NCBI GenBank assembly: GCA_014729025.1
Contig: WJKP01000011.1
Span: 6,500 to 70,499 of the forward strand
Origin: Candidatus Buchananbacteria bacterium
GTDB lineage: Bacteria > Patescibacteriota > Patescibacteriia > CAIXNZ01
Direction: 5' to 3'
Length of the DNA stretch: 64,000 nt
The notes under the pieces: generated by a model
Told to the model about the DNA's origin: nothing
Databases searched by the model: none
What the model saw: the letters and a program-made list of their open reading frames with translations, nothing else
Program-made: the position numbers and the translations under genes
Shown here: piece after piece, positions 1 to 64,000 of the stretch
Numbering within the stretch: position 1 is the first letter of the stretch
How the letters are laid out: every line of letters starts with the position of its first letter

Positions 1-65
1 ATATTGGATTATTATCATGTCATGCCAGACGCTTTATAATATTTTAATAATATAATAAAAAAAAC

Positions 66-1382
66 ATGAAAAAAGTTTTAGAAAAGATTTTAACTTTCTT
101 TGCAAAATTAATTTTAAAAAAGTATCAGCCGGAAATAATTGGTATTACCGGCAGTGTCGGCAAAACTTCTGTGAAAGAGACGATTTTTTCTGTTTTGTCA
201 TTTGAATATAATGTTCGCCGTAATATCAAGAGTTATAATAATGAGCTGGGCGTGCCTTTAACTATTATTGGTTCAGAAACCGGTGGGAGGAATTTATTTA
301 AATGGCTAAAAGTTTTTTATCGAGCCGTTAAATTATTGTTTTTTAATGATAAAAAATATCCGGAGATTTTGGTTTTAGAACTGGGAGCTGATAAAAAAGG
401 TGATATAGAATATTTGTTAAAAATTATTAAGCCAAAAATCGGTGTTTTAACAGCAGTCAGCGAAGCTCATTTACATACGTTTAAGGATTTAAAAGGTGTT
501 TTAAAGGAAAAAGAAAAAATCATCACTACTTTGGATAAAAATTCTATTGCTGTTTTAAATTATGATGATGAAAACGTAATGAGTTTGCAGGATAAATTAA
601 AAACAAAATTTTTAAGTTTTGGTTTTCAGGCAGGCGCTGATATTACAGCCGGTGAATTGCTTTTTTCCGGTTTGGAACAGGATTTTTGTGAAAGCCAATA
701 CCAGTGGGAATGTAAAGTTTGGGGGACCAGTTTTAAAGTTAAGTATAAAGGTTCAATCGTGCCGGTTTTTTTACCGCATTGTTTTGGTAAACAGCAGGTT
801 TATGCTGCTTTGGCGGCGTTTGCCGTGGGCATTGCTTATAAAATGAATTTGGTTGATATTTCCGAAGCTTTGCGCCAATACCGTCCGCCTAAAGGCAGGA
901 TGAATTTAATTGCCGGAATCAAATACACTTTATTGATTGATGATACTTATAATTCTTCACCTTTGGCAGTCAAAGCTGCCCTGGAAGTAATGAAAATGAT
1001 TGATTTGCCAGAAGGCAAAAGAAAAATCGCGGTTTTGGCTGATATGCTGGAATTGGGCGAGCGTTCAGCTGAAGCGCATCGGGAAATAGGTTTTAATGTT
1101 TCTGAAGCAGAAATTGATTATTTAATTACAGTTGGTCCGGAATCAAAATTAACAGCTGAAGCAGCGATTGAAGCTGGTTTGGCTAAAGACAATGTGCATA
1201 AATTTGAAGATACAGAACGGGCAGGTAAATTTTTACAAGATATAATTCAACCTGGTGATTTGATTTTAATTAAAGGCTCACAGGGTATTAGAATGGAAAA
1301 AATAGTAAAAGAAGTTATGGCTGAACCTGAAAAAGCCAATGAACTATTAGTTCGGCAGACAGGGGAATGGGCAAATAGATGA
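66..1382 (+). CDS. murF: UDP-N-acetylmuramoyl-tripeptide--D-alanyl-D-alanine ligase (Mur ligase family, MurF-like)
   Basis: 438 aa. N-terminal Mur-ligase P-loop 'IGITGSVGKTS'. Central and C-terminal Mur ligase domain architecture. Good length for MurF. Confidence 0.75.
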   Translation: MKKVLEKILTFFAKLILKKYQPEIIGITGSVGKTSVKETIFSVLSFEYNVRRNIKSYNNELGVPLTIIGSETGGRNLFKWLKVFYRAVKLLFFNDKKYPEILVLELGADKKGDIEYLLKIIKPKIGVLTAVSEAHLHTFKDLKGVLKEKEKIITTLDKNSIAVLNYDDENVMSLQDKLKTKFLSFGFQAGADITAGELLFSGLEQDFCESQYQWECKVWGTSFKVKYKGSIVPVFLPHCFGKQQVYAALAAFAVGIAYKMNLVDISEALRQYRPPKGRMNLIAGIKYTLLIDDTYNSSPLAVKAALEVMKMIDLPEGKRKIAVLADMLELGERSAEAHREIGFNVSEAEIDYLITVGPESKLTAEAAIEAGLAKDNVHKFEDTERAGKFLQDIIQPGDLILIKGSQGIRMEKIVKEVMAEPEKANELLVRQTGEWANR

Positions 1383-1523
1383 ATTGGGCAATAGTAATTA
1401 GGTATTAGTAATTAACTGTTAGTATTTGAAAATTTTATTTTTTTATGGTAAAAATTAAATTATACTTTGATTATTGTCAAAAATTTATTGGCTAAAATCA
1501 GGTATGATTTTTTATTTTATCAC

Positions 1524-1595
1524 GGCCCCTTCGTCTAGTGGTTAGGACGCCAGGTTCTCATCCTGGTAACACGGGTTCGACTCCCGTAGGGGTCA
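1524..1595 (+). tRNA. tRNA-Glu (anticodon CUC)
   Basis: 72-nt cloverleaf read by hand. Acceptor GGCCCCT/AGGGGTC (one G-U pair). D-stem GTCT/GGAC. Anticodon stem CCAGG/CCTGG with loop TTCTCAT. T-arm ACGGG-TTCGACT-CCCGT. Discriminator A. CCA not encoded. Confidence 0.8.
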
Positions 1596-1705
1596 TAAAC
1601 AAAAAAGAACGCAAAACACTTTTTTTTATTGACATAAAAATTAGTTATGATAAAATCTAGGTATGAAAAATCATATTTTTCATATTATTGTTAATTTTAA
1701 TATAT

Positions 1706-1939
1706 ATGGCTAAGCAATTTAAAATGCCGGAAATAAAGAATTATGGCATGGCAACAATCGGTGAACGAGGCCAGATTGTTATTCCCAAGGAAATTAGAGA
1801 TGAAATGAAAATTAAGCCGGGTGATAAGTTTTTGGTTTTTTCCAAGGCTAATATGGTAATTGGCTTTGTAAAACCGGAAAATTTTGATAAACTTATTAAT
1901 GAGTTTATAAGTCAATTGCAAGACCTGAAATCAAATTAA
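1706..1939 (+). CDS. AbrB/MazE (SpoVT-AbrB) family DNA-binding protein
   Basis: Swapped-hairpin motif region 'GERGQIVIPKEIRDEMKIKPGDKFLV', typical of AbrB/MazE/SpoVT. Start chosen at internal Met MAKQF. Confidence 0.55.
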   Translation: MAKQFKMPEIKNYGMATIGERGQIVIPKEIRDEMKIKPGDKFLVFSKANMVIGFVKPENFDKLINEFISQLQDLKSN

Positions 1940-1955
1940 AAAATAATTTATTTTT

Positions 1956-3692
1956 ATGAAATGGTTATTAAATAACTTAAAAAAATTAACCAAAAGCAAA
2001 TTGTTTTGGCTAATTGTGATAATAATAGCTGTTGTTATTATTATTTTAATTACTCGAAGCGAAGAAAAGGACGAGTATATTACTGAAAAAGTGCAAAAAG
2101 GTACTTTAACGCAAACTGTTTCTGAAACAGGGGAATTGCAGGCAGCTTCAGAAATAGATTTGAATTTTAAAGGTAGCGGGACAATTACAGAGATTAATAT
2201 ACAAGAAGGCGATGAGGTATCGGCTGGCGATGTTTTAGCCAGAATGGATGCCGGCCCCTTAGAAGTTCAGGTTAGGCAGGCTAGAGCTAATTTAGAGATT
2301 GCCAGAGCTAATTTGAATCGTTTTTTGGCAGGAGCCAGTGAAGAGGATATTAAAGTTAGCCGGGAATCAGTTAATAATGCCAAAATCGCCTATGAAAATG
2401 CCAAACGTGATCATACTGCTTTGGTTGATAAGTTAGAATCAGATATTGAAACTTATAAAAAAGCAGTTTCAGATGCTAAAGATAATCTGTTAATTACCTT
2501 GGAAACTGTTATGACTTATCCTGACCATTCTCTTGATATTGTTAAAAAAATATTTGAAGATGATGATTTGGAACCAAGATTTAGTGTTAGAAATTTTCAA
2601 TATAAAGATAACGCCAGCCGTTATTTTGATTTGGCTGAGCCGGTAGTTGAACGAGCCAATATTGCGCTTGATAAGGCGCAACAAAGTTTAGAAGCTGATG
2701 ATATTGAAAAAGCAGTCGATGAAGTTTCTACTGCTTTGGATCATGTTAAAAAAACACTTGATAGCATTTTTTTAGCTTTAACCGCTTCGACTACCAGTTA
2801 TTATTTTCCAGAATCAGCTTTAGATGCTTATAAATCGAGTATCAGGGCAGAACAGACAACTATTGATAACGCGATTGCTTCACTAAATACGGCTGAACAA
2901 ACCTGGAATAATGCAAAAAATAATTTAGTAGCCGCTAAAAATAATAAAGAATTACAAATCGCCAATTCACGGTCGGCTGTTGACAGTGCTTTGGGATCTT
3001 ATAATTTAGCCCAGGCTCAGTTAGACTTAAAAAAAGCTGCACCTCGTCCGGTTGACGTGGCTTATTATCAGGCGCAGGTCGATCAAGCTCAAGCAGCTTT
3101 AGATTTGGCCTTGGTTAATCTGGATGATTATATTATTAGGGCGCCAACTGAAGGTAAGATTGTTTTTGTTAATTATGATGTGGGTGAACAATTCGGAGTT
3201 GGTTTAACTACTGCTGAAACCAAACCAGTTATTACTATTTTAAGTAAAGGTGATTTTGAAATTGAAGTTGATGTTCCGGAATCAGATATTGTTAAAATTC
3301 AGATCGGTAATCCGGCAGTAATTACTTTGGATGCTTATGGCGAAGATGTGAAATTTGATGGTCAGGTTGTTTTTGTTGATTTAGCTGAAACTAATATTCA
3401 GGATGTTGTTTATTATAAAGTTACTGTTACTTTGGAACCAACAGATAAAGAGATTAAATCAGGCATGACCGCTAATGTCGATATTTTAACCAAAGAAAAA
3501 CAAGATGCATTATTTGTACCGGTTAGAGCTGTTAAAGAAGATAATAAGGATAATAAATATGTAGAGATTTTAAGTCTGGGTGAGCCGCAAAGAGTTGATG
3601 TTAAAACAGGTTTGCGCGGTGATCAGGGGTTAGAGATTATTAGTGGTTTATCGGAAAACCAAGAAGTAATTACTTATAAAAGAGAAAATTAA
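1956..3692 (+). CDS. HlyD/MacA-type periplasmic adaptor (membrane fusion protein) of a tripartite efflux system
   Basis: N-terminal TM anchor, long coiled-coil-rich middle, C-terminal beta-barrel-like region. Immediately upstream of an ABC ATPase and two FtsX-type permeases. Confidence 0.65.
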   Translation: MKWLLNNLKKLTKSKLFWLIVIIIAVVIIILITRSEEKDEYITEKVQKGTLTQTVSETGELQAASEIDLNFKGSGTITEINIQEGDEVSAGDVLARMDAGPLEVQVRQARANLEIARANLNRFLAGASEEDIKVSRESVNNAKIAYENAKRDHTALVDKLESDIETYKKAVSDAKDNLLITLETVMTYPDHSLDIVKKIFEDDDLEPRFSVRNFQYKDNASRYFDLAEPVVERANIALDKAQQSLEADDIEKAVDEVSTALDHVKKTLDSIFLALTASTTSYYFPESALDAYKSSIRAEQTTIDNAIASLNTAEQTWNNAKNNLVAAKNNKELQIANSRSAVDSALGSYNLAQAQLDLKKAAPRPVDVAYYQAQVDQAQAALDLALVNLDDYIIRAPTEGKIVFVNYDVGEQFGVGLTTAETKPVITILSKGDFEIEVDVPESDIVKIQIGNPAVITLDAYGEDVKFDGQVVFVDLAETNIQDVVYYKVTVTLEPTDKEIKSGMTANVDILTKEKQDALFVPVRAVKEDNKDNKYVEILSLGEPQRVDVKTGLRGDQGLEIISGLSENQEVITYKREN

Positions 3693-3694
3693 AT

Positions 3695-4423
3695 ATGGCT
3701 AAAGAAAAAAAATTAATCAAATTAATTGATATTTGTAAACAATACGAGAACGAGGAAGTCGTGACTAAAGTTCTTTATGATATTAATTTGGAAGTTAATA
3801 AAGGTGAGTTTGTGGCAATCATGGGGCCGTCTGGTTCCGGTAAATCAACCCTGATGCATATAATGGGTTTTTTAGATAAACCAACTTCAGGCACTTATTA
3901 TTATAAGGGTAAAAAAGTTAGTGATTTTGATGAAGATAAATTGGCTGATATTCGTAATGAAGAAGTCGGGTTTGTTTTTCAAACTTTTAATTTATTACAG
4001 CGAACAAGTGTTTACGATAATGTTAATTTACCATTGACTTATTCAGATAAAAAAATTGGCGATCAAGATGTTATTCAGGCAATCAAATCCGTCGGCTTGT
4101 ATCATCGTAAAGATAATTTATCAAATCAGTTATCAGGCGGTGAAAAACAAAGAGTGGCGATTGCCAGAGCTTTGGTTAATCGGCCTGAAATTATTTTTGC
4201 TGACGAACCGACTGGGAATCTTGATTCCCAAAGTGGCAAACAGATCATGGAAATTTTGCAGGATCTTAATGAAAAAGGTAATACCATTATTCTGGTTACT
4301 CATGAAAAATATACGGCTGAGCATGCCCGGCGTATAGTTAGTATTATCGATGGCAAGATTGTTGATGATTATCAGGTGAAAAAGCGTTTGATAGCTAAAG
4401 ATGAAAAATATTTAACTAAATAA
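3695..4423 (+). CDS. ABC transporter ATP-binding protein (MacB/LolD-like)
   Basis: Walker A 'GPSGSGKSTL', ABC signature 'LSGGEKQRVAIARAL', Walker B 'IIFADEPTGNLD'. Confidence 0.9.
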   Translation: MAKEKKLIKLIDICKQYENEEVVTKVLYDINLEVNKGEFVAIMGPSGSGKSTLMHIMGFLDKPTSGTYYYKGKKVSDFDEDKLADIRNEEVGFVFQTFNLLQRTSVYDNVNLPLTYSDKKIGDQDVIQAIKSVGLYHRKDNLSNQLSGGEKQRVAIARALVNRPEIIFADEPTGNLDSQSGKQIMEILQDLNEKGNTIILVTHEKYTAEHARRIVSIIDGKIVDDYQVKKRLIAKDEKYLTK

Positions 4424-4425
4424 TT

Positions 4426-5667
4426 ATGGATGTGGCTAATTCTATCAGAATAGCCTTGATAGGTTTAAAGTCTAAAAAGACCCGAACATTTTTAACAATG
4501 CTCGGGATTATTGTTGGTATTGCTTCGGTTATTATTATTTTATCAGTCGGTGCCGGTGCGCAGAGTTTGATTTTAAATCAAATCAGGGGATTTGGCAGTA
4601 ATTTGATTTCTATTTTTCCGGGTGCTTCAGAAGAAGAAGGTCCGCCGCCCACGGTTTTTGGTACGGTTAATACTGATTTAAAAAATGAAGATATAGAGGC
4701 TCTAATGAATTCTAAAAGAGTGCCGCATGCAGTGGCAGCCACTTATTATATTCAAGGTTCAGAAACTTTCAGATGGCGCAGTCAGCAGTTTGACGGTACT
4801 TATATTGCTACGACAGCTTCTTATTTGGAAGTACATGATGAAATACCGGCTAAAGGCAGATTTATAAATAAGCAAGAAGAAAAAAATTTAGCCAGAGTAG
4901 CTGTTTTAGGCAGTAATGTCAAAAAAGAATTATTTGATAATTTAGATGCTATTGGTGAAAAAATTAAGATTGGTCGGCACCAGTTTAAAATAATTGGTGT
5001 CATGAAACCTAGGGGGGTAGAAGGTTTTCAAAATCAGGATAATTTGGTTTTTATTCCGATTTCTACGGGACAAAAAATAATTCAAGGTATAGATTATGTG
5101 ACTTTAGCCAGGGTTAAAGTTGATTCACCTGATAATATTGAACGAACAGTGGAAGATGTTCGCCAGGTTTTAAGAGAAGAGCATAGGTTGGAAGTGGGTG
5201 AAATTGATGATTTTTCGGTTCGTTCTCAGGCGCAGGCTATTGAAATTTTTTCCGCCGTGACTGATTCATTGACTTATTTTTTAGCTGCCATTGCCGCTAT
5301 TTCTTTATTGGTTGGCGGTATTGGTATTATGAATATTATGCTTATAAGTGTGACTGAAAGAACCAGGGAAATCGGTTTGCGTAAAGCGGTCGGGGCTAAA
5401 AATAAAAATATATTAAATCAATTTTTATTGGAATCAGTCGTGGTTACTTTGGGCGGCGGTGTTGTTGGTATAATTTTGGGTATTTCGATTTCTTGGTTAG
5501 TGGCTTATATTGCTCAATATTTAGGGTTTGATTGGGATTTTGTGATTTCTTTTCTATCAATAATTTTATCAACTACTATTGCAATTATAGTCGGTATTGT
5601 TTTTGGTTTATATCCGGCCTGGAAAGCTTCTCAGCTTAATCCGATTGAAGCTTTACGTTATGAATAG
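4426..5667 (+). CDS. ABC transporter permease, FtsX/MacB family
   Basis: N-terminal TM, large periplasmic domain, C-terminal 3-4 TM bundle with 'REIGLRKAVGA' motif typical of FtsX-like permeases. Confidence 0.75.
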   Translation: MDVANSIRIALIGLKSKKTRTFLTMLGIIVGIASVIIILSVGAGAQSLILNQIRGFGSNLISIFPGASEEEGPPPTVFGTVNTDLKNEDIEALMNSKRVPHAVAATYYIQGSETFRWRSQQFDGTYIATTASYLEVHDEIPAKGRFINKQEEKNLARVAVLGSNVKKELFDNLDAIGEKIKIGRHQFKIIGVMKPRGVEGFQNQDNLVFIPISTGQKIIQGIDYVTLARVKVDSPDNIERTVEDVRQVLREEHRLEVGEIDDFSVRSQAQAIEIFSAVTDSLTYFLAAIAAISLLVGGIGIMNIMLISVTERTREIGLRKAVGAKNKNILNQFLLESVVVTLGGGVVGIILGISISWLVAYIAQYLGFDWDFVISFLSIILSTTIAIIVGIVFGLYPAWKASQLNPIEALRYE

Positions 5668-5714
5668 GTCGGTCATTGGTAATTAGGCGAGAGGTAATTA
5701 GTTAAAATTTATTT

Positions 5715-6971
5715 ATGATAAAAAAACTAAAAAATTTATGTAAGATAGCTTGTGGTTCACTTTTGCGGCATAAATTAAGAAGTGTTTTGACTATTTTGGG
5801 GATTACAGTCGGTATTACGGTAGTGATAGTAGTACTTTCAGCCGGGCAGGCCATTGAAGATTTTATAACCGGTCAGGTAAATCAATTTGGCACTGACTGG
5901 ATTCAGGTTGAAGTTAAAGTCCCTTCGGCGGGCAAAACTTCACTTGAAAATGTCGGGGGACTGGCCCAAGGCGTTACAATTACTACTTTAAAATTGTCTG
6001 ACGCAGAGGAAATAAAAGAGCATCCCAATGTCCGTGATTATTATGCTGGTAATGTCAGTCAAGAAATAATTAGTTATGAGGCACAAAATAAATTGACAAT
6101 GATTTTTGGAGTAACTGCTGGTTTTATTGATATCGATCCCAGTGAATTGATTCAAGGGCGATTTTATACCGAGGCTGAAGATAAGGGATTGGATAAAGTA
6201 GCTGTTTTGGGTTTTGGCATCAAAGATGTTTTATTTGGTCAAAGAGATGCAATTGGCGAGAATGTGAAAATAAATAAACAAAATTATGAAGTAATAGGTG
6301 TAATGGAAGAGAAAGGTAGTGCCGGCATGTTTTCCATGGATGATGTTGTTTATATCCCGGCCAGAACAATGCAAAAAAGGATTTTAGGCATTGATTATAT
6401 CACTTTTATTTTTAATCGGATTTATGATACTTCTATTGCCAGGCAAACAGCTGATGATATTACTTTAATAATGCGTGATCTGCATAATATTACTGATCCT
6501 AATCGTGATGATTTTCATGCTACCAGTGCACAGGAAGCTTTGGAAATGCTAGATACCGTGACCGGCTCAATCCAAATACTTTTATTGGCGATTGCTTTGA
6601 TTTCTTTGGTGGTTGGTGGTGTGGGAATTATGAATGTGATGTATGTTTCAGTAGCTGAAAGAACTTTTGAAATCGGTTTACGTAAAGCTTTAGGCGCTAA
6701 ATATAATAATATTTTAAACCAATTTCTAACCGAAGCAGTGATTATAACTTTTATCGGCGGGATTGTCGGTATAATTTTGGGCATTATTCTTACCTGGTTA
6801 ATTAGTTTTGTTGCCACCAATTATTTGGGTTTTGATTGGCAGTTTTATTTTTCAATCCAATATATTTTATTGGCAGCCGGCATGTCTGTTTTGGTTGGTT
6901 TGGTTTCAGGACTTTATCCGGCACGCCAGGCAGCTAGCTTGGATCCGATGGTGGCTTTGAGAAAGGAATAG
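5715..6971 (+). CDS. ABC transporter permease, FtsX/MacB family (second paralog)
   Basis: Same architecture as the previous gene. Motif 'FEIGLRKALGA'. Confidence 0.75.
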   Translation: MIKKLKNLCKIACGSLLRHKLRSVLTILGITVGITVVIVVLSAGQAIEDFITGQVNQFGTDWIQVEVKVPSAGKTSLENVGGLAQGVTITTLKLSDAEEIKEHPNVRDYYAGNVSQEIISYEAQNKLTMIFGVTAGFIDIDPSELIQGRFYTEAEDKGLDKVAVLGFGIKDVLFGQRDAIGENVKINKQNYEVIGVMEEKGSAGMFSMDDVVYIPARTMQKRILGIDYITFIFNRIYDTSIARQTADDITLIMRDLHNITDPNRDDFHATSAQEALEMLDTVTGSIQILLLAIALISLVVGGVGIMNVMYVSVAERTFEIGLRKALGAKYNNILNQFLTEAVIITFIGGIVGIILGIILTWLISFVATNYLGFDWQFYFSIQYILLAAGMSVLVGLVSGLYPARQAASLDPMVALRKE

Positions 6972-7016
6972 CTTAGGCGTTAGACATCAGGCAATTAGTC
7001 ACTCTGGACATTAGTA
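6972..7016 (+). repeat. Copy of a dispersed AATTAG/TAATTAGG-rich intergenic motif, directly after a stop codon
   Basis: 'gcttaggcgttagacatcaggcaattagtcactctggacattagtattg'. Related to motifs at 1392-1427, 5665-5705 and 45171-45217. Confidence 0.4.
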
Positions 7017-7036
7017 TTGTTAATATTTAAAATAAA

Positions 7037-7063
7037 TTAGCACTCGCTCTTGACGAGTGCTAG
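7037..7063 (+). promoter_or_regulatory. CIRCE operator (HrcA binding site) overlapping a sigma-A type promoter
   Basis: TTAGCACTC-N9-GAGTGCTAG matches the CIRCE consensus TTAGCACTC-N9-GAGTGCTAA in 17 of 18 positions. -35 TTGACG (7050-7055), 17-nt spacer, -10 TATAAT (7073-7078). hrcA ATG at 7086 implies a leaderless or near-leaderless mRNA. Confidence 0.85.
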
Positions 7064-7085
7064 TTTATTTTTTATAATGTAAACA

Positions 7086-7775
7086 ATGAAAGACAGACAA
7101 AAGAATTTACTTAATTTATTAATTTCCGAACATATAAAAACTGCAGCGCCAATTGGCAGTAAGCTTTTAAGTTCACGGGAAAACGTGTCTCCGGCGACCA
7201 TTAGAAACGAAATGTTTGATTTGGAAAAACAAGGTTATATTTATCAGCCGCATACTTCAGCCGGACGCGTGCCGACTGAAAAGGGTTATCAGTTTTATGT
7301 TGATAATTTTTTGGAAAAACGTGAGATCAAGTCAACCTGGCGCAGTTCTTTTGAAAAGGTTTTAAAAGCAAAATTAAATAAAGATTTGGTTTTGAAAAAT
7401 TTAGCCAAAAATGTGGTTGATTTGGCTGATGAAACAGTTATAGTGGCTTTTGATAAGCATAATATTTATTATACCGGTTTATCAAATTTGTTTAAAAAAC
7501 CCGAGTTTGCCGAGCAAAATTTGATTTGTAATATGTCCAAAGTGATTGATCACTTGGATGAAGTGGTTAATCAGGTTTTTGACAGGATTAATAAAGTCGA
7601 AATTTTAATCGGTTCCCAAAATCCGTTTGGTGATGATTGTTCTTCTGTTTTGGGTAAATATCATTTGAAAAACAAGGATTCGGGCTTGTTTATTATTTTG
7701 GGTCCTCAACGAATGAATTATGATAAAAATTTGGCTTTAGTTGAATATATTAAAGATTCACTCAAAGAAATTTAA
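7086..7775 (+). CDS. hrcA: Heat-inducible transcription repressor HrcA (short form)
   Basis: N-terminal wHTH 'LISEHIKTAAPIGSKLL...PATIRNEMFDLEKQGYI...TSAGRVPTEKGYQFYV' is diagnostic for HrcA. CIRCE immediately upstream. 229 aa is shorter than the usual ~340 aa. Confidence 0.8.
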   Translation: MKDRQKNLLNLLISEHIKTAAPIGSKLLSSRENVSPATIRNEMFDLEKQGYIYQPHTSAGRVPTEKGYQFYVDNFLEKREIKSTWRSSFEKVLKAKLNKDLVLKNLAKNVVDLADETVIVAFDKHNIYYTGLSNLFKKPEFAEQNLICNMSKVIDHLDEVVNQVFDRINKVEILIGSQNPFGDDCSSVLGKYHLKNKDSGLFIILGPQRMNYDKNLALVEYIKDSLKEI

Positions 7776-7817
7776 TTCAGCTCTGGGCTTTGGGTCTGGA
7801 GTTTAAGTTTATAATTT

Positions 7818-8285
7818 ATGAAAGATAAAAAATCACAAAAAGCAAAAATAGATATTGAAGAATTAAAAGCTAAAAGTGAAGAATATTTGGCTGGCTGGCA
7901 AAGAGCCAAGGCCGATTATGAAAATTTAAAAAGGGAGATGGATCAAAAAGTTTCGGAAATCGGCAGTTTTTCAAAAATTAGTTTATTAACTGATTTAATT
8001 CCGATTATTGATAATTTTTGTAAAGCGATCGAGCATGTGCCAGAAGATCAAAAAGATAAAGATTGGGTAATCGGTGTTTTTCATATCAAAAAACAATTGG
8101 AAGATTTTATGGTCCAAAACGGGTTGGAAAAAATTGAAACAGTCGGCCAGCCGTTTGATCATAATTTGCATGAAGCGGTTGGTAAAGAAGAAGGTGAAAA
8201 AGATGTTGTTTTAAAAGAAGTTAGTTCAGGTTATAAATTAAATGGGCAGGTAATTATTCCGGCCAAAGTTATTGTCGGAGAGTAA
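7818..8285 (+). CDS. grpE: Nucleotide exchange factor GrpE
   Basis: N-terminal coiled coil 'RAKADYENLKRE' and C-terminal beta-domain of GrpE. Synteny hrcA-grpE-dnaK. Confidence 0.85.
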   Translation: MKDKKSQKAKIDIEELKAKSEEYLAGWQRAKADYENLKREMDQKVSEIGSFSKISLLTDLIPIIDNFCKAIEHVPEDQKDKDWVIGVFHIKKQLEDFMVQNGLEKIETVGQPFDHNLHEAVGKEEGEKDVVLKEVSSGYKLNGQVIIPAKVIVGE

Positions 8286-8416
8286 TATTGATTATTAAGC
8301 ATTTATTGACGGTTTTATAAAAAATTATTCATTTTCCTGATAAACAAATAACTAATAAATTAATTTATAATTAATTCTGCTAAAATTTTACTTTTGGCAG
8401 ATGGGGGAAGACAGAT

Positions 8417-8875
8417 ATGGCTTTAATAAAATGGAATCCATTTTTAGATGACTGGCAGGATTTGGAAAAAGCTTTTCGTGATTTTCAGGTACCCAGTGAA
8501 AAAACTTTTATACCTGCTATGGATGTCTATAAGAAAAAAGACAAATTGGTAGTTAACGCGCCGATCGCCAATTTTGATCCAAAAAATGTTGATATTGAAA
8601 TCAAGGATAATGTTTTGACAGTCAAAGGTAAAACCGAGAAAAAATCAGAAGTTGATGATAAAAATTATTATCGCAAGGAAATCAAATCAGGCAGTTTTCA
8701 AAGATCAGTCTTATTGCCGGCTGAAGTTCAGTCAGATAAAGCTAAATCAGAATATGAAGAAGGTGTTTTAAAAATCATTATTCCGATTGCCAAAGAAAGT
8801 CAAGCAACCAAAGTCAAAACCACTGTAAAAAAAAGCAAAGCTAAAAAAGTTGCCAGTAAAAAGAAAAAGCAATAA
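8417..8875 (+). CDS. Hsp20/alpha-crystallin family small heat-shock protein with Lys-rich C-terminal tail
   Basis: Alpha-crystallin domain 'PAMDVYKKKDKLVVNAPIANFDPKNVDIEIKDNVLTVKGK...YYRKEIKSGSFQRSVLLP...EGVLKIIIP'. Confidence 0.8.
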   Translation: MALIKWNPFLDDWQDLEKAFRDFQVPSEKTFIPAMDVYKKKDKLVVNAPIANFDPKNVDIEIKDNVLTVKGKTEKKSEVDDKNYYRKEIKSGSFQRSVLLPAEVQSDKAKSEYEEGVLKIIIPIAKESQATKVKTTVKKSKAKKVASKKKKQ

Positions 8876-9014
8876 TCAAATGAAAGCCCTTTTTAAAGGC
8901 TTTCCGGATAAGTCAATTAAATAATTTAATTGCTTTATCCGGGGAGAATTTTGAAAAATCAGCCAAAAGAAAAAGCCCAGCCAGAGCCGGGCTTTGATGA
9001 GGTGAGAATTAAGC

Positions 9015-9323
9015 TTATTTTAGCTTTTTCCCGTTTAAGAATAATGAATGGTGAGGCGGGTCTTTCATGATTATGACAGGTAGGCTGATTTTTTGGCCGC
9101 CAGGGGCATGGAAATTTGCCCGGGTTTCAATACCGTCATCAGTCGGACGATCCAGATCAAAAATTGGCACGCCATTGACTATTATTTGGGCTAGTTTGCG
9201 ATCAGTTCGCTCTGACCAGCCCGGTGCCAATTTTCTGACAGCTTGGATTAACCCGTCATTGACATTGAAAAATTGTCCACCGATTCGTAGACCACCATTA
9301 TTCCGCTTGACCATTTCGCACAT
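9015..9323 (-). CDS. Hypothetical protein, GC-rich relative to neighbours, antisense to the heat-shock genes
   Basis: 102-aa ORF on the minus strand. Strong RBS (AAGGAGG 5 nt before ATG) and TATAAT box upstream on the minus strand. The segment is visibly GC-enriched (about 45%) against a background of about 30%. Confidence 0.45.
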   Translation of the reverse strand: MCEMVKRNNGGLRIGGQFFNVNDGLIQAVRKLAPGWSERTDRKLAQIIVNGVPIFDLDRPTDDGIETRANFHAPGGQKISLPVIIMKDPPHHSLFLNGKKLK

Positions 9324-9470
9324 TTTTCCCCTCCTTAAAAGATTAGCATGTAAGGATTATAACAGTTATCGGTTTATTTTGTCAACTAAATAGCAAATAT
9401 GGCATATGGCAAATGGTTTATAGGAAAATTATAAGCTATTTGCAATTTGCTATAAGCAAAAAAATAATAA

Positions 9471-11489
<2,019 letters not shown>

Positions 11490-11503
11490 TTAAATCTCTT
11501 ATT

Positions 11504-11528
11504 CTGCCCGGTAATTTTTATCGGGCAG
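11504..11528 (+). terminator. Stem-loop downstream of dnaK (possible attenuator or weak terminator)
   Basis: CTGCCCG-N11-CGGGCAG, a 7-bp GC-rich stem. No strong U tract follows. Confidence 0.35.
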
Positions 11529-11560
11529 GGGGAAGTGATTTAAATAAATAAATAATTTAT

Positions 11561-11872
11561 ATGGAAAATCAAAATCAACCAAATCAACAAGGTGGGCAAA
11601 AACAAATTAATATTAAGATCACTGATGAGGTGCTGGAAGGTCGGTATGCCAATATGATGCAGGTAGCGCATACCAAAGAAGAGTTTATCCTGGATTTTGC
11701 TAACGTGGTCCCGCCTCAAGGAATCTTAACTTCTCGGGTGATTACCAGCCCGGGACACATTAAGCGGATTGTTAAGGCTTTACAGTCTAACATTGAAAAG
11801 TATGAACAGACTTTTGGGCCGATTAATGAAGCAGAACCGCCCAAAGAATTAAAGTTTCCTGACCTAGGCTAA
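11561..11872 (+). CDS. Small conserved hypothetical protein (DUF3467-like by recollection)
   Basis: 103 aa. Gln-rich N-terminus, then 'RYANMMQVAHTKEEFILDFANV'. Family assignment is from memory only. Confidence 0.4.
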   Translation: MENQNQPNQQGGQKQINIKITDEVLEGRYANMMQVAHTKEEFILDFANVVPPQGILTSRVITSPGHIKRIVKALQSNIEKYEQTFGPINEAEPPKELKFPDLG

Positions 11873-11910
11873 AAAAGTTTTAGCTAACCGTTTTGAAGAG
11901 GAATAAATTT

Positions 11911-12960
11911 ATGCCTAAAAAAACTAAAACAATTAAAGTTGGTGATGTTTTGATTGGCGGTGGCAACCCAATAGTTATCCAGTCAATGACCAAAACTTCA
12001 ACCAAAAACGCGCCAGCAACCATTAAACAGATTAACGAATTGAAAAAAGCCGGGTGCCAGCTGGTTCGTTTGGCAATTAAAGATATTATTGATACCAAAG
12101 CTTTACGCCAAATAAAAGCCAAAACCAAAATACCTTTGGTGGCTGATATTCATTTTGATTACCAGTTGGCTTTGGCAGCCATTGAATCCGGTGTTGATAA
12201 GATCAGGCTTAATCCCGGGAATATTAATGATAAACAACAATTAAAAGAAATTATTGAAGCCTGTAAGTCTAATAATGTAGCTGTTCGCATTGGTATTAAT
12301 GCCGGTTCTTTGGAAAAAGATATTTTAAAAAAATATAAAAAAGCCACAGCCAAAGCTTTAGTTGAATCAGGTTTGCGTAATATTAAACTGATTGAAAAAT
12401 TTAGTTTCAGGGATATTGTTGTTTCTTTAAAATCAAGTAGCGTACCAATCACGATTGAAGCTTACCAATTAATAAGCCAGAAAACAGATTATCCTTTGCA
12501 TGTCGGTATTACTGAAGCCGGGATTGGTGAACCAGGTATTATTAAATCAAGTGTGGGTATTGGCAGTTTGTTAAGCCAGGAGATTGGTGATACGATTCGG
12601 GTTTCCTTAACCGACGATCCGGTTAAAGAGGTTTGGGTGGCTAAAGAAATTTTAAAATCATTGGAATTAATTAAAGAGGGTGTGACAGTGATTGCTTGTC
12701 CCATGTGCGGACGTTGCCAAATTGATGTAGCAGCAATTGCCCAAGAAGTTTATGATAAAACCAGAAACATTAAAACACCAATGAAGGTAGCGATTATGGG
12801 TTGTGAAGTTAATGGTCCGGGTGAGGCTAGGGAAGCTGATATAGCCTTAATTGGCGGAGCCAAAGAAGCCGCTTTAATTATTAACGGTAAATTTGTTAAA
12901 AATATACCGTTCAAAAATATTGTTCAAGAACTAATTCAACAAATAAAAAATTATGCCTAA
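11911..12960 (+). CDS. ispG: 4-hydroxy-3-methylbut-2-enyl diphosphate synthase IspG (GcpE)
   Basis: TIM-barrel N-domain and C-terminal Fe-S domain with 'CPMCGRC...MGCEVNGPGE'. ATG at 11911 preceded by AGAGGA; the ORF track used an upstream TTG. Confidence 0.9.
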   Translation: MPKKTKTIKVGDVLIGGGNPIVIQSMTKTSTKNAPATIKQINELKKAGCQLVRLAIKDIIDTKALRQIKAKTKIPLVADIHFDYQLALAAIESGVDKIRLNPGNINDKQQLKEIIEACKSNNVAVRIGINAGSLEKDILKKYKKATAKALVESGLRNIKLIEKFSFRDIVVSLKSSSVPITIEAYQLISQKTDYPLHVGITEAGIGEPGIIKSSVGIGSLLSQEIGDTIRVSLTDDPVKEVWVAKEILKSLELIKEGVTVIACPMCGRCQIDVAAIAQEVYDKTRNIKTPMKVAIMGCEVNGPGEAREADIALIGGAKEAALIINGKFVKNIPFKNIVQELIQQIKNYA

Positions 12961-14041
12961 TTTTGAAAATTTTGAAGCAGAACAATCACCGGAAGAAAAA
13001 GTGGTTGAATTGGAAAAACAAATAACTGATTTACAGTCTGAAAAAGAATCTGCTGTTGAGGCTATTAAAATTGAAACCAAGAAAAAGAAAAAACATAAAA
13101 AAGTTGAAGAAGACGTTCGGCTTGAATTGCCTGATAATCCCCAAACCCGCCAGGTTGAATTTGAAAAAGATGATAAAGGTAAATTTTATTTTATTTATGA
13201 AGATGAACATGGCAATGAAACAATAGCTACTCCGGGTGATTTGGTTTCTGATATTGATTATGGTATTTATTATGATTTAAACCATGAAATAAAATCGCAG
13301 GAACATCGGAGTAAATATAATAAATTCAGGCGCCAGTATTTAGCAGCGGTTTATCAGGCCGAAATAGATAAATTGGAAACCGAATTATTGTTGATTAAAC
13401 GGTTAAAGATTGACAGAGTTGATTTGGACGATTATCATATAGGGCAAGTCTATCAAGAACTTTATGATGAATTAAAATTAGATCAACCGGATATAAAAGA
13501 ACAAGCTGGGTTTTTATTTGAAAAAATGATTAATGGTTTATTAACCAAACTGGCGATTGATTTGGGTGATAAATGGAGGTTTAGCGTGGAAAAAGCCAGT
13601 GTTATTGATGATGTTGAATTAAAAACCGATTTAATAGTTAAATTTTTAGAAAGTGAACAAGCCAATCGTGGTATTGGTGCTCAGGAAAATGCCAAAATAA
13701 AAGGTTTTCAATTAACTTTAATTGATAAAAACGATAAGAAATTTCAGCGTAAAAAAGAACAGGTTGCCAAAGTAAAAGCCCAGATTGCTGAATTAAAAAG
13801 ATTAGGCCGGCAAACTGATTTTGACGATTTGGCTTTATTGGAAACAGAAGTCGGGAATCAAGCAGTGATTTCCAGATACGATAAATGGAAAGATAAAGGC
13901 AAACCAGCTGGTGGGCCGGAAAAATTTTTTTCCGAAAACCAGATTATGGAATTTTTGGCTAAAATTTTTGAAGCAACTGATTTGGATTTTGAGCAAAATG
14001 AAAATTTTAAAACAGAAGTTTGGCAATATTTTAAAAAATAA
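12953..14041 (+). CDS. Hypothetical coiled-coil protein
   Basis: 362-aa ORF with charged, coiled-coil-like composition and no recognisable motif. Translationally coupled between ispG and dnaJ. Confidence 0.45.
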   Translation: MPNFENFEAEQSPEEKVVELEKQITDLQSEKESAVEAIKIETKKKKKHKKVEEDVRLELPDNPQTRQVEFEKDDKGKFYFIYEDEHGNETIATPGDLVSDIDYGIYYDLNHEIKSQEHRSKYNKFRRQYLAAVYQAEIDKLETELLLIKRLKIDRVDLDDYHIGQVYQELYDELKLDQPDIKEQAGFLFEKMINGLLTKLAIDLGDKWRFSVEKASVIDDVELKTDLIVKFLESEQANRGIGAQENAKIKGFQLTLIDKNDKKFQRKKEQVAKVKAQIAELKRLGRQTDFDDLALLETEVGNQAVISRYDKWKDKGKPAGGPEKFFSENQIMEFLAKIFEATDLDFEQNENFKTEVWQYFKK

Positions 14042-14053
14042 AATTTAAATACA

Positions 14054-15169
14054 ATGGGAAAAGATTATTACGAAATATTAGGCGTAGCAAAAAGTGCGTC
14101 AAAAGATGAAGTGAAAAAGGCTTTTAGGGAAAAGGCCCATCTTTATCATCCTGATAAAAAAGACGGTGATGAAAAAAAGTTTAAAGAAATTAATGAAGCT
14201 TATCAGGTTTTGGGTAATGAAGAAAAAAGAAAACAATATGATCAGTTTGGTTCAACATTTGATCAACAGGGCGGTTTTGGCGGTGGAATGAATTGGGATG
14301 ATTTTATGAAATATGCCAGACAAGGCGGTGGCGGTGCAACTTATAGTAATGTTGATTTTGGTGATTTGGGCGATATTTTAAGTGAAATGTTTGGCGGCGG
14401 GTTTGGCTTTGGCGGTAGCAAAAGCCGGGCTCAAACAAGGAGCCGAGGCCGTGATATTGAAGTTGATTTGCAATTGGATTTTAAAGAAGCTGTTTTTGGT
14501 ACGGAAAAAAATATTGAATTATATAAATTGGTTATTTGCGATCATTGCAAAGGCAATGGCGCAGAACCAGGTACTAAAATAACTGAATGTAAAACCTGTC
14601 AGGGTAAAGGCCAGGTTCAGCAGGTTCAGCAGACTTTTTTGGGTAGAATCCAGACTATGTCTGTTTGTCCTGATTGTCAAGGTGAAGGTAAAACTTATGA
14701 AACTCCTTGTTCCAAATGTGGCGGGCAAGGCAGAATTAAAGAAAAAAAACAAATCAAGATTAAAGTACCGGCCGGAGTTGATAACGGCATGACCATTAAA
14801 ATGTCAGGTGAAGGCGAGGCTGGTTTGCGCGGTGCCAGTAATAGTGATTTATATGTTCATTTGCGAGTGGTTTCAGACGATTATTTTAAACGTCAAGGCG
14901 ATGATATTATTACTCAAGAAGAAATCAGTTTTTCTCAGGCAGCTTTGGGTGATAAAATACCAATTAAAACTTTGGACGATGAAGTTAAATTAAAAATCCC
15001 GGCTGGTATTCAATCAGGCAAAGTTTTAAGCTTAAAAGGCAAGGGGATTCCTCGTTTTCAGCGTTCGGGTCGTGGCGATCATTTGGTTGAGATTATTGTA
15101 AAAACTCCGCAAAAACTTAATCGTCAGCAAAAAAAAATATTAGAAGAATTAAATAAAGCAGGCCTTTAA
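14054..15169 (+). CDS. dnaJ: Chaperone DnaJ
   Basis: J-domain with HPD ('YHPDKK'). G/F-rich linker. Four CxxCxGxG zinc-finger repeats (CDHCKGNG, CKTCQGKG, CPDCQGEG, CSKCGGQG). C-terminal peptide-binding domains. Confidence 0.95.
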   Translation: MGKDYYEILGVAKSASKDEVKKAFREKAHLYHPDKKDGDEKKFKEINEAYQVLGNEEKRKQYDQFGSTFDQQGGFGGGMNWDDFMKYARQGGGGATYSNVDFGDLGDILSEMFGGGFGFGGSKSRAQTRSRGRDIEVDLQLDFKEAVFGTEKNIELYKLVICDHCKGNGAEPGTKITECKTCQGKGQVQQVQQTFLGRIQTMSVCPDCQGEGKTYETPCSKCGGQGRIKEKKQIKIKVPAGVDNGMTIKMSGEGEAGLRGASNSDLYVHLRVVSDDYFKRQGDDIITQEEISFSQAALGDKIPIKTLDDEVKLKIPAGIQSGKVLSLKGKGIPRFQRSGRGDHLVEIIVKTPQKLNRQQKKILEELNKAGL

Positions 15170-15174
15170 AAAAA

Positions 15175-15210
15175 ACAACCCCAATTTAAGGGGTTGTTTT
15201 TGTTTTGTTT
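15175..15210 (+). terminator. Rho-independent terminator after dnaJ
   Basis: AACAACCCC-AATTTAA-GGGGTTGTT followed by TTTTGTTTTGTTT. Confidence 0.7.
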
Positions 15211-15261
15211 ATATTTTTATGGTATAATAAAAACAAGTAAAATAATAAATTATCCACAATC

Positions 15262-15780
15262 ATGGATTTTTTGGCAAATATAAATTGGGCTGCTCCCAGT
15301 TGGGATTTGTTTATAATCTTGTTTTTTGTAGTGGCTGCTTTTTTATACGGCTTATCTTTAGGCCGTGATCGTGTTATAGTTATATTAGTTAGTATTTATA
15401 TGGCTTTGGCTATTGTAAATACCGCACCTTATTTAAGCAGTTTTAATGCGGAAATCAGTTATAATAATGCTTCGATTTTTAATGTGACTGTTTTTGTAGG
15501 AATTTTTATTGTTTTGTTTTTTCTTTTATCAAGAGGCGCTTTGTTAAAAACACTTGGCGGGTCAGCCAGTAATGGCAGCTGGTGGCAGTCAATGATTTTT
15601 AGTTTTTTTCATGTCGGTTTGATTTTAAGTATTTTAATGTCATATTTACCTCAGGCCACTGTTAATCATGTGTCCGCGGGCATGCGTAATTTATTTATTT
15701 CTGATCCGGCCAGATTTTTCTGGCTGGTGGCTCCGATTATTATGATGGTTTTGATCAGAAAAAAGAAAGAAGAAGTTTAA
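15262..15780 (+). CDS. Small integral membrane protein (CvpA-like?)
   Basis: 172 aa, 4-5 predicted TM helices. Size and topology resemble the CvpA family. Weak. Confidence 0.35.
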   Translation: MDFLANINWAAPSWDLFIILFFVVAAFLYGLSLGRDRVIVILVSIYMALAIVNTAPYLSSFNAEISYNNASIFNVTVFVGIFIVLFFLLSRGALLKTLGGSASNGSWWQSMIFSFFHVGLILSILMSYLPQATVNHVSAGMRNLFISDPARFFWLVAPIIMMVLIRKKKEEV

Positions 15781-15790
15781 AATTATTTAT

Positions 15791-16435
15791 ATGAAATTAA
15801 ATTGGTTAACAAAATTTTGTTTAGTAGCAGCCGGTTTATTATTAGGCGGTGTTTTTATTGTCCAAGCAGCCGGCTTTGTCAGTTATGAAGATAATAATAA
15901 AATAATAATTTGGGATCCGGTAAAAATGACAGGTAAAGGCTTGAAAATGTCTGCGGCCGGCGTTAATGATTTGGAAGACGTGCCAGACGGCGTGATTAAG
16001 ATTGAAGATAAAGATTTGTATGTTAGAAATTTTATGGGATTTGATTGCCCGAATTACCCGCAATCAACATCCTGTACAACCACACTTGGTAATATTGGCG
16101 GTAATTCTTTTTTAACTATTGATACAGTAAAAGGTGAGAATTTATATTTAAATGCTAATGGAGGGATTGATTTGAATTTACAGGGTGATGGATTGAAAAT
16201 ACAAGGTAAAATAATTATGCCTGGTGGTACAAATTCTCCTAGTTTATTTGTAGTAGATGATGATGATATGCCATCACCTAATTCTACGGTAACAAGCAGT
16301 GTTTTTGTTGATGATTTACATACCGCGTATTTGGGTGGGTTAAATAATTTAGACATACCAGGTCTTAAATTTGAAGAAGCTGCTTATTTTGATCCAAAAC
16401 GGATGATTTTTCTTGATTTAACTCCTACTAATTAA
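15791..16435 (+). CDS. Secreted hypothetical protein
   Basis: N-terminal signal/anchor 'KFCLVAAGLLLGGVFIVQAAG', Gly/Asn-rich beta-like body. Confidence 0.45.
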   Translation: MKLNWLTKFCLVAAGLLLGGVFIVQAAGFVSYEDNNKIIIWDPVKMTGKGLKMSAAGVNDLEDVPDGVIKIEDKDLYVRNFMGFDCPNYPQSTSCTTTLGNIGGNSFLTIDTVKGENLYLNANGGIDLNLQGDGLKIQGKIIMPGGTNSPSLFVVDDDDMPSPNSTVTSSVFVDDLHTAYLGGLNNLDIPGLKFEEAAYFDPKRMIFLDLTPTN

Positions 16436-16442
16436 TTTTAAT

Positions 16443-17243
16443 ATGAATAAATTTTTTAAAATAGCCCTTGCATTAAGTTTTCTCATTTTATGTTTAATTC
16501 TTGGTGATTTTGTTTTGGCTCAGGGAGATGGTTATTTTTTGGAAAAAGGTAATGAGTTTTTTATCTTTGATAATTTATATGTCAATGGTTATTTAACTGT
16601 CGGTAATGATATGCTGGGAGAAACCGCCAATTTGGGTGATGTTTTGGTTGGTGATAGGTTAATTTTGGATGCTGATTCCTCTTTTACTTTTTGTAAAAAA
16701 GAATTACAATCCGGTACTAATGCGATTTTAAACAGAGATTGTGAAGATAAAATAATGGTTTGGCATTCAGTTGCTGATAAAGGTTTGGAAGTTCTTGATA
16801 CTAATTTTTATGAATTAAATACCAATAATATAGAAACTTGGCCTCATTCAATAATAATGCAGCCCAATAACCGCATTTATACTGAGGTGCCCGTAAAATT
16901 AATTGGTATGCAGGGTTGTTTTTCTAACCGGGATTCTGATTGTAATGATGATGAATTAGAAACTACAACAGTTAAATTAAACAGCATCGCTTTATTTGGC
17001 GATAATACAAATATTAAAATAAATTCTGCTAATATTAATTTGGGTAACATAGATCTAGGAAGTTTCGATGACTTTAAGCGGCATGATTTATGCTGGCTGG
17101 CTAGCAGTATAAATTCCTGCCCAAAGGGTTTTACTCATCCGGCATTTAAAGAGACACCGGAAGAAGGGAGTGTTACCGTTACCAGGAGTTTGGATAGAGT
17201 GGAGGGTAATGTGTTATGTTGTTATTTGAATATAGCTTTTTAG
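16443..17243 (+). CDS. Secreted Cys-containing hypothetical protein (paralog family with the next gene)
   Basis: Signal peptide 'ALALSFLILCLILGDFVLAQG'. C-terminal CC motif '...NVLCCYLNIAF'. Confidence 0.45.
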   Translation: MNKFFKIALALSFLILCLILGDFVLAQGDGYFLEKGNEFFIFDNLYVNGYLTVGNDMLGETANLGDVLVGDRLILDADSSFTFCKKELQSGTNAILNRDCEDKIMVWHSVADKGLEVLDTNFYELNTNNIETWPHSIIMQPNNRIYTEVPVKLIGMQGCFSNRDSDCNDDELETTTVKLNSIALFGDNTNIKINSANINLGNIDLGSFDDFKRHDLCWLASSINSCPKGFTHPAFKETPEEGSVTVTRSLDRVEGNVLCCYLNIAF

Positions 17244-17255
17244 TAATAAAATTAT

Positions 17256-18128
17256 ATGTCAAGAATTTTTAAAATTTGTTTTATTATAGCTTTATTTATT
17301 TTTTCCGGTTCAGTGGCCTGGGCTGCTTTTAATTATGATTCTGCTAATAATTATTTTTTAATTGATTCAATTCTAAAAACTGGTGGCGATTATGTTTTAA
17401 TTGGTGAAGGGTTGTCAGGTTATTGTGAGAATGATAATTATATTAGTCAGGCGCAATGTGAGGCCAATAATAGTACTTGGTATGAAGTTTTGAGCAAAAT
17501 AGCTGCCGATGGTACTGAAACCGAAAGTACTTCGTTTTTTGCAGTTTCCAATAATTTGATTTTTCCTGCTAACGCTAGATTTATAAGTGGTGTCAGATCA
17601 ATGAATATAGATGAATTTTCAACTAATGCTATTTCAGTAAATAGCAGCAATAATTTTACCATAAGGACACCGGGCAGTTCTGGCACTTTATCATTTTTTG
17701 CGGGAGTAATTGAAATGCAACAAAAGTTTAGAATAAAAAATGGTTTAAGTTTTCGTAGTGGAATTACTGCAAATAATTTTGAAATACATGTTCCCAAGGT
17801 TTTAACTGAAAAAATAGAGCTTTTGGATTCTGCTGAAGATAAATTAACCATTACTTCTGACGGGTTGTATTTGACTGCCGGCGGTACAGCTACGGCTGCT
17901 GACATTTATTTTGGAACAGCTGATTCTAATTTATGTAAGGTGAAAAGTATAAATACTGCAGGGACTGGTCATTATACTGAAAACGATCAAATCGGAGATT
18001 TTAATTTAACTCAGACTGATTGTGATTCTGGCTATTATATTTATGATATTTCAGCCGATACCAGTAATTATAAAATGGTTTGTTGCCGTATTGACAATTG
18101 TCCGGGGGGAGGCGGAAATTGTTTTTAG
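17256..18128 (+). CDS. Secreted Cys-containing hypothetical protein
   Basis: Signal peptide 'FIIALFIFSGSVAWA'. C-terminal '...MVCCRIDNCPGGGGNCF' similar to the previous gene. Confidence 0.45.
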   Translation: MSRIFKICFIIALFIFSGSVAWAAFNYDSANNYFLIDSILKTGGDYVLIGEGLSGYCENDNYISQAQCEANNSTWYEVLSKIAADGTETESTSFFAVSNNLIFPANARFISGVRSMNIDEFSTNAISVNSSNNFTIRTPGSSGTLSFFAGVIEMQQKFRIKNGLSFRSGITANNFEIHVPKVLTEKIELLDSAEDKLTITSDGLYLTAGGTATAADIYFGTADSNLCKVKSINTAGTGHYTENDQIGDFNLTQTDCDSGYYIYDISADTSNYKMVCCRIDNCPGGGGNCF

Positions 18129-18169
18129 TATTATATAAAGAAAATTCTAATAGTAATTTAAAATTTATA

Positions 18170-18646
18170 ATGAATAAAATAAATAATAATTTCAAGTTTG
18201 AATTTGATAAAAAAATACAGCAAATAGAATTTAAAATTAATTCTAAGATTTATCCATTAACAACAATTTATCAGGCAACTTATTTATTTTTGGATAAGGT
18301 TTATGTTTTTTTAGATGGTCAGCCTGAGAAGGAAATTAAGGCGTTTTTCAAGCTTAAAGAGCATGTTAATAAAGAACAATTAGAAAATTTAGTCGGCCAA
18401 TTTTATAATGAACTTTTAAATCAGGTGTTAAGAGAAAAAATTAGCCAAGCTAATGATAAAATTAGAGAATACATTGTTTCCCAAGCGCTTTATAGCGCTG
18501 TACCTAGTGAGGTTGACGAGCTTTTAAAAGAAGTAGAAGATGATTGGCAAAAAGACCCTTTGGGAATTGCTCAGCCTTGGCAGGAAAAAAAACAAGCAGC
18601 AAAAAAATCAAAGAAAAGTTCAAAAAAAGTAAAGTCTAAAAAATAA
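18170..18646 (+). CDS. Hypothetical protein with Lys-rich C-terminal tail
   Basis: Start set at internal ATG (MNKINNN) to avoid overlapping the upstream gene. No recognisable motif. Confidence 0.4.
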   Translation: MNKINNNFKFEFDKKIQQIEFKINSKIYPLTTIYQATYLFLDKVYVFLDGQPEKEIKAFFKLKEHVNKEQLENLVGQFYNELLNQVLREKISQANDKIREYIVSQALYSAVPSEVDELLKEVEDDWQKDPLGIAQPWQEKKQAAKKSKKSSKKVKSKK

Positions 18647-18650
18647 AATC

Positions 18651-18851
18651 ATGAGGATTATTAAGTTTAATAAAAAGATATACAGACCTGAAGCAATCAA
18701 ACAAGCGATTAATGATTTTAAAAATTTGGCCAATTTTAAATTAAAAGAAAACAGTGATTATATTGAAATAAAGATAAATAAAATAGATCAGGATTATAAA
18801 GATATTTTAAAAGATGAATTTGCCAATTATGCGCTTGGTTTAATGTCTTAA
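18651..18851 (+). CDS. Small protein, possible HxsD-like component of the His-Xaa-Ser system
   Basis: 66 aa, directly upstream of the SPASM rSAM. C-terminal 'ILKDEFANYALGL' loosely resembles the LLNDYxLRE signature I recall for the TIGRFAMs HxsD family. Weak. Confidence 0.35.
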   Translation: MRIIKFNKKIYRPEAIKQAINDFKNLANFKLKENSDYIEIKINKIDQDYKDILKDEFANYALGLMS

Positions 18852-18887
18852 CTTAAGTAATAAAGGGGTGAAGCAAATATTTAAGCT

Positions 18888-20372
18888 ATGTTGGATTTAC
18901 AAACGATTAAAAAATTAAATGATAAACAGGCCGGATTCTTCCGTTTTAAAAAATTTGAAAATGACAATTATTTATTGACCAATGACATCGGCCATTACAT
19001 TTTTTTGCCAGAAACAGATTTTAAAAAATATATTCATGGCCGACTGGATAAAAAAAGCAAGCTTTATCAAAAATTAAAACAAAAATTATTTATTAAAGAT
19101 GAGGATTACCTTAAAAATTTCATTTGGCAGTATCGTCAGCGCAATTCTTTTTTGAAATACGGGCCGTCTTTGCATATTGTGGTTGTAACTTTAAGATGCA
19201 ATCATCGCTGTATTTATTGTCATGCCAGCGCTGCAACATGTAAAGATAAGAAATACGATATGGATCTAAAAACAGCCAAACTGGTAGTTGATACTATTTT
19301 TAAATCCAATAATAATGCGATTTGCATAGAATTTCAGGGTGGTGAACCGCTTTTAAACTGGCCAGTAGTAGAATTTATTATCAATTATGCTCAGGAAAAA
19401 AACAAATTAGAGAAAAAAAATTTAATTTTTCGGTTAGTTTCCAATTTTACTTTATTAGACCAAAAGAAAATGAATTTTTTAATGACTAATGAAGTTAATT
19501 TTTGTACATCCTTGGACGGTGACGAATCGACTCATAATTATAATCGTATTTTTACTGACGGTAATAGTTATAAAGAAACAGTAAAATGGATTAAAAAAAT
19601 CAATCAGGCTTATAAAGATAAATATAAAGGCAAAAAGAAAAATTATTATCGGGTAGGCGCTTTGATTACAGTAACTCGTAAAACTTTGGCTAATTATAAA
19701 CAGGTTATTGATACTTATATAAAGTTGGGTTTTCGGAACATTTATTTGCGTTATTTAAATCCTTTTGGCTTTGCTTTGCAAGCCAAAGAAAAAATATGGT
19801 ACAATCCTAAAGAATATATTGATTTTTATAAAAAAGCTTTTGATTATATTTTGGAAAAAAATTATCAAGGCAGGCATTTTTATGAAAGCATGGCAGCGAC
19901 TTATTTAAGAAAGATACTAAATCAGGAAGAACCGAATAATTTGGATTTCCGTTCGCCTTGCGGGGCAGTGATCGGTCAATTGGCTTATAATTACAATGGC
20001 GATGTTTATACTTGTGATGAGGGGCGGATGATTGCCAGGATGGGCGGTGATGAGATGTTTAAATTGGGTAATATAAAAAAAAATTCATTGGAAGAATTAA
20101 TTAATAATGATTTGTGTAAATCCGTTTGTTTTGCTTCGTGTGTTGATGGTTTACCGGGGTTTAGTGAAAACGTTTATAAACCTTATTTGGGTATTTGTCC
20201 GGTTTATAATTATTCCGTGCACGGTAATATTTTTCCAGCAATGAAAAATAATTTCCGCTGGCAAATAGATGAAGCAATTGTAGAATATTTATTTACTAAG
20301 CTTCAAAATAGAAAAAATCAGGATATTTTCCAAGAATGGGTCAAAAAATCAAAACCCCCGATTCCCAAATAA
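18888..20372 (+). CDS. Radical SAM/SPASM-domain peptide-modifying enzyme (anSME-like; candidate HxsB-type maturase)
   Basis: 'TLRCNHRCIYCHA' (CxxxCxxC). 'FQGGEPLL'. C-terminal SPASM-like Cys cluster 'SPCGAVIGQLAYNYNGDVYTCDEG...CKSVCFASC...GICPV'. Directly upstream of the repeat peptide. Confidence 0.8.
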   Translation: MLDLQTIKKLNDKQAGFFRFKKFENDNYLLTNDIGHYIFLPETDFKKYIHGRLDKKSKLYQKLKQKLFIKDEDYLKNFIWQYRQRNSFLKYGPSLHIVVVTLRCNHRCIYCHASAATCKDKKYDMDLKTAKLVVDTIFKSNNNAICIEFQGGEPLLNWPVVEFIINYAQEKNKLEKKNLIFRLVSNFTLLDQKKMNFLMTNEVNFCTSLDGDESTHNYNRIFTDGNSYKETVKWIKKINQAYKDKYKGKKKNYYRVGALITVTRKTLANYKQVIDTYIKLGFRNIYLRYLNPFGFALQAKEKIWYNPKEYIDFYKKAFDYILEKNYQGRHFYESMAATYLRKILNQEEPNNLDFRSPCGAVIGQLAYNYNGDVYTCDEGRMIARMGGDEMFKLGNIKKNSLEELINNDLCKSVCFASCVDGLPGFSENVYKPYLGICPVYNYSVHGNIFPAMKNNFRWQIDEAIVEYLFTKLQNRKNQDIFQEWVKKSKPPIPK

Positions 20373-20386
20373 TAAAATATAAATAT

Positions 20387-20839
20387 ATGAAAAATAAACT
20401 TCCCAAATTAAAGAAAAAATTTCAAGAATTTTTAAATGATGAAGAAGGGCGCATTACTAAAAAAGATATTATTATGCTAGGTATTGGCGTGACTGCTTTG
20501 GGTATTTTAGCCGAAGAAGCCGAAGCTTATAATTGCGGGCAATTGCCAGGCGGTTTAAGTAATAAAACCCCCAATCCGTGCGGTTCTCAACCTATGAGGC
20601 CAAATTCGCATACGACTTGCTGTAATATTAAACATTGTGGTAACAATGGTTACGAAAATGACAACTATAATGAGTTAATCGGCGATGTTAATCATAGTTG
20701 GGATCATAATAATTATATTCATAATAATGCCGAGGTTGGTACTCATTGTTCACATGGTTCGCACGGTTCGCATGGCTCGCATGGTTCGCACGGTTCACAT
20801 GGCTCGCATGGTTCGCACGGTTCGCATGGCTCATATTAA
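20387..20839 (+). CDS. His-Xaa-Ser-type repeat peptide/protein (candidate RiPP-like precursor, HxsA-like)
   Basis: Start at MKNKLP (20387). Basic N-terminus, one TM helix '[15 protein letters not shown]', a Cys/Asn-rich middle (6 Cys) and a C-terminal '[28 protein letters not shown]' (nine SHG units). Encoded by a 9-bp tandem repeat with synonymous codon variation. Confidence 0.7.
20749..20835 (+). repeat. 9-bp tandem repeat (about 9.5 copies) encoding the (Ser-His-Gly)n tail
   Basis: tcRcaYggY units: cat/cac, ggt/ggc, tcg/tca alternate. Synonymous variation argues for maintained coding repeats, not an artefact. Confidence 0.9.
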
Positions 20840-20842
20840 TCT

Positions 20843-21808
20843 ATGTCTGAAAAATTTAAATTTTTAGAAATAGTTATTATTTTAACCCGTTCTTGTAATA
20901 AAAAAGAATGTAGTTATTGCCAGGTTAAAAAAGATTATAAAGTTAATAAACTGGAAAATAATTTATACCAATTAATTGAATTTTTGAAAAATAGTCCTGT
21001 AAAATCAGTTAGATTTTTAGGTGGTGAACCATTATTAAAATATAAGAAAATCAAGCAAATAATAAAAAATTTGCCCGATAAAAATTTTATAATCAATACG
21101 AATGGGTTGTTGTTAACTAAAGCCAAATCGGATTTTTTTAAAAAATACAATATCAAAATAATTTTAAGCCATGATGGTCAAGAACCCGATTTAAAAATTA
21201 ACAGATATTATACTGACAAGCAGATTGCGGTTATTAATGAAAATTTAATAAATTTAGAAAATTATCAAAAACAAACACAAATCAATTTAACCGTTTCACC
21301 GCAGACAATTGATAATTTATATAATAACCTGGCTTATATTTATAAGTTGGGTTTTAAAAAAATAAATATTTTGCCGGTTTTTTATCAGAACTGGCCACAG
21401 TCACAATTAAGACTATTAAAATTAGAGTTAAGTAAAATATTGGTTAATTTAAATAAATTCAAACAATTAGAATTGATTAATTTAAAATCATTCAGTTATT
21501 TGCCACTATTTAAAAATAGCTTATTAATAGATTGTGATGGTAATATTTTTTTCAGTACAGCCGTAATTGAAAAATTTTTCCACCAATACCGTAAGGAATT
21601 TATTAAGGCTAATATGATGATTTTATCAGAAAAAAAGAAAAATTATTCTGAGCTAAATTTTAAAGAAATTGAGGATTATAATAAGAAGATAGATAAATTG
21701 ATAATTAATGAGTTTTCTCACACAGTGATAACTTCTACGGAAAAAGTAAACAGGATTTTTGAAAATTTTATTAATAAATATTTAAAGATTAATAAAGCAA
21801 ATCTATGA
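20843..21808 (+). CDS. Radical SAM protein with non-canonical Cx4Cx2C cluster motif (candidate HxsC-type partner maturase)
   Basis: 'LTRSCNKKECSYC' (C-x4-C-x2-C). 'RFLGGEPLL'. 'INTNGLLL'. 4 nt downstream of the repeat peptide. Confidence 0.65.
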   Translation: MSEKFKFLEIVIILTRSCNKKECSYCQVKKDYKVNKLENNLYQLIEFLKNSPVKSVRFLGGEPLLKYKKIKQIIKNLPDKNFIINTNGLLLTKAKSDFFKKYNIKIILSHDGQEPDLKINRYYTDKQIAVINENLINLENYQKQTQINLTVSPQTIDNLYNNLAYIYKLGFKKINILPVFYQNWPQSQLRLLKLELSKILVNLNKFKQLELINLKSFSYLPLFKNSLLIDCDGNIFFSTAVIEKFFHQYRKEFIKANMMILSEKKKNYSELNFKEIEDYNKKIDKLIINEFSHTVITSTEKVNRIFENFINKYLKINKANL

Positions 21809-23304
21809 CACAAAAAATAAAAATTATTACATTGATCATAGTAATGATCATTTTAATTGTTGGCGGTTTATTATTATATTATTTTAAACCTGCTCCAAGT
21901 ATTAATCTGCCACCGCCAGTGGAAGAAGAAGAAAATTTGCAAACTAGATTGGAAAATGTCGTGGATTTTGGTTTTGTTAGTTCACCTTATACTTTGGATT
22001 CTATTTTAGAGTCAAGTGAATATCAGCAAATAAAACAAGAAGTTCATGATATTTGTTATGATGATAAAGGTAATTTGGGCTTGTATTTTTCTTGTTTAAG
22101 AGCTTTTGATACTTTTGCCGCCAATAAAATTAATAATCAATTACTTAATTTAAATCAGACGGATCAGCAGGATTTATTAACTAATTTGTATGAAATAGAT
22201 GAACGTTATGGGGTTCCAAGTCTGGATATTAGAACGCCTGAAATGATTTTTAGGACGCGAGAAGGTCAGGAATTAGTTAATTATTTTGAAGAAAACGCTA
22301 GTTTGGAGGATTTTAATTTTACCAATAATATTAATGAAATTTTTCAGCGCCAGTCTTTTAAAGAATGGTTAGATGATTTTCATGCTAAAAAACGTGAACT
22401 TTGTTATTTTCCTCCAGAAACTGATATTGCCAGAGATTGTGATTCTTTTACCACTCCTTATGCTAGTACTATTGTAATAAATTTTCTTTATCCGGAGAGA
22501 CAAGAAGAAGAAGTATTAAGTCTAGTTGGTGTTTTAGAACGAGGTATTTATAAAAGTGATGAAGATTTATTAGAAATATATAATAATTTATTGAGCCGTT
22601 ATTATAATGATTTTTTAGATAATTATGTTCAGGAAATGAAAAATAAATATCCGATTTTGGCTAGCGGACAAGTTACTGACTTGAATACTATTAATGATTT
22701 TCTCTTAGATCCTAACGATAGTTTAATTTATCAAGTCGGTAAATTATATTATTATGTGAATTATTTACATGTTGGTTCTAAAGGCAAGGTTAGGGATAAG
22801 CTCAACCAAAATTTAAATGATAAATTTGCAGAAGTAGCGGCTGATTTGGGTATTGACAATGACGATTTAAAGCAATATTTAATAGCAATTATTGGAGATG
22901 AAGAAGAAGTTATTGATCAATTAGTTAGTCAGTATAGAAACCTAAAAGTTAATTATCCAGCTAATGTTAATAAACTGGAAATCAATCCTACATTTATTTT
23001 TTGGGAAAGTATGGTCGAAGATCAGTATTATAATTATTTTACTGATGATTTTAATAATATTGATGCTTATTATGATGATTTGCGAACTTATAGATTGTAT
23101 ACTTATCTCTTGCTTTATTATAGCGATGACTATAAAAGTACTACTAATAGACAAGATGCTTTCGCTGAACGAGGTGAAGATGGCGGTCAAATGCAAAATG
23201 TATTTAAATTTAGCCGTTATATTGAAAGAGATGAATTGGATGAATTAATGAATTATTATAATAAAGAAAGAGGAACCATAATTGATTTGAGTGAAGGTCA
23301 TTAA
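21805..23304 (+). CDS. Membrane-anchored hypothetical protein
   Basis: N-terminal TM 'IITLIIVMIILIVGGLLLYYF', then a 470-aa soluble domain without recognisable motifs. Start overlaps the upstream stop (ATGA). Confidence 0.45.
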   Translation: MTQKIKIITLIIVMIILIVGGLLLYYFKPAPSINLPPPVEEEENLQTRLENVVDFGFVSSPYTLDSILESSEYQQIKQEVHDICYDDKGNLGLYFSCLRAFDTFAANKINNQLLNLNQTDQQDLLTNLYEIDERYGVPSLDIRTPEMIFRTREGQELVNYFEENASLEDFNFTNNINEIFQRQSFKEWLDDFHAKKRELCYFPPETDIARDCDSFTTPYASTIVINFLYPERQEEEVLSLVGVLERGIYKSDEDLLEIYNNLLSRYYNDFLDNYVQEMKNKYPILASGQVTDLNTINDFLLDPNDSLIYQVGKLYYYVNYLHVGSKGKVRDKLNQNLNDKFAEVAADLGIDNDDLKQYLIAIIGDEEEVIDQLVSQYRNLKVNYPANVNKLEINPTFIFWESMVEDQYYNYFTDDFNNIDAYYDDLRTYRLYTYLLLYYSDDYKSTTNRQDAFAERGEDGGQMQNVFKFSRYIERDELDELMNYYNKERGTIIDLSEGH

Positions 23305-23401
23305 AATTGATTAATTTCTAATATAAAAAACAGCCATAGATTATGGTTGTTTTTTATATTCAGATTGGGTATTATTATATATAGATTTGATTATTTTATT
23401 T

Positions 23402-24769
23402 ATGCCCCAAAATGAGAAAAAAATATTTAAGCAAAAATTTAAATTTTTAGATAAATATTTAGATTTATATAAAAAAGATTATTTGTCAGAATTTAAACTG
23501 GCCAAGGATTTTGTTTTTGAAAGGCTTAATCGCCGTAAAGAATGTACTTTTGATTATCCCCCTTATGTTTATTATAAAGAGGCAATAGATAAAGATCGTA
23601 ATCCTGATAACTTGTTTGACTTATGGCCGGATAAAACACCTTTTGTTATGTGTTTTTATTTTCCTTTCTGCACAAATAAATGCAGTTATTGTACTTTTAC
23701 AAATTTAAAGAAAAATATTGTCTCAGAATTTTCTGATTATTTGAAATATTATAAAAAAGAACTTTTGATGTATAAAGATTTGATTAAAAGAAATAAAATA
23801 AGCCATATTTATATTGGGGGTGGAACCCCGACTTTAATGACCGAGGAGCAATTAGAAGATTTATTAAAATTTATAAAAAAACATTTTTTACCTTATTTGC
23901 TTAAGCCTTTAGACGAGATAGAGTTTACCTGTGAAGCTTCTCCCCCGACTTTAACCGATAAAAAAATTAAAATATTAAAAAAATACGGTGTTAATACCAT
24001 TACTTTAGGTGTTCAGACACTAGATCCTAAGGTTTTAAAAACAATCGGCCGTTATCAGACAAAAGAACAGGTTATAAATGTTTTGCCTAAAATAATCAAG
24101 CTTTTTAAAGTCAATGTTGATATAATTGCCGGTTTACCAGCTAGTAATTTGCAGATTTTCGCTCAGGATTTAAATACGATAGTAAAATTAAAACCGCAGC
24201 ATTTAGGAGTTTATTTATTGACTTTATATGATCATTCTAAATTAGGTCAGTCTGATTATTATGTGCCACGTAAAGATTATCTGCAATATTATGATTTAGC
24301 TTATAAAACTTTATCAAAACAAGGTTATATTCATAGTACTTTTGAAGAATATTCATTGGATCATAAATATCGTTTAATGTATTTAGAAGATTTTCTGGAA
24401 AATAATCTGCATTTAACTACTGGTTTGGGTGACTCTGGTTTTACCGGAACTCATTGGTATAATAATACTGATGATATGGGTAAATATAAAAATTATATTA
24501 AAAATGGATTATTACCAATAGACAAGAAATATAAAATGACGATTGCGGATTTGCAAGTTAAATTTATTATTTATGGTCTTAGAAAATTAAATTTAAATAA
24601 AAAAGAATACCTTAAAATGTTTAATGAACCGATTGAAAAAAGATATTCTTTAGAAATAAACGCTTTAACTGATTTGGGTTTTTTGAAGCACGAGGGTAAT
24701 AAAATAGATTTAACCTATGAAGGCAAAAGAGATTTTGAGTTGATTATGCAGTTTTTTATGAGACTTTAG
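23402..24769 (+). CDS. HemN/HemW-like radical SAM protein
   Basis: 'FPFCTNKCSYCTF' CxxxCxxC. HemN-family 'IYIGGGTPTLM' (GGGTP) motif. C-terminal HemN_C-like region. Confidence 0.75.
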   Translation: MPQNEKKIFKQKFKFLDKYLDLYKKDYLSEFKLAKDFVFERLNRRKECTFDYPPYVYYKEAIDKDRNPDNLFDLWPDKTPFVMCFYFPFCTNKCSYCTFTNLKKNIVSEFSDYLKYYKKELLMYKDLIKRNKISHIYIGGGTPTLMTEEQLEDLLKFIKKHFLPYLLKPLDEIEFTCEASPPTLTDKKIKILKKYGVNTITLGVQTLDPKVLKTIGRYQTKEQVINVLPKIIKLFKVNVDIIAGLPASNLQIFAQDLNTIVKLKPQHLGVYLLTLYDHSKLGQSDYYVPRKDYLQYYDLAYKTLSKQGYIHSTFEEYSLDHKYRLMYLEDFLENNLHLTTGLGDSGFTGTHWYNNTDDMGKYKNYIKNGLLPIDKKYKMTIADLQVKFIIYGLRKLNLNKKEYLKMFNEPIEKRYSLEINALTDLGFLKHEGNKIDLTYEGKRDFELIMQFFMRL

Positions 24770-25553
24770 GCTCTAGTAAAAGCGAGTTATTAATAATTTT
24801 ATTGAAACGATTTTTTTCTATTTGTCGCGTTGATTTATAGGTTTGAAAATTCCCCTTATAAAATGAAGTATAATATTTATTTGTGAATTGCAATGGCTGA
24901 TTTTGTGGGTTTAGGCAATAATTGGGGCAATTTTTAATTATTTTTAAATAATTATTAGCTTGTTTGATTAAAGCTAGTGGACAAGTTCTACTTAAAGAAA
25001 AAATAATATAAGGTGTGTAAAGATTAATTTTAAGATTTTTAAGATTATCTAAAGCGATTCCTTGGCCCAGATTTTCAAGTTCAATTGTATCAATTTCATT
25101 TTTCAGTAACCAATCAGCAAATAAAGGATTATTAATTACATTATAAGTGCAAATTTTATCAAATTTAGTTTTAAAATGAGCATAATATGGATCTTTTTTT
25201 TGATTAGCAATAAAGATGCCGGCAATTAGTTTAATATTTTTATTTTTCAAATAATCCCACCCCCCCCAATCATTAAAAACTAATTCAAAAATATTTTCAG
25301 CTTGATTATTTTTTATGATTTTAATTATTTTATCTAAGTATTCAAAATAATTATTAGGTAATAAAGGCGTAAGTAAGGTTAGTCTTTTTTTATTTTTTTG
25401 GGATTTTTTTAAATATGATTGAAAAATTTCAGGTTGAGGTAATAAAAATGGGCAAGTATTTGAACCAATATAAAAATTATCATATTTCGGTAAATAAGTA
25501 TCAAATTGTTGAGGTGTTAAAATTTGAATAGCTTGGTTAGTCTTTTGGAGCAT
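24756..25553 (-). CDS. U32-family-like protein (possible UbiV/partner-type subunit)
   Basis: 265 aa. Overlaps the next U32 gene by 17 nt. N-terminal 'FYIGSNTCPF' resembles the start of the second U32 module in UbiU/UbiV-type pairs. Weak. Confidence 0.4.
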   Translation of the reverse strand: MLQKTNQAIQILTPQQFDTYLPKYDNFYIGSNTCPFLLPQPEIFQSYLKKSQKNKKRLTLLTPLLPNNYFEYLDKIIKIIKNNQAENIFELVFNDWGGWDYLKNKNIKLIAGIFIANQKKDPYYAHFKTKFDKICTYNVINNPLFADWLLKNEIDTIELENLGQGIALDNLKNLKINLYTPYIIFSLSRTCPLALIKQANNYLKIIKNCPNYCLNPQNQPLQFTNKYYTSFYKGNFQTYKSTRQIEKNRFNKIINNSLLLEPKVS

Positions 25554-26466
25554 AAGGGCAAATATGACAATAGTTTTTTTTAAAAATTATTTGATGTAAT
25601 AATTTAGCTTTTTTTTGAAATTGTAAATGATTAGGATAATTTTGAGCAATATTTTGAGCTTGCTTGATAAATAAAACCATCAGTCCTTTATCCCTGGCTG
25701 ATCTGTCACGGCCAACTATTTTTCCGCTAACAATATTTTTTTGTTCTTTAAAAAGTGATAAAAAACAGGCTCGGCATAGTGTTTTCTGACGAATAATTGT
25801 TTGGAAATTTTTTTCTAATTTTTTATCAATTGAAGTATAAAGCGGTTCTCTTTCACAAACAAATTCAATTCCGTCTGGTTTCATGAAATGGATTGATGAA
25901 CACAACCCATCAATATTAGAACAATTATCATCATAAATAAAAACTTCGAATTCAATTTGAGGCAGATTTTTAGCTAAATTACTAATCTCATTAATTGTCA
26001 GGTTGCGGGGAAGTATAATTCGGTTAATTTTAAAATTCTTACACCAAAATTGCGCTGATTTAGTATTTATAACTTGATCAAGCGAACTTAAATGAATGGG
26101 TAGACTTTTAGTTAATTTTCTTATAAGTTTAATAATAATAGGATCTTTGGCTATAATCGCGTCAGGCTTAATTTCTATGATTTTTTTTAGCTCATTATTT
26201 ATTTGATGTGTACCAGAAAAAATAGTATCAGTATTAAAAACAACATTAACTTTTTTATTATTTTTGCGAGCGGAATTAATGACTTGTTTGGCTTCTAAAA
26301 AAGAAGTAGTATTAGCCAAAATATTGTCCCGACGATTTAAATGGTTGTAAAATTGATTTTTTTTATGCCAATCTTGAGAAAAAATTCCCATATAAAATTC
26401 ATCTGCTCCGTTTTTTATTAAAGCAGGTAATTCAGTATAGCGTGAAATTGGGGCTAAGATTTTCAT
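25537..26466 (-). CDS. Peptidase U32 family protein (Fe-S RlhA/TrhP/UbiU-like)
   Basis: N-terminal 'MKILAPISRYTELPALIKNGADEFYMGIF' matches the U32 signature (M-x-LLAPAG-x-E-x-L-x-A-x-GADAVY-GG). Several downstream Cys could ligate a 4Fe-4S cluster. Confidence 0.65.
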   Translation of the reverse strand: MKILAPISRYTELPALIKNGADEFYMGIFSQDWHKKNQFYNHLNRRDNILANTTSFLEAKQVINSARKNNKKVNVVFNTDTIFSGTHQINNELKKIIEIKPDAIIAKDPIIIKLIRKLTKSLPIHLSSLDQVINTKSAQFWCKNFKINRIILPRNLTINEISNLAKNLPQIEFEVFIYDDNCSNIDGLCSSIHFMKPDGIEFVCEREPLYTSIDKKLEKNFQTIIRQKTLCRACFLSLFKEQKNIVSGKIVGRDRSARDKGLMVLFIKQAQNIAQNYPNHLQFQKKAKLLHQIIFKKNYCHICPYAPKD

Positions 26467-26524
26467 AAAATTTATAAGTTTATTATAATTAAATTACTTT
26501 ACTAAGGCAAATAAATTAATCATA

Positions 26525-27862
26525 ATGGTTAAAAATAATTTATTAATTAAGGAAAAAATAGCTAGTAAACCGAAGTATTGGCTTAGGTTGAGTTATGCTT
26601 GTAATAATAATTGTTTGTTTTGTTTAGATAAAGAGGCACAAAGTAATAATGAGCAATTTGTTTCAGAAAAAGATTTGCAATCAGAAATAAAGCAAGCTTT
26701 AAAAGAAGGATATCGGAAAATTATTTTAAGTGGAGGTGAACCAACAATTCATCCTCGTTTTTTGCATCTTGTGAAATTTTGTCAAAATTTAGGTTTTGAA
26801 AGAATTCAAATTATTACTAATGGCAGAATGTTAGCTTATCGTAAATTTGCCAGACAAACCTTGATAAGCGGGGTCAATGAAGTGACTTTTTCTTTGCATG
26901 GACTTGATGCACAAACCCACGATTATTTAGTCGGAGTTGAAGGAGCTTATGATCAATTAATTCAGGGGTTACATAATATTCGAGCGTCTAATTGCATTAT
27001 AAATATTGATATTGTACTTAATAAAAAAAATATTAAGCAGGTTCATGAGATTATTGATTTTTTTTCTAAAAATTATAGTATTTATGAATATGATCTTTTA
27101 CATTTAATACCTTTTGGTAATGCTTTTAAAAATTTATCAAATTTGGTTTTATCATATAAAGATTATCAGCAAAAAAGCTGGCAGAAAGTTTTGACTTTGG
27201 CAAAGAATGATAAGAGATATTTTATTTGGACTAACCGCTTGCCAGCCCAATATTTAGAAGACCATGAAGCTTTAATCCAAGACCCCCATAAATTATCGGA
27301 TGAATTAAAGGGGCGAAGGCATATGTTTGAAAATTATTTGCAAAATAACAAAGAGCTTGCTTGTAAAGATGGTCAACGTTGTGCTTTTTGTTTTTTGCAT
27401 GATTTTTGTTTGAAGTTATCTCAGTTTAAGGAGAATATTAATTATAAACCTAAATATAATATTAAATTTTTAACTCAAAAAAATTTAAATGAATTAAATT
27501 CTAATAATTTAATTGTAGCAATTAAAAATTTTGAGTTTTTGGAAAAGTTAAAAGACCAAACAGTTAATCTGGATGAGTTCAAGAATAAGACTAAAAACGG
27601 AAATTTAAAATTTATTAATTTACCTTATTGTCTAGCTGGCCAGAATAATCAAGTTGTTTATGATTTTTTGATTTATTTGCCAAAAGTTTTGAATAACAAA
27701 AAACAGATTGATTTGCATAAATTTGCCAAAATGTATATTAGCAATTTATATTATTTGAAATCAGTGAGGTGTGATGATTGTAAATACAATAATCAATGCG
27801 CTGGTTGGCATATTAATTATTTAAGATATTATGGTTTTAAAATTTTAAAACCAGTTAAATAG
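26525..27862 (+). CDS. Radical SAM protein, tandem paralog 1, with C-terminal Cx2Cx5C twitch-like motif and extra Cys-rich insert
   Basis: 'LRLSYACNNNCLFCLD'. 'LSGGEPTIHP'. 'ITNGRML'. C-terminal 'LPYCLAG...CDDCKYNNQCAGWHINYLRYYGF'. Confidence 0.8.
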   Translation: MVKNNLLIKEKIASKPKYWLRLSYACNNNCLFCLDKEAQSNNEQFVSEKDLQSEIKQALKEGYRKIILSGGEPTIHPRFLHLVKFCQNLGFERIQIITNGRMLAYRKFARQTLISGVNEVTFSLHGLDAQTHDYLVGVEGAYDQLIQGLHNIRASNCIINIDIVLNKKNIKQVHEIIDFFSKNYSIYEYDLLHLIPFGNAFKNLSNLVLSYKDYQQKSWQKVLTLAKNDKRYFIWTNRLPAQYLEDHEALIQDPHKLSDELKGRRHMFENYLQNNKELACKDGQRCAFCFLHDFCLKLSQFKENINYKPKYNIKFLTQKNLNELNSNNLIVAIKNFEFLEKLKDQTVNLDEFKNKTKNGNLKFINLPYCLAGQNNQVVYDFLIYLPKVLNNKKQIDLHKFAKMYISNLYYLKSVRCDDCKYNNQCAGWHINYLRYYGFKILKPVK

Positions 27863-27863
27863 T

Positions 27864-28751
27864 ATGAAAGAAAAAAGACTGGAAATTTTCATAACTTTTA
27901 AGTGTAATAACGATTGTCTTTTTTGCGTGGAAAAAACAAATAAGGATAAATATAAGGGTAAACAAATTTTTAGGGATAAACAGCATATTGAAGAAGAATT
28001 GAATAAATATCGCAAGCAAGGTTACACTTATTTGAATTTATTAGGCGGGGAACCTTTTTTAGCGAAAGATTTTTCGACTATTTTGCAGACCTCCAAATCC
28101 TTGGGTTTTGTTGTGGCCTTAGCGACAAATGCCAGTGTCTTATCTTCAGAAAAAATAGCCGAACAATATTTGCCATATATTGATGAATTAATTGTTTCAA
28201 TTCATGGCCATAATAAATTATTAATTAATCAGATTAGTCAAAATCCTAATTTGTATGATAAGTTAATTAAAGGTTTGAATAATATTAAAAAATATTTTAA
28301 AGGCCGGTTATTAAAAGCAAATTGCGTGATTAATAATTTAAATCATAAATATTTACTTGATATTTTAAAATTTATAAATAAATTCAATATAAAAGAAGTT
28401 AATTTAACTTATATGGATATTGATAAATATTGCCAAAATTATGTTGTTAAGATGGAAGATTTGCGTCCTTTGATTAAACCTTTGGTTGATTATAGTGAAC
28501 AACAAAATATGGTTTTGCGTTTTTCTGAATTACCATATTGTGTTTTAGGCGATTATTATTATCTGGCTAATGATTTGTATTTTCAAAATCGGGATAAGTA
28601 TTTTGTTGATGGCAAAAAAGACAAGGTTTATTTTTGGAAAAAATATAAAGGCAAAGTTTGTCAGGATTGCAATGTTACGGATATTTGTAAGGGGCTAAAC
28701 AAGGATTATTATAAACTTTATGGTGATAAAGAATTAATTGCTTTTCAATAA
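27864..28751 (+). CDS. Radical SAM protein, tandem paralog 2
   Basis: 'ITFKCNNDCLFCVEK'. 'LLGGEPFL'. C-terminal 'LPYCVLG...CQDCNVTDICKGLNKDYYKLYG'. Confidence 0.8.
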   Translation: MKEKRLEIFITFKCNNDCLFCVEKTNKDKYKGKQIFRDKQHIEEELNKYRKQGYTYLNLLGGEPFLAKDFSTILQTSKSLGFVVALATNASVLSSEKIAEQYLPYIDELIVSIHGHNKLLINQISQNPNLYDKLIKGLNNIKKYFKGRLLKANCVINNLNHKYLLDILKFINKFNIKEVNLTYMDIDKYCQNYVVKMEDLRPLIKPLVDYSEQQNMVLRFSELPYCVLGDYYYLANDLYFQNRDKYFVDGKKDKVYFWKKYKGKVCQDCNVTDICKGLNKDYYKLYGDKELIAFQ

Positions 28752-29700
28752 TATGAAAAATTTGGAAATAAATATTGGCAAGGCTTGTAATAATAAATGT
28801 AAATTTTGCATGAGTATAAATTCTATTCCTGAATTTTTGCGTTTTGCTGATTTTGCAGATTTAAAAAATGATTTAATTAAATACAAAAAACAAGGTTATG
28901 ATTCTTTGGGTTTTTTGGGCGGGGAAGTCACTTTGTACCCCAAATTAGTTGATTTGGTTAATTTAGCTAAAGAATTAGGATTTAAAGAAATTCATTTGAT
29001 TACTAATGGTCGGAATTTAAAAGACATGGCTTATACGCAGTCCTTGGTTGAAAATGGTATAACTCGTTTTTCTTTATCAATTCATAGTCATTGCGCCCAT
29101 GTAGAAGATGACTTGACTCAAGTTCCTGGTGGTTTTAAGGAAAAAATTCAAGGCCTTAAAAATTTATTAGAATTATCTAATCAAGGAATAATAAAAAAAG
29201 AGATTTGTTTGAATTTGGTTGTTAATAAAAAAAATTATCAAGATTTGGTAAAAACATTCAGTTTTTTTAGCAAATTAGGTGTTAAAAATTTTCGTTTTAA
29301 TTTTATGTGGCCCAGAGGTAATGCAAGTCAATATTTCAAAGAACTTTTGCTTTCTTATAAAGATTTTTTGCCTTATTTAAAGAAATTAATAAATTTAGCC
29401 AAAGTTTTAAGAGTACATTTAGTTTTTGAGGGATTGCCATTTTGTATTTTAAAAGATTTTGATCAAAAAGAAATTAAAAATTATATCGGTGAATTATTGG
29501 ATTTTAAAACTGATGTTTCTGATTTTAATTTTGATAAAAAAGAACGTTATGCTTTTAATTGGCAAGAACGCAAGAAAAACGAATTAAAAGAAAAAAGAGC
29601 AGAATGTGAGAAATGTTTTTATAATTCCATTTGTGAAGGTGTTTGGAAAGAATATATAAAATTTTATGGTTGGGAAGAATTTCAGCCAGTTATTAAATAA
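28738..29700 (+). CDS. Radical SAM protein, tandem paralog 3
   Basis: 'NIGKACNNKCKFCMS'. 'FLGGEVTLYP'. 'ITNGRNL'. C-terminal 'LPFCILKDF...CEKCFYNSICEGVWKEYIKFYGW'. Alternative start at 28753 (MKNLEI). Confidence 0.8.
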   Translation: MLFNNMKNLEINIGKACNNKCKFCMSINSIPEFLRFADFADLKNDLIKYKKQGYDSLGFLGGEVTLYPKLVDLVNLAKELGFKEIHLITNGRNLKDMAYTQSLVENGITRFSLSIHSHCAHVEDDLTQVPGGFKEKIQGLKNLLELSNQGIIKKEICLNLVVNKKNYQDLVKTFSFFSKLGVKNFRFNFMWPRGNASQYFKELLLSYKDFLPYLKKLINLAKVLRVHLVFEGLPFCILKDFDQKEIKNYIGELLDFKTDVSDFNFDKKERYAFNWQERKKNELKEKRAECEKCFYNSICEGVWKEYIKFYGWEEFQPVIK

Positions 29701-29702
29701 TT

Positions 29703-30632
29703 ATGGCAAATTTAGGTTATATTCAATTAAATAGAGTTTGTAATCAAGCCTGTCTTTTTTGTTCCAATCCTGATACTGGGGCAAGCTTAAATTTTATTGA
29801 ATTTAAGGATAAGGTTGCAGATTTGATTAAAAGAAATTATGATGGAGTTATTTTAACCGGCGGCGAGCCGACCTTGATAGATTATTTGCCAGAAGCAATT
29901 AAATTTTGCACTGAGAAGAAAATTAATTCTCGTTTAATTACTAATGGGCAAAATACAGCTAATTTTGAATATTTGAAAAAGTTAAAAGATTCTGGTTTGA
30001 ATCTGATGCATGTTTCTTTATATTCTTATAAAACTAAAATTCAAAATTATTTAAGTCAAAATAATGATTCTTATAATAATATTATTAAGACTTTAAAAAA
30101 TGCAACTAAATTAAATATCGTAATTAATATTAATACTGTAATTAATAAGTATAATGCTGATCATTTGGATAAAACCGTTTTTTTTATAATAAGAAATTTT
30201 CCGCAAATAAAGCATTTTGTTTTTAATAATCTTGACCCATATATGAATCGAGCTTCGCAGAATAAACATACCATACCAGGTTTATTTGATTTTGAAATAT
30301 CATTAAATAAAGCAATGCAAATATTATTTAAAAATAATAAAACTTTTCGGGTAGAACGAGTACCTTTATGTTATATGGGCGATTTTCCGCAGTTTAGCAC
30401 TGAAACAAGAAAAATTATTAAACAAGAAGAAAGAGTTGTTCATTTTTTGGATGAAAAGGGTCTGATTAGGCAGGATACCGATTCATTTAAATATAAAAAA
30501 GGTAAAGTTTGTAAAAGATGTAATTTAAATGATATTTGTGCCGGCTTATATTCTTTAGGTGAATATTTTGCGGAAAAAGAATTAAAGCCTGTCAAGAATG
30601 TTACTAAAGAACAAGTTAAAGCAAAATTATGA
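29703..30632 (+). CDS. Radical SAM protein, tandem paralog 4
   Basis: 'QLNRVCNQACLFCSN'. 'LTGGEPTL'. 'ITNGQN'. C-terminal 'VPLCYMGDF...CKRCNLNDICAGLYSLGEYF'. Confidence 0.8.
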   Translation: MANLGYIQLNRVCNQACLFCSNPDTGASLNFIEFKDKVADLIKRNYDGVILTGGEPTLIDYLPEAIKFCTEKKINSRLITNGQNTANFEYLKKLKDSGLNLMHVSLYSYKTKIQNYLSQNNDSYNNIIKTLKNATKLNIVININTVINKYNADHLDKTVFFIIRNFPQIKHFVFNNLDPYMNRASQNKHTIPGLFDFEISLNKAMQILFKNNKTFRVERVPLCYMGDFPQFSTETRKIIKQEERVVHFLDEKGLIRQDTDSFKYKKGKVCKRCNLNDICAGLYSLGEYFAEKELKPVKNVTKEQVKAKL

Positions 30633-31309
30633 ATATTGATTTATTAACAAAATGCGAATGTAATTGTGTTTTTTGTGATAAGCAGACTGTTAAGGGTGTT
30701 GAATCTATTAATGAACTAAAAGATATTTTGGAGGATTTTAATGAGTCAATAATTTTTTTAGGTGGACAAGAACCATTTAATTTTAAGGATTTAGATTTAT
30801 TAATTGCTTTTTTAAAAAATAAAGCGCCTGATAGCAAAATAATAATAAAATCTTCAGGTTGTTTTGATTATAAAAAATTGCCCCGGGTTTTATTTGAAAA
30901 AATCGAGATAATAGAATTGCCATTATATTCTTGCTCAAGTGAAATACACAATAAAATAATGGGGAATAATCAGGCTTGGGAACTGCTTTTTGCTTTTGTT
31001 GATTTTTTAAAAGAAAATAATTTACAGAATAAAATTTTGTTTCATACAATGGTTTTAAAGGATAATTTTAAAGAATTATTTGCTATTTATGATTTTGTTT
31101 TAGACAATTTACCTGATCAGCAGTATTTTAAGATTATTTACCCCTTGAAAAATATAAGTAAAATAGAATATGAAAAAATTATTGTACCGCAAGATTTAGT
31201 TATTAAGCAGCTATTTGCTGATTTCCCAGAAGATATATTGCAAAATAAAATTGAATTAATAAATTTCCAACCTTCTAAAGAACAAATTAAATTTAGAAAT
31301 GTTTTATAA
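30629..31309 (+). CDS. Small radical SAM-like protein (mini-rSAM, 226 aa)
   Basis: 'LTKCECNCVFCDK' contains CxxxCxxC. 'FLGGQEPF'. No C-terminal auxiliary Cys motif. Confidence 0.6.
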   Translation: MNIDLLTKCECNCVFCDKQTVKGVESINELKDILEDFNESIIFLGGQEPFNFKDLDLLIAFLKNKAPDSKIIIKSSGCFDYKKLPRVLFEKIEIIELPLYSCSSEIHNKIMGNNQAWELLFAFVDFLKENNLQNKILFHTMVLKDNFKELFAIYDFVLDNLPDQQYFKIIYPLKNISKIEYEKIIVPQDLVIKQLFADFPEDILQNKIELINFQPSKEQIKFRNVL

Positions 31310-31314
31310 ATTTT

Positions 31315-33105
31315 ATGAGTCGTGTTGATATAAAAATAGGTTTTGCTTGCAATAATATGTGCCAATTTTGTGTGCAAGGAGATAAAAGGTTTAAATTTAA
31401 AAACCGTACGCTTAATGAAATAAAAAAAGCGTTAAAAACAGCTAACGCGCAAGGCAGTCAGGGGGTTGTTTTTACTGGTGGTGAACCAACATTACATGAC
31501 AATATTTTAGAGGCAGTTAAGTATGCTAATGATTTAGGTTTTCAATCAATTCAGTTGCAAACTAATGGTCGGATGCTGGCTTATTTTGGTTTTTGTCAAA
31601 AATTAATAAAAGCCGGTATAAATGAATTTTCACCAGCCTTGCATGCTTCAATACCCCAAATTCATGATGAATTAACCAGTAGTCCTGGCGCTTGGGAACA
31701 AGTTGTACAGGGTATTAAAAATTTAAAATTATTAAATCAGTTTGTTTTAACAAATACTGTGATAACCAGCAAGAATTATAAAGATTTACCTGCTTTAGCC
31801 AAGTTATTTATTGATTTGGGCGTGGATCAATTCCAGTTTGCTTTTGTTCATATTTTGGGCAGCGCAGCTCAGCATAAAGACTGGCTGGTGCCTCAAAAAT
31901 CAGAGATTATGCCTTACGTAAAAAAGGGGTTAGATGTTGGCATTAAAGCAAACAAGAGGGTTATGACAGAAGCAATTCCGTATTGCTTAATGACTGGTTA
32001 TGAGGATTACATTGCAGAAAAGATAATGCCTGAAACACAAGTTGTTGATGCTGAAGGCGTGATCGCCAGTTATGCTAAATATCGGCATACAGAAGGTAAG
32101 GTTAAGAGCAAAGAATGTGAGACATGCAAATATTTTAAAATTTGCGAAGGTCCGTGGAAAGAATATCCGGAAATTTACGGTTGGAATGAATTTATACCAA
32201 TAAAGAAATTATCAATAAATAAAAAAAAACAAATAAATAATAATTTTAAAAAAAATAAAAATGATATAGCCTTTTTTAATTTTGTTGGTAAATTTAATTT
32301 AATTGATTTTAAGGAGTATTTGCCAAATTTAATCTCATTTAAAATAATAAAAAATGAAAAAAATAGTTATTGCGTATTATTAAAAAATGGCGATGATGAT
32401 GTTTTTTTAAAAACTTATCGATGGCAAGGGAATAAATTTTATAATTTTGTTAAAATTTATAATTCTTTATCAAAAGAAATCAATTTGCCACAGATAATCT
32501 CTATATCTGATTTTGTCGTGCCAGAAACAAATGAAAAAATTTTCCTTGTATTAACTGACTACCTGAAAGATTTGGTTAATAATAAAGATAAATTTAAAGA
32601 AGCAAATCTTAAATTAATAATTGATCAGGTCGTAAGATTGCATCAAATTGATAATGTTATTATTAAAAATAATATGTTTAATAATAAATTTTTTTTAGAT
32701 CAAATGATTATAAAAAATAATCCCATTGATATTAATAAAATCATTTATTATTTAAAAGATAAGCTTGATAAAATTTCAGCCCAGGGTTTGTGTCATTTTG
32801 TTTTAAAACCTGAACATTTTATTTTTAATAAAAATAAAGTATACATGATTGATCTTGATAATATAAGTTATGATTATTTGATATTCGATTTAGCTGCTTT
32901 AATTGAAAGATTTTTATATAAAGATAAATATTCTTATACAAGAAAATATCTAAAAGATTTTGTAACATTATATTTTAAAAAAAATAAAAAAGTTAAATTT
33001 AATAAGAATGTATTGTATCAAGCCTGTAAGTTGATGGCTTATTATCAAAATGGTAGAGCTTTTCAGGATTTTGGACCGCTTGATGAATTTTTCAATGAAT
33101 TATAA
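31315..33105 (+). CDS. Radical SAM (paralog 5) fused to a C-terminal kinase-like (APH/WaaP-like phosphotransferase fold) domain
   Basis: N-terminal domain: 'IGFACNNMCQFCVQG', 'FTGGEPTLH', 'QTNGRML', 'IPYCLM...CETCKYFKICEGPWKEYPEIYGW'. C-terminal 300 aa: 'GLCHFVLKPEHFIF...VYMIDLDNISYDYLIFDLA', paralogous to 34627-35901. The catalytic-loop Asp is replaced (HFV instead of HFD). Confidence 0.75.
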   Translation: MSRVDIKIGFACNNMCQFCVQGDKRFKFKNRTLNEIKKALKTANAQGSQGVVFTGGEPTLHDNILEAVKYANDLGFQSIQLQTNGRMLAYFGFCQKLIKAGINEFSPALHASIPQIHDELTSSPGAWEQVVQGIKNLKLLNQFVLTNTVITSKNYKDLPALAKLFIDLGVDQFQFAFVHILGSAAQHKDWLVPQKSEIMPYVKKGLDVGIKANKRVMTEAIPYCLMTGYEDYIAEKIMPETQVVDAEGVIASYAKYRHTEGKVKSKECETCKYFKICEGPWKEYPEIYGWNEFIPIKKLSINKKKQINNNFKKNKNDIAFFNFVGKFNLIDFKEYLPNLISFKIIKNEKNSYCVLLKNGDDDVFLKTYRWQGNKFYNFVKIYNSLSKEINLPQIISISDFVVPETNEKIFLVLTDYLKDLVNNKDKFKEANLKLIIDQVVRLHQIDNVIIKNNMFNNKFFLDQMIIKNNPIDINKIIYYLKDKLDKISAQGLCHFVLKPEHFIFNKNKVYMIDLDNISYDYLIFDLAALIERFLYKDKYSYTRKYLKDFVTLYFKKNKKVKFNKNVLYQACKLMAYYQNGRAFQDFGPLDEFFNEL

Positions 33106-33111
33106 TTATAT

Positions 33112-34623
33112 ATGATTGATATATATTATAAAAAAGAACTTCAGAGTATTATTGCACCCATGCAGATAGGGCGCCAATATTTTAATTGGGATTTTAAGAA
33201 AATCATTTTAAATCGTATCGGCCCCTATTTTTTACAGGAAATAATTTTTTATTTTTTAAAAGATAATAATAATGCGTTAATGATATATTTGAGAAAAAAT
33301 AATGAATATTATCAATTGGATTACCAAGTTTTAAATGATGAATTATCAGCAAAAAAAATTTTTATTTTATTTGATAATTTATTAATAAAAAAACAAATTA
33401 TTCTTGAAAGAAGTTTAGTTTTTGCAGCCTTGCAAAACAATGAAAAAAATTTTTTAAATCGATTATCTCAAATTGATGAGAAAGAATTAATCAAATTATT
33501 ATCATTACCAGAGATTAAATTTATAAATAATAATGTAGAAGATAGTGATATTAAAATTTTATTTGATTTTAATTTAAATAGTTTTGGCCTTGGCGATTAT
33601 TTGATGAGCGATAGGAGTTTAATTAAAAATGGTTCAAATAATTTTATAATAACTGATTTGTATTCAGTTTTTGAGGGTAATAAAAATTTCAATGCTATTT
33701 ATTCGGATTTGAATTTATGTTTTTCTGAAAATGGGTTATTAGATAAGACCGTTGAACTTATTGATTATAACACCAAGCTTGATTATTTGGATGAAAATTT
33801 AAAAAATACTTATCATTTATTTTTATATAATCAATTTTATAAATTAATAAAAAATTCTTTAAAATTATTTAATTTTAAAGAATACCAGATGAATCCTCAA
33901 AAAGGGATTGATTTGTTATTATCAGAAATTAATAAAATAAAGAAAATAAATATACATTCCTTAGATTCCATGAATGATGAGAAAAATGAATTATATTTAA
34001 ATAATAAAGAATTTATAAAAATTATTGGTAAGCAAATTAAAAAAAATAAAAAAATCATTGGGATTAGCGCAAATTATGCCGAAGGTTTTCCTGATAATGC
34101 GCCTAAAGGCTGGGCCTTGGCTAATTGGTTGGAATTAATTAATTTATTAAGTCAAAAATTTAATGATTTGCATTTTTTTTTATTGCCAGTTAATAATGAA
34201 GATATTTTAAATATAGAAATATCTGAAAATAATTATCATTTTAAAATATTTAATAATTTAAAAGATAAAGTTGATTTGGTTTTTATTGATGAATTGATTA
34301 AAAAATATATTTTTAAAAAAAGCATATTTGATAATATTTTATTAAAAAATACAAGTTTAGAATTTTTAAAAACAGCAATAAGTTTTTGTGATTTGGTAAT
34401 AGCTTTGGATAGTGCTCCGGCTCATATGGCTGCTTCGCTAGAAGTGCCTGTTGTTTCTTTGTTTAGTGAAAAAGGCGATATTAGAAAATTCAAGCCATTG
34501 GGTGATAAATCTTTTACCTTGCATAAAGAAAAAGAAGGGGAATATTTAAATATTAATAATATTTCAGCTCAAGAAGTTTTTGATCTATTAATTAAAGAAA
34601 ATTTAATTATCAAACGAAAATAA
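33112..34623 (+). CDS. Glycosyltransferase family 9-like protein (heptosyltransferase / BAHT-type GT-B fold)
   Basis: C-terminal domain 'KIIGISANYAEGFPDNAPKGWALANWLELINLL...LVIALDSAPAHMAASLEVPVVSLFS' matches the GT9 donor-binding motif (D-S/T-G-P-M-H-L-A-A-A...P-V-V-A-L-F-G). The N-terminal 300 aa are divergent. Confidence 0.55.
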   Translation: MIDIYYKKELQSIIAPMQIGRQYFNWDFKKIILNRIGPYFLQEIIFYFLKDNNNALMIYLRKNNEYYQLDYQVLNDELSAKKIFILFDNLLIKKQIILERSLVFAALQNNEKNFLNRLSQIDEKELIKLLSLPEIKFINNNVEDSDIKILFDFNLNSFGLGDYLMSDRSLIKNGSNNFIITDLYSVFEGNKNFNAIYSDLNLCFSENGLLDKTVELIDYNTKLDYLDENLKNTYHLFLYNQFYKLIKNSLKLFNFKEYQMNPQKGIDLLLSEINKIKKINIHSLDSMNDEKNELYLNNKEFIKIIGKQIKKNKKIIGISANYAEGFPDNAPKGWALANWLELINLLSQKFNDLHFFLLPVNNEDILNIEISENNYHFKIFNNLKDKVDLVFIDELIKKYIFKKSIFDNILLKNTSLEFLKTAISFCDLVIALDSAPAHMAASLEVPVVSLFSEKGDIRKFKPLGDKSFTLHKEKEGEYLNINNISAQEVFDLLIKENLIIKRK

Positions 34624-34626
34624 TTT

Positions 34627-35901
34627 ATGGAAATTGGGATTAGAGATAAAAATGAAAACGATTTAGTCAAAAAAATTATTAATTATAATAAAATTAATAA
34701 TTTAGTAAAACCGATAAAAAGATATGAAATTACGGCGATTGATTTGGTTAATAAAAATTTATATTTAAAAATAAAAAATAACGAGACAGGTGATGTTTTG
34801 CGAATAGTTTTAACTACCAATAAGAGGAAAGATTTATTAAGTATAGATAATAAATTGTTTTTTTACTATTACTCAGATTATTTGAATAAATTTGATAATT
34901 TGCTTTGTAAAAATATAATGAAAATCATGTATAGTAATATTAATAATAATCGAGAATTATTTAATACTGCCATTGATTTAATAAAAAATGAAAATATTTT
35001 TGATAGAGATTTTGAATATTTTGAGGATGAAGATACCGGGCGTAAATTACAAGTAAATAAAAAAAATATAGCGAAATTAGAAAAAAATATTAATTTAAAT
35101 TTAATAAAAAACAAATGGCCCAATATGAATGTTGCTAATGAAATATTTAGTTATGATGAAACAAGACTTCGTTATAAATTAATTGATAAAAATAATCAAG
35201 CTTATTTTTTGAAAATTTTTACCGGTGCCAATAATGATATTGATAATTTAATAAAAATAAATAAATTATTAGCTGATAAAATAAATGTGCCGAAGGTTAT
35301 TGATTTTCAAAAAGATGATAAGTTTTATTGGGTATTATATGAATTTTTAGATCCCGCCAAGATTCTTGATAAACAAAAAATAAATTTAGCAGTTAAAGAA
35401 ATAGTAAAATTTCATAATGTTAAGTTTGATATGGGAAATCAACCAGAAGGTAGTAAATTTAATAAAGTTAAAAATAATTATTATTTATATAAAGAAGAAA
35501 TTATTGATAAGGATATTTTAGAAAAAGCATTAAATTATTTGCAGAATAATCTTGGCCCAAAAGGTTGGTGCCATTTTGATTTAGAAATGAGGCATTTTAT
35601 TTATTCTAATGATAAAATGTATTTAACTGATATTGATTCTATTAAATATGATTATATAGTTTTAGATCTCGGTTTATTTATTCGCTATTTACTTAAAAAA
35701 AATCAGTCGCATTTCATAGCGCCATTAATTGAATTATATTTAAAAAATAATAAGTCTTATAAATTTGATAAAAAAATATTATTTTATGCCACTATTATTA
35801 TGGTATATTATAAAGAGGATGAAAATTTAATTAGTAATCATAATTTACATAAAAATTTGAATCAAGAAATTAATTTAATTAGAAATTATTTTAATATTTA
35901 A
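34627..35901 (+). CDS. Kinase-like protein (APH/WaaP/Kdo-kinase-like phosphotransferase fold)
   Basis: 'GWCHFDLEMRHFIYSNDKMYLTDIDSIKYDYIVLDLG' gives H-x-D catalytic loop plus a DID metal-binding motif. Paralogous to the C-terminal domain of the rSAM fusion. Confidence 0.5.
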   Translation: MEIGIRDKNENDLVKKIINYNKINNLVKPIKRYEITAIDLVNKNLYLKIKNNETGDVLRIVLTTNKRKDLLSIDNKLFFYYYSDYLNKFDNLLCKNIMKIMYSNINNNRELFNTAIDLIKNENIFDRDFEYFEDEDTGRKLQVNKKNIAKLEKNINLNLIKNKWPNMNVANEIFSYDETRLRYKLIDKNNQAYFLKIFTGANNDIDNLIKINKLLADKINVPKVIDFQKDDKFYWVLYEFLDPAKILDKQKINLAVKEIVKFHNVKFDMGNQPEGSKFNKVKNNYYLYKEEIIDKDILEKALNYLQNNLGPKGWCHFDLEMRHFIYSNDKMYLTDIDSIKYDYIVLDLGLFIRYLLKKNQSHFIAPLIELYLKNNKSYKFDKKILFYATIIMVYYKEDENLISNHNLHKNLNQEINLIRNYFNI

Positions 35902-35903
35902 AT

Positions 35904-37412
35904 ATGATACAATTAATTATAAATTATTCTATTGTTTCGCTTATTATTATAATAGGTTTGATAGTTACCCTTACTGATTTTCGAGAAAGCAGAATAAAGA
36001 ATAAATATATTAAATTAGGGATTTATATAGGGTTAATTTATTATATTATATTATTTTTCATTACTGTTTTGTCGCGTTTTTATGCTTTATCTTATTATTT
36101 CCCCCCTCAATATTATTTATTTATTTTAATTAATACTTTAATTGGTTTTATTTTGGCTTTTATTTTGTGGAATCTTAAATTATGGGCCGGAGGCGATGCC
36201 AAGCTTTTTACCCTTTATGTTTTTTTAATACCTTTATTTTTTTATTCAGAAGCATATTTGCCATTTTTCCCAGCTATTAATTTATTAATAAATATAATAA
36301 TTCCTATTTTTATTTATTTATTAATTAAGATGTTAATTTATCCAATCAGCTTATTTATTAGTCATTTGAAAAATCCCAAATTGGTCAAGGAATATTTTAA
36401 AAAACATAGAGAACAAAATAAGTTTGATAAATCAAAAATAAAAGAATATCTAAATAGTGGTCTTAGTTTTTTATTAATTTTAATTTTTTTCCAATTATTA
36501 AGAAATAAAGTTAATGAATTTTTAGATCCTTATTTGGGTAATATGGTTTATGCCACTTATTTTTTTATGGGTTTTGTTATTTTTAAACCATTGAGAGTTT
36601 TTTTAAAAGAAAAAGTTTTGCTTGTTTTAATTGGTGTATCGGCTTATTTTATTATTAGTTACTTTTATTTTCATGAACAGGTTTTTGCAGAATTGCATAA
36701 AGTTTTTGCCTTGCAAATGATTTTTATGATGTCTTATTTTTATATTTTTAAATATGGCCGAGCTTTGGGACAATTTTTATATAATTCAGCAGAAGTTAAA
36801 ATGGTTCCGGTTGAAGAATTAAGTTCTGGCAATTATATTAATAAAGGTTACATAAGAAAAATAATGGGGAATAGGAATAATTTAGATAATTTCAAACAAG
36901 ATATTGAAAATGTTTTGTCAGAAGAAGAACATAATAACTTAGCCCAATTGATTGAGGAAAAGGTGGGGCAAACTGGTAATGAAAAAAAACAATATAAGAT
37001 AATTTCTGTTTTCAGGAATTTACGTCCAGAGAGTGCTTTTAAAATTGCAAAACAGATATTTGAATATAAAAAACAAAAAAAACAAAGAAAAGAATTACTG
37101 GAAACAGTAAAAATAAAATTAAATGATAAGCAGAATAAGACCTTAGATAATATTTTAAATAACAATGATGATATTGATAATTTTTTAAAAAAAATTAAGG
37201 GGAAATTAAGCGAAGAACAAGCTCTAAGATTAAAAAGCATGATTGAAGAAAGGAATAAAGAGGTTGAGGATCAGGGCTTAGAGCCGATTAAACATATTAT
37301 ACTTCATAAAACATTTTCTTTTGCGCCTTTTATGTTATTGGGCGTTATAATTACTTTATTAACCAAAAGTTCAATTATTCATTTGATTTATGAATATATT
37401 TTGCACCGTTAG
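35904..37412 (+). CDS. A24-family (prepilin peptidase/TadV-like) aspartic peptidase homolog with long C-terminal Lys/Glu-rich coiled-coil domain
   Basis: First catalytic-Asp motif 'LTDFRESRIKN' (cf. D-L-R-x-R-R-I-P-N). Second 'LWAGGDAKLFTLYVFLIPL' (cf. GGGDVKLL). About 8 TM helices in the first 290 aa, then a 200-aa charged cytoplasmic tail and a final TM helix. Confidence 0.6.
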   Translation: MIQLIINYSIVSLIIIIGLIVTLTDFRESRIKNKYIKLGIYIGLIYYIILFFITVLSRFYALSYYFPPQYYLFILINTLIGFILAFILWNLKLWAGGDAKLFTLYVFLIPLFFYSEAYLPFFPAINLLINIIIPIFIYLLIKMLIYPISLFISHLKNPKLVKEYFKKHREQNKFDKSKIKEYLNSGLSFLLILIFFQLLRNKVNEFLDPYLGNMVYATYFFMGFVIFKPLRVFLKEKVLLVLIGVSAYFIISYFYFHEQVFAELHKVFALQMIFMMSYFYIFKYGRALGQFLYNSAEVKMVPVEELSSGNYINKGYIRKIMGNRNNLDNFKQDIENVLSEEEHNNLAQLIEEKVGQTGNEKKQYKIISVFRNLRPESAFKIAKQIFEYKKQKKQRKELLETVKIKLNDKQNKTLDNILNNNDDIDNFLKKIKGKLSEEQALRLKSMIEERNKEVEDQGLEPIKHIILHKTFSFAPFMLLGVIITLLTKSSIIHLIYEYILHR

Positions 37413-37434
37413 ATATTTTTGTTAAAATATAGTT

Positions 37435-38844
37435 ATGATAAAAATTTATAATACTTTAACTAAAAAGAAAGAGGAATTTGAGCCACTTAAAGATAAAGTG
37501 GTTAAATTTTATCATTGTGGCCCTACAGTTTACTGGACACAGCATATTGGTAATTTGCGTGGTATGGTAATGGCTGATTTAATTAATCGTTCATTACGTT
37601 ATTTGGGTTATAAAGTAAAACTGGCGCGTAATTATACTGATGTCGGTCATTTGACTTCTGATCAGGACGAAGGTGAAGATAAAATAGCTAAAGGGGCCCA
37701 ACGTGAAGGTTTAAGTCCGCAGCAGATCGCCCAAAAATATATTAAAATTTTTGAACAAGATGTTAAGAAATTAAATATTCTAGAACCAGAAGTAAAACCC
37801 TTGGCAACCAAGCATGTTAAAGAAATGATTGATATGGTTAAGAATTTATTGGCGAAAGGTTATGCATATACGACTGATTTGGCTGTTTATTTTGATGTTA
37901 GCAAAACGCCTAATTACAATCAGTTATCCGGTAAAAAATTGGAAGAACAAATTAAAGGCGCTGGTAAGGGGGATGTTGAAGATCCCGGTAAAAAACATGC
38001 AGCTGATTTTGCTTTATGGTTTTTTAAGGCAGGTAAACATAAAAACGCTTTGCAAACTTGGTTTTCACCTTTTGAATCTTCTTTGGTTAAAGATGGTGAG
38101 GGGTTTCCTGGCTGGCATATTGAATGTTCAGCCATGAGTAAAAAATATTTAGGCAAGACTATTGATATTCATCTGGGCGGAGTAGAACATATTCCGGTTC
38201 ATCATACTAATGAGATTGCTCAGAGTGAAGCAGCCAATGAGGTTAAATTCGTCAATTATTGGCTGCATAACGAACATTTAACAGTTGATAATGGTAAAAT
38301 GGCCAAATCAGAAGGTACTGGTTATTCTTTACAAGAAATAGAAGATAAAGGGTTCGAAGCCTTGGCTTTACGTTATTTTTTTCTGCAGGCTCATTATCGT
38401 TCCAAACAAAATTTCACCTGGCAAGCGTTAGAAGCTGCTCAAAATGGTTATGATCATTTAAAAAATCAAATATTGGGTTTGGGTAAGAAAAAAGGCAGAA
38501 TTAATGCTGAATTTAAGACAGACTTTATTCAAGCGATCAGTGATGATTTTAATATCCCGCAGGCTTTAGCCGTGGCACATGATGTTTTAAAATCAGATTT
38601 AAGTGAAGCCGATAAATTAGCCACTATTTTGGATTTTGACCAAGTACTAGGTTTGAATCTGGCAAAAGTGAAAAAAGAAAAAATTAAAATTCCAGCCAAA
38701 GTAATCAAATTGGTTGAACAGCGTGAAGCAGCTAGAGCAATCAAAGATTGGGATCAATCGGATAAATTAAGAGATAAGATAAATCAATTAGGTTATCAAG
38801 TTGAAGATACTAATCAAGGCCAAGTAATTAAAAAGATTAGGTAA
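37435..38844 (+). CDS. cysS: Cysteine--tRNA ligase
   Basis: Class I HIGH 'YHCGPTVYWTQHIGN'. Zn-binding Cys/His. KMSKS variant 'GKMAKSEG'. C-terminal DALR-like anticodon-binding domain. Confidence 0.92.
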   Translation: MIKIYNTLTKKKEEFEPLKDKVVKFYHCGPTVYWTQHIGNLRGMVMADLINRSLRYLGYKVKLARNYTDVGHLTSDQDEGEDKIAKGAQREGLSPQQIAQKYIKIFEQDVKKLNILEPEVKPLATKHVKEMIDMVKNLLAKGYAYTTDLAVYFDVSKTPNYNQLSGKKLEEQIKGAGKGDVEDPGKKHAADFALWFFKAGKHKNALQTWFSPFESSLVKDGEGFPGWHIECSAMSKKYLGKTIDIHLGGVEHIPVHHTNEIAQSEAANEVKFVNYWLHNEHLTVDNGKMAKSEGTGYSLQEIEDKGFEALALRYFFLQAHYRSKQNFTWQALEAAQNGYDHLKNQILGLGKKKGRINAEFKTDFIQAISDDFNIPQALAVAHDVLKSDLSEADKLATILDFDQVLGLNLAKVKKEKIKIPAKVIKLVEQREAARAIKDWDQSDKLRDKINQLGYQVEDTNQGQVIKKIR

Positions 38845-38848
38845 GCTT

Positions 38849-39391
38849 ATGACATTTTTATATTTGTTTTTAACACTTGCCTTACTTATTTTTTTGTATT
38901 TATTAATTTTTCGTTATAAAGTACCCTGGGTACCGATTTGGCAAAAAGATTTGGATCGTCTAAATGAATTAATTGAATTGTCAGATAATAAAGTTTTTTA
39001 TGATCTAGGTTGCGGGAATGGTCGGGTGCTTTTTTATTTTGCACAAAAATATCCACAGGTTAATTTTATTGGCATTGAACTATCATTGATTTTGTATTTT
39101 ATCTGTCAGTTTAGGAAATATTTAGGCAGATATGAAAATGTAAAAATAAAATTAGGTGATTATATGAAAACCGACTTGAATCAGGCTGATTATGTTTTTG
39201 TGTTTGCCAATCAGGAACCGATGCAGCAAATCGGCGCTAAGATAGAAAAAAAAGTGCATAAAAATTTAATTTTAATTTCTTATTGTTTTGAGATTAATAA
39301 TTGGCAGGATTTTTTAATCAAAAAAGATAAACCTTCGCCTGCTGATAATATTATTTATATTTATCAATATCAAAAGAAAAAAAAGTATTAA
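38849..39391 (+). CDS. Small class I SAM-dependent methyltransferase
   Basis: N-terminal TM-like stretch, then motif I 'FYDLGCGNGRVL' and motif II 'DYVFVF'. Confidence 0.55.
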   Translation: MTFLYLFLTLALLIFLYLLIFRYKVPWVPIWQKDLDRLNELIELSDNKVFYDLGCGNGRVLFYFAQKYPQVNFIGIELSLILYFICQFRKYLGRYENVKIKLGDYMKTDLNQADYVFVFANQEPMQQIGAKIEKKVHKNLILISYCFEINNWQDFLIKKDKPSPADNIIYIYQYQKKKKY

Positions 39392-39535
39392 TTTACTTAT
39401 TTTTTGTCTAAAATAATAATAAATTTTTAGTATATTATTTTTTTAAAATAATATAATTAGGTTTAGTAAATTTAGTTTAAATTTTTGATTAAATATGGTA
39501 TAATTTGAACTATAATAGAGTTAAATTTAAATCAA

Positions 39536-40066
39536 ATGCCGGATGTTAATAAAAAACAAGAACAACCTGATAATCAGGAAACTTTAAATCAGCCGGAGAA
39601 AAAAGAAGAAGCCCCGGCTCGTATTGAAGTTGAGAAAAAAGTTGAAGCCGAAAAACCAGGTGAAACTGTTGAAGTCAAGGAAATCGAAGAAGAAAAAGAA
39701 GTGCCGAGCATGACTGTACCGACTACAGCTGAACCGATTAAGCCACAAGCTCCCAGTCCTGCTTTGGAAAAAATTGAAGATATTTTGGAAGAAGATTTAG
39801 AAGAAATTTATTTTAAAATGACGCCAGAAAAACAAGCCAGGTTTAAACAAACCGGCGAGGTAACAGCTTCCAAAATCGTCACACTTTTAGGAGAAACAAA
39901 AATTAAAGTAAAAAAAATATTAGAATTGATTAAAGAATGGTTAAAAATAATACCAGGCATTAATAAATTTTTTTTAGAACAAGAAGCTAAAATTAAAACT
40001 GATAAAATTTTAGATATAAAAGAAGAGCGCAAATCAGTTTTGCCTGAAGACGAAAATAAAATTTAA
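39536..40066 (+). CDS. Hypothetical acidic/Lys-rich protein
   Basis: ORF only. Upstream extended -10 'tggtataat'. Confidence 0.4.
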   Translation: MPDVNKKQEQPDNQETLNQPEKKEEAPARIEVEKKVEAEKPGETVEVKEIEEEKEVPSMTVPTTAEPIKPQAPSPALEKIEDILEEDLEEIYFKMTPEKQARFKQTGEVTASKIVTLLGETKIKVKKILELIKEWLKIIPGINKFFLEQEAKIKTDKILDIKEERKSVLPEDENKI

Positions 40067-40068
40067 AA

Positions 40069-42669
40069 ATGGGGAATTTTTCTATTCAATTAGGTGAGTC
40101 TATTGTTTTAGGTCCCGAAGCTTTAATTATCGGCGGCTTGGTTTTATTTTTTATTATTTTAGCCTTAGTTGTTTTATATTGGTTATCACAAAAAATAACC
40201 CGACGTATTTATAAAAATCTAACAAGTTTTAAACAAACCGTTTTATTGGTAATGGTGCCCAAATACGAAGTTAGTGAGAGCGGGGAGAAAACCGGTCAGC
40301 CCAAGAGTCAGCAGGAGTTAGCTGAACGGGTTGCGATTATGGAGACTTTTTTTGCCAATTTGGCTGGGCTAAAAGCGCAAAAAGGTTTTAAATCCTCATT
40401 TTTGGGCCGAACCGATCATATCTCATTTGAAATAGTTTTGCGAGACGGTTTGATTTATTTTTACGTGGTTGTGCCGGAAACTTTAAGGGATTTTATTGAA
40501 GAACAGATTACTGCCCAGTTTCCCAAAGCAGTAGTTGAAGAAGTGGAAGATTATAATATTTTTAATCCCAAAGGCACTGTTTTGGGGTCTATGCTTAAAT
40601 TTAAAAAAGAATATATTTATCCTATTAAAACATATAAGAAATTAGAAGCTGATTCCTTGAATTCTTTGACCAATACATTAAGTAAATTAGATGAAAATTC
40701 AGGCGCGGCTATTCAGGTGATTGTTCGTTCAGCTACCCCGGCCTGGCATAAATGGGGCCAGCAAGCAGCTTCAGCCGCTTATCAGGGGAAAAAGATTAGT
40801 CAAGCTGTCAGTGAATCAAGTCAAGGGTTTTCTCTTAAAAAAATATCTAATTTTTTTCAGGATTGGGTAGGTACCGGTGAGAAAAAAAATGAAAAGCAAG
40901 AACCGGAAAAACCATATCAATTATCAGAGATGGAAAGGGAAATCGTCAAAGGTATAGAGGAAAAAGCAGCCAAAGGCGGTTTGGATGTTAATATCAGAAT
41001 AGTTGTTTCTGCTGATAATGAGTCAAAGGCTAAATCGTATTTGGAAAATATTTTAAATAGTTTTAGTCAGTTTAATATTTATGAATATGGTAATGCGTTT
41101 GCTCGTTATTCTTTAAAAAAAGAAAAATTGATCAGTGATTTTATTTTCAGGGAATTTAATGAAAAAGCTAAAATGATTATGAATACCGAAGAAATTACTT
41201 CGGTTTATCATTTTCCTTTAGGGCATACTGAAACCCCTAATATTGTCTGGTTGCAGGCTCAAAATGCGGCTGCTCCGACCAATGTTCCCGTGGAAGGTTT
41301 ATATTTGGGTGATAATTTTTATCGGGGCCAAAAAACACCGATTAGAATTAAAAAAGAGGATAGACGTCGACATATGTATATTATTGGTATGACCGGTACT
41401 GGTAAATCTAAATGGATGGATATGCTGGCGATTCAGGATATTCATAACGGTGAAGGTATGTGTTATATTGATCCGCATGGTGATGATGTTGATTTTATTT
41501 TATCTTGCGTGCCAAAAGAAAGAGCTGAAGATGTGGTAGTTTTTGATCCCTCTGACTTTGAAAGACCTTTGGCTTTGAACATGTTGGAATATAATCCGGC
41601 ACATCCTGAACAAAAGATTTTTGCGGTCAATGAAATGCTGGCTATTTTTGATAAATTATATGATTTAAAAGCAACCGGCGGTCCAATGTTTGAGCAATAT
41701 ATGAGAAATGCTTTACTTTTGATTATGGATGACCCTGAATCAGGCTCGACTTTATTGGAAATTTCCAAAGTTTTGGCCGATGAAGAATTTAGAAATTATA
41801 AATTATCAAAATGTAAAACTCCTGTAGTCAAAGATTTTTGGGAAAAAGAAGCGCAAAAAGCTGGTGGTGAAGCGGCTTTGGCCAATATAGTGCCTTATAT
41901 TACTTCTAAATTAACTCCGTTTATTGCCAATGATTTGATGCGTCCGATAGTTTCTCAGCAAAAAAGTTCCTTGAATTTCCGGGAAGCTATGGATCAGCAG
42001 AAAATAATTTTGGTTAAATTAGCCAAAGGTAAAATCGGTGATATTAACGCCAACTTGCTAGGCATGATAATTATCGGTAAGATATTAATGGCAGCCTTGG
42101 GCCGGTCTGATACGCCGGAAAGTCAAAGAAAAGATTTTTATTTATATATTGATGAGTTTCAAAACTTTTTGACTGAAAGCATTAATGTTATTTTGGCTGA
42201 AGCTCGTAAATATCGTTTGTGTTTGACAATTGCACATCAATTTTTAGGCCAGCTGGTTTTGACTGGGGGTGATGAGAAAACCAAAAAAGCTATTTTTGGT
42301 AATGTTGGGACAAAAGCTTGTTTTCGTATCGGTGTAGAAGATGCCGAAGAAATGGCTAAAGAATTTGCACCGGTTTTTAATAGTTATGATTTAGTTAATA
42401 ATCCGGCGTTTAATGCTTTTATGAAATTAATGATTGATAATGCCAATCCGCCGGCTTTTAATATAAAAATTCCTTGGGTTGGTGATTTGTATCAATCAAA
42501 TGAAGAATTAAAAAAGGCGATTATTGAATTATCGCGTTTGAAGTATGGGCGTGACCGCAATGTAGTTGAAGCAGAAGTAATGGAAAGATCACAAATGGGT
42601 ACCAGTCGTAATATTATTAAAGAAGCCAAACAAACTGAAGATGAATCAGACGAAGATATGTTTTTTTAA
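40069..42669 (+). CDS. VirD4/TraD/TrwB-like type IV coupling-protein-type ATPase (membrane-anchored P-loop NTPase)
   Basis: N-terminal TM. Walker A 'IIGMTGTGKSKWM'. 'YIDPHGD' motif typical of the TrwB/TraD AAD-binding domain. Walker B 'LYIDEFQNF'. 866 aa. Confidence 0.7.
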   Translation: MGNFSIQLGESIVLGPEALIIGGLVLFFIILALVVLYWLSQKITRRIYKNLTSFKQTVLLVMVPKYEVSESGEKTGQPKSQQELAERVAIMETFFANLAGLKAQKGFKSSFLGRTDHISFEIVLRDGLIYFYVVVPETLRDFIEEQITAQFPKAVVEEVEDYNIFNPKGTVLGSMLKFKKEYIYPIKTYKKLEADSLNSLTNTLSKLDENSGAAIQVIVRSATPAWHKWGQQAASAAYQGKKISQAVSESSQGFSLKKISNFFQDWVGTGEKKNEKQEPEKPYQLSEMEREIVKGIEEKAAKGGLDVNIRIVVSADNESKAKSYLENILNSFSQFNIYEYGNAFARYSLKKEKLISDFIFREFNEKAKMIMNTEEITSVYHFPLGHTETPNIVWLQAQNAAAPTNVPVEGLYLGDNFYRGQKTPIRIKKEDRRRHMYIIGMTGTGKSKWMDMLAIQDIHNGEGMCYIDPHGDDVDFILSCVPKERAEDVVVFDPSDFERPLALNMLEYNPAHPEQKIFAVNEMLAIFDKLYDLKATGGPMFEQYMRNALLLIMDDPESGSTLLEISKVLADEEFRNYKLSKCKTPVVKDFWEKEAQKAGGEAALANIVPYITSKLTPFIANDLMRPIVSQQKSSLNFREAMDQQKIILVKLAKGKIGDINANLLGMIIIGKILMAALGRSDTPESQRKDFYLYIDEFQNFLTESINVILAEARKYRLCLTIAHQFLGQLVLTGGDEKTKKAIFGNVGTKACFRIGVEDAEEMAKEFAPVFNSYDLVNNPAFNAFMKLMIDNANPPAFNIKIPWVGDLYQSNEELKKAIIELSRLKYGRDRNVVEAEVMERSQMGTSRNIIKEAKQTEDESDEDMFF

Positions 42670-42700
42670 ATTTTTATAAAAATTAAAATAAACAAAAAAT

Positions 42701-43282
42701 ATGGAAAACAAAAATAAAAATGACAATATTAGTTTGTCACAAAGTAAATATTTATTGATTCAAAAGATTTTGAAAAATATCCATGATAATTTAGGTAAAG
42801 TGATTGATGTTTTGGAGCAAGGGCCGGAAGAAGTTGATGATTTTGAGCAAACATTAACCGGTATGTCTCAGCAATTGAAAAATGTTGAAGATGAATTGGC
42901 GCTGGCCGGTGAGGAGAGGGTTATTGAAGGTGTTTTTGACGGTGAAAAAATGATTGCCCAGGACGGGCAGGAATATACTGTGCCCGCCAATTATGCTTCA
43001 AAGTCAAAATTGGTTGAAGGTGATATTTTAAAGTTAACAATAACTAAACAGGGTGATTTTTTGTACAAACAAATCGGTCCTGTGCAGCGTAAAAAAGTTG
43101 TCGGCCAATTGATTTTAGCTGATGATGACAATTATTACGTTGTAGCTGATAAAAAGAAATGGAAACTATTACCGGCCAGCGTGACTTATTTTAAAGGTGA
43201 TATCGGTGATGAAGTGGTTATTTTGGTGCCAAAAGATGCACAAAGTAAATGGGCGGCAGTTGAGAATATTGTGAAGAAATAA
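42701..43282 (+). CDS. Hypothetical protein
   Basis: 193-aa ORF. No motif recognised. Confidence 0.4.
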   Translation: MENKNKNDNISLSQSKYLLIQKILKNIHDNLGKVIDVLEQGPEEVDDFEQTLTGMSQQLKNVEDELALAGEERVIEGVFDGEKMIAQDGQEYTVPANYASKSKLVEGDILKLTITKQGDFLYKQIGPVQRKKVVGQLILADDDNYYVVADKKKWKLLPASVTYFKGDIGDEVVILVPKDAQSKWAAVENIVKK

Positions 43283-43399
43283 ATATAGAATGTTTAAATA
43301 CAGGCGGCTTGGCCTTTTTAGGCCGAGCCGCCCTTTAATTTGAACCTTAAATTTTTTAATAACTTGATTTTCTGAATCATTTCAATTAAAATAGACTAT

Positions 43400-45169
43400 A
43401 TGTCACTAACACTTTATCGTAAATATCGTCCGCAAACATGGGCTGACCTGACAGGGCAGAATCATATTAAAGTTACTTTGCAGCATGAAATTGAAAACAA
43501 CAAGGTTGCTCACGCTTATCTTTTTACTGGACCACGTGGAGTTGGTAAAACAACCACTGCCCGGCTTTTAGCCAAATCTTTAAATTGTCAGGATCGTAAA
43601 GACGGACAAAGCGAGCCTTGTAATAAATGCGAGTCTTGTTTGGAATTGGCTGGCGGTAATGATTTGGATATTTTGGAAGTTGACGCTGCTTCACATACCG
43701 GAGTTGATAATGTTAGGGAAAATATTATTGCTAATGCCAGGTTTACACCGGTTAAACGTAAATATAAAGTTTTTATTATCGATGAAGTTCATATGTTGTC
43801 AATTTCAGCTTTTAATGCGTTACTGAAAATATTGGAGGAACCGCCTGCTCATGCCATTTTTATTTTAGCCACAACCGAAGTTCATAAAGTGCCGGCAACT
43901 ATTATTTCCCGCTGTCAGCGGTTTGATTTTAAAAAAGTTAATGCTGATGATTTGATTAAACGTTTAACCTGGATTTGTCAGCAAGAAGACCTTAAAATCA
44001 GTAAAAAAGTTTTAAATAATATTGCCAGAGTCAGTGAAGGTTGTTTGCGTGATGCCGAAAGTTTATTGGGCCAGATTTTATCTTTAGGTGAAAAAGAAAT
44101 CAGTGAAGAAGAAGCCAGTTTAATTATCCCGGCGTCTAATTTTAATTTAATAGTTGAATTGATTGATAATTTGGTGTATAAAAATGCTGAAAAATCTATT
44201 AGTTTAATTAATAACCTGGTGACCGAAGGTTCTGATTTGGTGCAGTTTACTGATGAATTGATTGAATTTTTACGTAAAATGATTTTAAGTAAAATTACAT
44301 CAGGATTACAGGAATTTGCCACTGATTTAGATGATGAACAATCAAAAAAAATAATTGATTTAGCACAAAAATTTACGACCGAAGAATTAATTAAGTTGAT
44401 CAATCTTTTTACTGCTAAAAAATTTGAATTAAAAACAGCGGTTATTAGCCAGCTGCCTTTGGAAATTGCAATAATTGAATATTGCCAAGAAAAAAAATCA
44501 AATAATCAGTCTGATGATTCAGCCAACAGTGATAAGGGAACGGTTGGTCAAACTAAACCAGATATTGATAATAAACAATCTTTTGATGAGCCGCAACCAG
44601 TAAAATCTGAAATTTCGCTTGATTCGGGCCAAAATAATAATAATCAAGTCAATGATCCGCCCGATCAAGTTTTGGCGGATAAGTCGCAGGGGAATTTAAA
44701 AAATGGTGATAAAAGCACCATTTTAAAAAATGAAAATTTAGGTAAAACATCTAAAAAAGCGACTAAAGTAAAAATTAAGTTGTCAGAAATTAGACAAAAA
44801 TGGCATAGTTTTATTGTGGAAATGCAAAAACATAATGCTTCCTTAGTTTTTATTTTAAAAGTTGCAGAACCATTAGAACTAAACAATAATATTTTAAAAA
44901 TAGGTTTTCAGTATGAGTTTCATCAGCAACGGATTAACCAGCCCAAAGTTAGGGAATGTTTGGAAAATATTTTAGCTGATTTTTTTAAAGATAATTTAGT
45001 TGTTGAGACTTGTTTATTAGCTAAAGATTATCAAAGTGATTTTATTAAAGCTCAGACAGCTCAGGATGACGTTGAATTGGTTGATGAATTACCAACTGAA
45101 GAAGATCAGCAGCAAAAAGAATTAATTGACAACTTGGTTAAAACTTTTAATGGTAAAATAGTTGAATAA
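43400..45169 (+). CDS. dnaX: DNA polymerase III subunit gamma/tau
   Basis: 'QTWADLTGQNHIK...AHAYLFTGPRGVGKTTTARLLAKSLNC'. Zn module 'CNKCESC'. 'IIDEVHMLS' sensor motifs. Confidence 0.9.
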   Translation: MSLTLYRKYRPQTWADLTGQNHIKVTLQHEIENNKVAHAYLFTGPRGVGKTTTARLLAKSLNCQDRKDGQSEPCNKCESCLELAGGNDLDILEVDAASHTGVDNVRENIIANARFTPVKRKYKVFIIDEVHMLSISAFNALLKILEEPPAHAIFILATTEVHKVPATIISRCQRFDFKKVNADDLIKRLTWICQQEDLKISKKVLNNIARVSEGCLRDAESLLGQILSLGEKEISEEEASLIIPASNFNLIVELIDNLVYKNAEKSISLINNLVTEGSDLVQFTDELIEFLRKMILSKITSGLQEFATDLDDEQSKKIIDLAQKFTTEELIKLINLFTAKKFELKTAVISQLPLEIAIIEYCQEKKSNNQSDDSANSDKGTVGQTKPDIDNKQSFDEPQPVKSEISLDSGQNNNNQVNDPPDQVLADKSQGNLKNGDKSTILKNENLGKTSKKATKVKIKLSEIRQKWHSFIVEMQKHNASLVFILKVAEPLELNNNILKIGFQYEFHQQRINQPKVRECLENILADFFKDNLVVETCLLAKDYQSDFIKAQTAQDDVELVDELPTEEDQQQKELIDNLVKTFNGKIVE

Positions 45170-45178
45170 TATTAGTAA

Positions 45179-45325
45179 TTAGGTATTAGTCACTAGGCAT
45201 TGGTAATTAGTAATTAGAAAATTTAAAATCCCGCCTCTGGCCTCGTATTTGGCAGCGGCGCGTTTCGCGGTTTTGGCTGCGTTCTCTTTTTTTCTCAGTC
45301 CTTTTGCGTTGCGATGCTTGGCCAT
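45179..45325 (-). CDS. Small basic protein (hypothetical; ribosomal-protein-like composition)
   Basis: Minus-strand ATG at 45325 preceded by GGAGGAA. 'MAKHRNAKGLRKKENAAKTAKRAAAKYEARGG...'. No confident family. Confidence 0.3.
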   Translation of the reverse strand: MAKHRNAKGLRKKENAAKTAKRAAAKYEARGGILNFLITNYQCLVTNT

Positions 45326-45412
45326 GGCTAGTTCCTCCTTTTTTCTCGCTCTTGATTTTTTGAACACAATACGGTAATATATCAGATATTCGATTTTCGT
45401 AAAACTTAGAAC

Positions 45413-45487
45413 TATGGCGGGCAGGCAAGTGGTATTTAAAATTTTTATATTCTTGGGGAGTAGCCAAGTGGTAAGGCACCAGGTTCT
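45413..45487 (+). repeat. Direct repeat copy 1: duplicated tRNA-Gln promoter plus 5' half (to anticodon loop)
   Basis: 75 bp nearly identical (1 mismatch) to 45820-45894. Contains 'TGGGGAGTAGCCAAGTGGTAAGGCACCAGGTTCT', then diverges into tandem hairpins 'tcagccaaaggctga'/'tcagcctccggctga' flanked by a 'ttct' direct repeat. Confidence 0.85.
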
Positions 45488-45546
45488 TCAGCCAAAGGCT
45501 GATCAGCCTCCGGCTGAGGTTCTGGCTTAAAATAAAAATTAGAATT

Positions 45547-45787
45547 ATGTTTAAAACGTACGTAATTAAGAGTTTAACTCATAATACTAGATATATTGGT
45601 TCTTGTGAGTATTTAAATAAGCGAATTAAAGAACATAATGATGGGAAGTGTAGATACAAAAAGTAGACGTCCATGGGAATTGATATATTTTGAAGAGTTT
45701 AAAACTAGAACTGAAGCAATGAAAAGAGAGGATTTTTTGAAATCTGGTCAAGGCAGAAAATGGTTGGATGAGAAATTCAAAAAATAA
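45547..45787 (+). pseudogene. Small GIY-YIG nuclease family gene (UPF0213/YhbQ-like), frameshifted in an A5 run
   Basis: Frame 1: 'MFKTYVIKSLTHNTRYIGSCEYLNKRIKEHNDGKCRYKK*'. Frame +1 from 45656: 'TKSRRPWELIYFEEFKTRTEAMKREDFLKSGQGRKWLDEKFKK*'. Together these give a complete 80-aa GIY-YIG domain. The shift lies in aaaaa at 45658-45662. Confidence 0.75.
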
Positions 45788-45819
45788 ATAATGGGGAGTC
45801 GCCTCGCCTCCGCTAAAGT

Positions 45820-45894
45820 TATGGCGGGCAGGCAAGTGGTATTTAAAATTTTTATATTCTTGGGGAGTCGCCAAGTGGTAAGGCACCAGGTTCT
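45820..45894 (+). repeat. Direct repeat copy 2 (native tRNA-Gln promoter plus 5' half)
   Basis: See copy 1. An additional 12-nt fragment 'TGGGGAGTCGCC' (tRNA 5' end) occurs again at 45792-45803. Confidence 0.85.
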
Positions 45895-45935
45895 GGTCCT
45901 GGCATTCGCGGGTTCGAATCCTGCCTCCCCAGCCA
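45861..45935 (+). tRNA. tRNA-Gln (anticodon CUG), CCA encoded
   Basis: 75 nt. Acceptor TGGGGAG/CTCCCCA (U1-A72, as in bacterial tRNA-Gln). D-arm GCC-AAGTGGTAA-GGC. Anticodon stem CCAGG/CCTGG with loop TTCTGGT. T-arm GCGGG-TTCGAAT-CCTGC. Discriminator G, then CCA. Confidence 0.9.
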
Positions 45936-45954
45936 CAAGAACTTTTTATCGAGG

Positions 45955-45978
45955 AAGACCCGAGTGGGTCTTTTTTGA
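45955..45978 (+). terminator. Rho-independent terminator after tRNA-Gln
   Basis: AAGACCC-GAGT-GGGTCTT followed by TTTTTT. Confidence 0.75.
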
Positions 45979-46073
45979 TTTTTATTCAAATTGACTCTAA
46001 GCTATAATAAGGGTAAAATATAAGTAATTTAAGTAGCCCCAAAGGGGCCCCTTCGGGGCTAAAATTAAAATTT

Positions 46074-46652
46074 ATGAAAAAATTAACTCTTTTATTCTGT
46101 GCTTTATTAATTACTGTAATTTTTAGTGGTTGTACTAAAAAAGTGGAGCAAACCGAAGAAGGGACAAAAATAACAGAAGATAAAATCGTTACTGATGATG
46201 TAAGTTATGTAACCGACGATACAGAGGTCACCATACGAAGAAATAAGGTTACGAAACAAGCTTCTATTGAAATGGTATATAAAATAGCTGATGAGGATGA
46301 GTATGATGATTTTATGGGTGAACAAATGACTATGGTTCCGTTTTTAGTTAATACATCTTGTTCATTATTCACTACAGCGATTTTTGACCCAGATGCTTTT
46401 GCTGAATGGGAAGAAGATGAACAAGCTCAAAAGGATGATCAAATGGATAGTTATTTGGAAGGCTATAATACAAATAAAATTACAATAAAATTTGTTGACG
46501 CTGAAACGAATGATAAAATTGCTAATTGTGAATCAACTAAAGCTGGATTAGAAAATATTAAATTTGATATATTCAAGGACTATAGCGATGTTTCATCTCT
46601 TTTTGGGATTAAAATCGGTGAATACGATGATGAAGAATCCTCTCAAGAATAA
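46074..46652 (+). CDS. Lipoprotein (hypothetical)
   Basis: Signal peptide with lipobox 'IFSGC'. Acidic mature domain. Confidence 0.5.
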   Translation: MKKLTLLFCALLITVIFSGCTKKVEQTEEGTKITEDKIVTDDVSYVTDDTEVTIRRNKVTKQASIEMVYKIADEDEYDDFMGEQMTMVPFLVNTSCSLFTTAIFDPDAFAEWEEDEQAQKDDQMDSYLEGYNTNKITIKFVDAETNDKIANCESTKAGLENIKFDIFKDYSDVSSLFGIKIGEYDDEESSQE

Positions 46653-46671
46653 TTAGTTTAAATAATTTTTT

Positions 46672-49539
46672 ATGGATAAAAAGAAAATTATCTTAAATAC
46701 TCCTCAAGTTGAATTAGAACAAACTAAATTAAAAAAGAAACTTCAAGAATTAGTTAATAAATTCAAAGCCGAGGATGGTTGGTCAAAGTCTGAAGAGCAT
46801 ATTCAGACTAGTTTTACAGTTGAATTATTAAAAATACTGGGCTGGGATAGTTCTAACTGGATAATTAATACTGGGCAGGAAGTTAAAACAGGCAAAAAGC
46901 CAGATGTTATTATAAAATCAGATACAGGTGCAAAACTTTTAGTAATTGAATCAAAAGAAGCTTCTAATAAAGATAAATTGGATGGTTCTTATGGTAATAA
47001 AAAATTTACAGACCAACTGTTTAACTATTGCCATGGAGAAGGTTTGTCTTGGGGTGTCTTAACTAATTTTATTGAATGGCGTTTATACAGTGTTCACCAT
47101 GGTAGATTATACAAAGAACGAAAATACGCTTTCCATGAATTATTATGGAATAATGCTGAACAAAAATATTATATTGATTTATTATCAGAAGACGGAGTAA
47201 ATTTTTTAATGCAATTATCAAAATCAGAATTAACTAGAAAAAACGGAATTATTGATTCTGATCCTATTTATTATCCTGAGCAATTAGATCTTGAACAAGA
47301 TAAGATTAAAAAGGACTTTTTTAATAAAATCAAGGATTGGCGAGCTAGTTTGAAAAAATTTATTGCTAAAAATTATGCTAATTATGAAGTTGATAAAATA
47401 GATTTAATGGCTCAAAAGATAATCGACCGTATGATTTTTATTGACCTTTGCCATGACAAAAAAATATTAAGTTCAAATTATCTGGGTTCTGTTTTAGAAT
47501 CAAAACAATTAAAATATGAGGAGCTTAAGAATGTATTCAGTTCAATGGATGAAAAATTCAATACAGAACTTTTTGCTCATAATGATGCTGATGAACTAAA
47601 AATCAGTGATGACATTATTGTTAAAATTATCAAAGAGTTGGATGAGATTGATTTTAGTAAATTGAGTGTCCATATTATCGGTGAAGTTTATGAAAATTAC
47701 TTAGGTGAACTTTTACGTTCTAATGCCAGAAAAGAAGATACAATTAAACAAAAACAAAAATCCAAAAGGAAATCTCAAGGTATTTATTATACTCCAGCAT
47801 ATATTGTTGATTACATTGTTAAAAACACTGTTGGTGAATTATTAAAAAAATGCAAAACAGTTGAAGATATTGAAAAAGTAAAAGTATTAGACCCAGCATG
47901 CGGTTCAGGCTCATTTTTAATACGTGCCTTTGATGAATTTCATAACGCTTATTTGGAAAAACAAAAAGAAGGTGGCTTGTTTGGGTTTAATATTAGAAAA
48001 AAGATTTTACAAAAAAATCTTTTTGGTGTTGACCTTGATCCTAAGGCAATTGAAATTACAAAACTTAATTTAATGATTAAAGCCTTGGAAGGTGTTAACC
48101 CAAATGAATTAAAAGGAAAACATCTTTTACCGAATTTGAATTTAAACATTCGTTGTGGTAATTCATTGGTTGGTGGCGAGAAGCTTAAAGAAAAAGAGCA
48201 GAATCTTAATCTGTTTGATGATTATGAGACAGAAATCTCTAAATTAACGGAATTTAAAGAGAAATTTTATAAAGCCGAATTTAATGATGATAAGAAGCAA
48301 TTATTGGATGAAATTAATAAATTTGAAGCATTGATTAATGGAAAATTAAATGAGGGTCTGAAACAATATTTTAAAAATTTAGATAAAATAAAACCTTTTA
48401 ATTATTCAGTGGCTTTTTGTGAAATATTTAAAACTAGTGGTTTTGATGCTGTAATTGGTAATCCGCCGTATGGAGCAGAATTAAACCAAGATGAAAAGAA
48501 TTTTTATACTGAAAATTATAATATTGGCTCAACTGATACAGCTATTTTATTCATTAAAAATTCATATGACCTTATTAAGGATAATAGTAGATTTAGCTTT
48601 ATAGTTCCTAAAGCCTTTAGCTTCGCTTCTAACTATAAAAAAATCAGAAATTTTGTTTGGGATAATATTATTCAAATTATAGATTGCCGTAAAGTATGGA
48701 AAGAAGTTAAGTTAGAACAACTGGTCTTTGTTATCGATAAAAATAAAAAATCAACAAAATATTTATCCGCTAATTTTAAAAATCGACAATTAAATATTTT
48801 GGGAGAAATAAATAAAAAAGATGCAAAAGAATTTGGATTCTTTTTAAATAGTGTTACACCCGAAGAAGTTGAAATAGCTAAGAACATAAAAGATAATTCA
48901 ATAATGCTGAATGATATCGCAATTAATAGACGAGGCGCGATTTTACAAAAACATGTAACAGATAAAGGCGATTTGAAAGTTTTAGGCGGTGCCCAAATTC
49001 AAAAGTTTGGGGTAAGTGGGATTAAGGGGCAAATTGATAAGAATAAAATTAACTCAGATCAAGCTTATATCAAACCGAATTCCGTTCTAGCTCAAAATAT
49101 AGTTGCTCATATTGAAAATCCGAGTGATCATATAAAAATAATTGCTTGCGTTCCGGATAAAAATGACTTTATAATACTGGATACTATAAATCAAATAACC
49201 CTACAAAAAGAATATTTCCCTTATTTTGTTTGGGCAATATTAAATTCCAATTTATTAAACTGGTATGCTTATAGATTTATTTTTGGTAAGGCAATAAGGA
49301 CTATGCATTTTGATAACGCTGTTACGGCAAGATTGCCTATTCCTAAAGCAACTAAAGAACGACAAGAGGGTATTATTAAGAAAGCGAAAGAATTAATTAA
49401 ATTAAATAAGACTTCTGAATCACATGATAAAAATGCTGATAAGATAAGGGCAATTGATTATGAGATTGAAAAGGATTTGTGTAAGCTTTATGGTTTGAGA
49501 CTTGAAGATATTAATATTATAGAGAAAGTGAAAATATGA
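46672..49539 (+). CDS. Type IIG/IIL restriction-modification enzyme (MmeI/Eco57I-like fused endonuclease-methyltransferase-TRD)
   Basis: N-terminal PD-(D/E)xK-like 'KPDVIIKSDTGAKLLVIESKEASNK'. MTase motif I 'VLDPACGSGSFL'. Motif IV 'VIGNPPYGAE' (gamma-class N6-adenine MTase). 955 aa with C-terminal target-recognition region. Confidence 0.8.
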   Translation: MDKKKIILNTPQVELEQTKLKKKLQELVNKFKAEDGWSKSEEHIQTSFTVELLKILGWDSSNWIINTGQEVKTGKKPDVIIKSDTGAKLLVIESKEASNKDKLDGSYGNKKFTDQLFNYCHGEGLSWGVLTNFIEWRLYSVHHGRLYKERKYAFHELLWNNAEQKYYIDLLSEDGVNFLMQLSKSELTRKNGIIDSDPIYYPEQLDLEQDKIKKDFFNKIKDWRASLKKFIAKNYANYEVDKIDLMAQKIIDRMIFIDLCHDKKILSSNYLGSVLESKQLKYEELKNVFSSMDEKFNTELFAHNDADELKISDDIIVKIIKELDEIDFSKLSVHIIGEVYENYLGELLRSNARKEDTIKQKQKSKRKSQGIYYTPAYIVDYIVKNTVGELLKKCKTVEDIEKVKVLDPACGSGSFLIRAFDEFHNAYLEKQKEGGLFGFNIRKKILQKNLFGVDLDPKAIEITKLNLMIKALEGVNPNELKGKHLLPNLNLNIRCGNSLVGGEKLKEKEQNLNLFDDYETEISKLTEFKEKFYKAEFNDDKKQLLDEINKFEALINGKLNEGLKQYFKNLDKIKPFNYSVAFCEIFKTSGFDAVIGNPPYGAELNQDEKNFYTENYNIGSTDTAILFIKNSYDLIKDNSRFSFIVPKAFSFASNYKKIRNFVWDNIIQIIDCRKVWKEVKLEQLVFVIDKNKKSTKYLSANFKNRQLNILGEINKKDAKEFGFFLNSVTPEEVEIAKNIKDNSIMLNDIAINRRGAILQKHVTDKGDLKVLGGAQIQKFGVSGIKGQIDKNKINSDQAYIKPNSVLAQNIVAHIENPSDHIKIIACVPDKNDFIILDTINQITLQKEYFPYFVWAILNSNLLNWYAYRFIFGKAIRTMHFDNAVTARLPIPKATKERQEGIIKKAKELIKLNKTSESHDKNADKIRAIDYEIEKDLCKLYGLRLEDINIIEKVKI

Positions 49540-50294
49540 GCGTGATCACAAATTTTTTCATACAACAGAAAGAATGGATATTGCCATTAGTGGGTGCATT
49601 TGGAGGTGCTTTTTTCGCTTTTTGTTTTTTTATTTTAGGTGAACGTTGGAGATTGAAGAAAGAATGGCGCAAGAAGGTAATAAATGAGCATGCTTACTTA
49701 GATAGATATCTACAATTCATTAGGATCACCTTAGATAAAAATATTAAAAAATTTAATCTAATAAAAAATCATTATAAGGAGAAACAATTATCTCTAGTTA
49801 GACTTGTTAATTTCCCTATACGGGAAGATGCCTCCATGAGATTGAAGGATATGGATTACCTAAATAATGTGGAGAATTTTATTAATAGGTTAAAAGAGTT
49901 AAACTTAGATATTATAACATTTAATACTTTTATTAATGATATAAATGATGATATAAAAAATTTCATTATAGATAAGCAAAGAAAAGATTTGCAATCAATA
50001 ATAAGTACAAGTATAAATTTATTCTTGGAAGATAGTGACACAATAATAAATTTCCAAAAAATGTTAAAGGATGACTTGGACTTATTGTATGCTCAAAATA
50101 TGGTTTTATATGATTATTATAAATCGAATATTTTTAAAAAAATGCTATGGAATATAAATAAAAAAATAAACAAAGATTTTATGGAAAGTAAAGTTAATTT
50201 AAGAATGGATGAATTTGTTCAGGAAATCGAAAAATCAGTTACAAAAAATAAAGAAAAATTAGAAAAATATAATATTATTAAAAAGGAGCTTTAA
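49536..50294 (+). CDS. Hypothetical protein (N-terminal TM), translationally coupled to the Type IIG gene
   Basis: ATGA overlap with the upstream stop. 252 aa, Lys/Asn-rich. Confidence 0.4.
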   Translation: MSVITNFFIQQKEWILPLVGAFGGAFFAFCFFILGERWRLKKEWRKKVINEHAYLDRYLQFIRITLDKNIKKFNLIKNHYKEKQLSLVRLVNFPIREDASMRLKDMDYLNNVENFINRLKELNLDIITFNTFINDINDDIKNFIIDKQRKDLQSIISTSINLFLEDSDTIINFQKMLKDDLDLLYAQNMVLYDYYKSNIFKKMLWNINKKINKDFMESKVNLRMDEFVQEIEKSVTKNKEKLEKYNIIKKEL

Positions 50295-50298
50295 TAAT

Positions 50299-50991
50299 AT
50301 GCCTCCAAAAAAGATAAAACAAGAAGAAGTTGATAGAGCACTTCTAATACTTACAGATACTATTAGGAAATTAAATGATTATTTAAATACCTATGCCGAT
50401 GATTCAGCTAGTGATTTGTTTAATAAAATGTCTGAAGCAAGAAAGCAAGTTGATATAATTGCAAATGAAGCTCGGTTACTTTTTCAGGATTGTTTAAAGA
50501 GGTATGTTGAAAGCGAAGATGTACCTGAACCGACTGTAAAATGGGACAAAGATGAATACGGGAACTTACTTAAGATTAATGGTTATAAAAATCGACCACC
50601 ATGTGAAATTTGCAGAGAATCCAGGAAGGTCGAGTATTGTCATATAATCCCTAGACAAATAGGTGGATCTAATAGAGAAACAAATATTATTTATTTATGT
50701 TCAACCCATCATAGCTGTTTTGATAAGGGTGTTTTATCAAAACAAGAATGGGGTTCAATTGACTGGAAAGGAAGAAGTGAGCTGGTAAAATCTTTCGTGA
50801 ATGAGGTTTTGTTATCTAGACAGCAAGCATATTGGGATGGTGATAAAGTTGTTGCAGATATTGTTTATCATTCTTATAAGCCACTTACCGAGTGGGTCAA
50901 GAAACATCTTGGATGTAATTCAACAGATGAATGGAATAAGAAACGCAAGAGTGTTAAAATGATTAGAAGTGGAAACGCGTATTTAGGATAA
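50299..50991 (+). CDS. HNH endonuclease domain protein
   Basis: 'CEICRESRKVEYCHIIPRQIGGSNRETNIIYLCSTHHSCFDKG' gives the HNH CxxC...H...N...CxxHH signature. Confidence 0.7.
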   Translation: MPPKKIKQEEVDRALLILTDTIRKLNDYLNTYADDSASDLFNKMSEARKQVDIIANEARLLFQDCLKRYVESEDVPEPTVKWDKDEYGNLLKINGYKNRPPCEICRESRKVEYCHIIPRQIGGSNRETNIIYLCSTHHSCFDKGVLSKQEWGSIDWKGRSELVKSFVNEVLLSRQQAYWDGDKVVADIVYHSYKPLTEWVKKHLGCNSTDEWNKKRKSVKMIRSGNAYLG

Positions 50992-52299
50992 TTTTATCAG
51001 TTTATTAGCTAAAGCTACTTTGCTCCTCATACAACTCAATAATTCTCTTTTCTCAATAACCGTACCCTCGGTTAATATATACTTGGCATAATTTTTTACA
51101 TTTAGATTCTTGAGCTTTTTATCGTCCAGCTTCACGCCAAGTATTTTTTGTTGAAAATTACTAAACCTTTTCATCTCTTGTTCATATTTATGGGTTATTC
51201 CTAACTTATCTATGCTGATTTTATCAATTATATCCAGTAGCTGACTTACTAAGCTATCCTCATTAATATAGCCACATTTACAATTTATATCCTTAGCTCT
51301 TGTACATCCATAGTAAATGTATTTTTTTGTTGTCCCATCACTAAGTTTCTTATGCTTTTCCTCGGCAGATATACCAGAGCCACATAATCCGCAAGTCATT
51401 AAACGAGTGAATGCGAATTCTTTTAGGGCACCTCTTTTAATATGGTCTCTAGTTAATTGTTGTTGTACCTGATCAAATAGTTCTTGAGTGATTAAAGGCT
51501 GATGCTTACCAGCATACCAATTACCACTTTCTTTTGGGTATTCAAAGGTTCCCGTGTAAAATGGTGTTTTTAATATTCTTAACACATTACTTAACGCTAA
51601 AGGTTTACCACTAATAGTTTTGAAATCAATTTCGCGAAGCCACATGTATACTTTTCTACCACTCCATTTCTCTGTGGCAACTTTTTCAAACATTTGCTTA
51701 ACAATTGGTCCTCGTTTAGGATCTACAATAACTTCACATTTACGGTCAATTCTTTTTTCATTAAGATAGCCTGTTGGGGCTGTGGCTGGCCACAGCCCCA
51801 TTTCAACTCTGGTTCTCAGTCCGCGTTTTACATTAATCCCTCTGTTATCATTTTCCAGTTTAGCCTGACTACCTAAAATCATCAGTAGAAATTTTTCATT
51901 TGGTGAATTTGTGAAGCATTGGCTATATGTCTTTATTTCTACTAACAGCTTTTTATCCATAAGATCTACTATTTCTCCAAGATCTCCTGCATTACGGCTT
52001 AATCGATCAGGAGCCCATGTCAGAATACCATTGTATTTACCAGCGTTAACGTCTTTTAAGATTTCTCTAAACACGGGACGCTCCCCAGATTTTTTCGCCG
52101 AATGGCTTTCGCGTTTGATATTAACGACATTTAATTTTTCCTTATCAGCTACTCTTAGCATTTCCTTAATCTGAGAATCTATTGATAAAGCTTGTCGTTC
52201 CTCAGACTCCGTTGATTTTCTGGCATACAAACAATAATTGATTGTTTGTGTTTGTACTGCTTGGTTTGCTGATTCTAGTGTTTGCGTGTTTTGTTGCAT
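50983..52299 (-). CDS. Large serine recombinase (resolvase/integrase family)
   Basis: N-terminal catalytic domain 'YCLYARKSTESEERQALSIDSQ' (Ser nucleophile context) ...'DRLSRN'. Central recombinase domain. Zinc-ribbon 'CGLCGSG...YYGCTRAKDINCKCG'. 438 aa. Confidence 0.85.
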   Translation of the reverse strand: MQQNTQTLESANQAVQTQTINYCLYARKSTESEERQALSIDSQIKEMLRVADKEKLNVVNIKRESHSAKKSGERPVFREILKDVNAGKYNGILTWAPDRLSRNAGDLGEIVDLMDKKLLVEIKTYSQCFTNSPNEKFLLMILGSQAKLENDNRGINVKRGLRTRVEMGLWPATAPTGYLNEKRIDRKCEVIVDPKRGPIVKQMFEKVATEKWSGRKVYMWLREIDFKTISGKPLALSNVLRILKTPFYTGTFEYPKESGNWYAGKHQPLITQELFDQVQQQLTRDHIKRGALKEFAFTRLMTCGLCGSGISAEEKHKKLSDGTTKKYIYYGCTRAKDINCKCGYINEDSLVSQLLDIIDKISIDKLGITHKYEQEMKRFSNFQQKILGVKLDDKKLKNLNVKNYAKYILTEGTVIEKRELLSCMRSKVALANKLIKLS

Positions 52300-52303
52300 A
52301 TAA

Positions 52304-52341
52304 TTCCTTATTAATAGTTAATTACTCTCTACTATAAGGAA
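52304..52341 (+). repeat. Imperfect inverted repeat immediately upstream of the serine recombinase gene (candidate att core or operator)
   Basis: TTCCTTATTAATAG-N11-CTACTATAAGGAA. The arms are near reverse complements. Confidence 0.4.
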
Positions 52342-52395
52342 TGACGCAACCTTGCTAGGGAGTCCAGGCTGGTTAGTAGGCAAACTGTAGATAAC

Positions 52396-53940
52396 TTAAA
52401 AAAGGAATAAACCCTCGTCATTCATTTTTTGAAGTCGCCTATAAAATTCCAATTTTTCAGACCTATTCATGTTTCCCATCATATCTTCATGATTAGTATA
52501 ATAAGATAAGCATTTCACACCTATTGTTCGTTTTTTATGATCCATTTGCATCAAACCCAAAAGCATTACTACAAACGCATCTGCCAAATCATCATATTTA
52601 GTAATTTCCATATTAATGAGTTGTTCAATTAATTTTTCAGCCCCTTTGCGTGGAAATAATATTACACCTCGTTCTATAAGATGACTGACTGTATTAAGCC
52701 TTTCAATCTTAGTCCCACTGTTAACATTTACTGGCTCTGCTTTTAAGTTACTTCTTTGCAGTTCATCAACTAAGGTTTTCTGGAAAGCCACATTTTCAAT
52801 AAAAAACTTAACAGGTGCATTTTGATCAAGAACTTTATTCAAGTCTCCAGCAGTATTAATTATTTCATTAAAGGATAGTCGACGATTAATCGGATTAGCT
52901 AAAATATAGACTTTAAAATCATTATCATACCTAAATAACCTACCAGAAACCATACCTGTAAAATCAGCTGTTTCTTTTTTTGAACAAGCTGGATCTATAC
53001 CAGTCATAGTTAACCTGTATTCTTCTGCTTTATTAAGCGGTGGGATCTCATCGTAATATTTAATCGATTCATGAGTAATAATTTGACTATCTTCAGGTAC
53101 TATCTGTAATAAATATTCTCTTTGCCAAGCATTACCTTTGGCTCTACTTTTTACTATCTCAATATCTTTAATTGTTTTAAATTTGGCAGGCCAGGCAATT
53201 TGATCATCCTCATTCATTAATGGTACTTCCAATAAATGTCCGCTGATTTCTTTATTGGTAATTAAATCTTTTAACCGCATCAAAACAGAATCCTCATGCA
53301 GTTTGTTGCCAATAAAAACAAGTTTAGTATTTATATCACCGGCAGGTATAACGTCACCCATAATTGTATCCCATAATTTATCTCTATTTTCTTTTAGTCT
53401 AAGTGATCCGTAATCTTCTATGTCATCACAGATAATCAAATCGGGACGATAATTTAAATTTCTATTACCTCTGATTTGTTGTCCAACTGAAACCGCAGTT
53501 ATTCTAGCACCGTATTCTTTTAAGACTAGACTATAAGTACCCCAATCATCATCTACTGATTCAAAAGGTCCAAGGTCTGCTTTTAAAACTTGATTTACTT
53601 CCAGTTCTTTTTTTATATTACTCATGTGCAGTCTTGCTTGTTTTTCTGTGTTACTGACAATAATAATATTTTTCTTTTGGGGTTCACCAATTATTGACCA
53701 GATTGAATAACTGGTATTCATAATGGTTGATTTGCCTGAATTCCTAAAAGCCATGATTAATAATAAATCATCTGCGGTTTCCTGACTCAACCGAAACATT
53801 TCTTTTTGGAAATCAGCAGTACCAAATTGCACATAGTGGGAAAAATAAATATTGAAGAACCACTCGTGGCTTTTTTGAGCTAAGCTTCTTCTGACAATAT
53901 TGTCATTTATTAGTTCATTTAAAACTTTATTCGTTGACAT
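52396..53940 (-). CDS. Phage terminase large subunit-like protein
   Basis: N-terminal ATPase with P-loop-like 'AFRNSGKST' and Walker B-like 'LIICDDIEDYGS'. C-terminal RNase-H-like nuclease region with acidic residues. 514 aa, adjacent to an HTH small protein. Confidence 0.55.
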   Translation of the reverse strand: MSTNKVLNELINDNIVRRSLAQKSHEWFFNIYFSHYVQFGTADFQKEMFRLSQETADDLLLIMAFRNSGKSTIMNTSYSIWSIIGEPQKKNIIIVSNTEKQARLHMSNIKKELEVNQVLKADLGPFESVDDDWGTYSLVLKEYGARITAVSVGQQIRGNRNLNYRPDLIICDDIEDYGSLRLKENRDKLWDTIMGDVIPAGDINTKLVFIGNKLHEDSVLMRLKDLITNKEISGHLLEVPLMNEDDQIAWPAKFKTIKDIEIVKSRAKGNAWQREYLLQIVPEDSQIITHESIKYYDEIPPLNKAEEYRLTMTGIDPACSKKETADFTGMVSGRLFRYDNDFKVYILANPINRRLSFNEIINTAGDLNKVLDQNAPVKFFIENVAFQKTLVDELQRSNLKAEPVNVNSGTKIERLNTVSHLIERGVILFPRKGAEKLIEQLINMEITKYDDLADAFVVMLLGLMQMDHKKRTIGVKCLSYYTNHEDMMGNMNRSEKLEFYRRLQKMNDEGLFLF

Positions 53941-53951
53941 ATTTTTTAAAG

Positions 53952-54347
53952 TTATTTTTTAAGCTCTTCATCTTTGATTAAAGATGAAAGTTCTAAAGCT
54001 TTTTTAATGGTTTCTTTTTGATCTTCACTTAACTCAAAATTAGTTTTTAAACTACCCTGTATTTCGAGCTTATTACCATAAGCCTGTCTGTGGTTCTTTA
54101 ACCAAAAAATTATTGCTGTTAGATTTCTATCCTTAATAGCAGAAATCAATTGTGATTCTGCCATTTCAGATACTAGTTCTGTTCCTTCGTTTAAAGCTTT
54201 ATTTACTCTTTTAGCAAACTTTTTATCCGATTTACGCCAACGGTAAAATGTCGCCCGTGAAATCCCAGTTCTTTCACAGGCGATTTGGATAATCGGAGTT
54301 TTTTCTAACTGGGCAATTATTTTATCTTTTTTAATTTTACCTTTCAT
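53952..54347 (-). CDS. HTH protein, possible terminase small subunit
   Basis: 'ACERTGISRATFYRWRKSDKKF' HTH. 131 aa, directly upstream of the TerL-like gene. Confidence 0.45.
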   Translation of the reverse strand: MKGKIKKDKIIAQLEKTPIIQIACERTGISRATFYRWRKSDKKFAKRVNKALNEGTELVSEMAESQLISAIKDRNLTAIIFWLKNHRQAYGNKLEIQGSLKTNFELSEDQKETIKKALELSSLIKDEELKK

Positions 54348-54353
54348 ATAATT

Positions 54354-55679
54354 CTAATTAAGTTTCTTTCTTTTTTGACCAGTCAAATTTTCCCAGCGCT
54401 TCATAATAACTTCAGAATAAACTGGAGATTTTTCTACCAAGTAATAACGTCTTTTCATTTTTTCCGCAGCTATTAGTGTGCTCCCTGAACCTCCGAAAGG
54501 TTCAATAATTAGATCGTCGCGTTTTGTTAACACCTTGATGTATGGAATTAAGATCTCAATTGGTTTAGTGCCAAAGATAATGCCTTGTCCTGAACTTTTT
54601 TCATCTGAAGCAATAAACTCAATAAAGTCTGTTGGACAATACTTTTTATTCTTCCCATAAGATTCCCATTGCGGTTTACCTGATGTCGCATATAACGCGT
54701 TTTCGTATTCGTTTTGAAATAGTTCTTCTTCATCGTCCATGTTTAGTTCTACATTGCCTTTAGTTCCAACAAGGGCTATATCATGTTTGTTAAAGAATTT
54801 GTATTTAGAAGAGAATCCTTGAACTCTGTTTGGTAAATGCCAAGTAATGGTGTTGCGATATCTCCAATGTTTCTCAAGTTCATCCCAGATAGTCCTCAGG
54901 TTTTTAGGATTTTCAAAAATGATAATGGAAAAATCAGGTTTTTGAATCTTAGCTATATTAGCCATCCACTTTTCAGTGAAATCTGGAGGTAATACATCGG
55001 TTTCAAGATATTTGCGATCACGTTTAAGTCCAAAGCCCTCAGTCGGCTTACCATTTCTTTTTTTACCCATTAAGTAATTTAATATGTATGGGGGATCTGT
55101 GAAACACATGTCTGCATTTTCACCACCCATGAGTTTTAGCACATCTGCTTCAATAGTTGAGTCTCCGCAAATCATTTTACTGGCACCTAATTGATAGACA
55201 TCACCCTTTTTAACATTAACCTTGTCAATTTTTAATTTTTTAAGTTCCTTGTTGAGATCAAAAGCTTCAGGGTTCTCATCTATTCCAAAAACATTATCCA
55301 GTTCTTCGCTGGAAAACCCGACTTCGTTTAATAAATTTTCGCTGAATTCTGAAAGCAAGTTCCAGTCAAATTCACCGACGTTTTTATTTAGTCTTAAATT
55401 AAGCTCTACTTCACGTTCCTTATTTAGACAAACAAAAACCACGGGAACCTCTTTAAATCCAAGTTCCTTGGCTATAATCAATCTTTGGTGGCCCCCTATA
55501 ACGATGTTTTTACGACCTTTATAATTGTTGACAATAAACGGGTCAACAAGACCAAATTGCTGAATACTTTTTGTAAGTTCAGCTTTTTGTGAATCGCTCA
55601 TCCTGCGAGGATTGTATTTTGCGGGGATGAGCTGTTTGACAGGTACGTATTGCACCTGAAGATTACGAGGTTTAGTCAT
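54354..55679 (-). CDS. ParB-like nuclease domain fused to DNA methyltransferase (N6-adenine/N4-cytosine, beta class)
   Basis: N-terminal ParB/Srx motif 'IVIGGHQRLIIAKELG'. MTase motif IV 'CFTDPPY'. C-terminal motif I 'EPFGGSGSTLIAAEKMKRRYYLVE'. Confidence 0.8.
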   Translation of the reverse strand: MTKPRNLQVQYVPVKQLIPAKYNPRRMSDSQKAELTKSIQQFGLVDPFIVNNYKGRKNIVIGGHQRLIIAKELGFKEVPVVFVCLNKEREVELNLRLNKNVGEFDWNLLSEFSENLLNEVGFSSEELDNVFGIDENPEAFDLNKELKKLKIDKVNVKKGDVYQLGASKMICGDSTIEADVLKLMGGENADMCFTDPPYILNYLMGKKRNGKPTEGFGLKRDRKYLETDVLPPDFTEKWMANIAKIQKPDFSIIIFENPKNLRTIWDELEKHWRYRNTITWHLPNRVQGFSSKYKFFNKHDIALVGTKGNVELNMDDEEELFQNEYENALYATSGKPQWESYGKNKKYCPTDFIEFIASDEKSSGQGIIFGTKPIEILIPYIKVLTKRDDLIIEPFGGSGSTLIAAEKMKRRYYLVEKSPVYSEVIMKRWENLTGQKRKKLN

Positions 55680-55780
55680 AGCATTTAAAAATTAATTTTT
55701 AAAAATCTGGTTTCTAAGCTTTACGCTTACTTATGTACTAAACCTCAAACAAAAAAGAGTCCAAGGTTTAACACAATCAC

Positions 55781-55800
55781 TTAAGCCATGTATGGCTTAA
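55781..55800 (+). promoter_or_regulatory. Perfect palindrome in the divergent intergenic region (candidate operator)
   Basis: TTAAGCCAT-GT-ATGGCTTAA: 9-bp perfect arms with a 2-nt centre. Confidence 0.4.
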
Positions 55801-56057
55801 ACTGTTTCTTTCCCTTACGGGAAACTGTATTAAACTTTGTACTCTTTTATAAAGACTGTTTGCTATGGTTCTTGTAGAACCTAGTAATAGTATACCAAAT
55901 AGCCCTTTTTTATGTCAAGTTTTTCATTATAATAAGTAGATAAATTGTAGATTAAAACGCTTTACTTAAGCTTAAAAATATATTATAGTATTAACAAATT
56001 GAATATATGTATATAGACCTAAACCATTTGTATTTTACAGTTGGCATGGTCTCAAAA

Positions 56058-56165
56058 ACCTAACACATAAAGACGGCTTCATTGTCGGTCCTATGTGTTA
56101 GGTCCATACTCGAAAGGGTGTGGTGATACTCGCAAGAGTATCTCCGACGTGGAGCCTTTTTTGTT
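56058..56165 (+). ncRNA. Structured GC-enriched intergenic element (candidate small RNA or 5' leader) upstream of the GmrSD-like gene
   Basis: Perfect 12-bp inverted repeat ACCTAACACATA-N22-TATGTGTTAGGT. GNRA-tetraloop hairpin GATACTC-GCAA-GAGTATC. Short hairpin plus TTTTTTG at 56142-56163. Local GC is well above background. Confidence 0.3.
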
Positions 56166-56188
56166 TAAATAAAATTATAATATAAAAT

Positions 56189-58369
56189 ATGAAATTAAAA
56201 ACGCTTGTATCAAAAGAAATTAAAAGTTTAATGGGTGATCAAAATAGTTTTTATTATATCCCTGATTATCAGCGCCCTTATTCTTGGGAAACAGATAATA
56301 TTACAGATTTCTGGGAAGATATCAGCAAGGCGTATGACAATAAAGACGAGAATTATTTTCTCGGTTCTTTTATTTTAATAGAAAATGATGATCATAAAGG
56401 CTTTGAAGTAGTTGACGGTCAACAGCGTTTAACAACCATTACTTTGTTTTTAGCGGTTTTACGTGATATGTTTGCTGATAATAATAGAATGGATTTAGCT
56501 GAAAAGATCCAAAATGAATTCATTAAAAAAGAAAATCGTTTTCGCCTTTACGCCCGTTCAGAAGACAAATTAGCATTTGAAAATAATATATTAAATGATA
56601 TCAATAGTTTAGCTAATTATAATGGCAGTAAAATTAGAAAACAGTTTAAAAATACTATTGCTGTTTTTCATAATCTAATAGCCATGAGAAGTTCAGAAAT
56701 GAATGTCAGTACTGAAAAATTTATGGATTATCTGGCATCTATTTATGAATATTTGATGTCCAATGTTTTTGTGATTATTGTGGTTACTGAAGATATTGCT
56801 TCAGCTTATACGATTTTTGAAACAATTAATCAAAGAGGTAAAGAATTACGAACAGAAGATCTTTTAAAAAATTTCTTATTAAAAAAATTATTGGATGAAA
56901 TTAACAAGCATAACAATGAAAGTCCTAATTCACAGAAAAATTTTGATAAAGAAAAATTATCACTACTTTCTGTTTGGCAAAGGATTGAAGATACCAATAT
57001 CGGCATGGAGTCTTTGTTGAATTATCATCGTACGGCTATTTTAGGAACTAACCCCAAAAAAGATTTATTTAAAGAAATTACAAACTATATCAGAGATAAA
57101 AATATTACACCTTATGAATTTATGTCTGATTGGGATAAAACAGTGGATGCTTATTTATCTTTATATCAGGGAGATTTTTATAATCAGCTTAATGATAAAA
57201 CCAAAAAGATTCTTAGTTTATTATGGGAAATAAATCATAATCACTGGATACCTGTTTTAATAAGTGCTCGTAGAGCCAATTTACCAAAGGAGGATTTTCA
57301 AGAATTGGTTTTTGTTTTAGAAAGAATGTATGCCTTATTTTGGATAGCCGGCTATAATGCCGTTAAAATTAAATATCCAAGCTGGTATATTATCAGAGAA
57401 TTGATTAGTAAAAATAAAAGTTTGGATGATATTAAAGATTATATTGAAAAAATACTAGTTCAAAATCGTGTATACAACAGGTTCTATGAATCTTTAGAAC
57501 ATGATTGTTATGGCAATTCATGGTGTAAATATATTTTGGCTAAATATGAATATTCACTGGTTGATGATTCGGTAATTAAAAAAGTAAAATTTGATTCAAC
57601 TGTTCAAATTGAACATATCTTACCTCAAACAATGTCAGCCAAATATTGGAAGGAAAATTTTACCGAGGATGAACATGATAAGCTTGTAAGTACTTTGGGG
57701 AATTTAACATTACTAATTGGCGGGATTAAAGAAAAGAAAAAATCTAAGAATCAATCAGCTGCTAATAAACCGTTTGATGAGAAAATTAAAGTTTATATGG
57801 GCGAAGCCTTAAAAGACGGATTTAGTGCTTTTCAAATGACTCAGGATTTATCTAAATATGATGATTGGACTCCGAGTGTAATTAGAAAAAGAGGTAAAGC
57901 CATAATTAATAAATTGGAACAGTTGTGGGAAGTTTCCAGAGATAATGTTTCTAATCAATCAGAGGAAGATGAAGACGAGGATGAAGTTCAATCTGAAGGT
58001 GGTAGAAATAGTTTTTCATTAGAACCTGGTCAGTATAATAACATTGTTTTAAAAAAGAAATTAATTGATACTTTAAATATTGAAAGTGCGGTTATTCCTC
58101 GTTTAAAGGTTTTTTTGCAAATACTGGCAAGTGAAAATAAAGTTTTTAATAGAGAAGAAATCAAAGAGAAATTGCATCAGCACGGTATTGGTGATAATAT
58201 AGGAAAAACAGGACGATACTTAAGTAATATCTCTCAATTTTTAACCAAACGTAATAATTCCCATCTTCGGCAAGTGGTGAATTTTCAAACAGGTGGTGAA
58301 ATGGGAGAATTAAAAAATAATTATTCTCTTAATGAGAAGTATCGTGAATTAGTTAAAGAAGTATTATAG
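56189..58369 (+). CDS. GmrSD-like Type IV restriction/defence enzyme (DUF262 ParB-like NTPase domain plus DUF1524 HNH-like nuclease domain) with extra C-terminal domain
   Basis: DUF262 motifs 'YYIPDYQRPYSWE' and 'VVDGQQRLTTITLFL'. DUF1524 'QIEHILPQTMS'. Acidic linker 'EEDEDEDEVQSEGG', then a 140-aa extra domain. Confidence 0.8.
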   Translation: MKLKTLVSKEIKSLMGDQNSFYYIPDYQRPYSWETDNITDFWEDISKAYDNKDENYFLGSFILIENDDHKGFEVVDGQQRLTTITLFLAVLRDMFADNNRMDLAEKIQNEFIKKENRFRLYARSEDKLAFENNILNDINSLANYNGSKIRKQFKNTIAVFHNLIAMRSSEMNVSTEKFMDYLASIYEYLMSNVFVIIVVTEDIASAYTIFETINQRGKELRTEDLLKNFLLKKLLDEINKHNNESPNSQKNFDKEKLSLLSVWQRIEDTNIGMESLLNYHRTAILGTNPKKDLFKEITNYIRDKNITPYEFMSDWDKTVDAYLSLYQGDFYNQLNDKTKKILSLLWEINHNHWIPVLISARRANLPKEDFQELVFVLERMYALFWIAGYNAVKIKYPSWYIIRELISKNKSLDDIKDYIEKILVQNRVYNRFYESLEHDCYGNSWCKYILAKYEYSLVDDSVIKKVKFDSTVQIEHILPQTMSAKYWKENFTEDEHDKLVSTLGNLTLLIGGIKEKKKSKNQSAANKPFDEKIKVYMGEALKDGFSAFQMTQDLSKYDDWTPSVIRKRGKAIINKLEQLWEVSRDNVSNQSEEDEDEDEVQSEGGRNSFSLEPGQYNNIVLKKKLIDTLNIESAVIPRLKVFLQILASENKVFNREEIKEKLHQHGIGDNIGKTGRYLSNISQFLTKRNNSHLRQVVNFQTGGEMGELKNNYSLNEKYRELVKEVL

Positions 58370-58418
58370 AAAAATATTTTATAACCTCATTTTTTAAATA
58401 TTCAATAATATTAAATTT

Positions 58419-58856
58419 ATGGCATATCGAGACACGGCTTCATTCGGTAAAAGACAGGAATACGTTGTAATAGCAGAATTATTAAAAAGAGGATTTGATG
58501 TATATATGACATTGGTTGATGATCAGGGTATAGATTGTATTATTAGGATTAATGATAAAAAGTATATTGATATACAAATCAAAGCTCGCTCTAAAACCGC
58601 AAAACAAGGTAGCGTTTTTGCTGCAATGACAGTTAATCCTAGAAATAATTTTTATTGGATTTTCTACACTGAAATTGATAATAATTATTGGATAATTCCA
58701 TCAAAAGATTTAGTAAAGCTTTGCCAGATTAATAAATTAGGTAAAAATGTCGGCAAAATGCATTTATCATTACCCAAATCAGGTCTAGGGTCTAAAGCTT
58801 TGAAATATGAAAAATATAAAAATGATAATGGATTTAAATTGTTAAATAGTAAATAA
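58419..58856 (+). CDS. Hypothetical protein (possible PD-(D/E)xK nuclease fold)
   Basis: 'YVVIAELLKRGFDVYMTLVDDQGIDCIIR...YIDIQIKARSK' resembles a D...(D/E/Q)-x-K motif. Weak. Confidence 0.3.
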   Translation: MAYRDTASFGKRQEYVVIAELLKRGFDVYMTLVDDQGIDCIIRINDKKYIDIQIKARSKTAKQGSVFAAMTVNPRNNFYWIFYTEIDNNYWIIPSKDLVKLCQINKLGKNVGKMHLSLPKSGLGSKALKYEKYKNDNGFKLLNSK

Positions 58857-58860
58857 AAGC

Positions 58861-60327
58861 ATGATTTCAAAATCTCAATTTTTAAAATACATTCAATGTT
58901 ATAAATATCTTTGGTTATATAAATTCAGACGTGAATTATTACCTGAAGAAGTTGACGCCTCATTGCAGCGTATTTTTGATGAAGGTTATGAAATTGAAGA
59001 TTATGCTAAAAAGTTATTTCCTAAGGGAGTTGAAGTCGAAGGCTTATATGATAAAGCAGAAAAACACACTAAAAAATTAATCAAAGAAGGTAATAAATTA
59101 TTATTCCAAGCTACTGCCATGGCTAATAAATTATATTGTATGGCAGATATTTTTTCTTATAATCCCAAAACAAAAAAATGGGATATTTACGAAGTTAAAA
59201 GTTCAACTAAATTAAAAGATATTCATATTATTGATTTGGCTTTTCAGAAAACATGTTTTGAAGGAGCCGGTTATGAAATTGGTAAACTGCATTTAGTCCA
59301 TGTTAATAATCAATATGTACGTAAAGGTAAGATTGACCCTAAGAAATTGTTAAAAATAGAAGATTTAACTAGTGAAGTAAAAAATGTTATTAGTGGTGTC
59401 CATCTTGATATTGAAAATGCTTTAGAATTGATTACTAAAAAAGATGAACCTCAAGTTAAAATTTTAAAACAATGCAAAAACCCTTTTGGATGTAATTTTA
59501 TTGGTTATTGTTGGAAAGATATCCCTGAACATTCAATTTATAATATCGCCGGTAGCTTAACTGAGAAAAAATTAAATGAATTATTAGATCAAGGGATTAT
59601 CATGATAAAAGATATTCCTGATGATTATTTAACCAAACATAAATCAATTTTGCATCATAATGTTATAAAGCAGAATAAGATTCATATAGAAAAAGAAAAC
59701 ATTAAGTCTGAATTGAGTAAATTAAAATACCCATTATATTTTCTTGATTATGAAACATTCAGTCCAGCTATTCCTATGTTTGACGGTTATAAACCTTATC
59801 AAAGAATTGTTTTTCAGTTTTCTTTACATGTTCAAGAATCTAAAGGAGCTAAATTAAAACATTATGAGTTTTTAGCTAAAGACAAAAAAGACCCGACTAA
59901 TGATTTGTTGAAAGCCTTAAAAAGCTTTGTTAAAGGTATCGGTACATTTATTGCTTGGAATGATGTTTTTGAAAAAGGTTGTAATAGAGAAATGGCCAGA
60001 CGTGCACCCAAATATTCCGATTTTTTACAGGAAATTAATAATTCAATGTATGACCTGATGATGATATTTCGTAATGGTTATTATGTACACAAAAATTTTC
60101 ATGGCAGTGCTTCAATTAAAAAAGTTTTACCGGTAATAGTACCTAAATTATCTTATAAAGATTTAGAAATACAAGAAGGCGGTACTGCTTCTCAAAGCTG
60201 GTTAACTTTGATTGATGAATCAGTTAAAAAATCTGAACGTAATAAGTTAGCCACGGATATGCTTAAGTACTGTGAGCTGGATACTTTTGCTATGGTTGAG
60301 ATATTGAGGAAGTTGAAAGAAATATGA
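58861..60327 (+). CDS. DUF2779-like protein (RecB/Cas4-like PD-(D/E)xK nuclease N-domain plus RNase-H-like C-domain)
   Basis: N-terminal 'ISKSQFLKYIQCYKYLWL'. Cys cluster 'CKNPFGCNFIGYCW'. C-terminal 'YFLDYETFSPAIPMFDGYKPYQRIVFQFSLHV'. Family recall from memory. Confidence 0.45.
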   Translation: MISKSQFLKYIQCYKYLWLYKFRRELLPEEVDASLQRIFDEGYEIEDYAKKLFPKGVEVEGLYDKAEKHTKKLIKEGNKLLFQATAMANKLYCMADIFSYNPKTKKWDIYEVKSSTKLKDIHIIDLAFQKTCFEGAGYEIGKLHLVHVNNQYVRKGKIDPKKLLKIEDLTSEVKNVISGVHLDIENALELITKKDEPQVKILKQCKNPFGCNFIGYCWKDIPEHSIYNIAGSLTEKKLNELLDQGIIMIKDIPDDYLTKHKSILHHNVIKQNKIHIEKENIKSELSKLKYPLYFLDYETFSPAIPMFDGYKPYQRIVFQFSLHVQESKGAKLKHYEFLAKDKKDPTNDLLKALKSFVKGIGTFIAWNDVFEKGCNREMARRAPKYSDFLQEINNSMYDLMMIFRNGYYVHKNFHGSASIKKVLPVIVPKLSYKDLEIQEGGTASQSWLTLIDESVKKSERNKLATDMLKYCELDTFAMVEILRKLKEI

Positions 60328-60436
60328 AATATTATTCATAGCTCATAAAATTACTGGCTGGATGCCAGTTTTTTTATCTTGATTAAACAGCCTGAAAGTG
60401 GTAAGTTTTAACTATAAATATCTAAATTAGACACTT

Positions 60437-62536
60437 ATGTGGGTTAAAGAAAAACTAGAGAATCTAAATTATTTATTAAAGAATAGATTTGTTATTTTTA
60501 TTCTCTTTTTTATGTTGTTTATTTTAACTTCATTTTTATCATCAGGATCATTTCTGCCAAGTACGGAAACAAAAGATCTTTGGTTTTATTCTGGATTGTT
60601 TATGCTTTGTTTTTCAATTCTTTTTATTGAGCCATACTATACTTCACCTAAGAATGTAATTACTAATGTAGTTCCTCTAATATTAGTTTTTTTATCGATA
60701 AAAGATGTTTTTGTAAATATTATTTTTTGGTGGTTTGCTGTAATTATTTTTTTATTTCTCTTAATGATTTCTATTATAGCCATTGCTATAGAGGATAAGA
60801 ACAAAAGCCCTGAACACATTACAAATAAAATAGCTGATTTTTTGAAAAACATAGCGATTTTGATTGGTACAGGAAAGGTTCTTTATTCAGCAGTATTTAT
60901 TTATTTCCTTTTAACTTATTATTCAATCCAAAATTTTTATACTATATTATTATTCATCTTTTGGTTTTTTATAATAATAATAGACACTAAAAAAATACAT
61001 AACAAATTTTTAATAAGAGAAATAAAGGTTAATAACAACCAAATCGGGGAAATTTTTGGAGTTCAATCAAAAAAAATTTTTTTAGTTAAATTATTTGAAG
61101 ATAAAAAGAATGTAACCAAATTTGATATTGTTAAATTTAAATATTCGATGCAAGATACTAAAGACTTAGTAATTACTGGTATAATTTTTGACACCTATTT
61201 ATTAAATCAGGAAAAGTGGGCAAAAATATTACAGCTAAAAAATCCTCGAAAAGAGGATTTGAAGTTTAAAATGGATGAGAACTTCGTATATAAAGTATCC
61301 GATGAAGAAGAAATACAAAAAATTAGTTCTGAGATACGTGTTAAGGATTTTATTGGGGTAGTTATCGAAGGATCTAATATTGGCAAAATTAAATTCGAGT
61401 ATTCCAAAATGAAAGAAGATTTACAAATGGATGATTTAATTGAATTGGAGATTGGCAGTAAAAAATTGTATTATCAGGTGATTACTGGCACCACGCAAAA
61501 AGAAAAACTTGAAGCAAGGAATGAAATGGGATATATAGAAGGTGAGGCAATTCAATTGGGTGAATGGAGTGAAGAATTGTTATCTTTCCAAAAATTTGGA
61601 TGGGTTCCTTCTATTAACACCCCCATTTTTAAAGCAAACACAAATGAATTAACTACTAATGATTTTGCATATCCTCTTTATAAATTAGGTGTTATCCCAG
61701 GGACTTCGTTACCTTCAGTTATAAATTTAAGTGAAGCCGTTAGTCACCATATGGCATTACTTGGAGTTACAGGTGCTGGCAAATCATTTATTGCAAGAGA
61801 AATTATAAAACAACTAAAAAATGATACAAAAATTATCTGCATAGATTTAACGGGAGAATGGAAAGTTGAATTATCGGAACTTTCCCCAAAACAACTTATA
61901 GATTCTTCTGGGTTAGGTGAGGTAGAAGAAATAATTGCCAAAAAAGAAACAGCCACAAAAAATAAAAATTCAGAAGAAGTATTAAAATATAAAAAACAAA
62001 TTCAGGAAAAACTCAATATATATATTAAGGCTTTTGCTGATTCTGAGGACAATTTATCTATATTTGAATTGCCTGATTTATCAAATACTTCTTTTATTTT
62101 AGAATTTACTCAAATGTTTTTAGATAGTTTATTTCTTTATGCTAAATCAAATCAAGGAAATAAATTTTGTATTGTTTTAGAAGAAGCTCATACAATTATA
62201 CCTGAAACATCATTTCTTGGCGATTTAGGAGATTATTCAGCTAATAAAGGATTAGTAAGTAAAATGGGACAAATTGCATTGCAGGGTCGTAAATATGGCG
62301 TTGGATTTTTAGTTATAGCTCAAAGAACCGCCAATGTTTCAAAAACAGTATTAACACAATGTAATACCGTTGTGTGCTTTCAAGCATTTGATGAGACCAG
62401 TTTTTCTTTTTTGCAAAATTATGTGGGTAAAGATATGGTTCATGCTTTGCCAAATTTAAAGCAATACCATGCAATAGTTGCTGGAAAATCAATAAAATCT
62501 AATATGCCCATGATAGTTGACTTATCAAGAAATTAA
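60437..62536 (+). CDS. Membrane-anchored HerA/FtsK-like (DUF87-type) P-loop ATPase
   Basis: About 6 TM helices in the first 190 aa. Walker A 'LLGVTGAGKSFIAREI'. Walker B 'CIVLEEAHTIIPE'. Arginine-finger region 'ALQGRKYGVGFLVIAQR'. Confidence 0.65.
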   Translation: MWVKEKLENLNYLLKNRFVIFILFFMLFILTSFLSSGSFLPSTETKDLWFYSGLFMLCFSILFIEPYYTSPKNVITNVVPLILVFLSIKDVFVNIIFWWFAVIIFLFLLMISIIAIAIEDKNKSPEHITNKIADFLKNIAILIGTGKVLYSAVFIYFLLTYYSIQNFYTILLFIFWFFIIIIDTKKIHNKFLIREIKVNNNQIGEIFGVQSKKIFLVKLFEDKKNVTKFDIVKFKYSMQDTKDLVITGIIFDTYLLNQEKWAKILQLKNPRKEDLKFKMDENFVYKVSDEEEIQKISSEIRVKDFIGVVIEGSNIGKIKFEYSKMKEDLQMDDLIELEIGSKKLYYQVITGTTQKEKLEARNEMGYIEGEAIQLGEWSEELLSFQKFGWVPSINTPIFKANTNELTTNDFAYPLYKLGVIPGTSLPSVINLSEAVSHHMALLGVTGAGKSFIAREIIKQLKNDTKIICIDLTGEWKVELSELSPKQLIDSSGLGEVEEIIAKKETATKNKNSEEVLKYKKQIQEKLNIYIKAFADSEDNLSIFELPDLSNTSFILEFTQMFLDSLFLYAKSNQGNKFCIVLEEAHTIIPETSFLGDLGDYSANKGLVSKMGQIALQGRKYGVGFLVIAQRTANVSKTVLTQCNTVVCFQAFDETSFSFLQNYVGKDMVHALPNLKQYHAIVAGKSIKSNMPMIVDLSRN

Positions 62537-62553
62537 AAATATTAAAATTATTT

Positions 62554-63939
62554 ATGAAGCAAAGGGACGCCTTAAATATTTTAAAATTAGGATACAACGT
62601 TTTTTTAACAGGTGCCGCAGGTAGCGGTAAAACTTTTTTATTAAACAAATATATTAAATATTTAAGAAAAAATGATATAGCTGTTGCTATAACAGCGTCA
62701 ACTGGTATTGCTGCAACTCACATGAATGGGAGGACTATTCATTCATGGTGTGGAATGGGTATAAATTTAAAAATGAATAAATCCCAAATTAATGAGATTG
62801 TAAATAAAGATTATATTTATGATAATATCCTGAATACAAAAGTATTGATTATCGATGAAGTATCTATGCTTCATTCTTCTCAATTGGATTTAGTAGATAA
62901 AATTTGCAAAACAATTAAAAATAATGACGAACCTTTTGGTGGAATACAAGTTATATTATGCGGTGATTTTTTTCAATTACCTCCAGTTTCGAAAGAAAGT
63001 GATACAAGTGAATATGCATTTGAATCGGATATTTGGAATAATATGGATTTAAAAGTTTGTTATCTAACAGAACAATATCGTCAAAATGATAAAGATTTCT
63101 TAGGAATTTTAAAAAAAATAAGAGAAAACTCTGTGGATCAGGATGTGAAAAATAAGTTAATAAAAAGAATTAACGCCAAGGCAAAAAGTAAATTACATAT
63201 TACAAAATTATATTCTCATAATATCGACGTTGATAGGATAAATCACAACGAACTTAAAAAGATAAAAGGTAAAGAAATTGTTTATGAGATGCACTCCGAA
63301 GGGATTAGGACAATGGTTGATTCTTTAAAAAAATCCTGTCTAGCACCTGAAAGATTAACTATCAAAAAAGGAGCTATTATAATGTTTGTTAAAAATAATT
63401 TTAGAGAAGGATATGTTAATGGCACTCTTGGAGAAATTATTGATTTTGATGAGGATACTAATTACCCAATAGTAAAAACTATTTCAGATGATATTATTCA
63501 TGTTGTACCTGCAACTTGGTGCGTAGAGGAAAATAATAAAATTCTAGCTGAGATAACGCAACTACCTATACGTCTTGCTTGGGCGATTACAATACATAAA
63601 AGCCAAGGTATTAGTCTCGATTTTGCTGAAATTGATTTAAGTAAATCATTTTTATGTGGAATGGGATATGTCGCTTTATCAAGAGTTAAATCATTATCAG
63701 GTTTATTATTAAAAGGAATTAATGATATGGCTTTGAAAGTTGATGATGATTTATTACAAGTAGATAAGGATTTAATAAAAAGATCAATTTTAGATCTTAA
63801 AGCTTTCAAAGCATTATCTAAAAAAACATTAAAACAAAAACAAAATAAATTCATCGAAGATAATGCTGAACCAGAAGAAGAAATTGAAGTCGATGACGAT
63901 GATAATTATGAGGTTAGATTAGAAGATATACCATTTTAA
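62554..63939 (+). CDS. PIF1/RecD-like superfamily 1 DNA helicase
   Basis: 'NVFLTGAAGSGKTFLL'. 'ITASTGIAATHMNGRTIHSW'. 'LIIDEVSMLHS'. 'ILCGDFFQLPPV'. C-terminal 'LAWAITIHKSQGIS'. Acidic C-terminal tail. Confidence 0.8.
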   Translation: MKQRDALNILKLGYNVFLTGAAGSGKTFLLNKYIKYLRKNDIAVAITASTGIAATHMNGRTIHSWCGMGINLKMNKSQINEIVNKDYIYDNILNTKVLIIDEVSMLHSSQLDLVDKICKTIKNNDEPFGGIQVILCGDFFQLPPVSKESDTSEYAFESDIWNNMDLKVCYLTEQYRQNDKDFLGILKKIRENSVDQDVKNKLIKRINAKAKSKLHITKLYSHNIDVDRINHNELKKIKGKEIVYEMHSEGIRTMVDSLKKSCLAPERLTIKKGAIIMFVKNNFREGYVNGTLGEIIDFDEDTNYPIVKTISDDIIHVVPATWCVEENNKILAEITQLPIRLAWAITIHKSQGISLDFAEIDLSKSFLCGMGYVALSRVKSLSGLLLKGINDMALKVDDDLLQVDKDLIKRSILDLKAFKALSKKTLKQKQNKFIEDNAEPEEEIEVDDDDNYEVRLEDIPF

Positions 63940-64000
63940 ATCGTATGTTCACACATCTCCAACCTAAACAATATTACATTGACCGCTATGACCGTCTTAC

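Follow-up and report, generated by a model that had tools for sequence, protein, structure and literature searches.

The six tandem radical SAM (rSAM) genes at 26525-33105 probably supply the HxsC-type enzymes of an expanded His-Xaa-Ser (HXS) maturation locus, which would carry out multistep radical maturation of an HxsA-like protein. The locus extends from about 18170 to 37412 within the analyzed window, a 64,000-nucleotide stretch of a contig from Candidatus Buchananbacteria (CPR), and holds nine rSAM-family genes: the six of the array (C1 to C6), hxsB (18888), a further rSAM gene (20843), and a HemN-like one (23387). Its features are as follows (Pfam Radical_SAM cut-off, 29.5 bits).

18170..18646, + strand: hxsD (NCBIfam TIGR03976, 59.9 bits; cut-off 50)
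18651..18851, + strand: conserved 66-aa ORF between hxsD and hxsB, weakly HxsD-like (HxsD profile, E = 3e-4)
18888..20372, + strand: hxsB, SPASM-type rSAM maturase (NCBIfam TIGR03978, 514.9 bits; cut-off 370)
20387..20839, + strand: HxsA-like precursor (translation; sub-threshold HxsA4 and HxsA3 matches)
20843..21808, + strand: rSAM with CX4CX2C spacing and no SPASM domain (Pfam Radical_SAM, 49.8 bits)
21805..23304, + strand: 499-aa protein with hydrophobic N terminus (no family match)
23387..24769, + strand: HemN-like (class C) rSAM (Pfam Radical_SAM, 87.6 bits)
24756..25553, - strand: partner of the U32-family protein (homologs beside a U32 gene)
25537..26466, - strand: Peptidase_U32 family protein, UbiU/TrhP-like (Pfam PF01136, 101.4 bits; cut-off 22.4)
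26525..27862, + strand: C1, HxsC-type rSAM with an extra Cx5Cx2Cx5C and the family PxC...Cx2Cx5CxG motif (Pfam, 72.4 bits)
27864..28751, + strand: C2, HxsC-type rSAM (Pfam, 61.8 bits)
28753..29700, + strand: C3, HxsC-type rSAM, nearest NCBIfam model HxsC4 (179 bits)
29703..30632, + strand: C4, HxsC-type rSAM (Pfam, 75.6 bits; HxsC, 103.9 bits)
30629..31309, + strand: C5, mini rSAM of 226 aa with CxxxCxxC and without the C-terminal Cys domain (Pfam, 39.6 bits)
31315..33105, + strand: C6, HxsC-type rSAM domain (about residues 1-300) plus APH-kinase-like domain (Pfam Radical_SAM, 79.3 bits)
33112..34623, + strand: glycosyltransferase family 9 (GT9), heptosyltransferase-like (Pfam PF01075, 41.2 bits; cut-off 22)
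34627..35901, + strand: APH-family kinase-like protein (Pfam PF01636, 37.4 bits; cut-off 23.2)
35904..37412, + strand: polytopic membrane protein with N-terminal A24 (prepilin peptidase) domain (Pfam PF01478, 28.2 bits; cut-off 26.5)

All six array genes pass the Pfam Radical_SAM model (39.6 to 79.3 bits) and retain CxxxCxxC and GGE, and five of the six (C1, C2, C3, C4, and C6) carry a C-terminal PxC...Cx2Cx5CxG four-Cys motif, which is absent from C5. A first-pass annotation had described a tandem array of five rSAM paralogs; the array is real, but its HxsC-like genes number six, of which five are full-length and the sixth is the mini rSAM. The C-terminal motifs quoted there are present as written in the five full-length proteins, and the shared GGEP, TNG, and H motifs hold broadly, with GGEV in C3, ATNA in C2, and SLYS in C4 as exceptions. 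Neighboring genes do abut or overlap as described (gaps of 1, 1, and 2 nt, a 4-nt overlap, and a gap of 5 nt, in array order), except that the start of C3 had been placed at 28738 and is likely ATG 28753, because the public protein P0001 is 315 aa long. The alternative start, TTG 28738, would overlap C2. The other paralogs share 23 to 31% identity with C1, and the closest pair, C3 and C6, shares 35%. These are true paralogs of one rSAM subfamily, and since they are only 23 to 35% identical across the array, the recent duplication or assembly artifact that had been named as a possible refutation is ruled out. The first-pass annotation did not recognize the HxsC-like family or the expanded HXS locus.

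Each paralog finds its top NCBIfam match in HxsC or HxsC4, always below the curated cut-off. The best scores (C1 to HxsC, 127.9 of 267.9 bits; C3 to HxsC4, 179 of 500 bits across the whole model) count against our reading, as does the lack in all array paralogs of the ~110-aa N-terminal extension of canonical HxsC; because this extension is missing, the array paralogs may recognize substrate differently from canonical HxsC. C2 and C6 also match HxsC4 best (80.7 and 159.9 bits), and C5 scores 46.2 bits against HxsC. The Cys-rich insert reported earlier in C1 is genuine: its motif (Cx4-6Cx2Cx5C) is conserved in 18 of 18 aligned C1-type sequences and kept in all orthologs, which occur in at least 17 loci (207 to 478 bits). 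C3 has 50 homologs; across 30 of its orthologs there is no change at C12, C16, C19, C231, C285, C288, or C294, and the AF2 model of C3 has a pLDDT of 95.3. C5 has lost the C-terminal domain. A word-indexed search of 5.8 billion proteins returned only two C5 homologs (80% and 49% identity, 223 to 225 aa), its rSAM cysteines are invariant, and C5 is absent from the locus of the closest relative (L008). The C-terminal domain of C6 matches the APH model at 19.6 bits, below the Pfam cut-off, and the neighboring APH gene at 62 to 65 bits; it has HFVL in place of the HFDL kept by that neighbor (34627, which also has the DID motif) and is thus without the catalytic Asp. No APH-like domain is present in the C6 orthologs of L008, L010, and L006.

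The C-terminal motif links the array to HxsC proteins more broadly, and canonical HxsC proteins from Aeromonas and Nostoc plasmids carry the same PxC...Cx2Cx5CxG. Cx2Cx5C is present in 188 of 197 family sequences; of these 188, 185 have a Gly two residues past the last Cys, and the SPASM Cx3C cysteine is missing from every one. Pfam SPASM does not match the array paralogs, the SPASM model TIGR04085 matches only the Cx2Cx5C part (15.8 to 21.3 bits; cut-off 27), and scores to the twitch subfamily model NF033640 are far under its cut-off. Judged by its sequence, the motif is best called a partial SPASM segment; as a twitch domain it is unproven. The earlier proposal of a single-auxiliary-cluster, twitch-type enzyme therefore stands as to the conserved four-Cys site, which looks like that of a single auxiliary cluster and is predicted to bind one, and not as to the twitch label.

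Contrary to the earlier suggestion, the paralogs did not arise by expansion in situ. C1, C2, C3, C4, and C6 each form their own clade with orthologs from other phyla, the hosts being other CPR bacteria, DPANN archaea, Omnitrophota, Elusimicrobia, Methanosarcinales, or Myxococcota; the array duplications are therefore ancient, and the set was inherited as a set. C2 orthologs score 289 to 309 bits in L008, L010, L011, and L077, and a Myxococcota clade of C2 type adjoins hxsA; C4 orthologs (190 to 519 bits) come from CPR, Omnitrophota, archaeal, and Myxococcota loci. Array size varies: Myxococcota have two or three C-type genes (C2 and C3, sometimes C4), L008 has five, the array here six, and L077 and L010 at least seven. 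Some paralogs are fused in single polypeptides (C1+Cx+C3; P0174-P0179), and fusions also read through at the DNA level under the standard genetic code in L013, L055, and L001. Among 66 loci from GTDB species representatives, collected starting from C3, about 20 have hxsB, hxsA, and/or hxsD within 10 kb; these come from CPR, Omnitrophota, Elusimicrobia, Myxococcota, Iainarchaeum, and Methanosarcinales. Two further loci, found via HxsB, repeat the arrangement: L077 has hxsD, the small ORF, hxsB, and hxsA ahead of genes of the C1, C4, C2, C3, and C6 types, and in L076 (Gracilibacteria) several rSAM genes in a row come after hxsD, hxsB, and hxsA. Against our reading, a C3-like gene stands alone in about 12 Myxococcota loci, none of which has an hxs gene within 10 kb of it, and the Gracilibacteria arrays L003-L005 have no HxS precursor in their 10-kb flanks.

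The hxsD, hxsB, and HxsA-like genes all lie about 6 to 8 kb upstream of the array. With a profile made from HxsD-like proteins of related loci, the hxsD product reaches 158 bits. The hxsB product is identical to a protein named HxsB by NCBI (P0054) and is 32 to 35% identical to annotated plasmid-encoded HxsB. At least 10 loci have a homolog of the 66-aa ORF in the corresponding position (L077, L010, L078, L038, L028, L076, L006, L014, and L050 among them). The HxsA-like precursor, the sole ORF with HxS repeats in the window, consists of a conserved leader, a hydrophobic stretch, a Cys/Asn/His-rich middle, and a C-terminal HCS + (HGS)9, that is, a (SHG)9 tail, giving 10 near-identical HxS units. 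Its repeats score 49.2 bits against HxsA4 (cut-off 55) and its leader 45.9 bits against HxsA3 (cut-off 65), and a homologous leader followed by an (SHG)n tail occurs in about 20 related loci. The earlier suggestion that the array acts on a nine-repeat precursor is thus plausible, given hxsD, hxsB, and the (SHG)9 HxsA-like gene upstream and the linkage in about 20 loci. For a sugar moiety, the alternative substrate proposed there, the evidence points neither way.

Several other neighbors recur. Homologs of the rSAM at 20843, which resembles the N-terminal half of PapB/HxsB and has only sub-threshold NCBIfam matches, lie directly 3' of hxsA in many loci. HemN-like genes recur in L001-L005, L008, L011, and L076; the top NCBIfam matches of the one here are STM4012, HemZ, HemW, and ChuW, none reaching its cut-off. 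Its start is uncertain (TTG 23387 or ATG 23402). Related loci have homologs of the A24 membrane protein close to their end (L011, 712 bits; L010, 490 bits; also L051, L014, L058, L057, L059, L061, L050, and L062). The U32 protein matches NCBIfam TrhP and UbiU below cut-off; its partner has no Pfam or NCBIfam match, and homologs of the partner adjoin a U32 gene in L008, L058, and L060. The 499-aa protein likewise has no Pfam or NCBIfam match, and the sole homolog found lies in L008, where a GT9 homolog also follows C6.

In the experimentally studied system, HxsB, HxsC, and HxsD are each required for HxsA maturation, HxsC binds HxsD, and a +8-Da change is localized to an SHRSS motif within the last HxS repeat (PMC13128918). 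By our proposal, each array enzyme would bind SAM on its CxxxCxxC [4Fe-4S] cluster and generate a 5'-deoxyadenosyl radical, which would remove a hydrogen from one specific site in the HxsA-like protein, located either within the (SHG)9 tail or within the Cys/Asn/His-rich region that precedes it. The four C-terminal cysteines would hold one auxiliary [4Fe-4S] cluster for electron transfer or substrate positioning, and separate paralogs would serve separate steps or separate sites. HxsB, HxsD, the CX4CX2C rSAM, and the HemN-like rSAM would be partners in maturation, and GT9, the kinase, and the A24-like membrane peptidase may afterwards decorate, process, or export the product.

It is unlikely that the array instead acts with the HemN-like rSAM, the U32 pair, GT9, and the kinases to make or tailor some small molecule (for instance a cofactor, a sugar nucleotide, or a lipid), with proximity to hxs genes incidental or the HxsA-like protein a mere scaffold or carrier. 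Across phyla, the array recurs with hxsD, hxsB, and the (SHG)n protein rather than with sugar or cofactor genes; kinases turned up in this lineage alone, and GT9 here and in L008 alone; no cofactor precursor-supply genes are visible in the locus; and the nearest described family, HxsC, is needed to mature a protein (PMC13128918).

We also consider it rather improbable that the paralogs share one reaction and differ by repeat or site, or are partly redundant, instead of catalyzing successive distinct steps. The common core and auxiliary motif, the near-identical units of the precursor, and the differing number of C-type genes among related loci would fit such an arrangement, but the clades are old and divergent, the extra conserved four-Cys motif occurs in C1 alone, the C1, C2, C3, C4, and C6 set is kept in distant phyla and sometimes fused in fixed order, and precursor repeat number (3 to ~58) shows no obvious match to paralog number. 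Retention of the clade set across phyla, the fusions, the C1 motif, and the divergence fit nonredundant roles.

Finally, there is very little chance that the genes encode antiviral enzymes of the prokaryotic viperin-like (pVip) type, which form chain-terminating nucleotides in cooperation with kinases: PADLOC pVip models ("associated with kinases" and "not associated with kinases") match the paralogs at 28 to 82 bits, viperin is the top Foldseek match, and a kinase-like domain is fused to C6 with a kinase gene next, but the pVip matches cover mostly the shared N-terminal rSAM part and end at profile position 151-197 of 257-262 in every paralog, NCBIfam viperin_w_prok reaches at most 75.5 bits (cut-off 180) and is outscored by HxsC or HxsC4 for every paralog, the conserved C-terminal four-Cys motif is absent in viperins, the C6 kinase domain lacks the catalytic Asp, and no array relatives were found on viral contigs.

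Several known systems resemble the HXS maturation locus that we favor. In 2011, Haft and Basu reportedly described a four-gene hxsD-B-C-A system with canonical HxsC (TIGR03977). In a published survey, >99.8% of HXS systems had exactly four genes and 99.7% were in Pseudomonadota, and work from 2026 established that the system defends E. coli against phage (PMC13128918). For most array paralogs, canonical HxsC ranks first or second among NCBIfam matches; it shares with the paralogs the rSAM core and C-terminal motif, and both systems have hxsD, hxsB, and a His-Xaa-Ser repeat protein. They differ in that scores here are far under the equivalog cut-off and the N-terminal extension is missing; there are six HxsC-type copies 6 kb from hxsB rather than one adjoining it; the precursor has a leader unlike that of canonical HxsA and no reported peptidoglycan-binding domain; and the locus lies on the chromosome, with synteny among CPR relatives, in contrast to the plasmid-borne annotated hxs loci used for comparison.

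Also related are HxsC4 (NF038332) and HxsA4 (NF038313), curated NCBIfam models of a rare HXS variant on which we found no paper. Neither model covers an array of several paralogs. The (SHG)n tail of the window precursor falls short of the HxsA4 cut-off, but Myxococcota precursors from related loci pass it (79.2 bits). The HxsC4 cut-off is reached by no protein tested, and even a Myxococcota C3-type gene near a bona fide HxsA4 scores just 129 bits. Solved SPASM/twitch rSAM enzymes (SkfB, anSME, SuiB, BlsE, MoaA, and GDGT-MAS) are only 16 to 20% identical to the array, which has neither the Cx3C cysteine nor the first-half CX9-15GX4C motif; no family member has a solved structure, and PDB sequence matches extend no further than about profile position 232, leaving most of the C-terminal domain uncovered. 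Phyla named in a published comparison of nitrogenase-like group VI also carry C-type genes, and large rSAM runs, including HemN-like and B12-binding members, occur both there and in related loci. That paper does not mention His-Xaa-Ser components, NifD/K/H-like genes adjoin HxsC-like genes in one of ~80 loci examined (directly 3' of them, in L006), and the window holds no nitrogenase-like gene.

The HxsC-like array sits within a His-Xaa-Ser (HXS) locus ordered hxsD, a small ORF, hxsB, hxsA, five other genes, six HxsC-like radical SAM (rSAM) genes (C1 to C6), and three more genes. The 64-kb window has nine rSAM-family genes, every one of them inside this locus, where its only HxS-repeat ORF is found as well, and it contains no nitrogenase-like genes.

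Genes of the HXS locus, in window positions
18170-18646, plus strand: hxsD (TIGR03976, 59.9 bits against a cutoff of 50)
18651-18851, plus strand: conserved ORF of 66 aa between hxsD and hxsB
18888-20372, plus strand: hxsB (TIGR03978, 514.9 bits against a cutoff of 370)
20387-20839, plus strand: HxsA-like gene, product ending in HCS plus (HGS)9
20843-21808, plus strand: CX4CX2C rSAM gene, without a SPASM domain
After the CX4CX2C rSAM gene: protein of 499 aa with no assigned family
23387, next after the 499-aa gene: HemN-like rSAM gene
24756-26466, minus strand, divergent from the array: U32-family gene (UbiU/TrhP-like) and partner gene
26525-33105, plus strand: the six HxsC-like genes C1 to C6
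Start 26525, plus strand: C1, with a PxC...Cx2Cx5CxG tail
Start 27864, plus strand: C2, with the same tail
Start 28753, plus strand: C3, with the same tail
Start 29703, plus strand: C4, with the same tail
30629-31309, plus strand: C5, 226 aa, without this tail
Start 31315, plus strand: C6, with the same tail
33112-34623, directly after the array: GT9 (heptosyltransferase-family) glycosyltransferase gene
34627-35901: stand-alone APH-type kinase gene
35904-37412, last gene of the operon: polytopic membrane protein of 502 aa with an A24 (prepilin peptidase) domain
After the A24-like gene: cysS, read from translation

The array genes are tightly packed: C1 and C2 are 1 nt apart, C2 and C3 1 nt, and C3 and C4 2 nt, C4 and C5 overlap by 4 nt, and C5 and C6 are 5 nt apart. 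These values place the C3 start at ATG 28753, the one used in the public protein P0001 (315 aa) and 15 nt downstream of a TTG. Public proteins P0001, P0051, and P0054 show 100% identity to window ORFs. The window is AT-rich (21 to 39% G+C), and promoter and terminator scans of this DNA performed at chance level. No match to the window hxsD product was found with the Pfam HxsD model at E < 0.01. The 66-aa ORF has a weak likeness to HxsD and is found between hxsD and hxsB in 10 or more loci, spread over several phyla; the CX4CX2C rSAM gene directly follows hxsA in the window and in many other loci, including the minimal form from Myxococcota. U32 genes, whose UbiU/UbiV/TrhP-type members are oxygen-independent hydroxylases, also occur in L008 (the closest relative of the window locus) and in the related loci L058, L060, L076, and L005. 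The GT9 gene is likewise present in L008, and homologs of the A24-like protein lie near locus ends in CPR bacteria, Omnitrophota, Elusimicrobia, Iainarchaeum, and Methanosarcinales. Upstream, between dnaJ and hxsD (15262-18128), are four genes without family matches, encoding one membrane protein and three proteins with hydrophobic, signal-peptide-like N termini, two of these three being Cys-rich C-terminally; their order is kept in the related locus L077 and not in more distant loci.

In the HxsA-like product, a conserved leader precedes a hydrophobic stretch, a middle part rich in Cys, Asn, and His, and C-terminal repeats with ten HxS units in a row. The product scores 49.2 bits against the HxsA4 model (cutoff, 55) and 45.9 against HxsA3 (cutoff, 65). 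Precursors of related loci carry 3 to ∼58 SHG units, frequently with a terminal HGQW, and share the leader ..K(L/I)PK(L/V)KK..FL..EEG(K/R)I(S/T)KK; HxsA-like leaders run through ..EEG(R/K)I(T/S)KK into the hydrophobic stretch. Within the 10-kb flanks of the Gracilibacteria and other array loci searched, no HxS-repeat or other repeat precursors were found.

All six array products pass the Pfam Radical_SAM model (PF04055; 39.6 to 79.3 bits, gathering cutoff 29.5) and keep the CxxxCxxC and GGE motifs. The best NCBIfam match of each paralog is HxsC (TIGR03977) or HxsC4 (NF038332), always far under the cutoff: C1 scores best against HxsC (127.9 bits; cutoff, 267.9), with the other paralogs at 46 to 104, and HxsC4 (cutoff, 500 bits) gives 179 for C3, 159.9 for C6, 113.5 for C1, 80.7 for C2, and 71.6 for C4. 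Canonical HxsC, represented by two annotated plasmid hxs loci from Aeromonas and Nostoc, has the same PxC...Cx2Cx5CxG tail but also a ∼110-aa N-terminal extension that the window paralogs lack. The first-pass annotation quoted the tails of C1, C2, C3, C4, and C6 correctly, and its GGEP, TNG, and H(G/S/A) strings hold with three minor exceptions, GGEV in C3, ATNA in C2, and SLYS in C4.

Among 197 collected family members, 188 have Cx2Cx5C, and those outside this pattern are mostly ORFs of truncated appearance. A Gly follows two residues past the last Cys in 185 of the 188, and the Cx3C cysteine of SPASM is found in none of them. The four C-terminal Cys are invariant in 30 C3 orthologs, and we infer that they bind an auxiliary [4Fe-4S] cluster. 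Full SPASM membership (domain model reached, seven-Cys motif including Cx2Cx5Cx3C, two auxiliary clusters) was rejected: TIGR04085 matches only C2, C3, and C6, below its cutoff (15.8 to 21.3 bits against 27) and over model positions 23 to 72 of 93, which cover the Cx2Cx5C part only; Pfam SPASM (PF13186) matches none of the array paralogs; and the Cx3C cysteine is missing. The partial subcutoff match places the enzymes in the SPASM/twitch neighborhood of the superfamily. Of the earlier label "twitch-type, partial-SPASM," the second half survives, and the enzymes can fairly be called partial-SPASM types with a single probable auxiliary cluster; twitch proper, that is, a truncated SPASM fold (beta-hairpin plus helix) with one auxiliary [4Fe-4S] and an N_Twi_rSAM cutoff of 170 bits, was not established.

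The paralogs are old. Identity to C1 is 23 to 31%, and the C3-C6 pair reaches 35%; values of 23 to 35% exclude the assembly collapse or recent identical duplication that had been named as a possible artifact. When the window proteins were used to type ORFs of the related loci, C1, C2, C3, C4, and C6 each found their own best-matching orthologs, scoring 478, 309, 444, 519, and 551 bits, respectively, in L008 and ∼280 (C1), ∼295 (C4), and 315 to 386 bits (C6) in Gracilibacteria. A neighbor-joining tree, built quickly from distances and without support values, gave one separate multiphylum clade per window paralog and another for canonical HxsC; reciprocal best hits carry more weight here than the tree. 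Separate clades and own orthologs for each paralog indicate that the duplications are ancient and did not occur in situ, so the in-place expansion proposed in the first-pass annotation is contradicted by the orthologs that each of these five genes has in other phyla.

Three of the paralogs have individual features. The extra Cys-rich insert reported earlier for C1 is borne out by a Cx4-6Cx2Cx5C motif in 18 of 18 C1 ortholog sequences, which suggests one further metal or cluster site. C5 is absent from L008, and a word-index search, which very distant relatives could escape, found two homologs of equal length (80% and 49% identity) that keep the rSAM cysteines; this gene is a young, lineage-restricted addition and not an obvious pseudogene. 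The APH-like domain on C6 (32215-33105) reads HFVL where the neighboring stand-alone APH-like protein (34627-35901) reads HFDL. The catalytic Asp thus seems to be lost, and the domain may be a pseudokinase or binding domain. Kinase homologs were not seen in the other related loci examined.

A search with a 10-sequence C3 alignment, covering a single genome for each GTDB species, returned 66 loci. Their CPR hosts are Buchanan-, Falkow-, Parcu-, Moran-, Sacchari-, Peri-, and Gracilibacteria, and the other hosts are Omnitrophota, Elusimicrobia, Cloacimonadota, many Myxococcota, Aenigmatarchaeota, Iainarchaeum, and Methanosarcinales; a scan of viral contigs gave no array relatives. In other CPR genomes, Gracilibacteria included, C3 homologs lie in runs of ∼7 to 13 rSAM genes. 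In about 20 loci, one or more of hxsB, hxsD, and an (SHG)n protein gene lie within 10 kb, and in a reverse test started from HxsB, the closest HxsB homologs were CPR proteins annotated as HxsB. A recurring minimal form in Myxococcota comprises hxsD, hxsB, hxsA, the CX4CX2C-type rSAM, C2, and C3. Locus L077 has hxsD, a small ORF, hxsB, and hxsA followed by C1, C4, C2, C3, and C6 types, and L076 (Gracilibacteria) has hxsD, hxsB, and hxsA followed by further rSAM genes. Array size does vary between relatives, as the first-pass annotation had proposed to check: there are two to three C-type genes per locus in Myxococcota (C2 plus C3, sometimes C4), five in L008, six in the window, and at least seven in L077, L010, and Gracilibacteria, and L078 is a variant with few.

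Several of the loci need care in reading. Seven (L003, L004, L005, L017, L048, L049, and L076), from Gracilibacteria, Peribacteria, and Patescibacteria-type hosts, are nearly devoid of long ORFs when read with code 11 and are fully covered with TGA as sense (code 25), which must be set by hand; we judged code-25 use by ORF coverage under code 11, as ORF gain misleads on GC-rich loci. Solitary C3-type genes with no hxs gene within 10 kb occur in GC-rich Myxococcota or "proteobacterial" MAGs (L016, L023, L029, L031, L033, L035, L037, L041, L042, L045, L046, and L069), with no neighbors conserved within 10 kb beyond close relatives. Taxon labels such as Enterobacterales look doubtful for several of these MAGs, given their composition. 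At L006 (11805-15346), NifD-, NifK-, and NifH-like genes directly follow HxsC-like genes and an hxsD-hxsB-hxsA set, an adjacency seen only there, in 1 of ∼80 loci; by gene content, they recall loci of Méheust et al. that combine a group VI nitrogenase paralog with a suite of rSAM genes.

Paralogs that are separate genes in the window are joined in other genomes. Among 1.84 billion cluster representatives searched with a profile, 3,135 proteins matched at E ≤ 1e-30, and many top matches are 600 to 1,400 aa long with two to five domain copies. In the public sequences P0174 to P0179, HxsC-type domains are fused, with a C1-type domain often followed by another C-type and then a C3-type domain; fusions among the cluster representatives are protein records only, where read-through of stop codons by gene callers is possible. 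In DNA, under the standard code, single ORFs encode C1 plus a C-type domain (L013:7924-9993), fused C2-type and C1-type domains (L055:5862-7712), and a CX4CX2C type fused to a C-type domain (L001:4486-6318). Fusion of the paralogs argues for joint action.

The first functional study of an HXS system, in 2026, described antiphage defense in E. coli and an unexplained +8-Da modification (PMC13128918). In that four-gene system, HxsB, HxsC, and HxsD are each needed for HxsA processing, HxsC binds HxsD, the +8-Da change falls at the SHRSS motif of the last HxS repeat, and mature HxsA is periplasmic and stops phage DNA entry (PMC13128918). Homology and conserved linkage lead us to infer that the HxsC-type enzymes of the window act on its HxsA-like protein. 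The six would probably perform SAM-dependent hydrogen abstraction on this protein, each with one auxiliary cluster and C1 with one extra site, and the different C lineages would take different steps or different sites.

The remaining genes invite speculation from gene content. GT9-type enzymes include protein O-heptosyltransferases acting on serines of repeat proteins, and GT9 could conceivably act on the Ser-rich (SHG)9 tail; GT9 and the kinase might glycosylate or phosphorylate its many serines. The A24-like protein may be a leader peptidase dedicated to the HxsA-like protein, which would make leader removal its step. A bolder proposal, which we hold only tentatively and consider rather unlikely, is one widespread, undescribed "super-HXS" pathway across CPR, DPANN, Omnitrophota, Elusimicrobia, and Myxococcota, in which up to a dozen rSAM enzymes, some as megaenzyme fusions, would turn an (SHG)n protein into a heavily cross-linked or metal-binding surface polymer or a peptide-derived cofactor. 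CPR relatives keep a similar chromosomal neighborhood, and this may hint at a function in lifestyle and not at a mobile antiphage module. Loci rich in rSAM genes and carrying nitrogenase paralogs, reported in 2020, might represent forms of this pathway, and a nitrogenase-like reductase would then act on a peptide-derived substrate.

Alternatively, the array might build a small molecule or cofactor. We regard this as unlikely, and several observations are in its favor: fold neighbors include sugar, nucleotide, and lipid enzymes, Myxococcota have solitary C3-like genes, one locus carries NifD/K/H-like genes, and Méheust et al. proposed a tetrapyrrole product for rSAM-rich loci with nitrogenase paralogs in the same phyla. 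That all the paralogs share one chemistry and differ only in the sites they modify, in place of different steps or sites by lineage, seems to us improbable. Identity as prokaryotic viperins (pVip), which are characterized by the viperin C-terminal nucleotide-binding extension without an auxiliary cluster, is unlikely given a best NF038283 score of 75.5 bits (C2; cutoff, 180), PADLOC matches mostly limited to the shared N-terminal core of the profile, and the conserved four-Cys tail of the paralogs.

On the reading that we favor, modification of the HxsA-like protein by the HxsC-type enzymes, a member of a CPR lineage with very small genomes, Candidatus Buchananbacteria, devotes ∼19 kb and nine rSAM genes to one Ser-His-Gly repeat protein. 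These enzyme lineages are retained as a set in seven or more bacterial and archaeal phyla, sometimes as a single polypeptide. Ranging from the minimal form of Myxococcota, with HxsB and three more rSAM genes, up to arrays of at least 10, the loci offer enzymologists a natural series with which each modification could be assigned to its enzyme, and they raise the question of whether HXS-type products have roles besides phage defense in uncultivated lineages. The HXS system was reportedly defined in silico in 2011, and the system itself, HxsC, and the rare "A4/C4" variants are already catalogued. In our literature search, no paper dealt with HxsA2-4, HxsC4, or rSAM arrays in CPR bacteria, and no description of multiparalog HxsC-type arrays or of their CPR/DPANN spread turned up. 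In the published survey, more than 99.8% of HXS systems have four genes and 99.7% are from Pseudomonadota (PMC13128918). The window locus departs from that described architecture, hxsD-B-C-A in four genes, and also carries the conserved 66-aa ORF that the four-gene system lacks.

Follow-up and report, generated by a model that had tools for sequence, protein, structure and literature searches.

A putative glycosyl/phosphoryl tailoring module with a pseudokinase-bearing radical SAM protein in an expanded His-Xaa-Ser locus of Candidatus Buchananbacteria

The window analyzed here, a stretch of 64,000 nucleotides from a Candidatus Buchananbacteria bacterium, contains three adjacent genes coding for a radical SAM (rSAM) protein fused to a kinase-fold domain, a GT9-like glycosyltransferase, and a standalone kinase-like paralog of the fused domain. 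The three genes are the variable 3' part of one co-directional run, 26525-37412, which is part of a radical SAM protein-maturation locus of the His-Xaa-Ser (Hxs) type, CPR-specific and much enlarged. Besides HxsD, HxsB, and an HxsA-like precursor that ends in a (SHG)9 tail, this locus codes for a prepilin-peptidase-like membrane protein and nine rSAM proteins. The three genes may plausibly be read as an add-on module for glycosyl/phosphoryl tailoring in which a pseudokinase serves as scaffold. The full explanation that we favor, in which the kinase and the glycosyltransferase tailor the same macromolecular substrate as the rSAM proteins within the Hxs locus, has in our estimate about an even chance of being correct. 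The features of the locus are as follows:

18098-18646 (+): HxsD, TIGR03976, 58.8 bits against a cut-off of 50
18651-18851 (+): second small HxsD-like ORF
18888-20372 (+): HxsB, TIGR03978, 514.9 bits against a cut-off of 370
20336 or 20387 to 20839 (+): HxsA-like precursor; N-terminal TM segment, C-terminal (SHG)9 tail
26525-31309 (+): five tandem HxsC/HxsC4-like rSAM genes immediately 5' of the fusion (26525-27862, 27864-28751, 28738-29700, 29703-30632, and 30629-31309), with few-nt gaps or small overlaps
31315-32214 (+): rSAM domain of the fusion, residues 1-300, HxsC4-like, the terminal rSAM of the array
32215-33105 (+): APH-fold pseudokinase domain (fusion residues 301-596) after a Lys/Asn-rich linker
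33112-34623 (+): GT9-like glycosyltransferase, 503 aa, with an N-terminal extension of about 145 aa
34627-35901 (+): standalone APH-family kinase-like protein, 424 aa
35904-37412 (+): polytopic membrane protein of 502 aa whose N-terminal domain is prepilin-peptidase (A24)-like

The core of the locus is similar to HXS (HxsA-D, TIGR03976-03979), which has been described as an antiphage system in E. coli (PMC13128918). HxsD and HxsB equivalogs and a His-Xaa-Ser repeat protein were found encoded together, which is the HXS criterion. The precursor, with nine SHG repeats, scored just under the model cut-offs (HxsA4, 48.9 vs. 55; HxsA3, 45.3 vs. 65). However, canonical HXS consists of four genes in the order D-B-C-A and occurs to 99.7% in Pseudomonadota, whereas the window has a CPR host and nine rSAM proteins, none of which reaches the HxsC cut-off. 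The window also adds a U32 gene pair, a HemN-like rSAM, the glycosyltransferase, the kinase-fold proteins, and the A24-like membrane protein, and its precursor has a TM segment instead of a recognized peptidoglycan-binding domain. The U32 pair is divergently transcribed and lies between the precursor gene and the rSAM array. Upstream of hxsD are genes for secreted Cys-rich proteins.

All five array rSAMs had Pfam Radical_SAM matches, with HxsC or HxsC4 as the best NCBIfam family, and their orthologs are syntenic in the related loci L002, L004, L005, and L014. Neither these proteins nor the fusion reached the curated HxsC/HxsC4 cut-offs (TIGR03977, NF038332), and they are named HxsC-like because these families scored best, though below cut-off. 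In L012, HxsD-HxsB-HxsA(SHG)7, five rSAMs, an ortholog of the fusion, the A24-like gene, and cysS are contiguous.

The three ORFs of the module are exactly as given in the initial annotation, all on the plus strand and 2-6 nt apart. The fusion is not peculiar to the window, since identical proteins are on the NCBI record of a Candidatus Buchananbacteria MAG. The earlier description of an rSAM protein with a C-terminal domain of about 300 aa (31315-33105) was confirmed, with an HxsC4-like rSAM joined to a kinase-paralog domain and the motifs as read. The fusion is 596 aa long and matched Pfam Radical_SAM over residues 7-164 (79.3 bits), and its best NCBIfam match was HxsC4 (159.9 bits vs. a cut-off of 500), with HxsC at 89.1 vs. 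267.9. Its rSAM domain carries CxxxCxxC at residues 12-19 (31348-31371) and, at the C-terminal end of that domain, CxxCx5C at 32116-32145. The rSAM domain is 62-76% identical to its orthologs in related CPR loci, and no other protein of the cluster is as conserved as this terminal HxsC4-like rSAM. GC content is 35.4% in the rSAM domain and 19.9% in the C-terminal domain.

The C-terminal 296 aa of the fusion are paralogous to the standalone protein, with 32% identity over 222 aa (BLASTP, E 6e-23). The standalone protein is above the Pfam APH (PF01636) cut-off (37.4 vs. 23.2 bits, residues 179-372), whereas the fused domain is under it (19.6 vs. 23.2), so the APH membership of the fused domain is indirect, through its paralogy with the standalone protein. 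Both retain the beta-3 Lys (VFLKTY, 32401-32418, in the fusion; YFLKIF, 35203-35220, in the standalone protein) and the metal-binding Asp of IDxD (MIDLDN, residues 511-516, 32845-32862; LTDIDS, residues 333-338, 35623-35640). The catalytic loop of the fused domain reads CHFVLKPEHF (residues 493-502, 32791-32820), with Val for Asp and His for Asn, while the standalone protein reads CHFDLEMRHF (residues 315-324, 35569-35598), with Asp retained and Asn replaced by His. In an alignment of 11 family sequences (consensus GLCHFDLxxxNFI...IDFD), only the fusion lacks the catalytic Asp, in agreement with the earlier reading that the fused domain had lost it and the paralog had kept it. The His in place of the usual Asn, missing from the initial annotation, is found in both window proteins; the HxDxxxxN motif of the standalone protein is H-F-D-L-E-M-R-H, and the same replacement occurs in 3 other family members. 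The standalone paralog is probably active as a kinase, but its activity is uncertain because of this His.

Kinase-fold partners of the terminal rSAM recur in related loci. In a sample of about 12 loci from one CPR clade, many on short contigs, the rSAM ortholog has a kinase-fold partner in 7 of the 7 loci where it is visible. The partner is both fused and standalone in the window, fused but of a second sequence type in L002, L005, L011, and L012, and standalone with a canonical HxDxxxxN loop beside an unfused rSAM in L004 and L014. Altogether, six rSAM orthologs carry this different C-terminal domain, which is also of APH/CotS fold according to AlphaFold and Foldseek, although Pfam and hhalign gave no kinase match. 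Its model (pLDDT 88.9) matched YtaA/CotS (YtaA, 2q83), homoserine kinase II (2ppq), NahK, and APHs at E 1e-9 to 1e-8 and a TM of about 0.6, and four residues stand in place of the 8-residue catalytic loop. This lends support to the earlier proposal of a non-catalytic scaffold role for the fused domain, because in the six orthologous fusions the kinase-fold domain has degenerated still further. The fused APH-fold domain, which keeps nucleotide- and metal-binding residues and has lost the catalytic base, most likely serves in non-catalytic binding or scaffolding of the substrate protein, a phosphorylated intermediate, or a partner enzyme, and the terminal HxsC4-like rSAM would work together with an APH-fold protein.

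The standalone protein consists of an N-terminal docking-type domain (residues 1 to about 135, 34627-35031) and a kinase domain (residues about 150-424). Its AF2 model (pLDDT 80.2) has a bilobal kinase fold, and Foldseek returned APH(9)-Ia, amicoumacin kinase, APH(3'), fructosamine-3-kinase, and LicA as best matches; almost all of the 50 matches listed were APH-type or related small-molecule kinases (E 1e-11 to 1e-8). The fold search therefore places it inside the protein-kinase-like superfamily, as the kinase-like reading of the initial annotation required. Pfam, Foldseek, and a PDB profile search between them matched it to APH, amicoumacin kinase (AmiN), choline kinase, and YtaA, and NCBIfam gave a weak CotS match. 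CotS/YtaA and other APH-fold small-molecule kinases are the best structural matches of the kinase-fold domains, but identity is 11-18%, and the N-terminal domain and the rSAM fusion are foreign to those families.

These matches, with APH(9), amicoumacin kinase, choline kinase, and fructosamine kinase at the top and NahK for the fused type, would also suit a small-molecule kinase, either an anomeric sugar kinase (NahK/AmgK-like) feeding the donor pool or an antibiotic or metabolite kinase, with the glycosyltransferase acting on a small molecule or lipid. We consider this distinctly unlikely. None of the examined loci contained a nucleotidyltransferase or other sugar-activation gene, and phosphorylation of ribosomal peptides by APH-fold enzymes has precedent (PMC9486802). 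The kinase family is tiny and was found only in these rSAM clusters, with 8 representatives under E 1e-10 among 1.84 billion searched. Moreover, the N-terminal domain of about 135 aa recurs on a GT2 enzyme of L004, a locus of the same cluster type; we infer a docking or substrate-recognition domain, and its occurrence on both enzymes points to a common macromolecular partner. The kinase gene is under purifying selection (dN/dS vs. L001, 0.25).

The GT9-like protein contains a GD-loop-like FGLGDYLMS (33583-33609, residues 158-166) and a K-x-W...L motif near residue 330, both recognized by eye, and a donor-binding motif, LDSAPAHMAASLEVPVVSLFS, at 34405-34467. It passed the Pfam Glyco_transf_9 (PF01075) cut-off (41.2 bits vs. 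22, E 1.5e-10), with a match confined to residues 407-470 (34330-34521; profile positions 165-227 of 247), so that the GT9 assignment rests on 64 residues. An hhalign comparison with the GT9 fragment of L008 was colinear but weak (residues 339-456, E 0.013), and the protein was an orphan in a word-indexed search of 5.8 billion proteins. In L001, a C-terminal fragment is 83% identical, with a dN/dS of 0.09. All NCBIfam heptosyltransferase equivalogs were missed by more than 100 bits (12-28 bits vs. cut-offs of 135-569; best scores 28.4 vs. 467, 25.0 vs. 170, 24.7 vs. 185, and 22.0 vs. 135). The earlier GT9 claim thus holds for the donor-binding part, whereas heptosyltransferase identity does not follow from the equivalogs.

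The pairing of a glycosyltransferase with a kinase, noted earlier for this DNA, was found again in related loci. The glycosyltransferase next to the standalone kinase is GT9-like in the window and L001, GT9 in L008 (40.9 bits), and GT1-like at sub-threshold scores in L009 and L014, while L004 has a weak GT9-like protein together with the GT2 protein that bears the N-domain of the kinase. L011 and L012, with the fused pseudokinase only, are without a glycosyltransferase. From this distribution, the standalone kinase and the glycosyltransferase appear to be an accessory unit gained and lost together, in which the glycosyltransferase family varies (GT9, GT2, GT1-like).

The initial annotation had proposed an LPS-inner-core-like module, in which heptose would be placed on Ser of the SHG tail and the sugar then phosphorylated by a WaaP-like kinase. 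As in the WaaC/WaaF/WaaQ and WaaP/WaaY systems, a GT9-type donor-binding motif adjoins an enzyme of protein-kinase-like fold; the two genes are adjacent and co-conserved, and weak matches to heptosyltransferases I, II, and III were found. In addition, BAHT heptosyltransferases can act on Ser in protein repeats, and the GT9-like protein resembles TibC and Aah in its putative GT-B fold, in its additional N-terminal domain, and in that Ser residues of a repetitive protein could be its acceptor (PMC4358343). However, BAHT enzymes are defined by a four-Cys iron-finger insertion in the catalytic domain (PMC4358343), which is absent from the GT9-like protein with its two Cys; its match is to GT9 generally, and no autotransporter substrate accompanies it. 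The Kdo/WaaP family (PF06293) was absent from the Pfam matches of the kinase at E<=0.1, and WaaP from the 50 Foldseek matches listed and from the PDB profile search at E<=0.01. The LPS-core analogy is superficial because the kinase is APH/AmiN/choline-kinase-like and not WaaP/Kdo-like, and heptose is not implied because the partner glycosyltransferase is interchangeable. No LPS genes were found near the cluster, and no ADP-heptose or NDP-sugar genes within the 64 kb window. The heptosyl/phosphoryl framing is not supported, and we regard this module as highly improbable.

The A24-like gene, conserved in this position, closes the cluster and immediately precedes cysS. Its product matched Pfam Peptidase_A24 (28.2 bits vs. 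26.5), retains both Asp motifs (TDFRESRIKN, 35973-36002; AGGDAKLF, 36186-36209), and had a dN/dS of 0.15 against L001, which, like the value for the GT9 fragment, indicates purifying selection. Orthologs with 53-70% identity lie directly downstream of the kinase, glycosyltransferase, or fusion gene in L001, L002, L004, L005, L007, L009, L011, and L012. In the window, L001, L004, L007, and L009, the A24-like gene follows the kinase gene either immediately or with a single glycosyltransferase gene between them. This constancy, the intact Asp motifs, and the secreted proteins upstream of hxsD would fit another target, for example an envelope glycoconjugate or a surface or pilin-like protein; the GT9-like protein, the kinase, and the A24-like protein would then merely adjoin the Hxs/rSAM array, and the fused kinase-fold domain would be a separate story. 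We judge this unlikely. The A24-like gene belongs with the rSAM array, since it is equally conserved directly after the fusion in L002, L011, and L012, which have neither the standalone kinase nor the glycosyltransferase. In addition, the fusion physically ties the kinase family to an rSAM, and in L005 and L014 the kinase is among or next to the rSAM genes.

In the tailoring of a shared substrate that we favor, the standalone kinase and a putative GT-B glycosyltransferase, GT9-like here, would phosphorylate and glycosylate the macromolecule on which the rSAMs act. Processing or export of the product would then fall to the A24-like membrane peptidase. The sequences directly show the domain identities, the paralogy, the missing catalytic Asp, an operon-like arrangement, synteny, co-occurrence, and purifying selection, whereas the substrate, the sequence of steps, the phosphorylated or glycosylated atom, and the scaffold role are the parts of this model that we infer. 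The most likely substrate would be the HxsA-like protein, whose (SHG)9 tail is rich in Ser and His; HxsB and HxsC have been reported to mature HxsA, with the modification mapped to a Ser/His motif (PMC13128918). Against this choice, the precursor gene is 11-15 kb upstream with the U32 pair between, the most constant neighbor of the kinase is the A24-like membrane protein and not the Hxs core, and the top structural relatives of the kinase by Foldseek and PDB profile search are small-molecule kinases.

Class V lanthipeptides offer a precedent in which an active APH-type kinase, CaoK, and another APH-family protein, CaoX, act on a ribosomal peptide, and LanK proteins (CaoK/LxmK/TvaC) represent the APH-like proteins of class V lanthipeptide and thioamitide clusters (PMC9486802). 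The window is similar in having APH-fold enzymes in a ribosomal-peptide modification cluster with a Ser-rich substrate, and two APH-family proteins, one with and one without the catalytic Asp. However, its non-catalytic copy is fused to an rSAM, and the sequence similarity is to the general APH family only. No HopA1/OspF-like lyase, Cys decarboxylase, or cyclase was detected in the cluster, and profile searches found no phospho-Ser lyase or sugar-nucleotide gene there. The proteins encoded at 16.4-37.4 kb gave no match to the HopA1/lyase family; those at 21805-23304 and 24756-25553 are without family assignment.

The earlier statement that no rSAM-kinase fusion like this was known needs qualifying, as there are six more orthologous fusions and a different viperin-kinase fusion is a catalogued family. 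The prokaryotic viperin-kinase fusions (PADLOC pVip-kinase, PDLC02905) likewise have an rSAM fused to or associated with a kinase. The window rSAMs scored 48-71 bits against pVip models (fusion, 49; 28738-29700, 71), under their HxsC4 scores of 160-179 bits, and we read these matches as shared rSAM-core similarity. To our knowledge, viperin-linked kinases are nucleotide kinases and not APH-fold domains.

The rSAM-kinase-fold fusion, the GT9-like gene, the standalone kinase gene, and the next gene are co-directional and separated by gaps of 6, 3, and 2 nt. Database entries for these proteins come from a Candidatus Buchananbacteria (CPR/Parcubacteria) MAG (contig of 83,332 bp). They lie in an AT-rich window (21-39% GC in 2-kb windows), downstream of an Hxs core and an array of tandem rSAM genes, arranged as follows:

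upstream of the rSAM array, HxsD (NCBIfam 58.8 bits, cut-off 50)
upstream of the rSAM array, HxsB (NCBIfam 514.9 bits, cut-off 370)
upstream of the rSAM array, HxsA-like protein (N-terminal TM segment; (SHG)9 tail at the C-terminus)
also upstream, a further rSAM, a HemN-like rSAM, and a divergently oriented U32 pair
26525-31309, five tandem HxsC/HxsC4-like rSAMs
31315-33105, +, fusion (596 aa); rSAM domain with Pfam Radical_SAM at 79.3 bits and CxxxCxxC at residues 12-19
33112-34623, +, GT9-like protein (503 aa)
34627-35901, +, standalone kinase (424 aa)
35904-37412, +, A24-like membrane protein (502 aa), followed by cysS

The HxsA-like protein scored slightly below the cut-offs of the HxsA4 and HxsA3 models, and both prepilin-peptidase aspartate motifs are readable in the A24-like protein. 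HXS has only lately been recognised as an antiphage system with an rSAM-matured effector; its canonical form has four genes, HxsD-B-C-A, and 99.7% of it occurs in Pseudomonadota, HxsA is matured by HxsB and HxsC with the modification mapped to a Ser/His motif, and the product blocks phage DNA entry (PMC13128918). Compared with HXS, the window locus is a far more elaborate relative from an ultra-small CPR bacterium: it encodes nine rSAM proteins and, in addition, sugar- and phosphate-transfer enzymes.

The fusion consists of the rSAM domain, a Lys/Asn-rich linker, and a 296-aa C-terminal domain, and its best NCBIfam match was HxsC4 (159.9 bits vs. a cut-off of 500). The C-terminal domain is 32% identical to the standalone protein over 222 residues (E 6e-23). 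The standalone protein passed the Pfam APH cut-off (37.4 bits vs. 23.2), whereas the fused domain alone fell below it (19.6 bits). In the family alignment of 11 sequences (the two window proteins and nine relatives), the consensus is GLCHFDLxxxNFI...IDFD. The standalone kinase (CHFDLEMRHF) keeps the Asp of this loop and has His for Asn, as do three other family members, while in the fusion (CHFVLKPEHF) the Asp is replaced by Val; the beta-3 Lys and the metal-binding Asp are retained in both. The standalone paralog is probably active as a kinase. What the initial annotation had read here, namely three ORFs, the paralogy, the loss of the Asp, and a GT9 match, was borne out by the ORF, Pfam, BLASTP-level, and alignment data. 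An assembly or frameshift artefact behind the fusion was rejected given the continuous ORF and an identical 596-aa protein on record, and further by the same two-domain length in six orthologs. Within the fusion ORF the GC content drops sharply from 35.4% in the rSAM half to 19.9% in the kinase-fold half, a value close to those of the GT9-like gene (21.9%) and the kinase gene (20.0%). The break fits replacement of the C-terminal domain and fast evolution of the accessory genes.

The AlphaFold2 model of the standalone kinase, built from the 11-sequence alignment, had a mean pLDDT of 80.2. Its best Foldseek matches in the PDB (E 1e-11 to 1e-8, target-normalised TM 0.5-0.6) were spectinomycin kinase APH(9)-Ia, amicoumacin kinase AmiN, and APH(3') enzymes, along with fructosamine-3-kinase and the choline kinase LicA, and a profile search of PDB sequences returned AmiN, YtaA, and choline kinases. 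WaaP and CotH were absent among the matches listed in both searches, and no Kdo-family Pfam match was found for the kinase-like proteins. By these comparisons they belong to the APH branch of the protein-kinase-like superfamily and not to the WaaP branch. The family is tiny: 62 representatives were found at E <1e-3 and 8 at <1e-10 (among 1.84 billion), a word-indexed homolog search gave one relative, and a 5-sequence profile recovered one already-known locus from genome contigs and four short loci from metagenomes.

Hundreds of proteins are homologous to the rSAM half of the fusion (50-76% identity), and in many of them it is joined to other domains (a second rSAM, GT2, methyltransferases, TPR, or a HemN-like rSAM). 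In the nearest relatives (P0002, P0003, P0004, P0005, P0009, and P0011), the rSAM half is 62-75% identical and is followed by a C-terminal domain of 260-305 aa that had no Pfam match and was not detectably similar in sequence to that of the window fusion; hhalign against the kinase family was likewise not significant (E 0.27 and 0.009, probability <5%). Its kinase fold was revealed by structure prediction only. The model from the six sequences (pLDDT 88.9, pTM 0.85) matched YtaA (CotS family), homoserine kinase II, N-acetylhexosamine kinase, and APHs in Foldseek (E 2e-9 to 1e-7, query-normalised TM about 0.6). This kinase fold is even more degenerate, because the four residues YHNL replace the 8-residue catalytic loop HFDLEMRH of the standalone kinase. 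Taking the window fusion together with the modelled domain of its orthologs, at least seven proteins thus join the terminal rSAM to a kinase-fold domain, of two sequence types. Domain replacement is the simplest history, since only the rSAM halves, not the C-terminal ones, are orthologous. The precomputed Pfam annotation of all seven fusions comprises Radical_SAM only, so the rSAM-pseudokinase architecture is un-annotated by domain databases. The only catalogued rSAM-kinase fusion that we met, the viperin-kinase family, differs from the window fusion; an identity with pVip (PADLOC) was rejected, as the matches covered the rSAM domain only and were weaker than those to HxsC4. Another 17 homologs of the terminal rSAM (P0030-type) carry a C-terminal domain of ~320 aa with repeated K-x-Y-F / K-x-Y-K-I-Y-E-like strands, which had no Pfam match and was not kinase-like by hhalign or Pfam.

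The gene order was compared among syntenic loci from related CPR genomes, each lying upstream of cysS:

Syntenic loci compared with the window (identities are to the window proteins)
L012: HxsD, HxsB, HxsA(SHG)7, five rSAMs, fusion, A24-like, cysS; without glycosyltransferase or standalone kinase
L011: rSAM array, fusion, A24-like, cysS
L002: order as in L011, plus a truncated/split kinase-like gene and a PEP-utilizers protein within the array
L005: rSAM, standalone kinase, rSAM, fusion, PEP-utilizers, A24-like
L004: unfused terminal rSAM (74% identical), weak GT9-like, GT2 with the kinase N-terminal domain, short A24, kinase, A24-like, cysS
L014: unfused terminal rSAM (70% identical), GT1-like protein, kinase
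L001: GT9-like (fragment, 83% identical), kinase (60%), A24-like (70%)
L008: GT9 (40.9 bits), then kinase
L009: kinase, GT1-like protein (sub-threshold), A24-like
L007: kinase, 517-aa ORF, 458-aa ORF (the two ORFs taken, from size and position, to be the A24-like gene and cysS)

A kinase-fold protein was fused or encoded nearby in all 7 loci with a visible terminal rSAM, and a glycosyltransferase accompanied the standalone kinase (catalytic residues canonical or nearly so) in 6 of the 7 loci with visible flanks. Between L004 and the window, the terminal rSAM is 74% identical and cysS 50%. Against L001, dN/dS was 0.09 for the GT9-like fragment, 0.25 for the kinase, and 0.15 for the A24-like gene; approximate as these values are (dS near 1), they indicate that the three genes are under purifying selection. 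The pair adjoins the A24-like gene, as would be expected if kinase and glycosyltransferase worked with this membrane protein on a different surface substrate. That explanation is weakened because in the loci without the pair the A24-like gene stands directly after the rSAM fusion.

In L002 (5036-5912), the kinase-like gene is split into ORFs of 209 and 89 aa, with the catalytic region seemingly partly missing, and a second assembly (L003) has it in identical form. This copy is probably in decay; the terminal rSAM of the same genome bears the fused pseudokinase. A PEP-utilizers (phosphohistidine swivel) domain occurs in the proteins encoded at L002:6830-7666 and L005:4677-5618, the latter gene lying directly between the fusion and the A24-like gene, where the window has the GT9/kinase pair. 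Phosphoryl transfer may be a recurring theme of the related clusters.

The GT9-like protein matched Pfam Glyco_transf_9 above the threshold (41.2 bits, cut-off 22), with the match confined to residues 407-470, the donor-binding segment. It missed every cut-off of the NCBIfam heptosyltransferase equivalogs by a wide margin, a word-indexed homolog search matched the protein itself only, and phmmer against PDB sequences gave nothing significant. The initial annotation had compared fusion, glycosyltransferase, and kinase with an LPS-core heptosyl/phosphoryl module. Its GT9 match and its placement of the kinase-like proteins in the protein-kinase-like superfamily held, but their affiliation is with APH and not with the Kdo family, and WaaP was absent among the matches listed by Foldseek and the PDB profile search. 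The LPS-core analogy is further weakened by the failed equivalog tests, by the lack of the BAHT iron finger in the GT9-like protein, by the lack of ADP-heptose genes in the 64-kb window, and by the interchangeable glycosyltransferase itself, whose family varies among the loci where it is paired with the standalone kinase.

In the model of the standalone kinase, the first ~135 residues form a domain of their own (two helices, a five-stranded sheet, and two helices), which is missing from the fusion. No similarity was found between this domain and HxsD or the N-terminus of either GT9-like protein. A 373-aa protein at L004:7383-8504 begins with ~135 residues homologous to it (33% identity to the window kinase), and its remainder matched Pfam GT2 barely over the cut-off (23.5 vs. 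23.3 bits); the domain is a modular unit common to two different tailoring enzymes. The structural neighbours of the kinase suggest a small-molecule or anomeric-sugar kinase, but this is not supported by the context, since a nucleotidyltransferase is absent and the docking domain is shared by the kinase and the GT2 enzyme.

We favor protein tailoring, with the three genes as the variable end of what would be an expanded Hxs-type operon for rSAM protein maturation. In this model, the terminal rSAM would act together with an APH-fold partner; when fused and catalytically degenerate, the partner would most plausibly bind substrate, a phosphorylated intermediate, nucleotide, or a partner enzyme. 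The standalone kinase and the GT-B glycosyltransferase would be an accessory unit adding phosphate and sugar. As the kinase N-terminal domain is also found on a GT2 enzyme, the tailoring enzymes might dock on a common macromolecule instead of acting on free metabolites. The obvious candidate substrate is the HxsA-like protein, whose (SHG)9 tail contains nine Ser, and the phosphate could be placed on Ser or on a sugar. There are precedents for such phospho- and glyco-tailoring: the APH-like CaoK phosphorylates Ser/Thr of a ribosomal peptide in a cluster with a second APH-family protein, CaoX (PMC9486802), and BAHT heptosyltransferases, which are WaaC-related GT-B enzymes, can glycosylate repetitive proteins (PMC4358343). 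The full proposal for this CPR clade is an unlikely one: that the terminal HxsC-like rSAM needs an APH-fold (pseudo)kinase domain as a substrate-recognition or phospho-reader module, that an HxsA-like surface protein undergoes radical chemistry on its (SHG)n tail, coupled to Ser phosphorylation and glycosylation, and that the kinase fold was recruited to the same rSAM at least twice, as two unrelated sequence types. If true, it would be a three-way rSAM/phospho/glyco maturation pathway without a described counterpart. The components (Hxs system, APH fold, GT9) are of known kinds. What is new, as far as we found, is that they occur together in a CPR bacterium, that an rSAM is recurrently fused to a kinase fold of two unrelated sequence types, and that the kinase and the glycosyltransferase form a modular add-on. 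If the tailoring model holds, post-translational chemistries would be combined in a new way on a His/Ser repeat protein, a pseudokinase would have a testable function as accessory domain of an rSAM enzyme, and attention would turn to surface or defence proteins possibly relevant to the CPR episymbiotic lifestyle. If it fails, the reading of an LPS core in a CPR bacterium can still be dropped.

Several other features of the locus were observed. A 66-aa ORF not listed before (18651-18851, +; MRIIKFNKKIYRPEAIKQ...DEFANYALGLMS) lies between hxsD and hxsB and has an ortholog at L012:664-864; it weakly resembles the start of HxsD (hhalign E 0.003) and may be a second, minimal HxsD-like partner protein. 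The divergent pair at 24756-26466 (-), between the Hxs core and the rSAM array, codes for a U32 protein (UbiU/TrhP-like, Pfam 101 bits) and a 265-aa protein; the L002 array is also preceded by a U32 gene, and the pair is possibly an O2-independent hydroxylase component of the pathway. Immediately upstream of hxsD, three consecutive genes (15791-18128, +) code for proteins with signal-like hydrophobic N-terminal segments, the last two with Cys-rich C-termini (e.g., ...CCYLNIAF and ...CCRIDNCPGGGGNCF). The three proteins had no Pfam or NCBIfam match; they may be additional substrates or partners at the surface. The HxsA-like precursor shares a nearly identical N-terminus (20387-20500, +) with its L012 counterpart but differs from it in the middle part, a pattern that fits a processed leader or anchor; a link between this leader and the A24-like peptidase is speculation. 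In a promoter and terminator scan, the counts equalled those of shuffled controls.

Translations also point to a mobile or defence-like island at 46672-63939, with HNH-like, DUF262-like, and helicase-like genes, the last two after the ParB/methylase-like gene, and with these genes:

46672-49539, large RM-type methyltransferase/endonuclease-like gene
50983-52299, -, serine recombinase
52396-53940, -, terminase-like gene
54354-55679, -, ParB/methylase-like gene

The GC skew flips between 50 and 56 kb, within this island.

What the first reader, a model, noticed from the sequence alone, without database searches (positions are those of the whole stretch)
35904..37412. A24 prepilin-peptidase-like membrane protease with a 200-aa charged coiled-coil extension closing the rSAM operon
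Seen in sequence: both catalytic-Asp motifs of the A24 family are recognisable (TDFRESRIKN; WAGGDAKL) within an 8-TM core. The C-terminal 200 residues are Lys/Glu-rich and coiled-coil-like, and end with another TM helix. That extension is atypical for PilD/TadV. The gene abuts the kinase-like gene (35901/35904). Inference: it is a candidate leader- or anchor-processing protease for the TM-anchored repeat peptide (RiPP clusters normally encode a dedicated protease). Alternatively it is the organism's type IV pilus prepilin peptidase, placed here by coincidence.
Basis: partly seen in the sequence, partly recalled or inferred. Interest (0 to 1): 0.55.

Follow-up and report, generated by a model that had tools for sequence, protein, structure and literature searches.

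The report
Dedicated membrane protease of His-Xaa-Ser systems
This gene encodes a membrane aspartic protease of the prepilin-peptidase (A24) family that travels across many bacterial and archaeal phyla with radical-SAM "His-Xaa-Ser" gene clusters, not with pilus genes. It is probably the missing enzyme that trims the conserved N-terminal leader of the repeat protein those clusters mature.

Summary
The ORF at 35904-37412 (502 aa) is real and belongs to the A24 family: Pfam 28.2 bits against a cut-off of 26.5, and D25 and D98 (GGDAK) are invariant in 119 relatives. The charged helical "extension" is an insertion. The last TM carries an FAPxxxLG motif that aligns, weakly, with the C-terminal FGPxxxLG of E. 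coli GspO.

The upstream cluster is a variant His-Xaa-Ser (Hxs) system with HxsD, HxsB, an (HGS)9 precursor and many HxsC-like rSAM genes. The canonical HXS was shown in 2026 to be an antiphage system whose effector needs N-terminal cleavage by an unidentified protease.

- **Forward test.** Of 72 related loci, 68 carry HxsC-like rSAM genes. These loci come from CPR bacteria, DPANN archaea, Clostridia, Omnitrophota, Myxococcota and others, and the peptidase often overlaps HxsD or HxsC.
- **Reverse test.** Starting from precursors, 5 of 6 loci contained the peptidase.
- **Leader.** These precursors share PKIKKKIxxFLxxEEG|xIS(K/R)…G plus a hydrophobic helix, which resembles Flp prepilin leaders. 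Canonical HxsA loci have neither this leader nor the peptidase.

Best reading (confidence about 0.6): a dedicated Hxs precursor peptidase. The exact cleavage site is not determined. A coincidental housekeeping PilD is effectively excluded. I found no publication or curated model for this family, so I rate it a new variant of a known kind.

The parts
35904..37412 (+). Hxs-associated A24-family aspartic peptidase gene (502 aa, 10 predicted TM helices)
   Evidence: ORF. Pfam PF01478 at 28.2 bits against a cut-off of 26.5. 33 full-length homologues at 47-61% identity in CPR metagenomes. AF2 pLDDT 91.5.
35973..36002 (+). First catalytic-Asp motif TDFRESRIKN (D25 = 35976-35978), at the cytoplasmic end of TM1
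   Evidence: D25 is invariant in 21 and in 119 sequences. Compare GspO 'IDFRTQ'.
36183..36206 (+). Second catalytic motif WAGGDAKL (GxGD-type; D98 = 36195-36197), at the cytoplasmic start of TM4
   Evidence: G97 is nearly invariant; D98 and K100 are invariant.
36429..36788 (+). Four additional TM helices (aa 176-295) inserted after the A24 core; they follow a Lys-rich cytoplasmic linker (aa 156-175)
   Evidence: Hydropathy and positive-inside analysis. AF2 helices 176-211, 214-235, 238-255 and 257-295. Present throughout the 300-420 aa family.
36789..37307 (+). Cytoplasmic soluble domain (aa 296-468, 36% charged). Family-wide anchors are E297..G309, L435-K444 and the beta strands 298-302 and 464-468. 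About aa 320-425 is a subfamily-specific helical expansion.
   Evidence: Two family members hit Pfam Arc_PepC (archaeal A24 C-terminal domain, best E 4.4e-6) and one hits Arc_PepC_II.
37308..37409 (+). Last TM helix with the invariant HKTFSFAPFMLLG motif, equivalent to the C-terminal FGPxLxLG helix of prepilin peptidases
   Evidence: Invariant in A1. hhalign against E. coli GspO residues 200-217, E 0.025.
20336..20839 (+). Presumed substrate, an HxsA3/A4-like precursor (probable start M18 at 20387). Leader [18 protein letters not shown] (G38 = 20447-20449); second conserved Gly G49 (20480-20482); hydrophobic helix; AEA|Y; Cys-rich middle; (HGS)9 tail at 20744-20836.
   Evidence: Partial NCBIfam hits to HxsA4 and HxsA3. 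Leader profile and logo.
18098..18851 (+). HxsD (18098-18646) and an HxsD-like protein (18651-18851)
   Evidence: TIGR03976 58.8 bits against a cut-off of 50; NF038315 81.4 bits against 41.
18888..20372 (+). HxsB radical SAM/SPASM maturase
   Evidence: TIGR03978 514.9 bits against a cut-off of 370.
26525..33105 (+). Array of six tightly packed HxsC/HxsC4-like radical SAM genes; the last is fused to an APH-like domain
   Evidence: Pfam Radical_SAM hits. Best NCBIfam match is HxsC4 at 160 bits, below the cut-off of 500. The same paralogue set precedes the peptidase in CPR and Myxococcota loci.
33112..35901 (+). GT9-like gene (33112-34623) and APH/kinase-like gene (34627-35901) between the rSAM array and the peptidase. 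They are genome-specific accessories, absent from the three close relatives inspected.
   Evidence: The relatives lack them.

Best explanation
**What it is.** The gene encodes a GxGD-type (MEROPS A24) intramembrane-face aspartic peptidase. It is a dedicated component of variant His-Xaa-Ser (Hxs) radical-SAM maturation systems, not of a type IV pilus.

**Proposed mechanism** (shown steps and inferred steps are marked):
1. The Hxs precursor (window 20387-20839) carries a conserved basic/acidic N-terminal leader, (I/L/F)PKIKKKIxxFLxxEEG-xIS(K/R)xxILx(V)G, followed by a hydrophobic helix and the HxS repeats. This is shown.
2. The leader stays in the cytoplasm. The repeats are modified by HxsB and the HxsC-like rSAM enzymes, with HxsD assisting. 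This is inferred from the E. coli HXS work.
3. The helix inserts N-in/C-out, like a class III (prepilin/Flp-type) signal. This is inferred.
4. The peptidase has both Asp residues on the cytoplasmic membrane face and a cytoplasmic domain next to them (predicted). It cuts after a conserved Gly, either the Flp-like EEG| (G38 in the window precursor) or the (V/L/I)G|(S/A) at the start of the helix (G49). This removes the leader. It is inferred.
5. The HxS-repeat product then stays anchored by the helix, or is released outside by signal peptidase I at the AxA-like site that follows the helix in most precursors. This is inferred.

The extra ~90-aa Lys/Glu-rich helical expansion in this Parcubacteria subfamily is a lineage-specific elaboration of the cytoplasmic domain. 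It is plausibly a docking surface for the leader or the maturases.
For: **A24 identity**
- Pfam hit above the cut-off.
- D25, D98 and K100 are invariant in 119 diverse sequences.
- 101 of 119 members hit PF01478, and 3 hit archaeal A24 C-terminal domain models.
- The C-terminal FAP helix aligns with GspO FGP.

**Linkage to Hxs, forward direction**
- The distant homologues P0037 and P0038 sit beside HxsC/HxsB (325 and 514 bits) and HxsB/HxsD respectively, with no cysS nearby.
- Among 72 non-redundant loci with a family score of at least 100 bits, 68 contain HxsC-like rSAM genes. Only 1 of 7 loci of unrelated low-scoring A24 genes do (Fisher p = 5e-6).
- 21 loci have HxsD within 65 nt of the peptidase gene, and about 28 have an HxsC-like gene within 60 nt, often overlapping it.
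- Taxa include Patescibacteria, Omnitrophota, Clostridia, Desulfosporosinus, Myxococcota, Planctomycetia, Elusimicrobia, DPANN archaea and Methanosarcinales.

**Linkage to Hxs, reverse direction**
- A leader profile found 372 precursor-like proteins.
- 5 of 6 long-contig look-ups had the peptidase 0.7-4.3 kb away.

**Substrate logic**
- In 33 distinct leaders, the E two residues before the first Gly is 33/33. That Gly is G 31/33 and A 2/33. The second Gly is G 30/33.
- The layout resembles Flp prepilin 'FLKDESG|ATAIEYGLI'. I recalled that sequence from memory; residues 1-21 of it matched an annotated Flp pilin at 90.5% identity. Removal of the Flp leader at the GXXXXEY motif by TadV is described in PMC10934763.
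- Canonical Klebsiella and Leptospira Hxs loci have HxsD/B/C but no such leader and no peptidase. The leader therefore tracks the peptidase, not HxsB or HxsD.

**Biological need**
- E. coli HxsA requires a non-canonical N-terminal cleavage for antiphage activity, and the responsible protease is unidentified (PMC13128918).
Against: - There is no biochemical evidence. Cleavage, the site and even catalytic activity are inferred.
- The residues after the first conserved Gly are polar or basic (xISK), unlike the hydrophobic +1..+5 of classical prepilins.
- No Pfam Flp_Fap similarity was detected.
- Most precursors (25 of 31) also have an AxA-like signal peptidase I site after the helix. SPase I alone could therefore release the product, leaving the A24 enzyme a different role.
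- One reverse-test locus (L093, Omnitrophota) showed no peptidase in the sequence available: ~5 kb upstream to the contig end and 10 kb downstream.
- One forward locus (L022) showed no rSAM gene within 10 kb upstream.
- In this window the peptidase lies 15 kb from the precursor, and cysS follows it with a 22-nt gap. CPR-internal synteny alone would therefore be ambiguous.
- Whether the genome has another A24 peptidase could not be tested.
Confidence: 0.6

Rival explanations
1. The substrate is the same but the step differs. The enzyme acts like a signal-peptide peptidase. After signal peptidase I releases the HxS-repeat domain at the AxA site, it cleaves the remnant long leader/signal peptide. 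This would clear the membrane or release the leader-bound HxsD and maturases.
For: 25 of 31 distinct precursors have an [AVSTG]xA site right after the hydrophobic core. In Clostridia that site sits directly before the first HRSHSS repeat. A24 and SPP/presenilin share the GxGD mechanism and act on N-in helices (established knowledge). The tight A24-HxsD adjacency would fit leader or HxsD recycling.
Against: No A24 enzyme is known to work this way. The AxA assignment is by eye and regex, not by a trained predictor. The conserved Gly residues are equally explained by direct leader removal.
Confidence: 0.2
2. It is simply the organism's housekeeping type IV pilus/Tad prepilin peptidase, placed next to the rSAM cluster by chance.
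For: It is an A24 family member, and NCBI annotates some homologues as 'prepilin peptidase'. CPR bacteria commonly have type IV pili (general knowledge). I could not search the whole genome for a second A24 gene.
Against: The family is linked to Hxs/rSAM genes in about 10 phyla including Archaea, often with overlapping reading frames. No pilin, PilB/PilC or Tad genes appear in any of the Pfam-annotated neighbourhoods. No pilin-like ORF or second family member is found in the 64-kb window. It lacks the PilD N-terminal domain and has 4 extra TMs plus a soluble domain.
Confidence: 0.05
3. It is mainly a membrane scaffold or exporter for the modified peptide. The extra four TMs and the cytoplasmic domain dock the rSAM maturases and hand the product to the outside. 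Proteolysis would be secondary or lost.
For: The family-specific additions (4 TMs, a cytoplasmic domain, and a charged expansion in this subfamily) are not needed for A24 catalysis. The E. coli authors postulate dedicated accessory translocators for HxsA.
Against: Both catalytic Asp residues, the GxGD lysine and the FAP helix are invariant or nearly so across 119 divergent sequences. That argues for retained catalysis.
Confidence: 0.08
4. It processes a different cluster-encoded membrane protein rather than the HxS-repeat precursor. Candidates are the N-terminally anchored 499-aa protein at 21805-23304 or its counterparts in related loci.
For: Single-TM proteins of unknown function follow the precursor in the window and in L003.
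Against: These proteins are not conserved across the phyla that share the peptidase (no family hits). The compact Clostridial and DPANN operons contain only the precursor, HxsD, the peptidase and rSAM genes.
Confidence: 0.05

Closest known systems
TadV/CpaA, the Flp (type IVc) prepilin peptidase (MEROPS A24)
   Same: Both are short-form A24 enzymes without the PilD N-terminal methyltransferase domain. Both have two catalytic Asp residues. The presumed substrate has a basic leader ending in an acidic-acidic-Gly motif, a polar stretch of about 6 residues, then a hydrophobic helix. Compare FLxxEEG|xISK.. with FLKDESG|ATAIEY...
   Different: TadV has about 5-6 TMs and ~150-170 aa (from my own knowledge). 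This protein has 10 TMs and a 173-aa cytoplasmic domain. It is encoded with radical SAM maturases, not with Tad secretion genes. The substrate lacks the GXXXXEY Glu-Tyr and carries His-Xaa-Ser repeats. No HMM-level similarity between the leader and Flp_Fap was found.
FlaK/PibD/EppA, archaeal preflagellin/prepilin peptidases with a soluble domain (Pfam Arc_PepC / Arc_PepC_II)
   Same: Both have an A24 core, a soluble domain inserted before the last TM helix or helices, and a GxGD second motif. A few family members hit Arc_PepC (E 4.4e-6) or Arc_PepC_II.
   Different: No detectable sequence match to any solved structure. Foldseek gave no match with E <= 0.001 even with the confident model. This family has four additional TM helices. 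Its context is Hxs rather than archaellum or pilus genes.
HXS antiphage system of E. coli/Klebsiella (HxsA-D; Li et al., Nat Commun 2026, PMC13128918)
   Same: HxsB and HxsD pass their curated NCBIfam cut-offs here. The effector has HxS repeats; the HRSHSS core is identical in the Clostridial precursors and Klebsiella HxsA. N-terminal processing of the effector is essential in the characterised system.
   Different: The canonical system has four genes, a short Sec signal on HxsA and a peptidoglycan-binding domain, and its protease is unknown. The variant systems have a long conserved leader, no such domain seen in the precursors inspected, often many HxsC paralogues, and this dedicated A24 peptidase. 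The paper reports 99.7% of its HxsA-based hits in Pseudomonadota and does not mention a peptidase. Antiphage function of the variant systems is untested.
Signal peptide peptidase / presenilin (A22 GxGD proteases)
   Same: Both are polytopic GxGD aspartic proteases acting on N-in/C-out helices, with a conserved Pro-containing motif in the last helix (PAL compared with FAP/FGP).
   Different: No sequence relationship was tested or claimed. A22 enzymes cut inside the bilayer after ectodomain shedding, whereas A24 enzymes cut at the cytoplasmic face.

Membership tests
Peptidase family A24 (Pfam PF01478, type IV leader peptidase) | Match to the family HMM above the curated gathering score | tested here: met
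   28.2 bits against a cut-off of 26.5, E 2.8e-6, aa 13-133. 101 of 119 relatives match at E <= 0.01, best 9.7e-10.
Peptidase family A24 | Two catalytic aspartates, the second in a G-x-G-D motif, conserved in homologues | tested here: met
   D25 and D98 (WAGGDAK) are invariant in alignments of 21 and 119 sequences. They are similar to GspO IDFRTQ and GYGDFK.
Peptidase family A24 | Polytopic membrane protein with both Asp residues at the cytoplasmic membrane face | tested here: met
   This is a prediction only. It rests on hydropathy, positive-inside loops and AF2 helices, which place D25 at the inner end of TM1 and D98 at the inner start of TM4. No experimental topology exists.
Peptidase family A24 | Conserved C-terminal helix with an F-(G/A)-P-x-x-x-L-G motif | tested here: inconclusive
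   hhalign aligns 468-485 HKTFSFAPFMLLGVIITL with GspO 200-217 ITTIAFGPWLALGSMINL. The statistics are weak (E 0.025, probability 1.9%, single-sequence template). The motif is invariant in close homologues.
Peptidase family A24 | Endoproteolytic removal of a leader after Gly at the cytoplasmic face | not testable with these tools
   Requires co-expression and mass spectrometry.
PilD-type bifunctional prepilin peptidase (A24A) | N-terminal Cys-rich methyltransferase domain preceding the A24 core | tested here: not met
   TM1 starts at residue 2, and D25 lies 24 residues from the N-terminus. The only Pfam hit other than PF01478 is a sub-threshold EI24 match (18.8 bits against a cut-off of 32).
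Type IV pilus / Tad / archaellum processing peptidase (functional role) | Encoded with, or serving, pilin or archaellin genes and their assembly ATPase and platform | tested here: not met
   No pilin-like ORF or T4P gene was found in the window scan, nor in the Pfam-annotated neighbourhoods of 12 related loci. Whole genomes were not searchable.
His-Xaa-Ser (Hxs) system (NCBIfam TIGR03976-TIGR03979 and variants) | HxsB radical SAM/SPASM maturase present | tested here: met
   Window 18888-20372: TIGR03978 514.9 bits against a cut-off of 370.
His-Xaa-Ser (Hxs) system | HxsD present | tested here: met
   18098-18646: TIGR03976 58.8 bits against 50. 18651-18851: NF038315 81.4 bits against 41.
His-Xaa-Ser (Hxs) system | Precursor with His-Xaa-Ser repeats (HxsA) | tested here: inconclusive
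   20336-20839 ends in (HGS)9. It hits HxsA4 (48.9 bits against 55) and HxsA3 (45.3 bits against 65) only below their cut-offs. The leader matches the profile built from 33 such precursors.
His-Xaa-Ser (Hxs) system | HxsC radical SAM maturase present | tested here: not met
   No window protein reaches the TIGR03977 cut-off (best 89.1 bits against 267.9) or the HxsC4 cut-off (159.9 bits against 500). The six rSAM paralogues are HxsC-like only.

The most novel reading that the evidence does not exclude
Variant HXS-type systems are widespread in CPR bacteria, DPANN archaea, Clostridia and others. In this reading they use a dedicated, architecturally distinct A24 peptidase to process a class-III-signal-like leader on a radical-SAM-modified His-Xaa-Ser effector. 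That would make a non-pilin protein a substrate of prepilin-peptidase chemistry and identify the 'missing' HxsA-processing protease class. The helix-anchored product would sit on the outer face of the single membrane of these small cells. There it could act as the functional analogue of periplasmic HxsA, which blocks phage DNA entry.
Probability: 0.35. Interest if true: 0.78.

Novelty: new variant of a known kind. Interest (0 to 1): 0.62.

Why it matters
A24 peptidases are known for processing pilins, pseudopilins, archaellins and a few archaeal surface proteins. A large, cross-domain subfamily hard-wired to radical-SAM His-Xaa-Ser systems would add a new substrate class. The family has about 1,000 clusters at 50% identity.

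It would also supply a concrete candidate for a step that the 2026 HXS antiphage study left open: who cuts the effector's N-terminus.

The compact Clostridial five-gene operon is small enough to test directly. The result would extend HXS-like systems to CPR and DPANN organisms, where defence and surface biology are poorly understood. It also shows that 'prepilin peptidase' annotations in these lineages should not be read as evidence for pili.

Tried and rejected
- **Foldseek on the first AF2 model.** The model from 21 close homologues was poor (pLDDT 67.5), and its Foldseek search gave nothing.
- **Foldseek on the confident model.** The model from 119 sequences (pLDDT 91.5) also gave no PDB match with E <= 0.001. 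Structural similarity to FlaK therefore could not be demonstrated.
- **Sequence searches of the PDB.** Profiles A1 and A4 and an archaeal member found nothing significant. The hits were only E ~0.2-1 matches to nsp8 and MthK, which I treat as noise.
- **NCBIfam and PADLOC.** Neither has a model for the peptidase. PADLOC (2023) has no HXS models, and the rSAM genes only give generic pVip similarity.
- **Pfam on the precursor.** No Flp_Fap hit.
- **First genome-contig query.** A 10-sequence alignment worked.
- **Promoter and terminator scan.** Uninformative in this AT-rich DNA (59 promoter-like sites against 53.6 expected), with no terminator between the peptidase gene and cysS.
- **phmmer of E. 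coli GspO against window ORFs.** It found nothing, not even the target, so it is too insensitive to count as a test. My GxGD regex was also mis-specified and missed the target. The statement 'no second A24 gene in the window' rests on the family HMM.
- **CPR-internal synteny.** I rejected it as evidence on its own, because cysS, CorA and a DUF8128/TraG-like gene are equally conserved downstream. The decisive evidence came from other phyla.
- **YSIRK-type signal peptides.** I considered a resemblance between the 'xISK…G-S' segment and these signals. I set it aside because the spacing differs and I did not test it.
Full report
**1. The observation**

The ORF at 35904-37412 (+) is real: ATG start, 502 aa. 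The window is AT-rich (21-27% GC here). An identical protein is recorded from a Candidatus Buchananbacteria MAG on an 83-kb contig.

Pfam Peptidase_A24 matches aa 13-133 at 28.2 bits, just above the 26.5-bit gathering score (E 2.8e-6).

In 21 full-length homologues (47-61% identity, all about 500 aa, all from Patescibacteria-type metagenomes), D25, G96-G97-D98-A99-K100 and a C-terminal HK-F-FAP-MLLG block are invariant. In 119 diverse relatives, D25, D98, K100, P110 and Y114 remain invariant, and 101 of the 119 hit PF01478 on their own. The A24 assignment is therefore solid even though the single-sequence score is marginal.

**2. Anatomy**

Hydropathy with positive-inside analysis and a confident AlphaFold2 model built on the 119-sequence alignment (pLDDT 91.5, pTM 0.82) give ten TM helices: 2-28, 33-58, 68-90, 96-115, 125-155, 176-211, 214-235, 238-255, 257-295 and 474-500.

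The predicted topology has these features:
- The N-terminus is outside.
- D25 sits at the inner end of TM1 and D98 at the inner start of TM4.
- A Lys-rich cytoplasmic linker (aa 156-175, net charge about +6) follows TM5.
- A cytoplasmic soluble domain spans aa 296-468 (173 aa, 36% K/R/E/D).

That domain is predicted as several 8- to 29-residue helices framed by two short strands (298-302 and 464-468). It is not one long coiled coil.

The last helix is not an appendage. A profile-profile comparison with E. coli GspO gave a single local alignment, HKTFSFAPFMLLGVIITL against ITTIAFGPWLALGSMINL (GspO 200-217). The statistics are weak (E 0.025), but this is the conserved C-terminal helix of prepilin peptidases. 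The charged region, together with four extra TM helices, is therefore an insertion between the A24 core and its last helix.

A search of 1.84 billion representative proteins found 1,073 clusters with E <= 1e-3, of which 739 have E <= 1e-10. Most are 300-420 aa and share this layout with a shorter, ~85-aa soluble domain. Only about 90 aa (roughly 320-425) is specific to the ~500-aa subfamily. Two members hit Pfam Arc_PepC (4.4e-6) and one hits Arc_PepC_II. The soluble domain is therefore probably related to the one in archaeal FlaK-type enzymes.

**3. The cluster is a His-Xaa-Ser system**

NCBIfam identifies the following:
- HxsD at 18098-18646 (58.8 bits against a cut-off of 50).
- An HxsD-like protein at 18651-18851 (81.4 bits against 41).
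- HxsB at 18888-20372 (514.9 bits against 370).

The ORF at 20336-20839 ends in (HGS)9 and gives sub-threshold HxsA3 and HxsA4 hits. The six packed rSAM genes at 26525-33105 are HxsC/HxsC4-like but below their cut-offs.

A 2026 paper (PMC13128918) shows that the canonical four-gene HXS system of E. coli blocks phage DNA entry. It also shows that HxsA must undergo a non-canonical N-terminal cleavage that depends on HxsB, HxsC and HxsD, and the protease is not identified. The paper mentions no peptidase and reports 99.7% of its HxsA-based hits in Pseudomonadota.

**4. Does the peptidase belong to the cluster?**

Close CPR relatives always show a run of rSAM genes, then the peptidase, then cysS. 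That is ambiguous, because the downstream genes (cysS, CorA, a DUF8128/TraG-like gene) are equally conserved. Other phyla settle the question.

*Distant homologues.*
- P0037, from a low-GC metagenome contig, is followed directly by true HxsC (325 bits) and HxsB (514 bits) and preceded by a precursor.
- P0038 lies between an rSAM gene and an HxsD-HxsB-precursor block.
- Neither locus contains cysS.

*Forward scan.* A scan of one genome per GTDB species returned 80 loci. I scored them with my own HMMs for HxsB, HxsC, HxsD, the window's rSAM paralogues and the peptidase.
- Among 72 non-redundant loci with a peptidase score of at least 100 bits, 68 contain HxsC-like rSAM genes.
- 45 contain a specific Hxs marker.
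- Of the four loci without rSAM hits, two are cut short by contig ends and one has HxsB and HxsD anyway. Only L022 is a real exception.
- Seven low-scoring loci with unrelated A24 genes serve as a rough background, and 1 of these 7 has an rSAM hit (Fisher p = 5e-6).

*Gene order*.
- Clostridia: precursor-HxsD-peptidase-HxsC-HxsB, with overlapping reading frames.
- DPANN archaea: peptidase-HxsD-HxsB-precursor.
- CPR, Omnitrophota and Myxococcota: an array of HxsC-like paralogues followed immediately by the peptidase.
- HxsD lies within 65 nt of the peptidase in 21 loci.

*Reverse test.* A profile of precursor leaders found 372 proteins. Of six on long contigs, five had the peptidase 0.7-4.3 kb away (124-222 bits for L090-L092, 117-152 bits for L094 and L095). 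One Omnitrophota locus showed none in the sequence available.

No pilus or Tad gene appears in any annotated neighbourhood. The window holds no pilin-like ORF and no second family member.

**5. The presumed substrate**

Thirty-three distinct precursors from these loci share this N-terminus: (I/L/F)-P-K-I-K-K-K-I-x-x-F-L-x-x-E-E-G-x-I-S-(K/R)-x-x-I-L-x-V-G. A hydrophobic stretch and the HxS repeats follow.
- The Glu two residues before the first Gly is invariant (33/33).
- That first Gly is G in 31 and A in 2.
- The second Gly is G in 30 of 33.

A basic leader ending in acidic-acidic-Gly, then about six polar residues, then a helix, parallels Flp prepilins. I recalled the Flp N-terminus MTKFVTRFLKDESGATAIEYG from memory. 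Residues 1-21 matched an annotated 'Flp family type IVb pilin' at 90.5% identity. TadV removes the Flp leader at the GXXXXEY motif (PMC10934763). No HMM-level homology to Flp was found, so this is a resemblance and not membership.

Canonical Klebsiella HxsA has a short Sec signal (MKKFNFAALLPGFLALNNSVWA|SD…), no such leader, and an operon without the peptidase. A Leptospira variant is the same in both respects. Because HxsB and HxsD occur in both kinds of system, the leader tracks the peptidase rather than the maturases.

One complication remains. In 25 of 31 precursors an [AVSTG]xA site follows the helix, and in Clostridia it sits directly before the first HRSHSS repeat. Signal peptidase I may therefore also act on these proteins.

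**6. Mechanism proposed**

The leader stays cytoplasmic while the rSAM enzymes, with HxsD, modify the repeats. The helix inserts N-in/C-out. The peptidase has its two Asp residues and its cytoplasmic domain at the inner membrane face. It cuts after one of the two conserved Gly residues, G38 or G49 of the window ORF, and removes the leader.

The product then stays helix-anchored, or is released by signal peptidase I. The sequence features and the linkage are shown. Every catalytic step is inferred.

Rivals are listed with confidences in the report sections:
- an SPP-like clearance role after signal peptidase I (0.2);
- a scaffold or export role (0.08);
- another cluster substrate (0.05);
- a coincidental housekeeping PilD (0.05).

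**7. Comparison with known families, and novelty**

The protein passes the tests for A24 membership (HMM, both Asp motifs, predicted topology). It fails the tests for PilD-type architecture and for a pilus context.

It works most like TadV or FlaK but differs in three ways: four extra TMs, a cytoplasmic domain, and a radical-SAM context.

I found no NCBIfam or PADLOC model for it. I found no paper in the searchable library that links an A24 peptidase with Hxs or with rSAM-modified precursors. I therefore rate it a new variant of a known kind.

The target itself is one member of that variant, with a lineage-specific charged expansion.

**8. Limits**

- There is no biochemistry.
- The cleavage site is undetermined.
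- Whole genomes could not be searched for a second A24 gene.
- Structural similarity to FlaK could not be shown.
- The signal peptidase I site call is heuristic.
- Organism labels of several TPA MAG records are unreliable.

Noticed in passing
window 24756-26466 (- strand); L090 13160-14810; L091 13374-15117: A Peptidase_U32-family gene (309 aa; Pfam E 6e-29; closest NCBIfam TrhP/UbiU-like) sits with a 265-aa partner of unknown function, divergently, between the HxsD/B/A block and the rSAM array. The same pair lies next to the peptidase in two archaeal Hxs loci. U32 proteins of this type are O2-independent hydroxylases in other pathways (my own knowledge), so this may be a further modification enzyme and not a protease.
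   Followed up: partly
window 31315-33105, 33112-34623, 34627-35901: The last rSAM gene is fused to an APH/kinase-like domain. A GT9 (heptosyltransferase-like) gene and a stand-alone APH-like gene follow it. The three close relatives inspected lack the GT9 and stand-alone APH genes. One (L001) has an rSAM-HD fusion and a PEP-utilizers-like gene instead. The accessory enzymes vary between genomes.
   Followed up: partly
window 20519-20527; precursors in L045, L076, L080, L071 and others: Most HxsA3-type precursors have an AxA-like signal peptidase I site right after the hydrophobic helix. In Clostridia it sits directly before the first HRSHSS repeat. This suggests dual processing, by the A24 enzyme inside and SPase I outside.
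   Followed up: partly
L058 5018-10936 (also L038, L054, L061, L065, L067, L069): High-GC Myxococcota/Deltaproteobacteria loci carry the same four rSAM paralogues as the window. For example, 'MANLGYIQVTRLCNQKC…' corresponds to window 29703 'MANLGYIQLNRVCNQAC…'. A 455-aa family member follows them, with a long Ala/Gly/Pro-rich loop between TM2 and TM3. No HxsB, HxsD or leader-type precursor lies within 10 kb. The 'rSAM array + peptidase' block may be a module separable from HxsD/B/A.
   Followed up: partly
window 37435-42669; L001-L003 downstream regions: The order cysS, a small methyltransferase (or Dus), CorA (in relatives), a 176-aa acidic protein, and an ~860-aa DUF8128/TraG/TrwB-like ATPase is conserved downstream of the peptidase in all close CPR relatives. 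This is local synteny unrelated to Hxs.
   Followed up: no
L009 (CAZHFK010000007.1), L021, L025, L037: Several TPA MAG records are titled 'uncultured Gammaproteobacteria' or 'Rickettsiales'. They nevertheless carry proteins up to 68% identical to this CPR protein, with the same CPR-type rSAM array. The record taxonomy looks unreliable.
   Followed up: no
L005 946-1185; L092 10001-10180: In two loci the precursor ORF stops early, just after the hydrophobic helix or inside the first repeat. This probably reflects assembly collapse or a frameshift in the His-Xaa-Ser repeat DNA.
   Followed up: no
window 16443-18128: Two adjacent genes just upstream of HxsD encode Sec-signal proteins (266 and 290 aa) with Cys-containing C-terminal ends (…CCYLNIAF, …CCRIDNCPGGGGNCF). 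Their function is unknown and they were not examined.
   Followed up: no
window 36848-37240 (- strand): A 130-aa antisense ORF lies inside the peptidase gene. It is Phe/Leu/Ser-rich, as expected from the reverse complement of a Lys/Glu-rich AT-rich region, and is almost certainly not a gene.
   Followed up: no
window 50000-56000: GC skew turns negative where four genes lie on the minus strand (50983-55679). Everywhere else genes and skew are on the plus strand.
   Followed up: no
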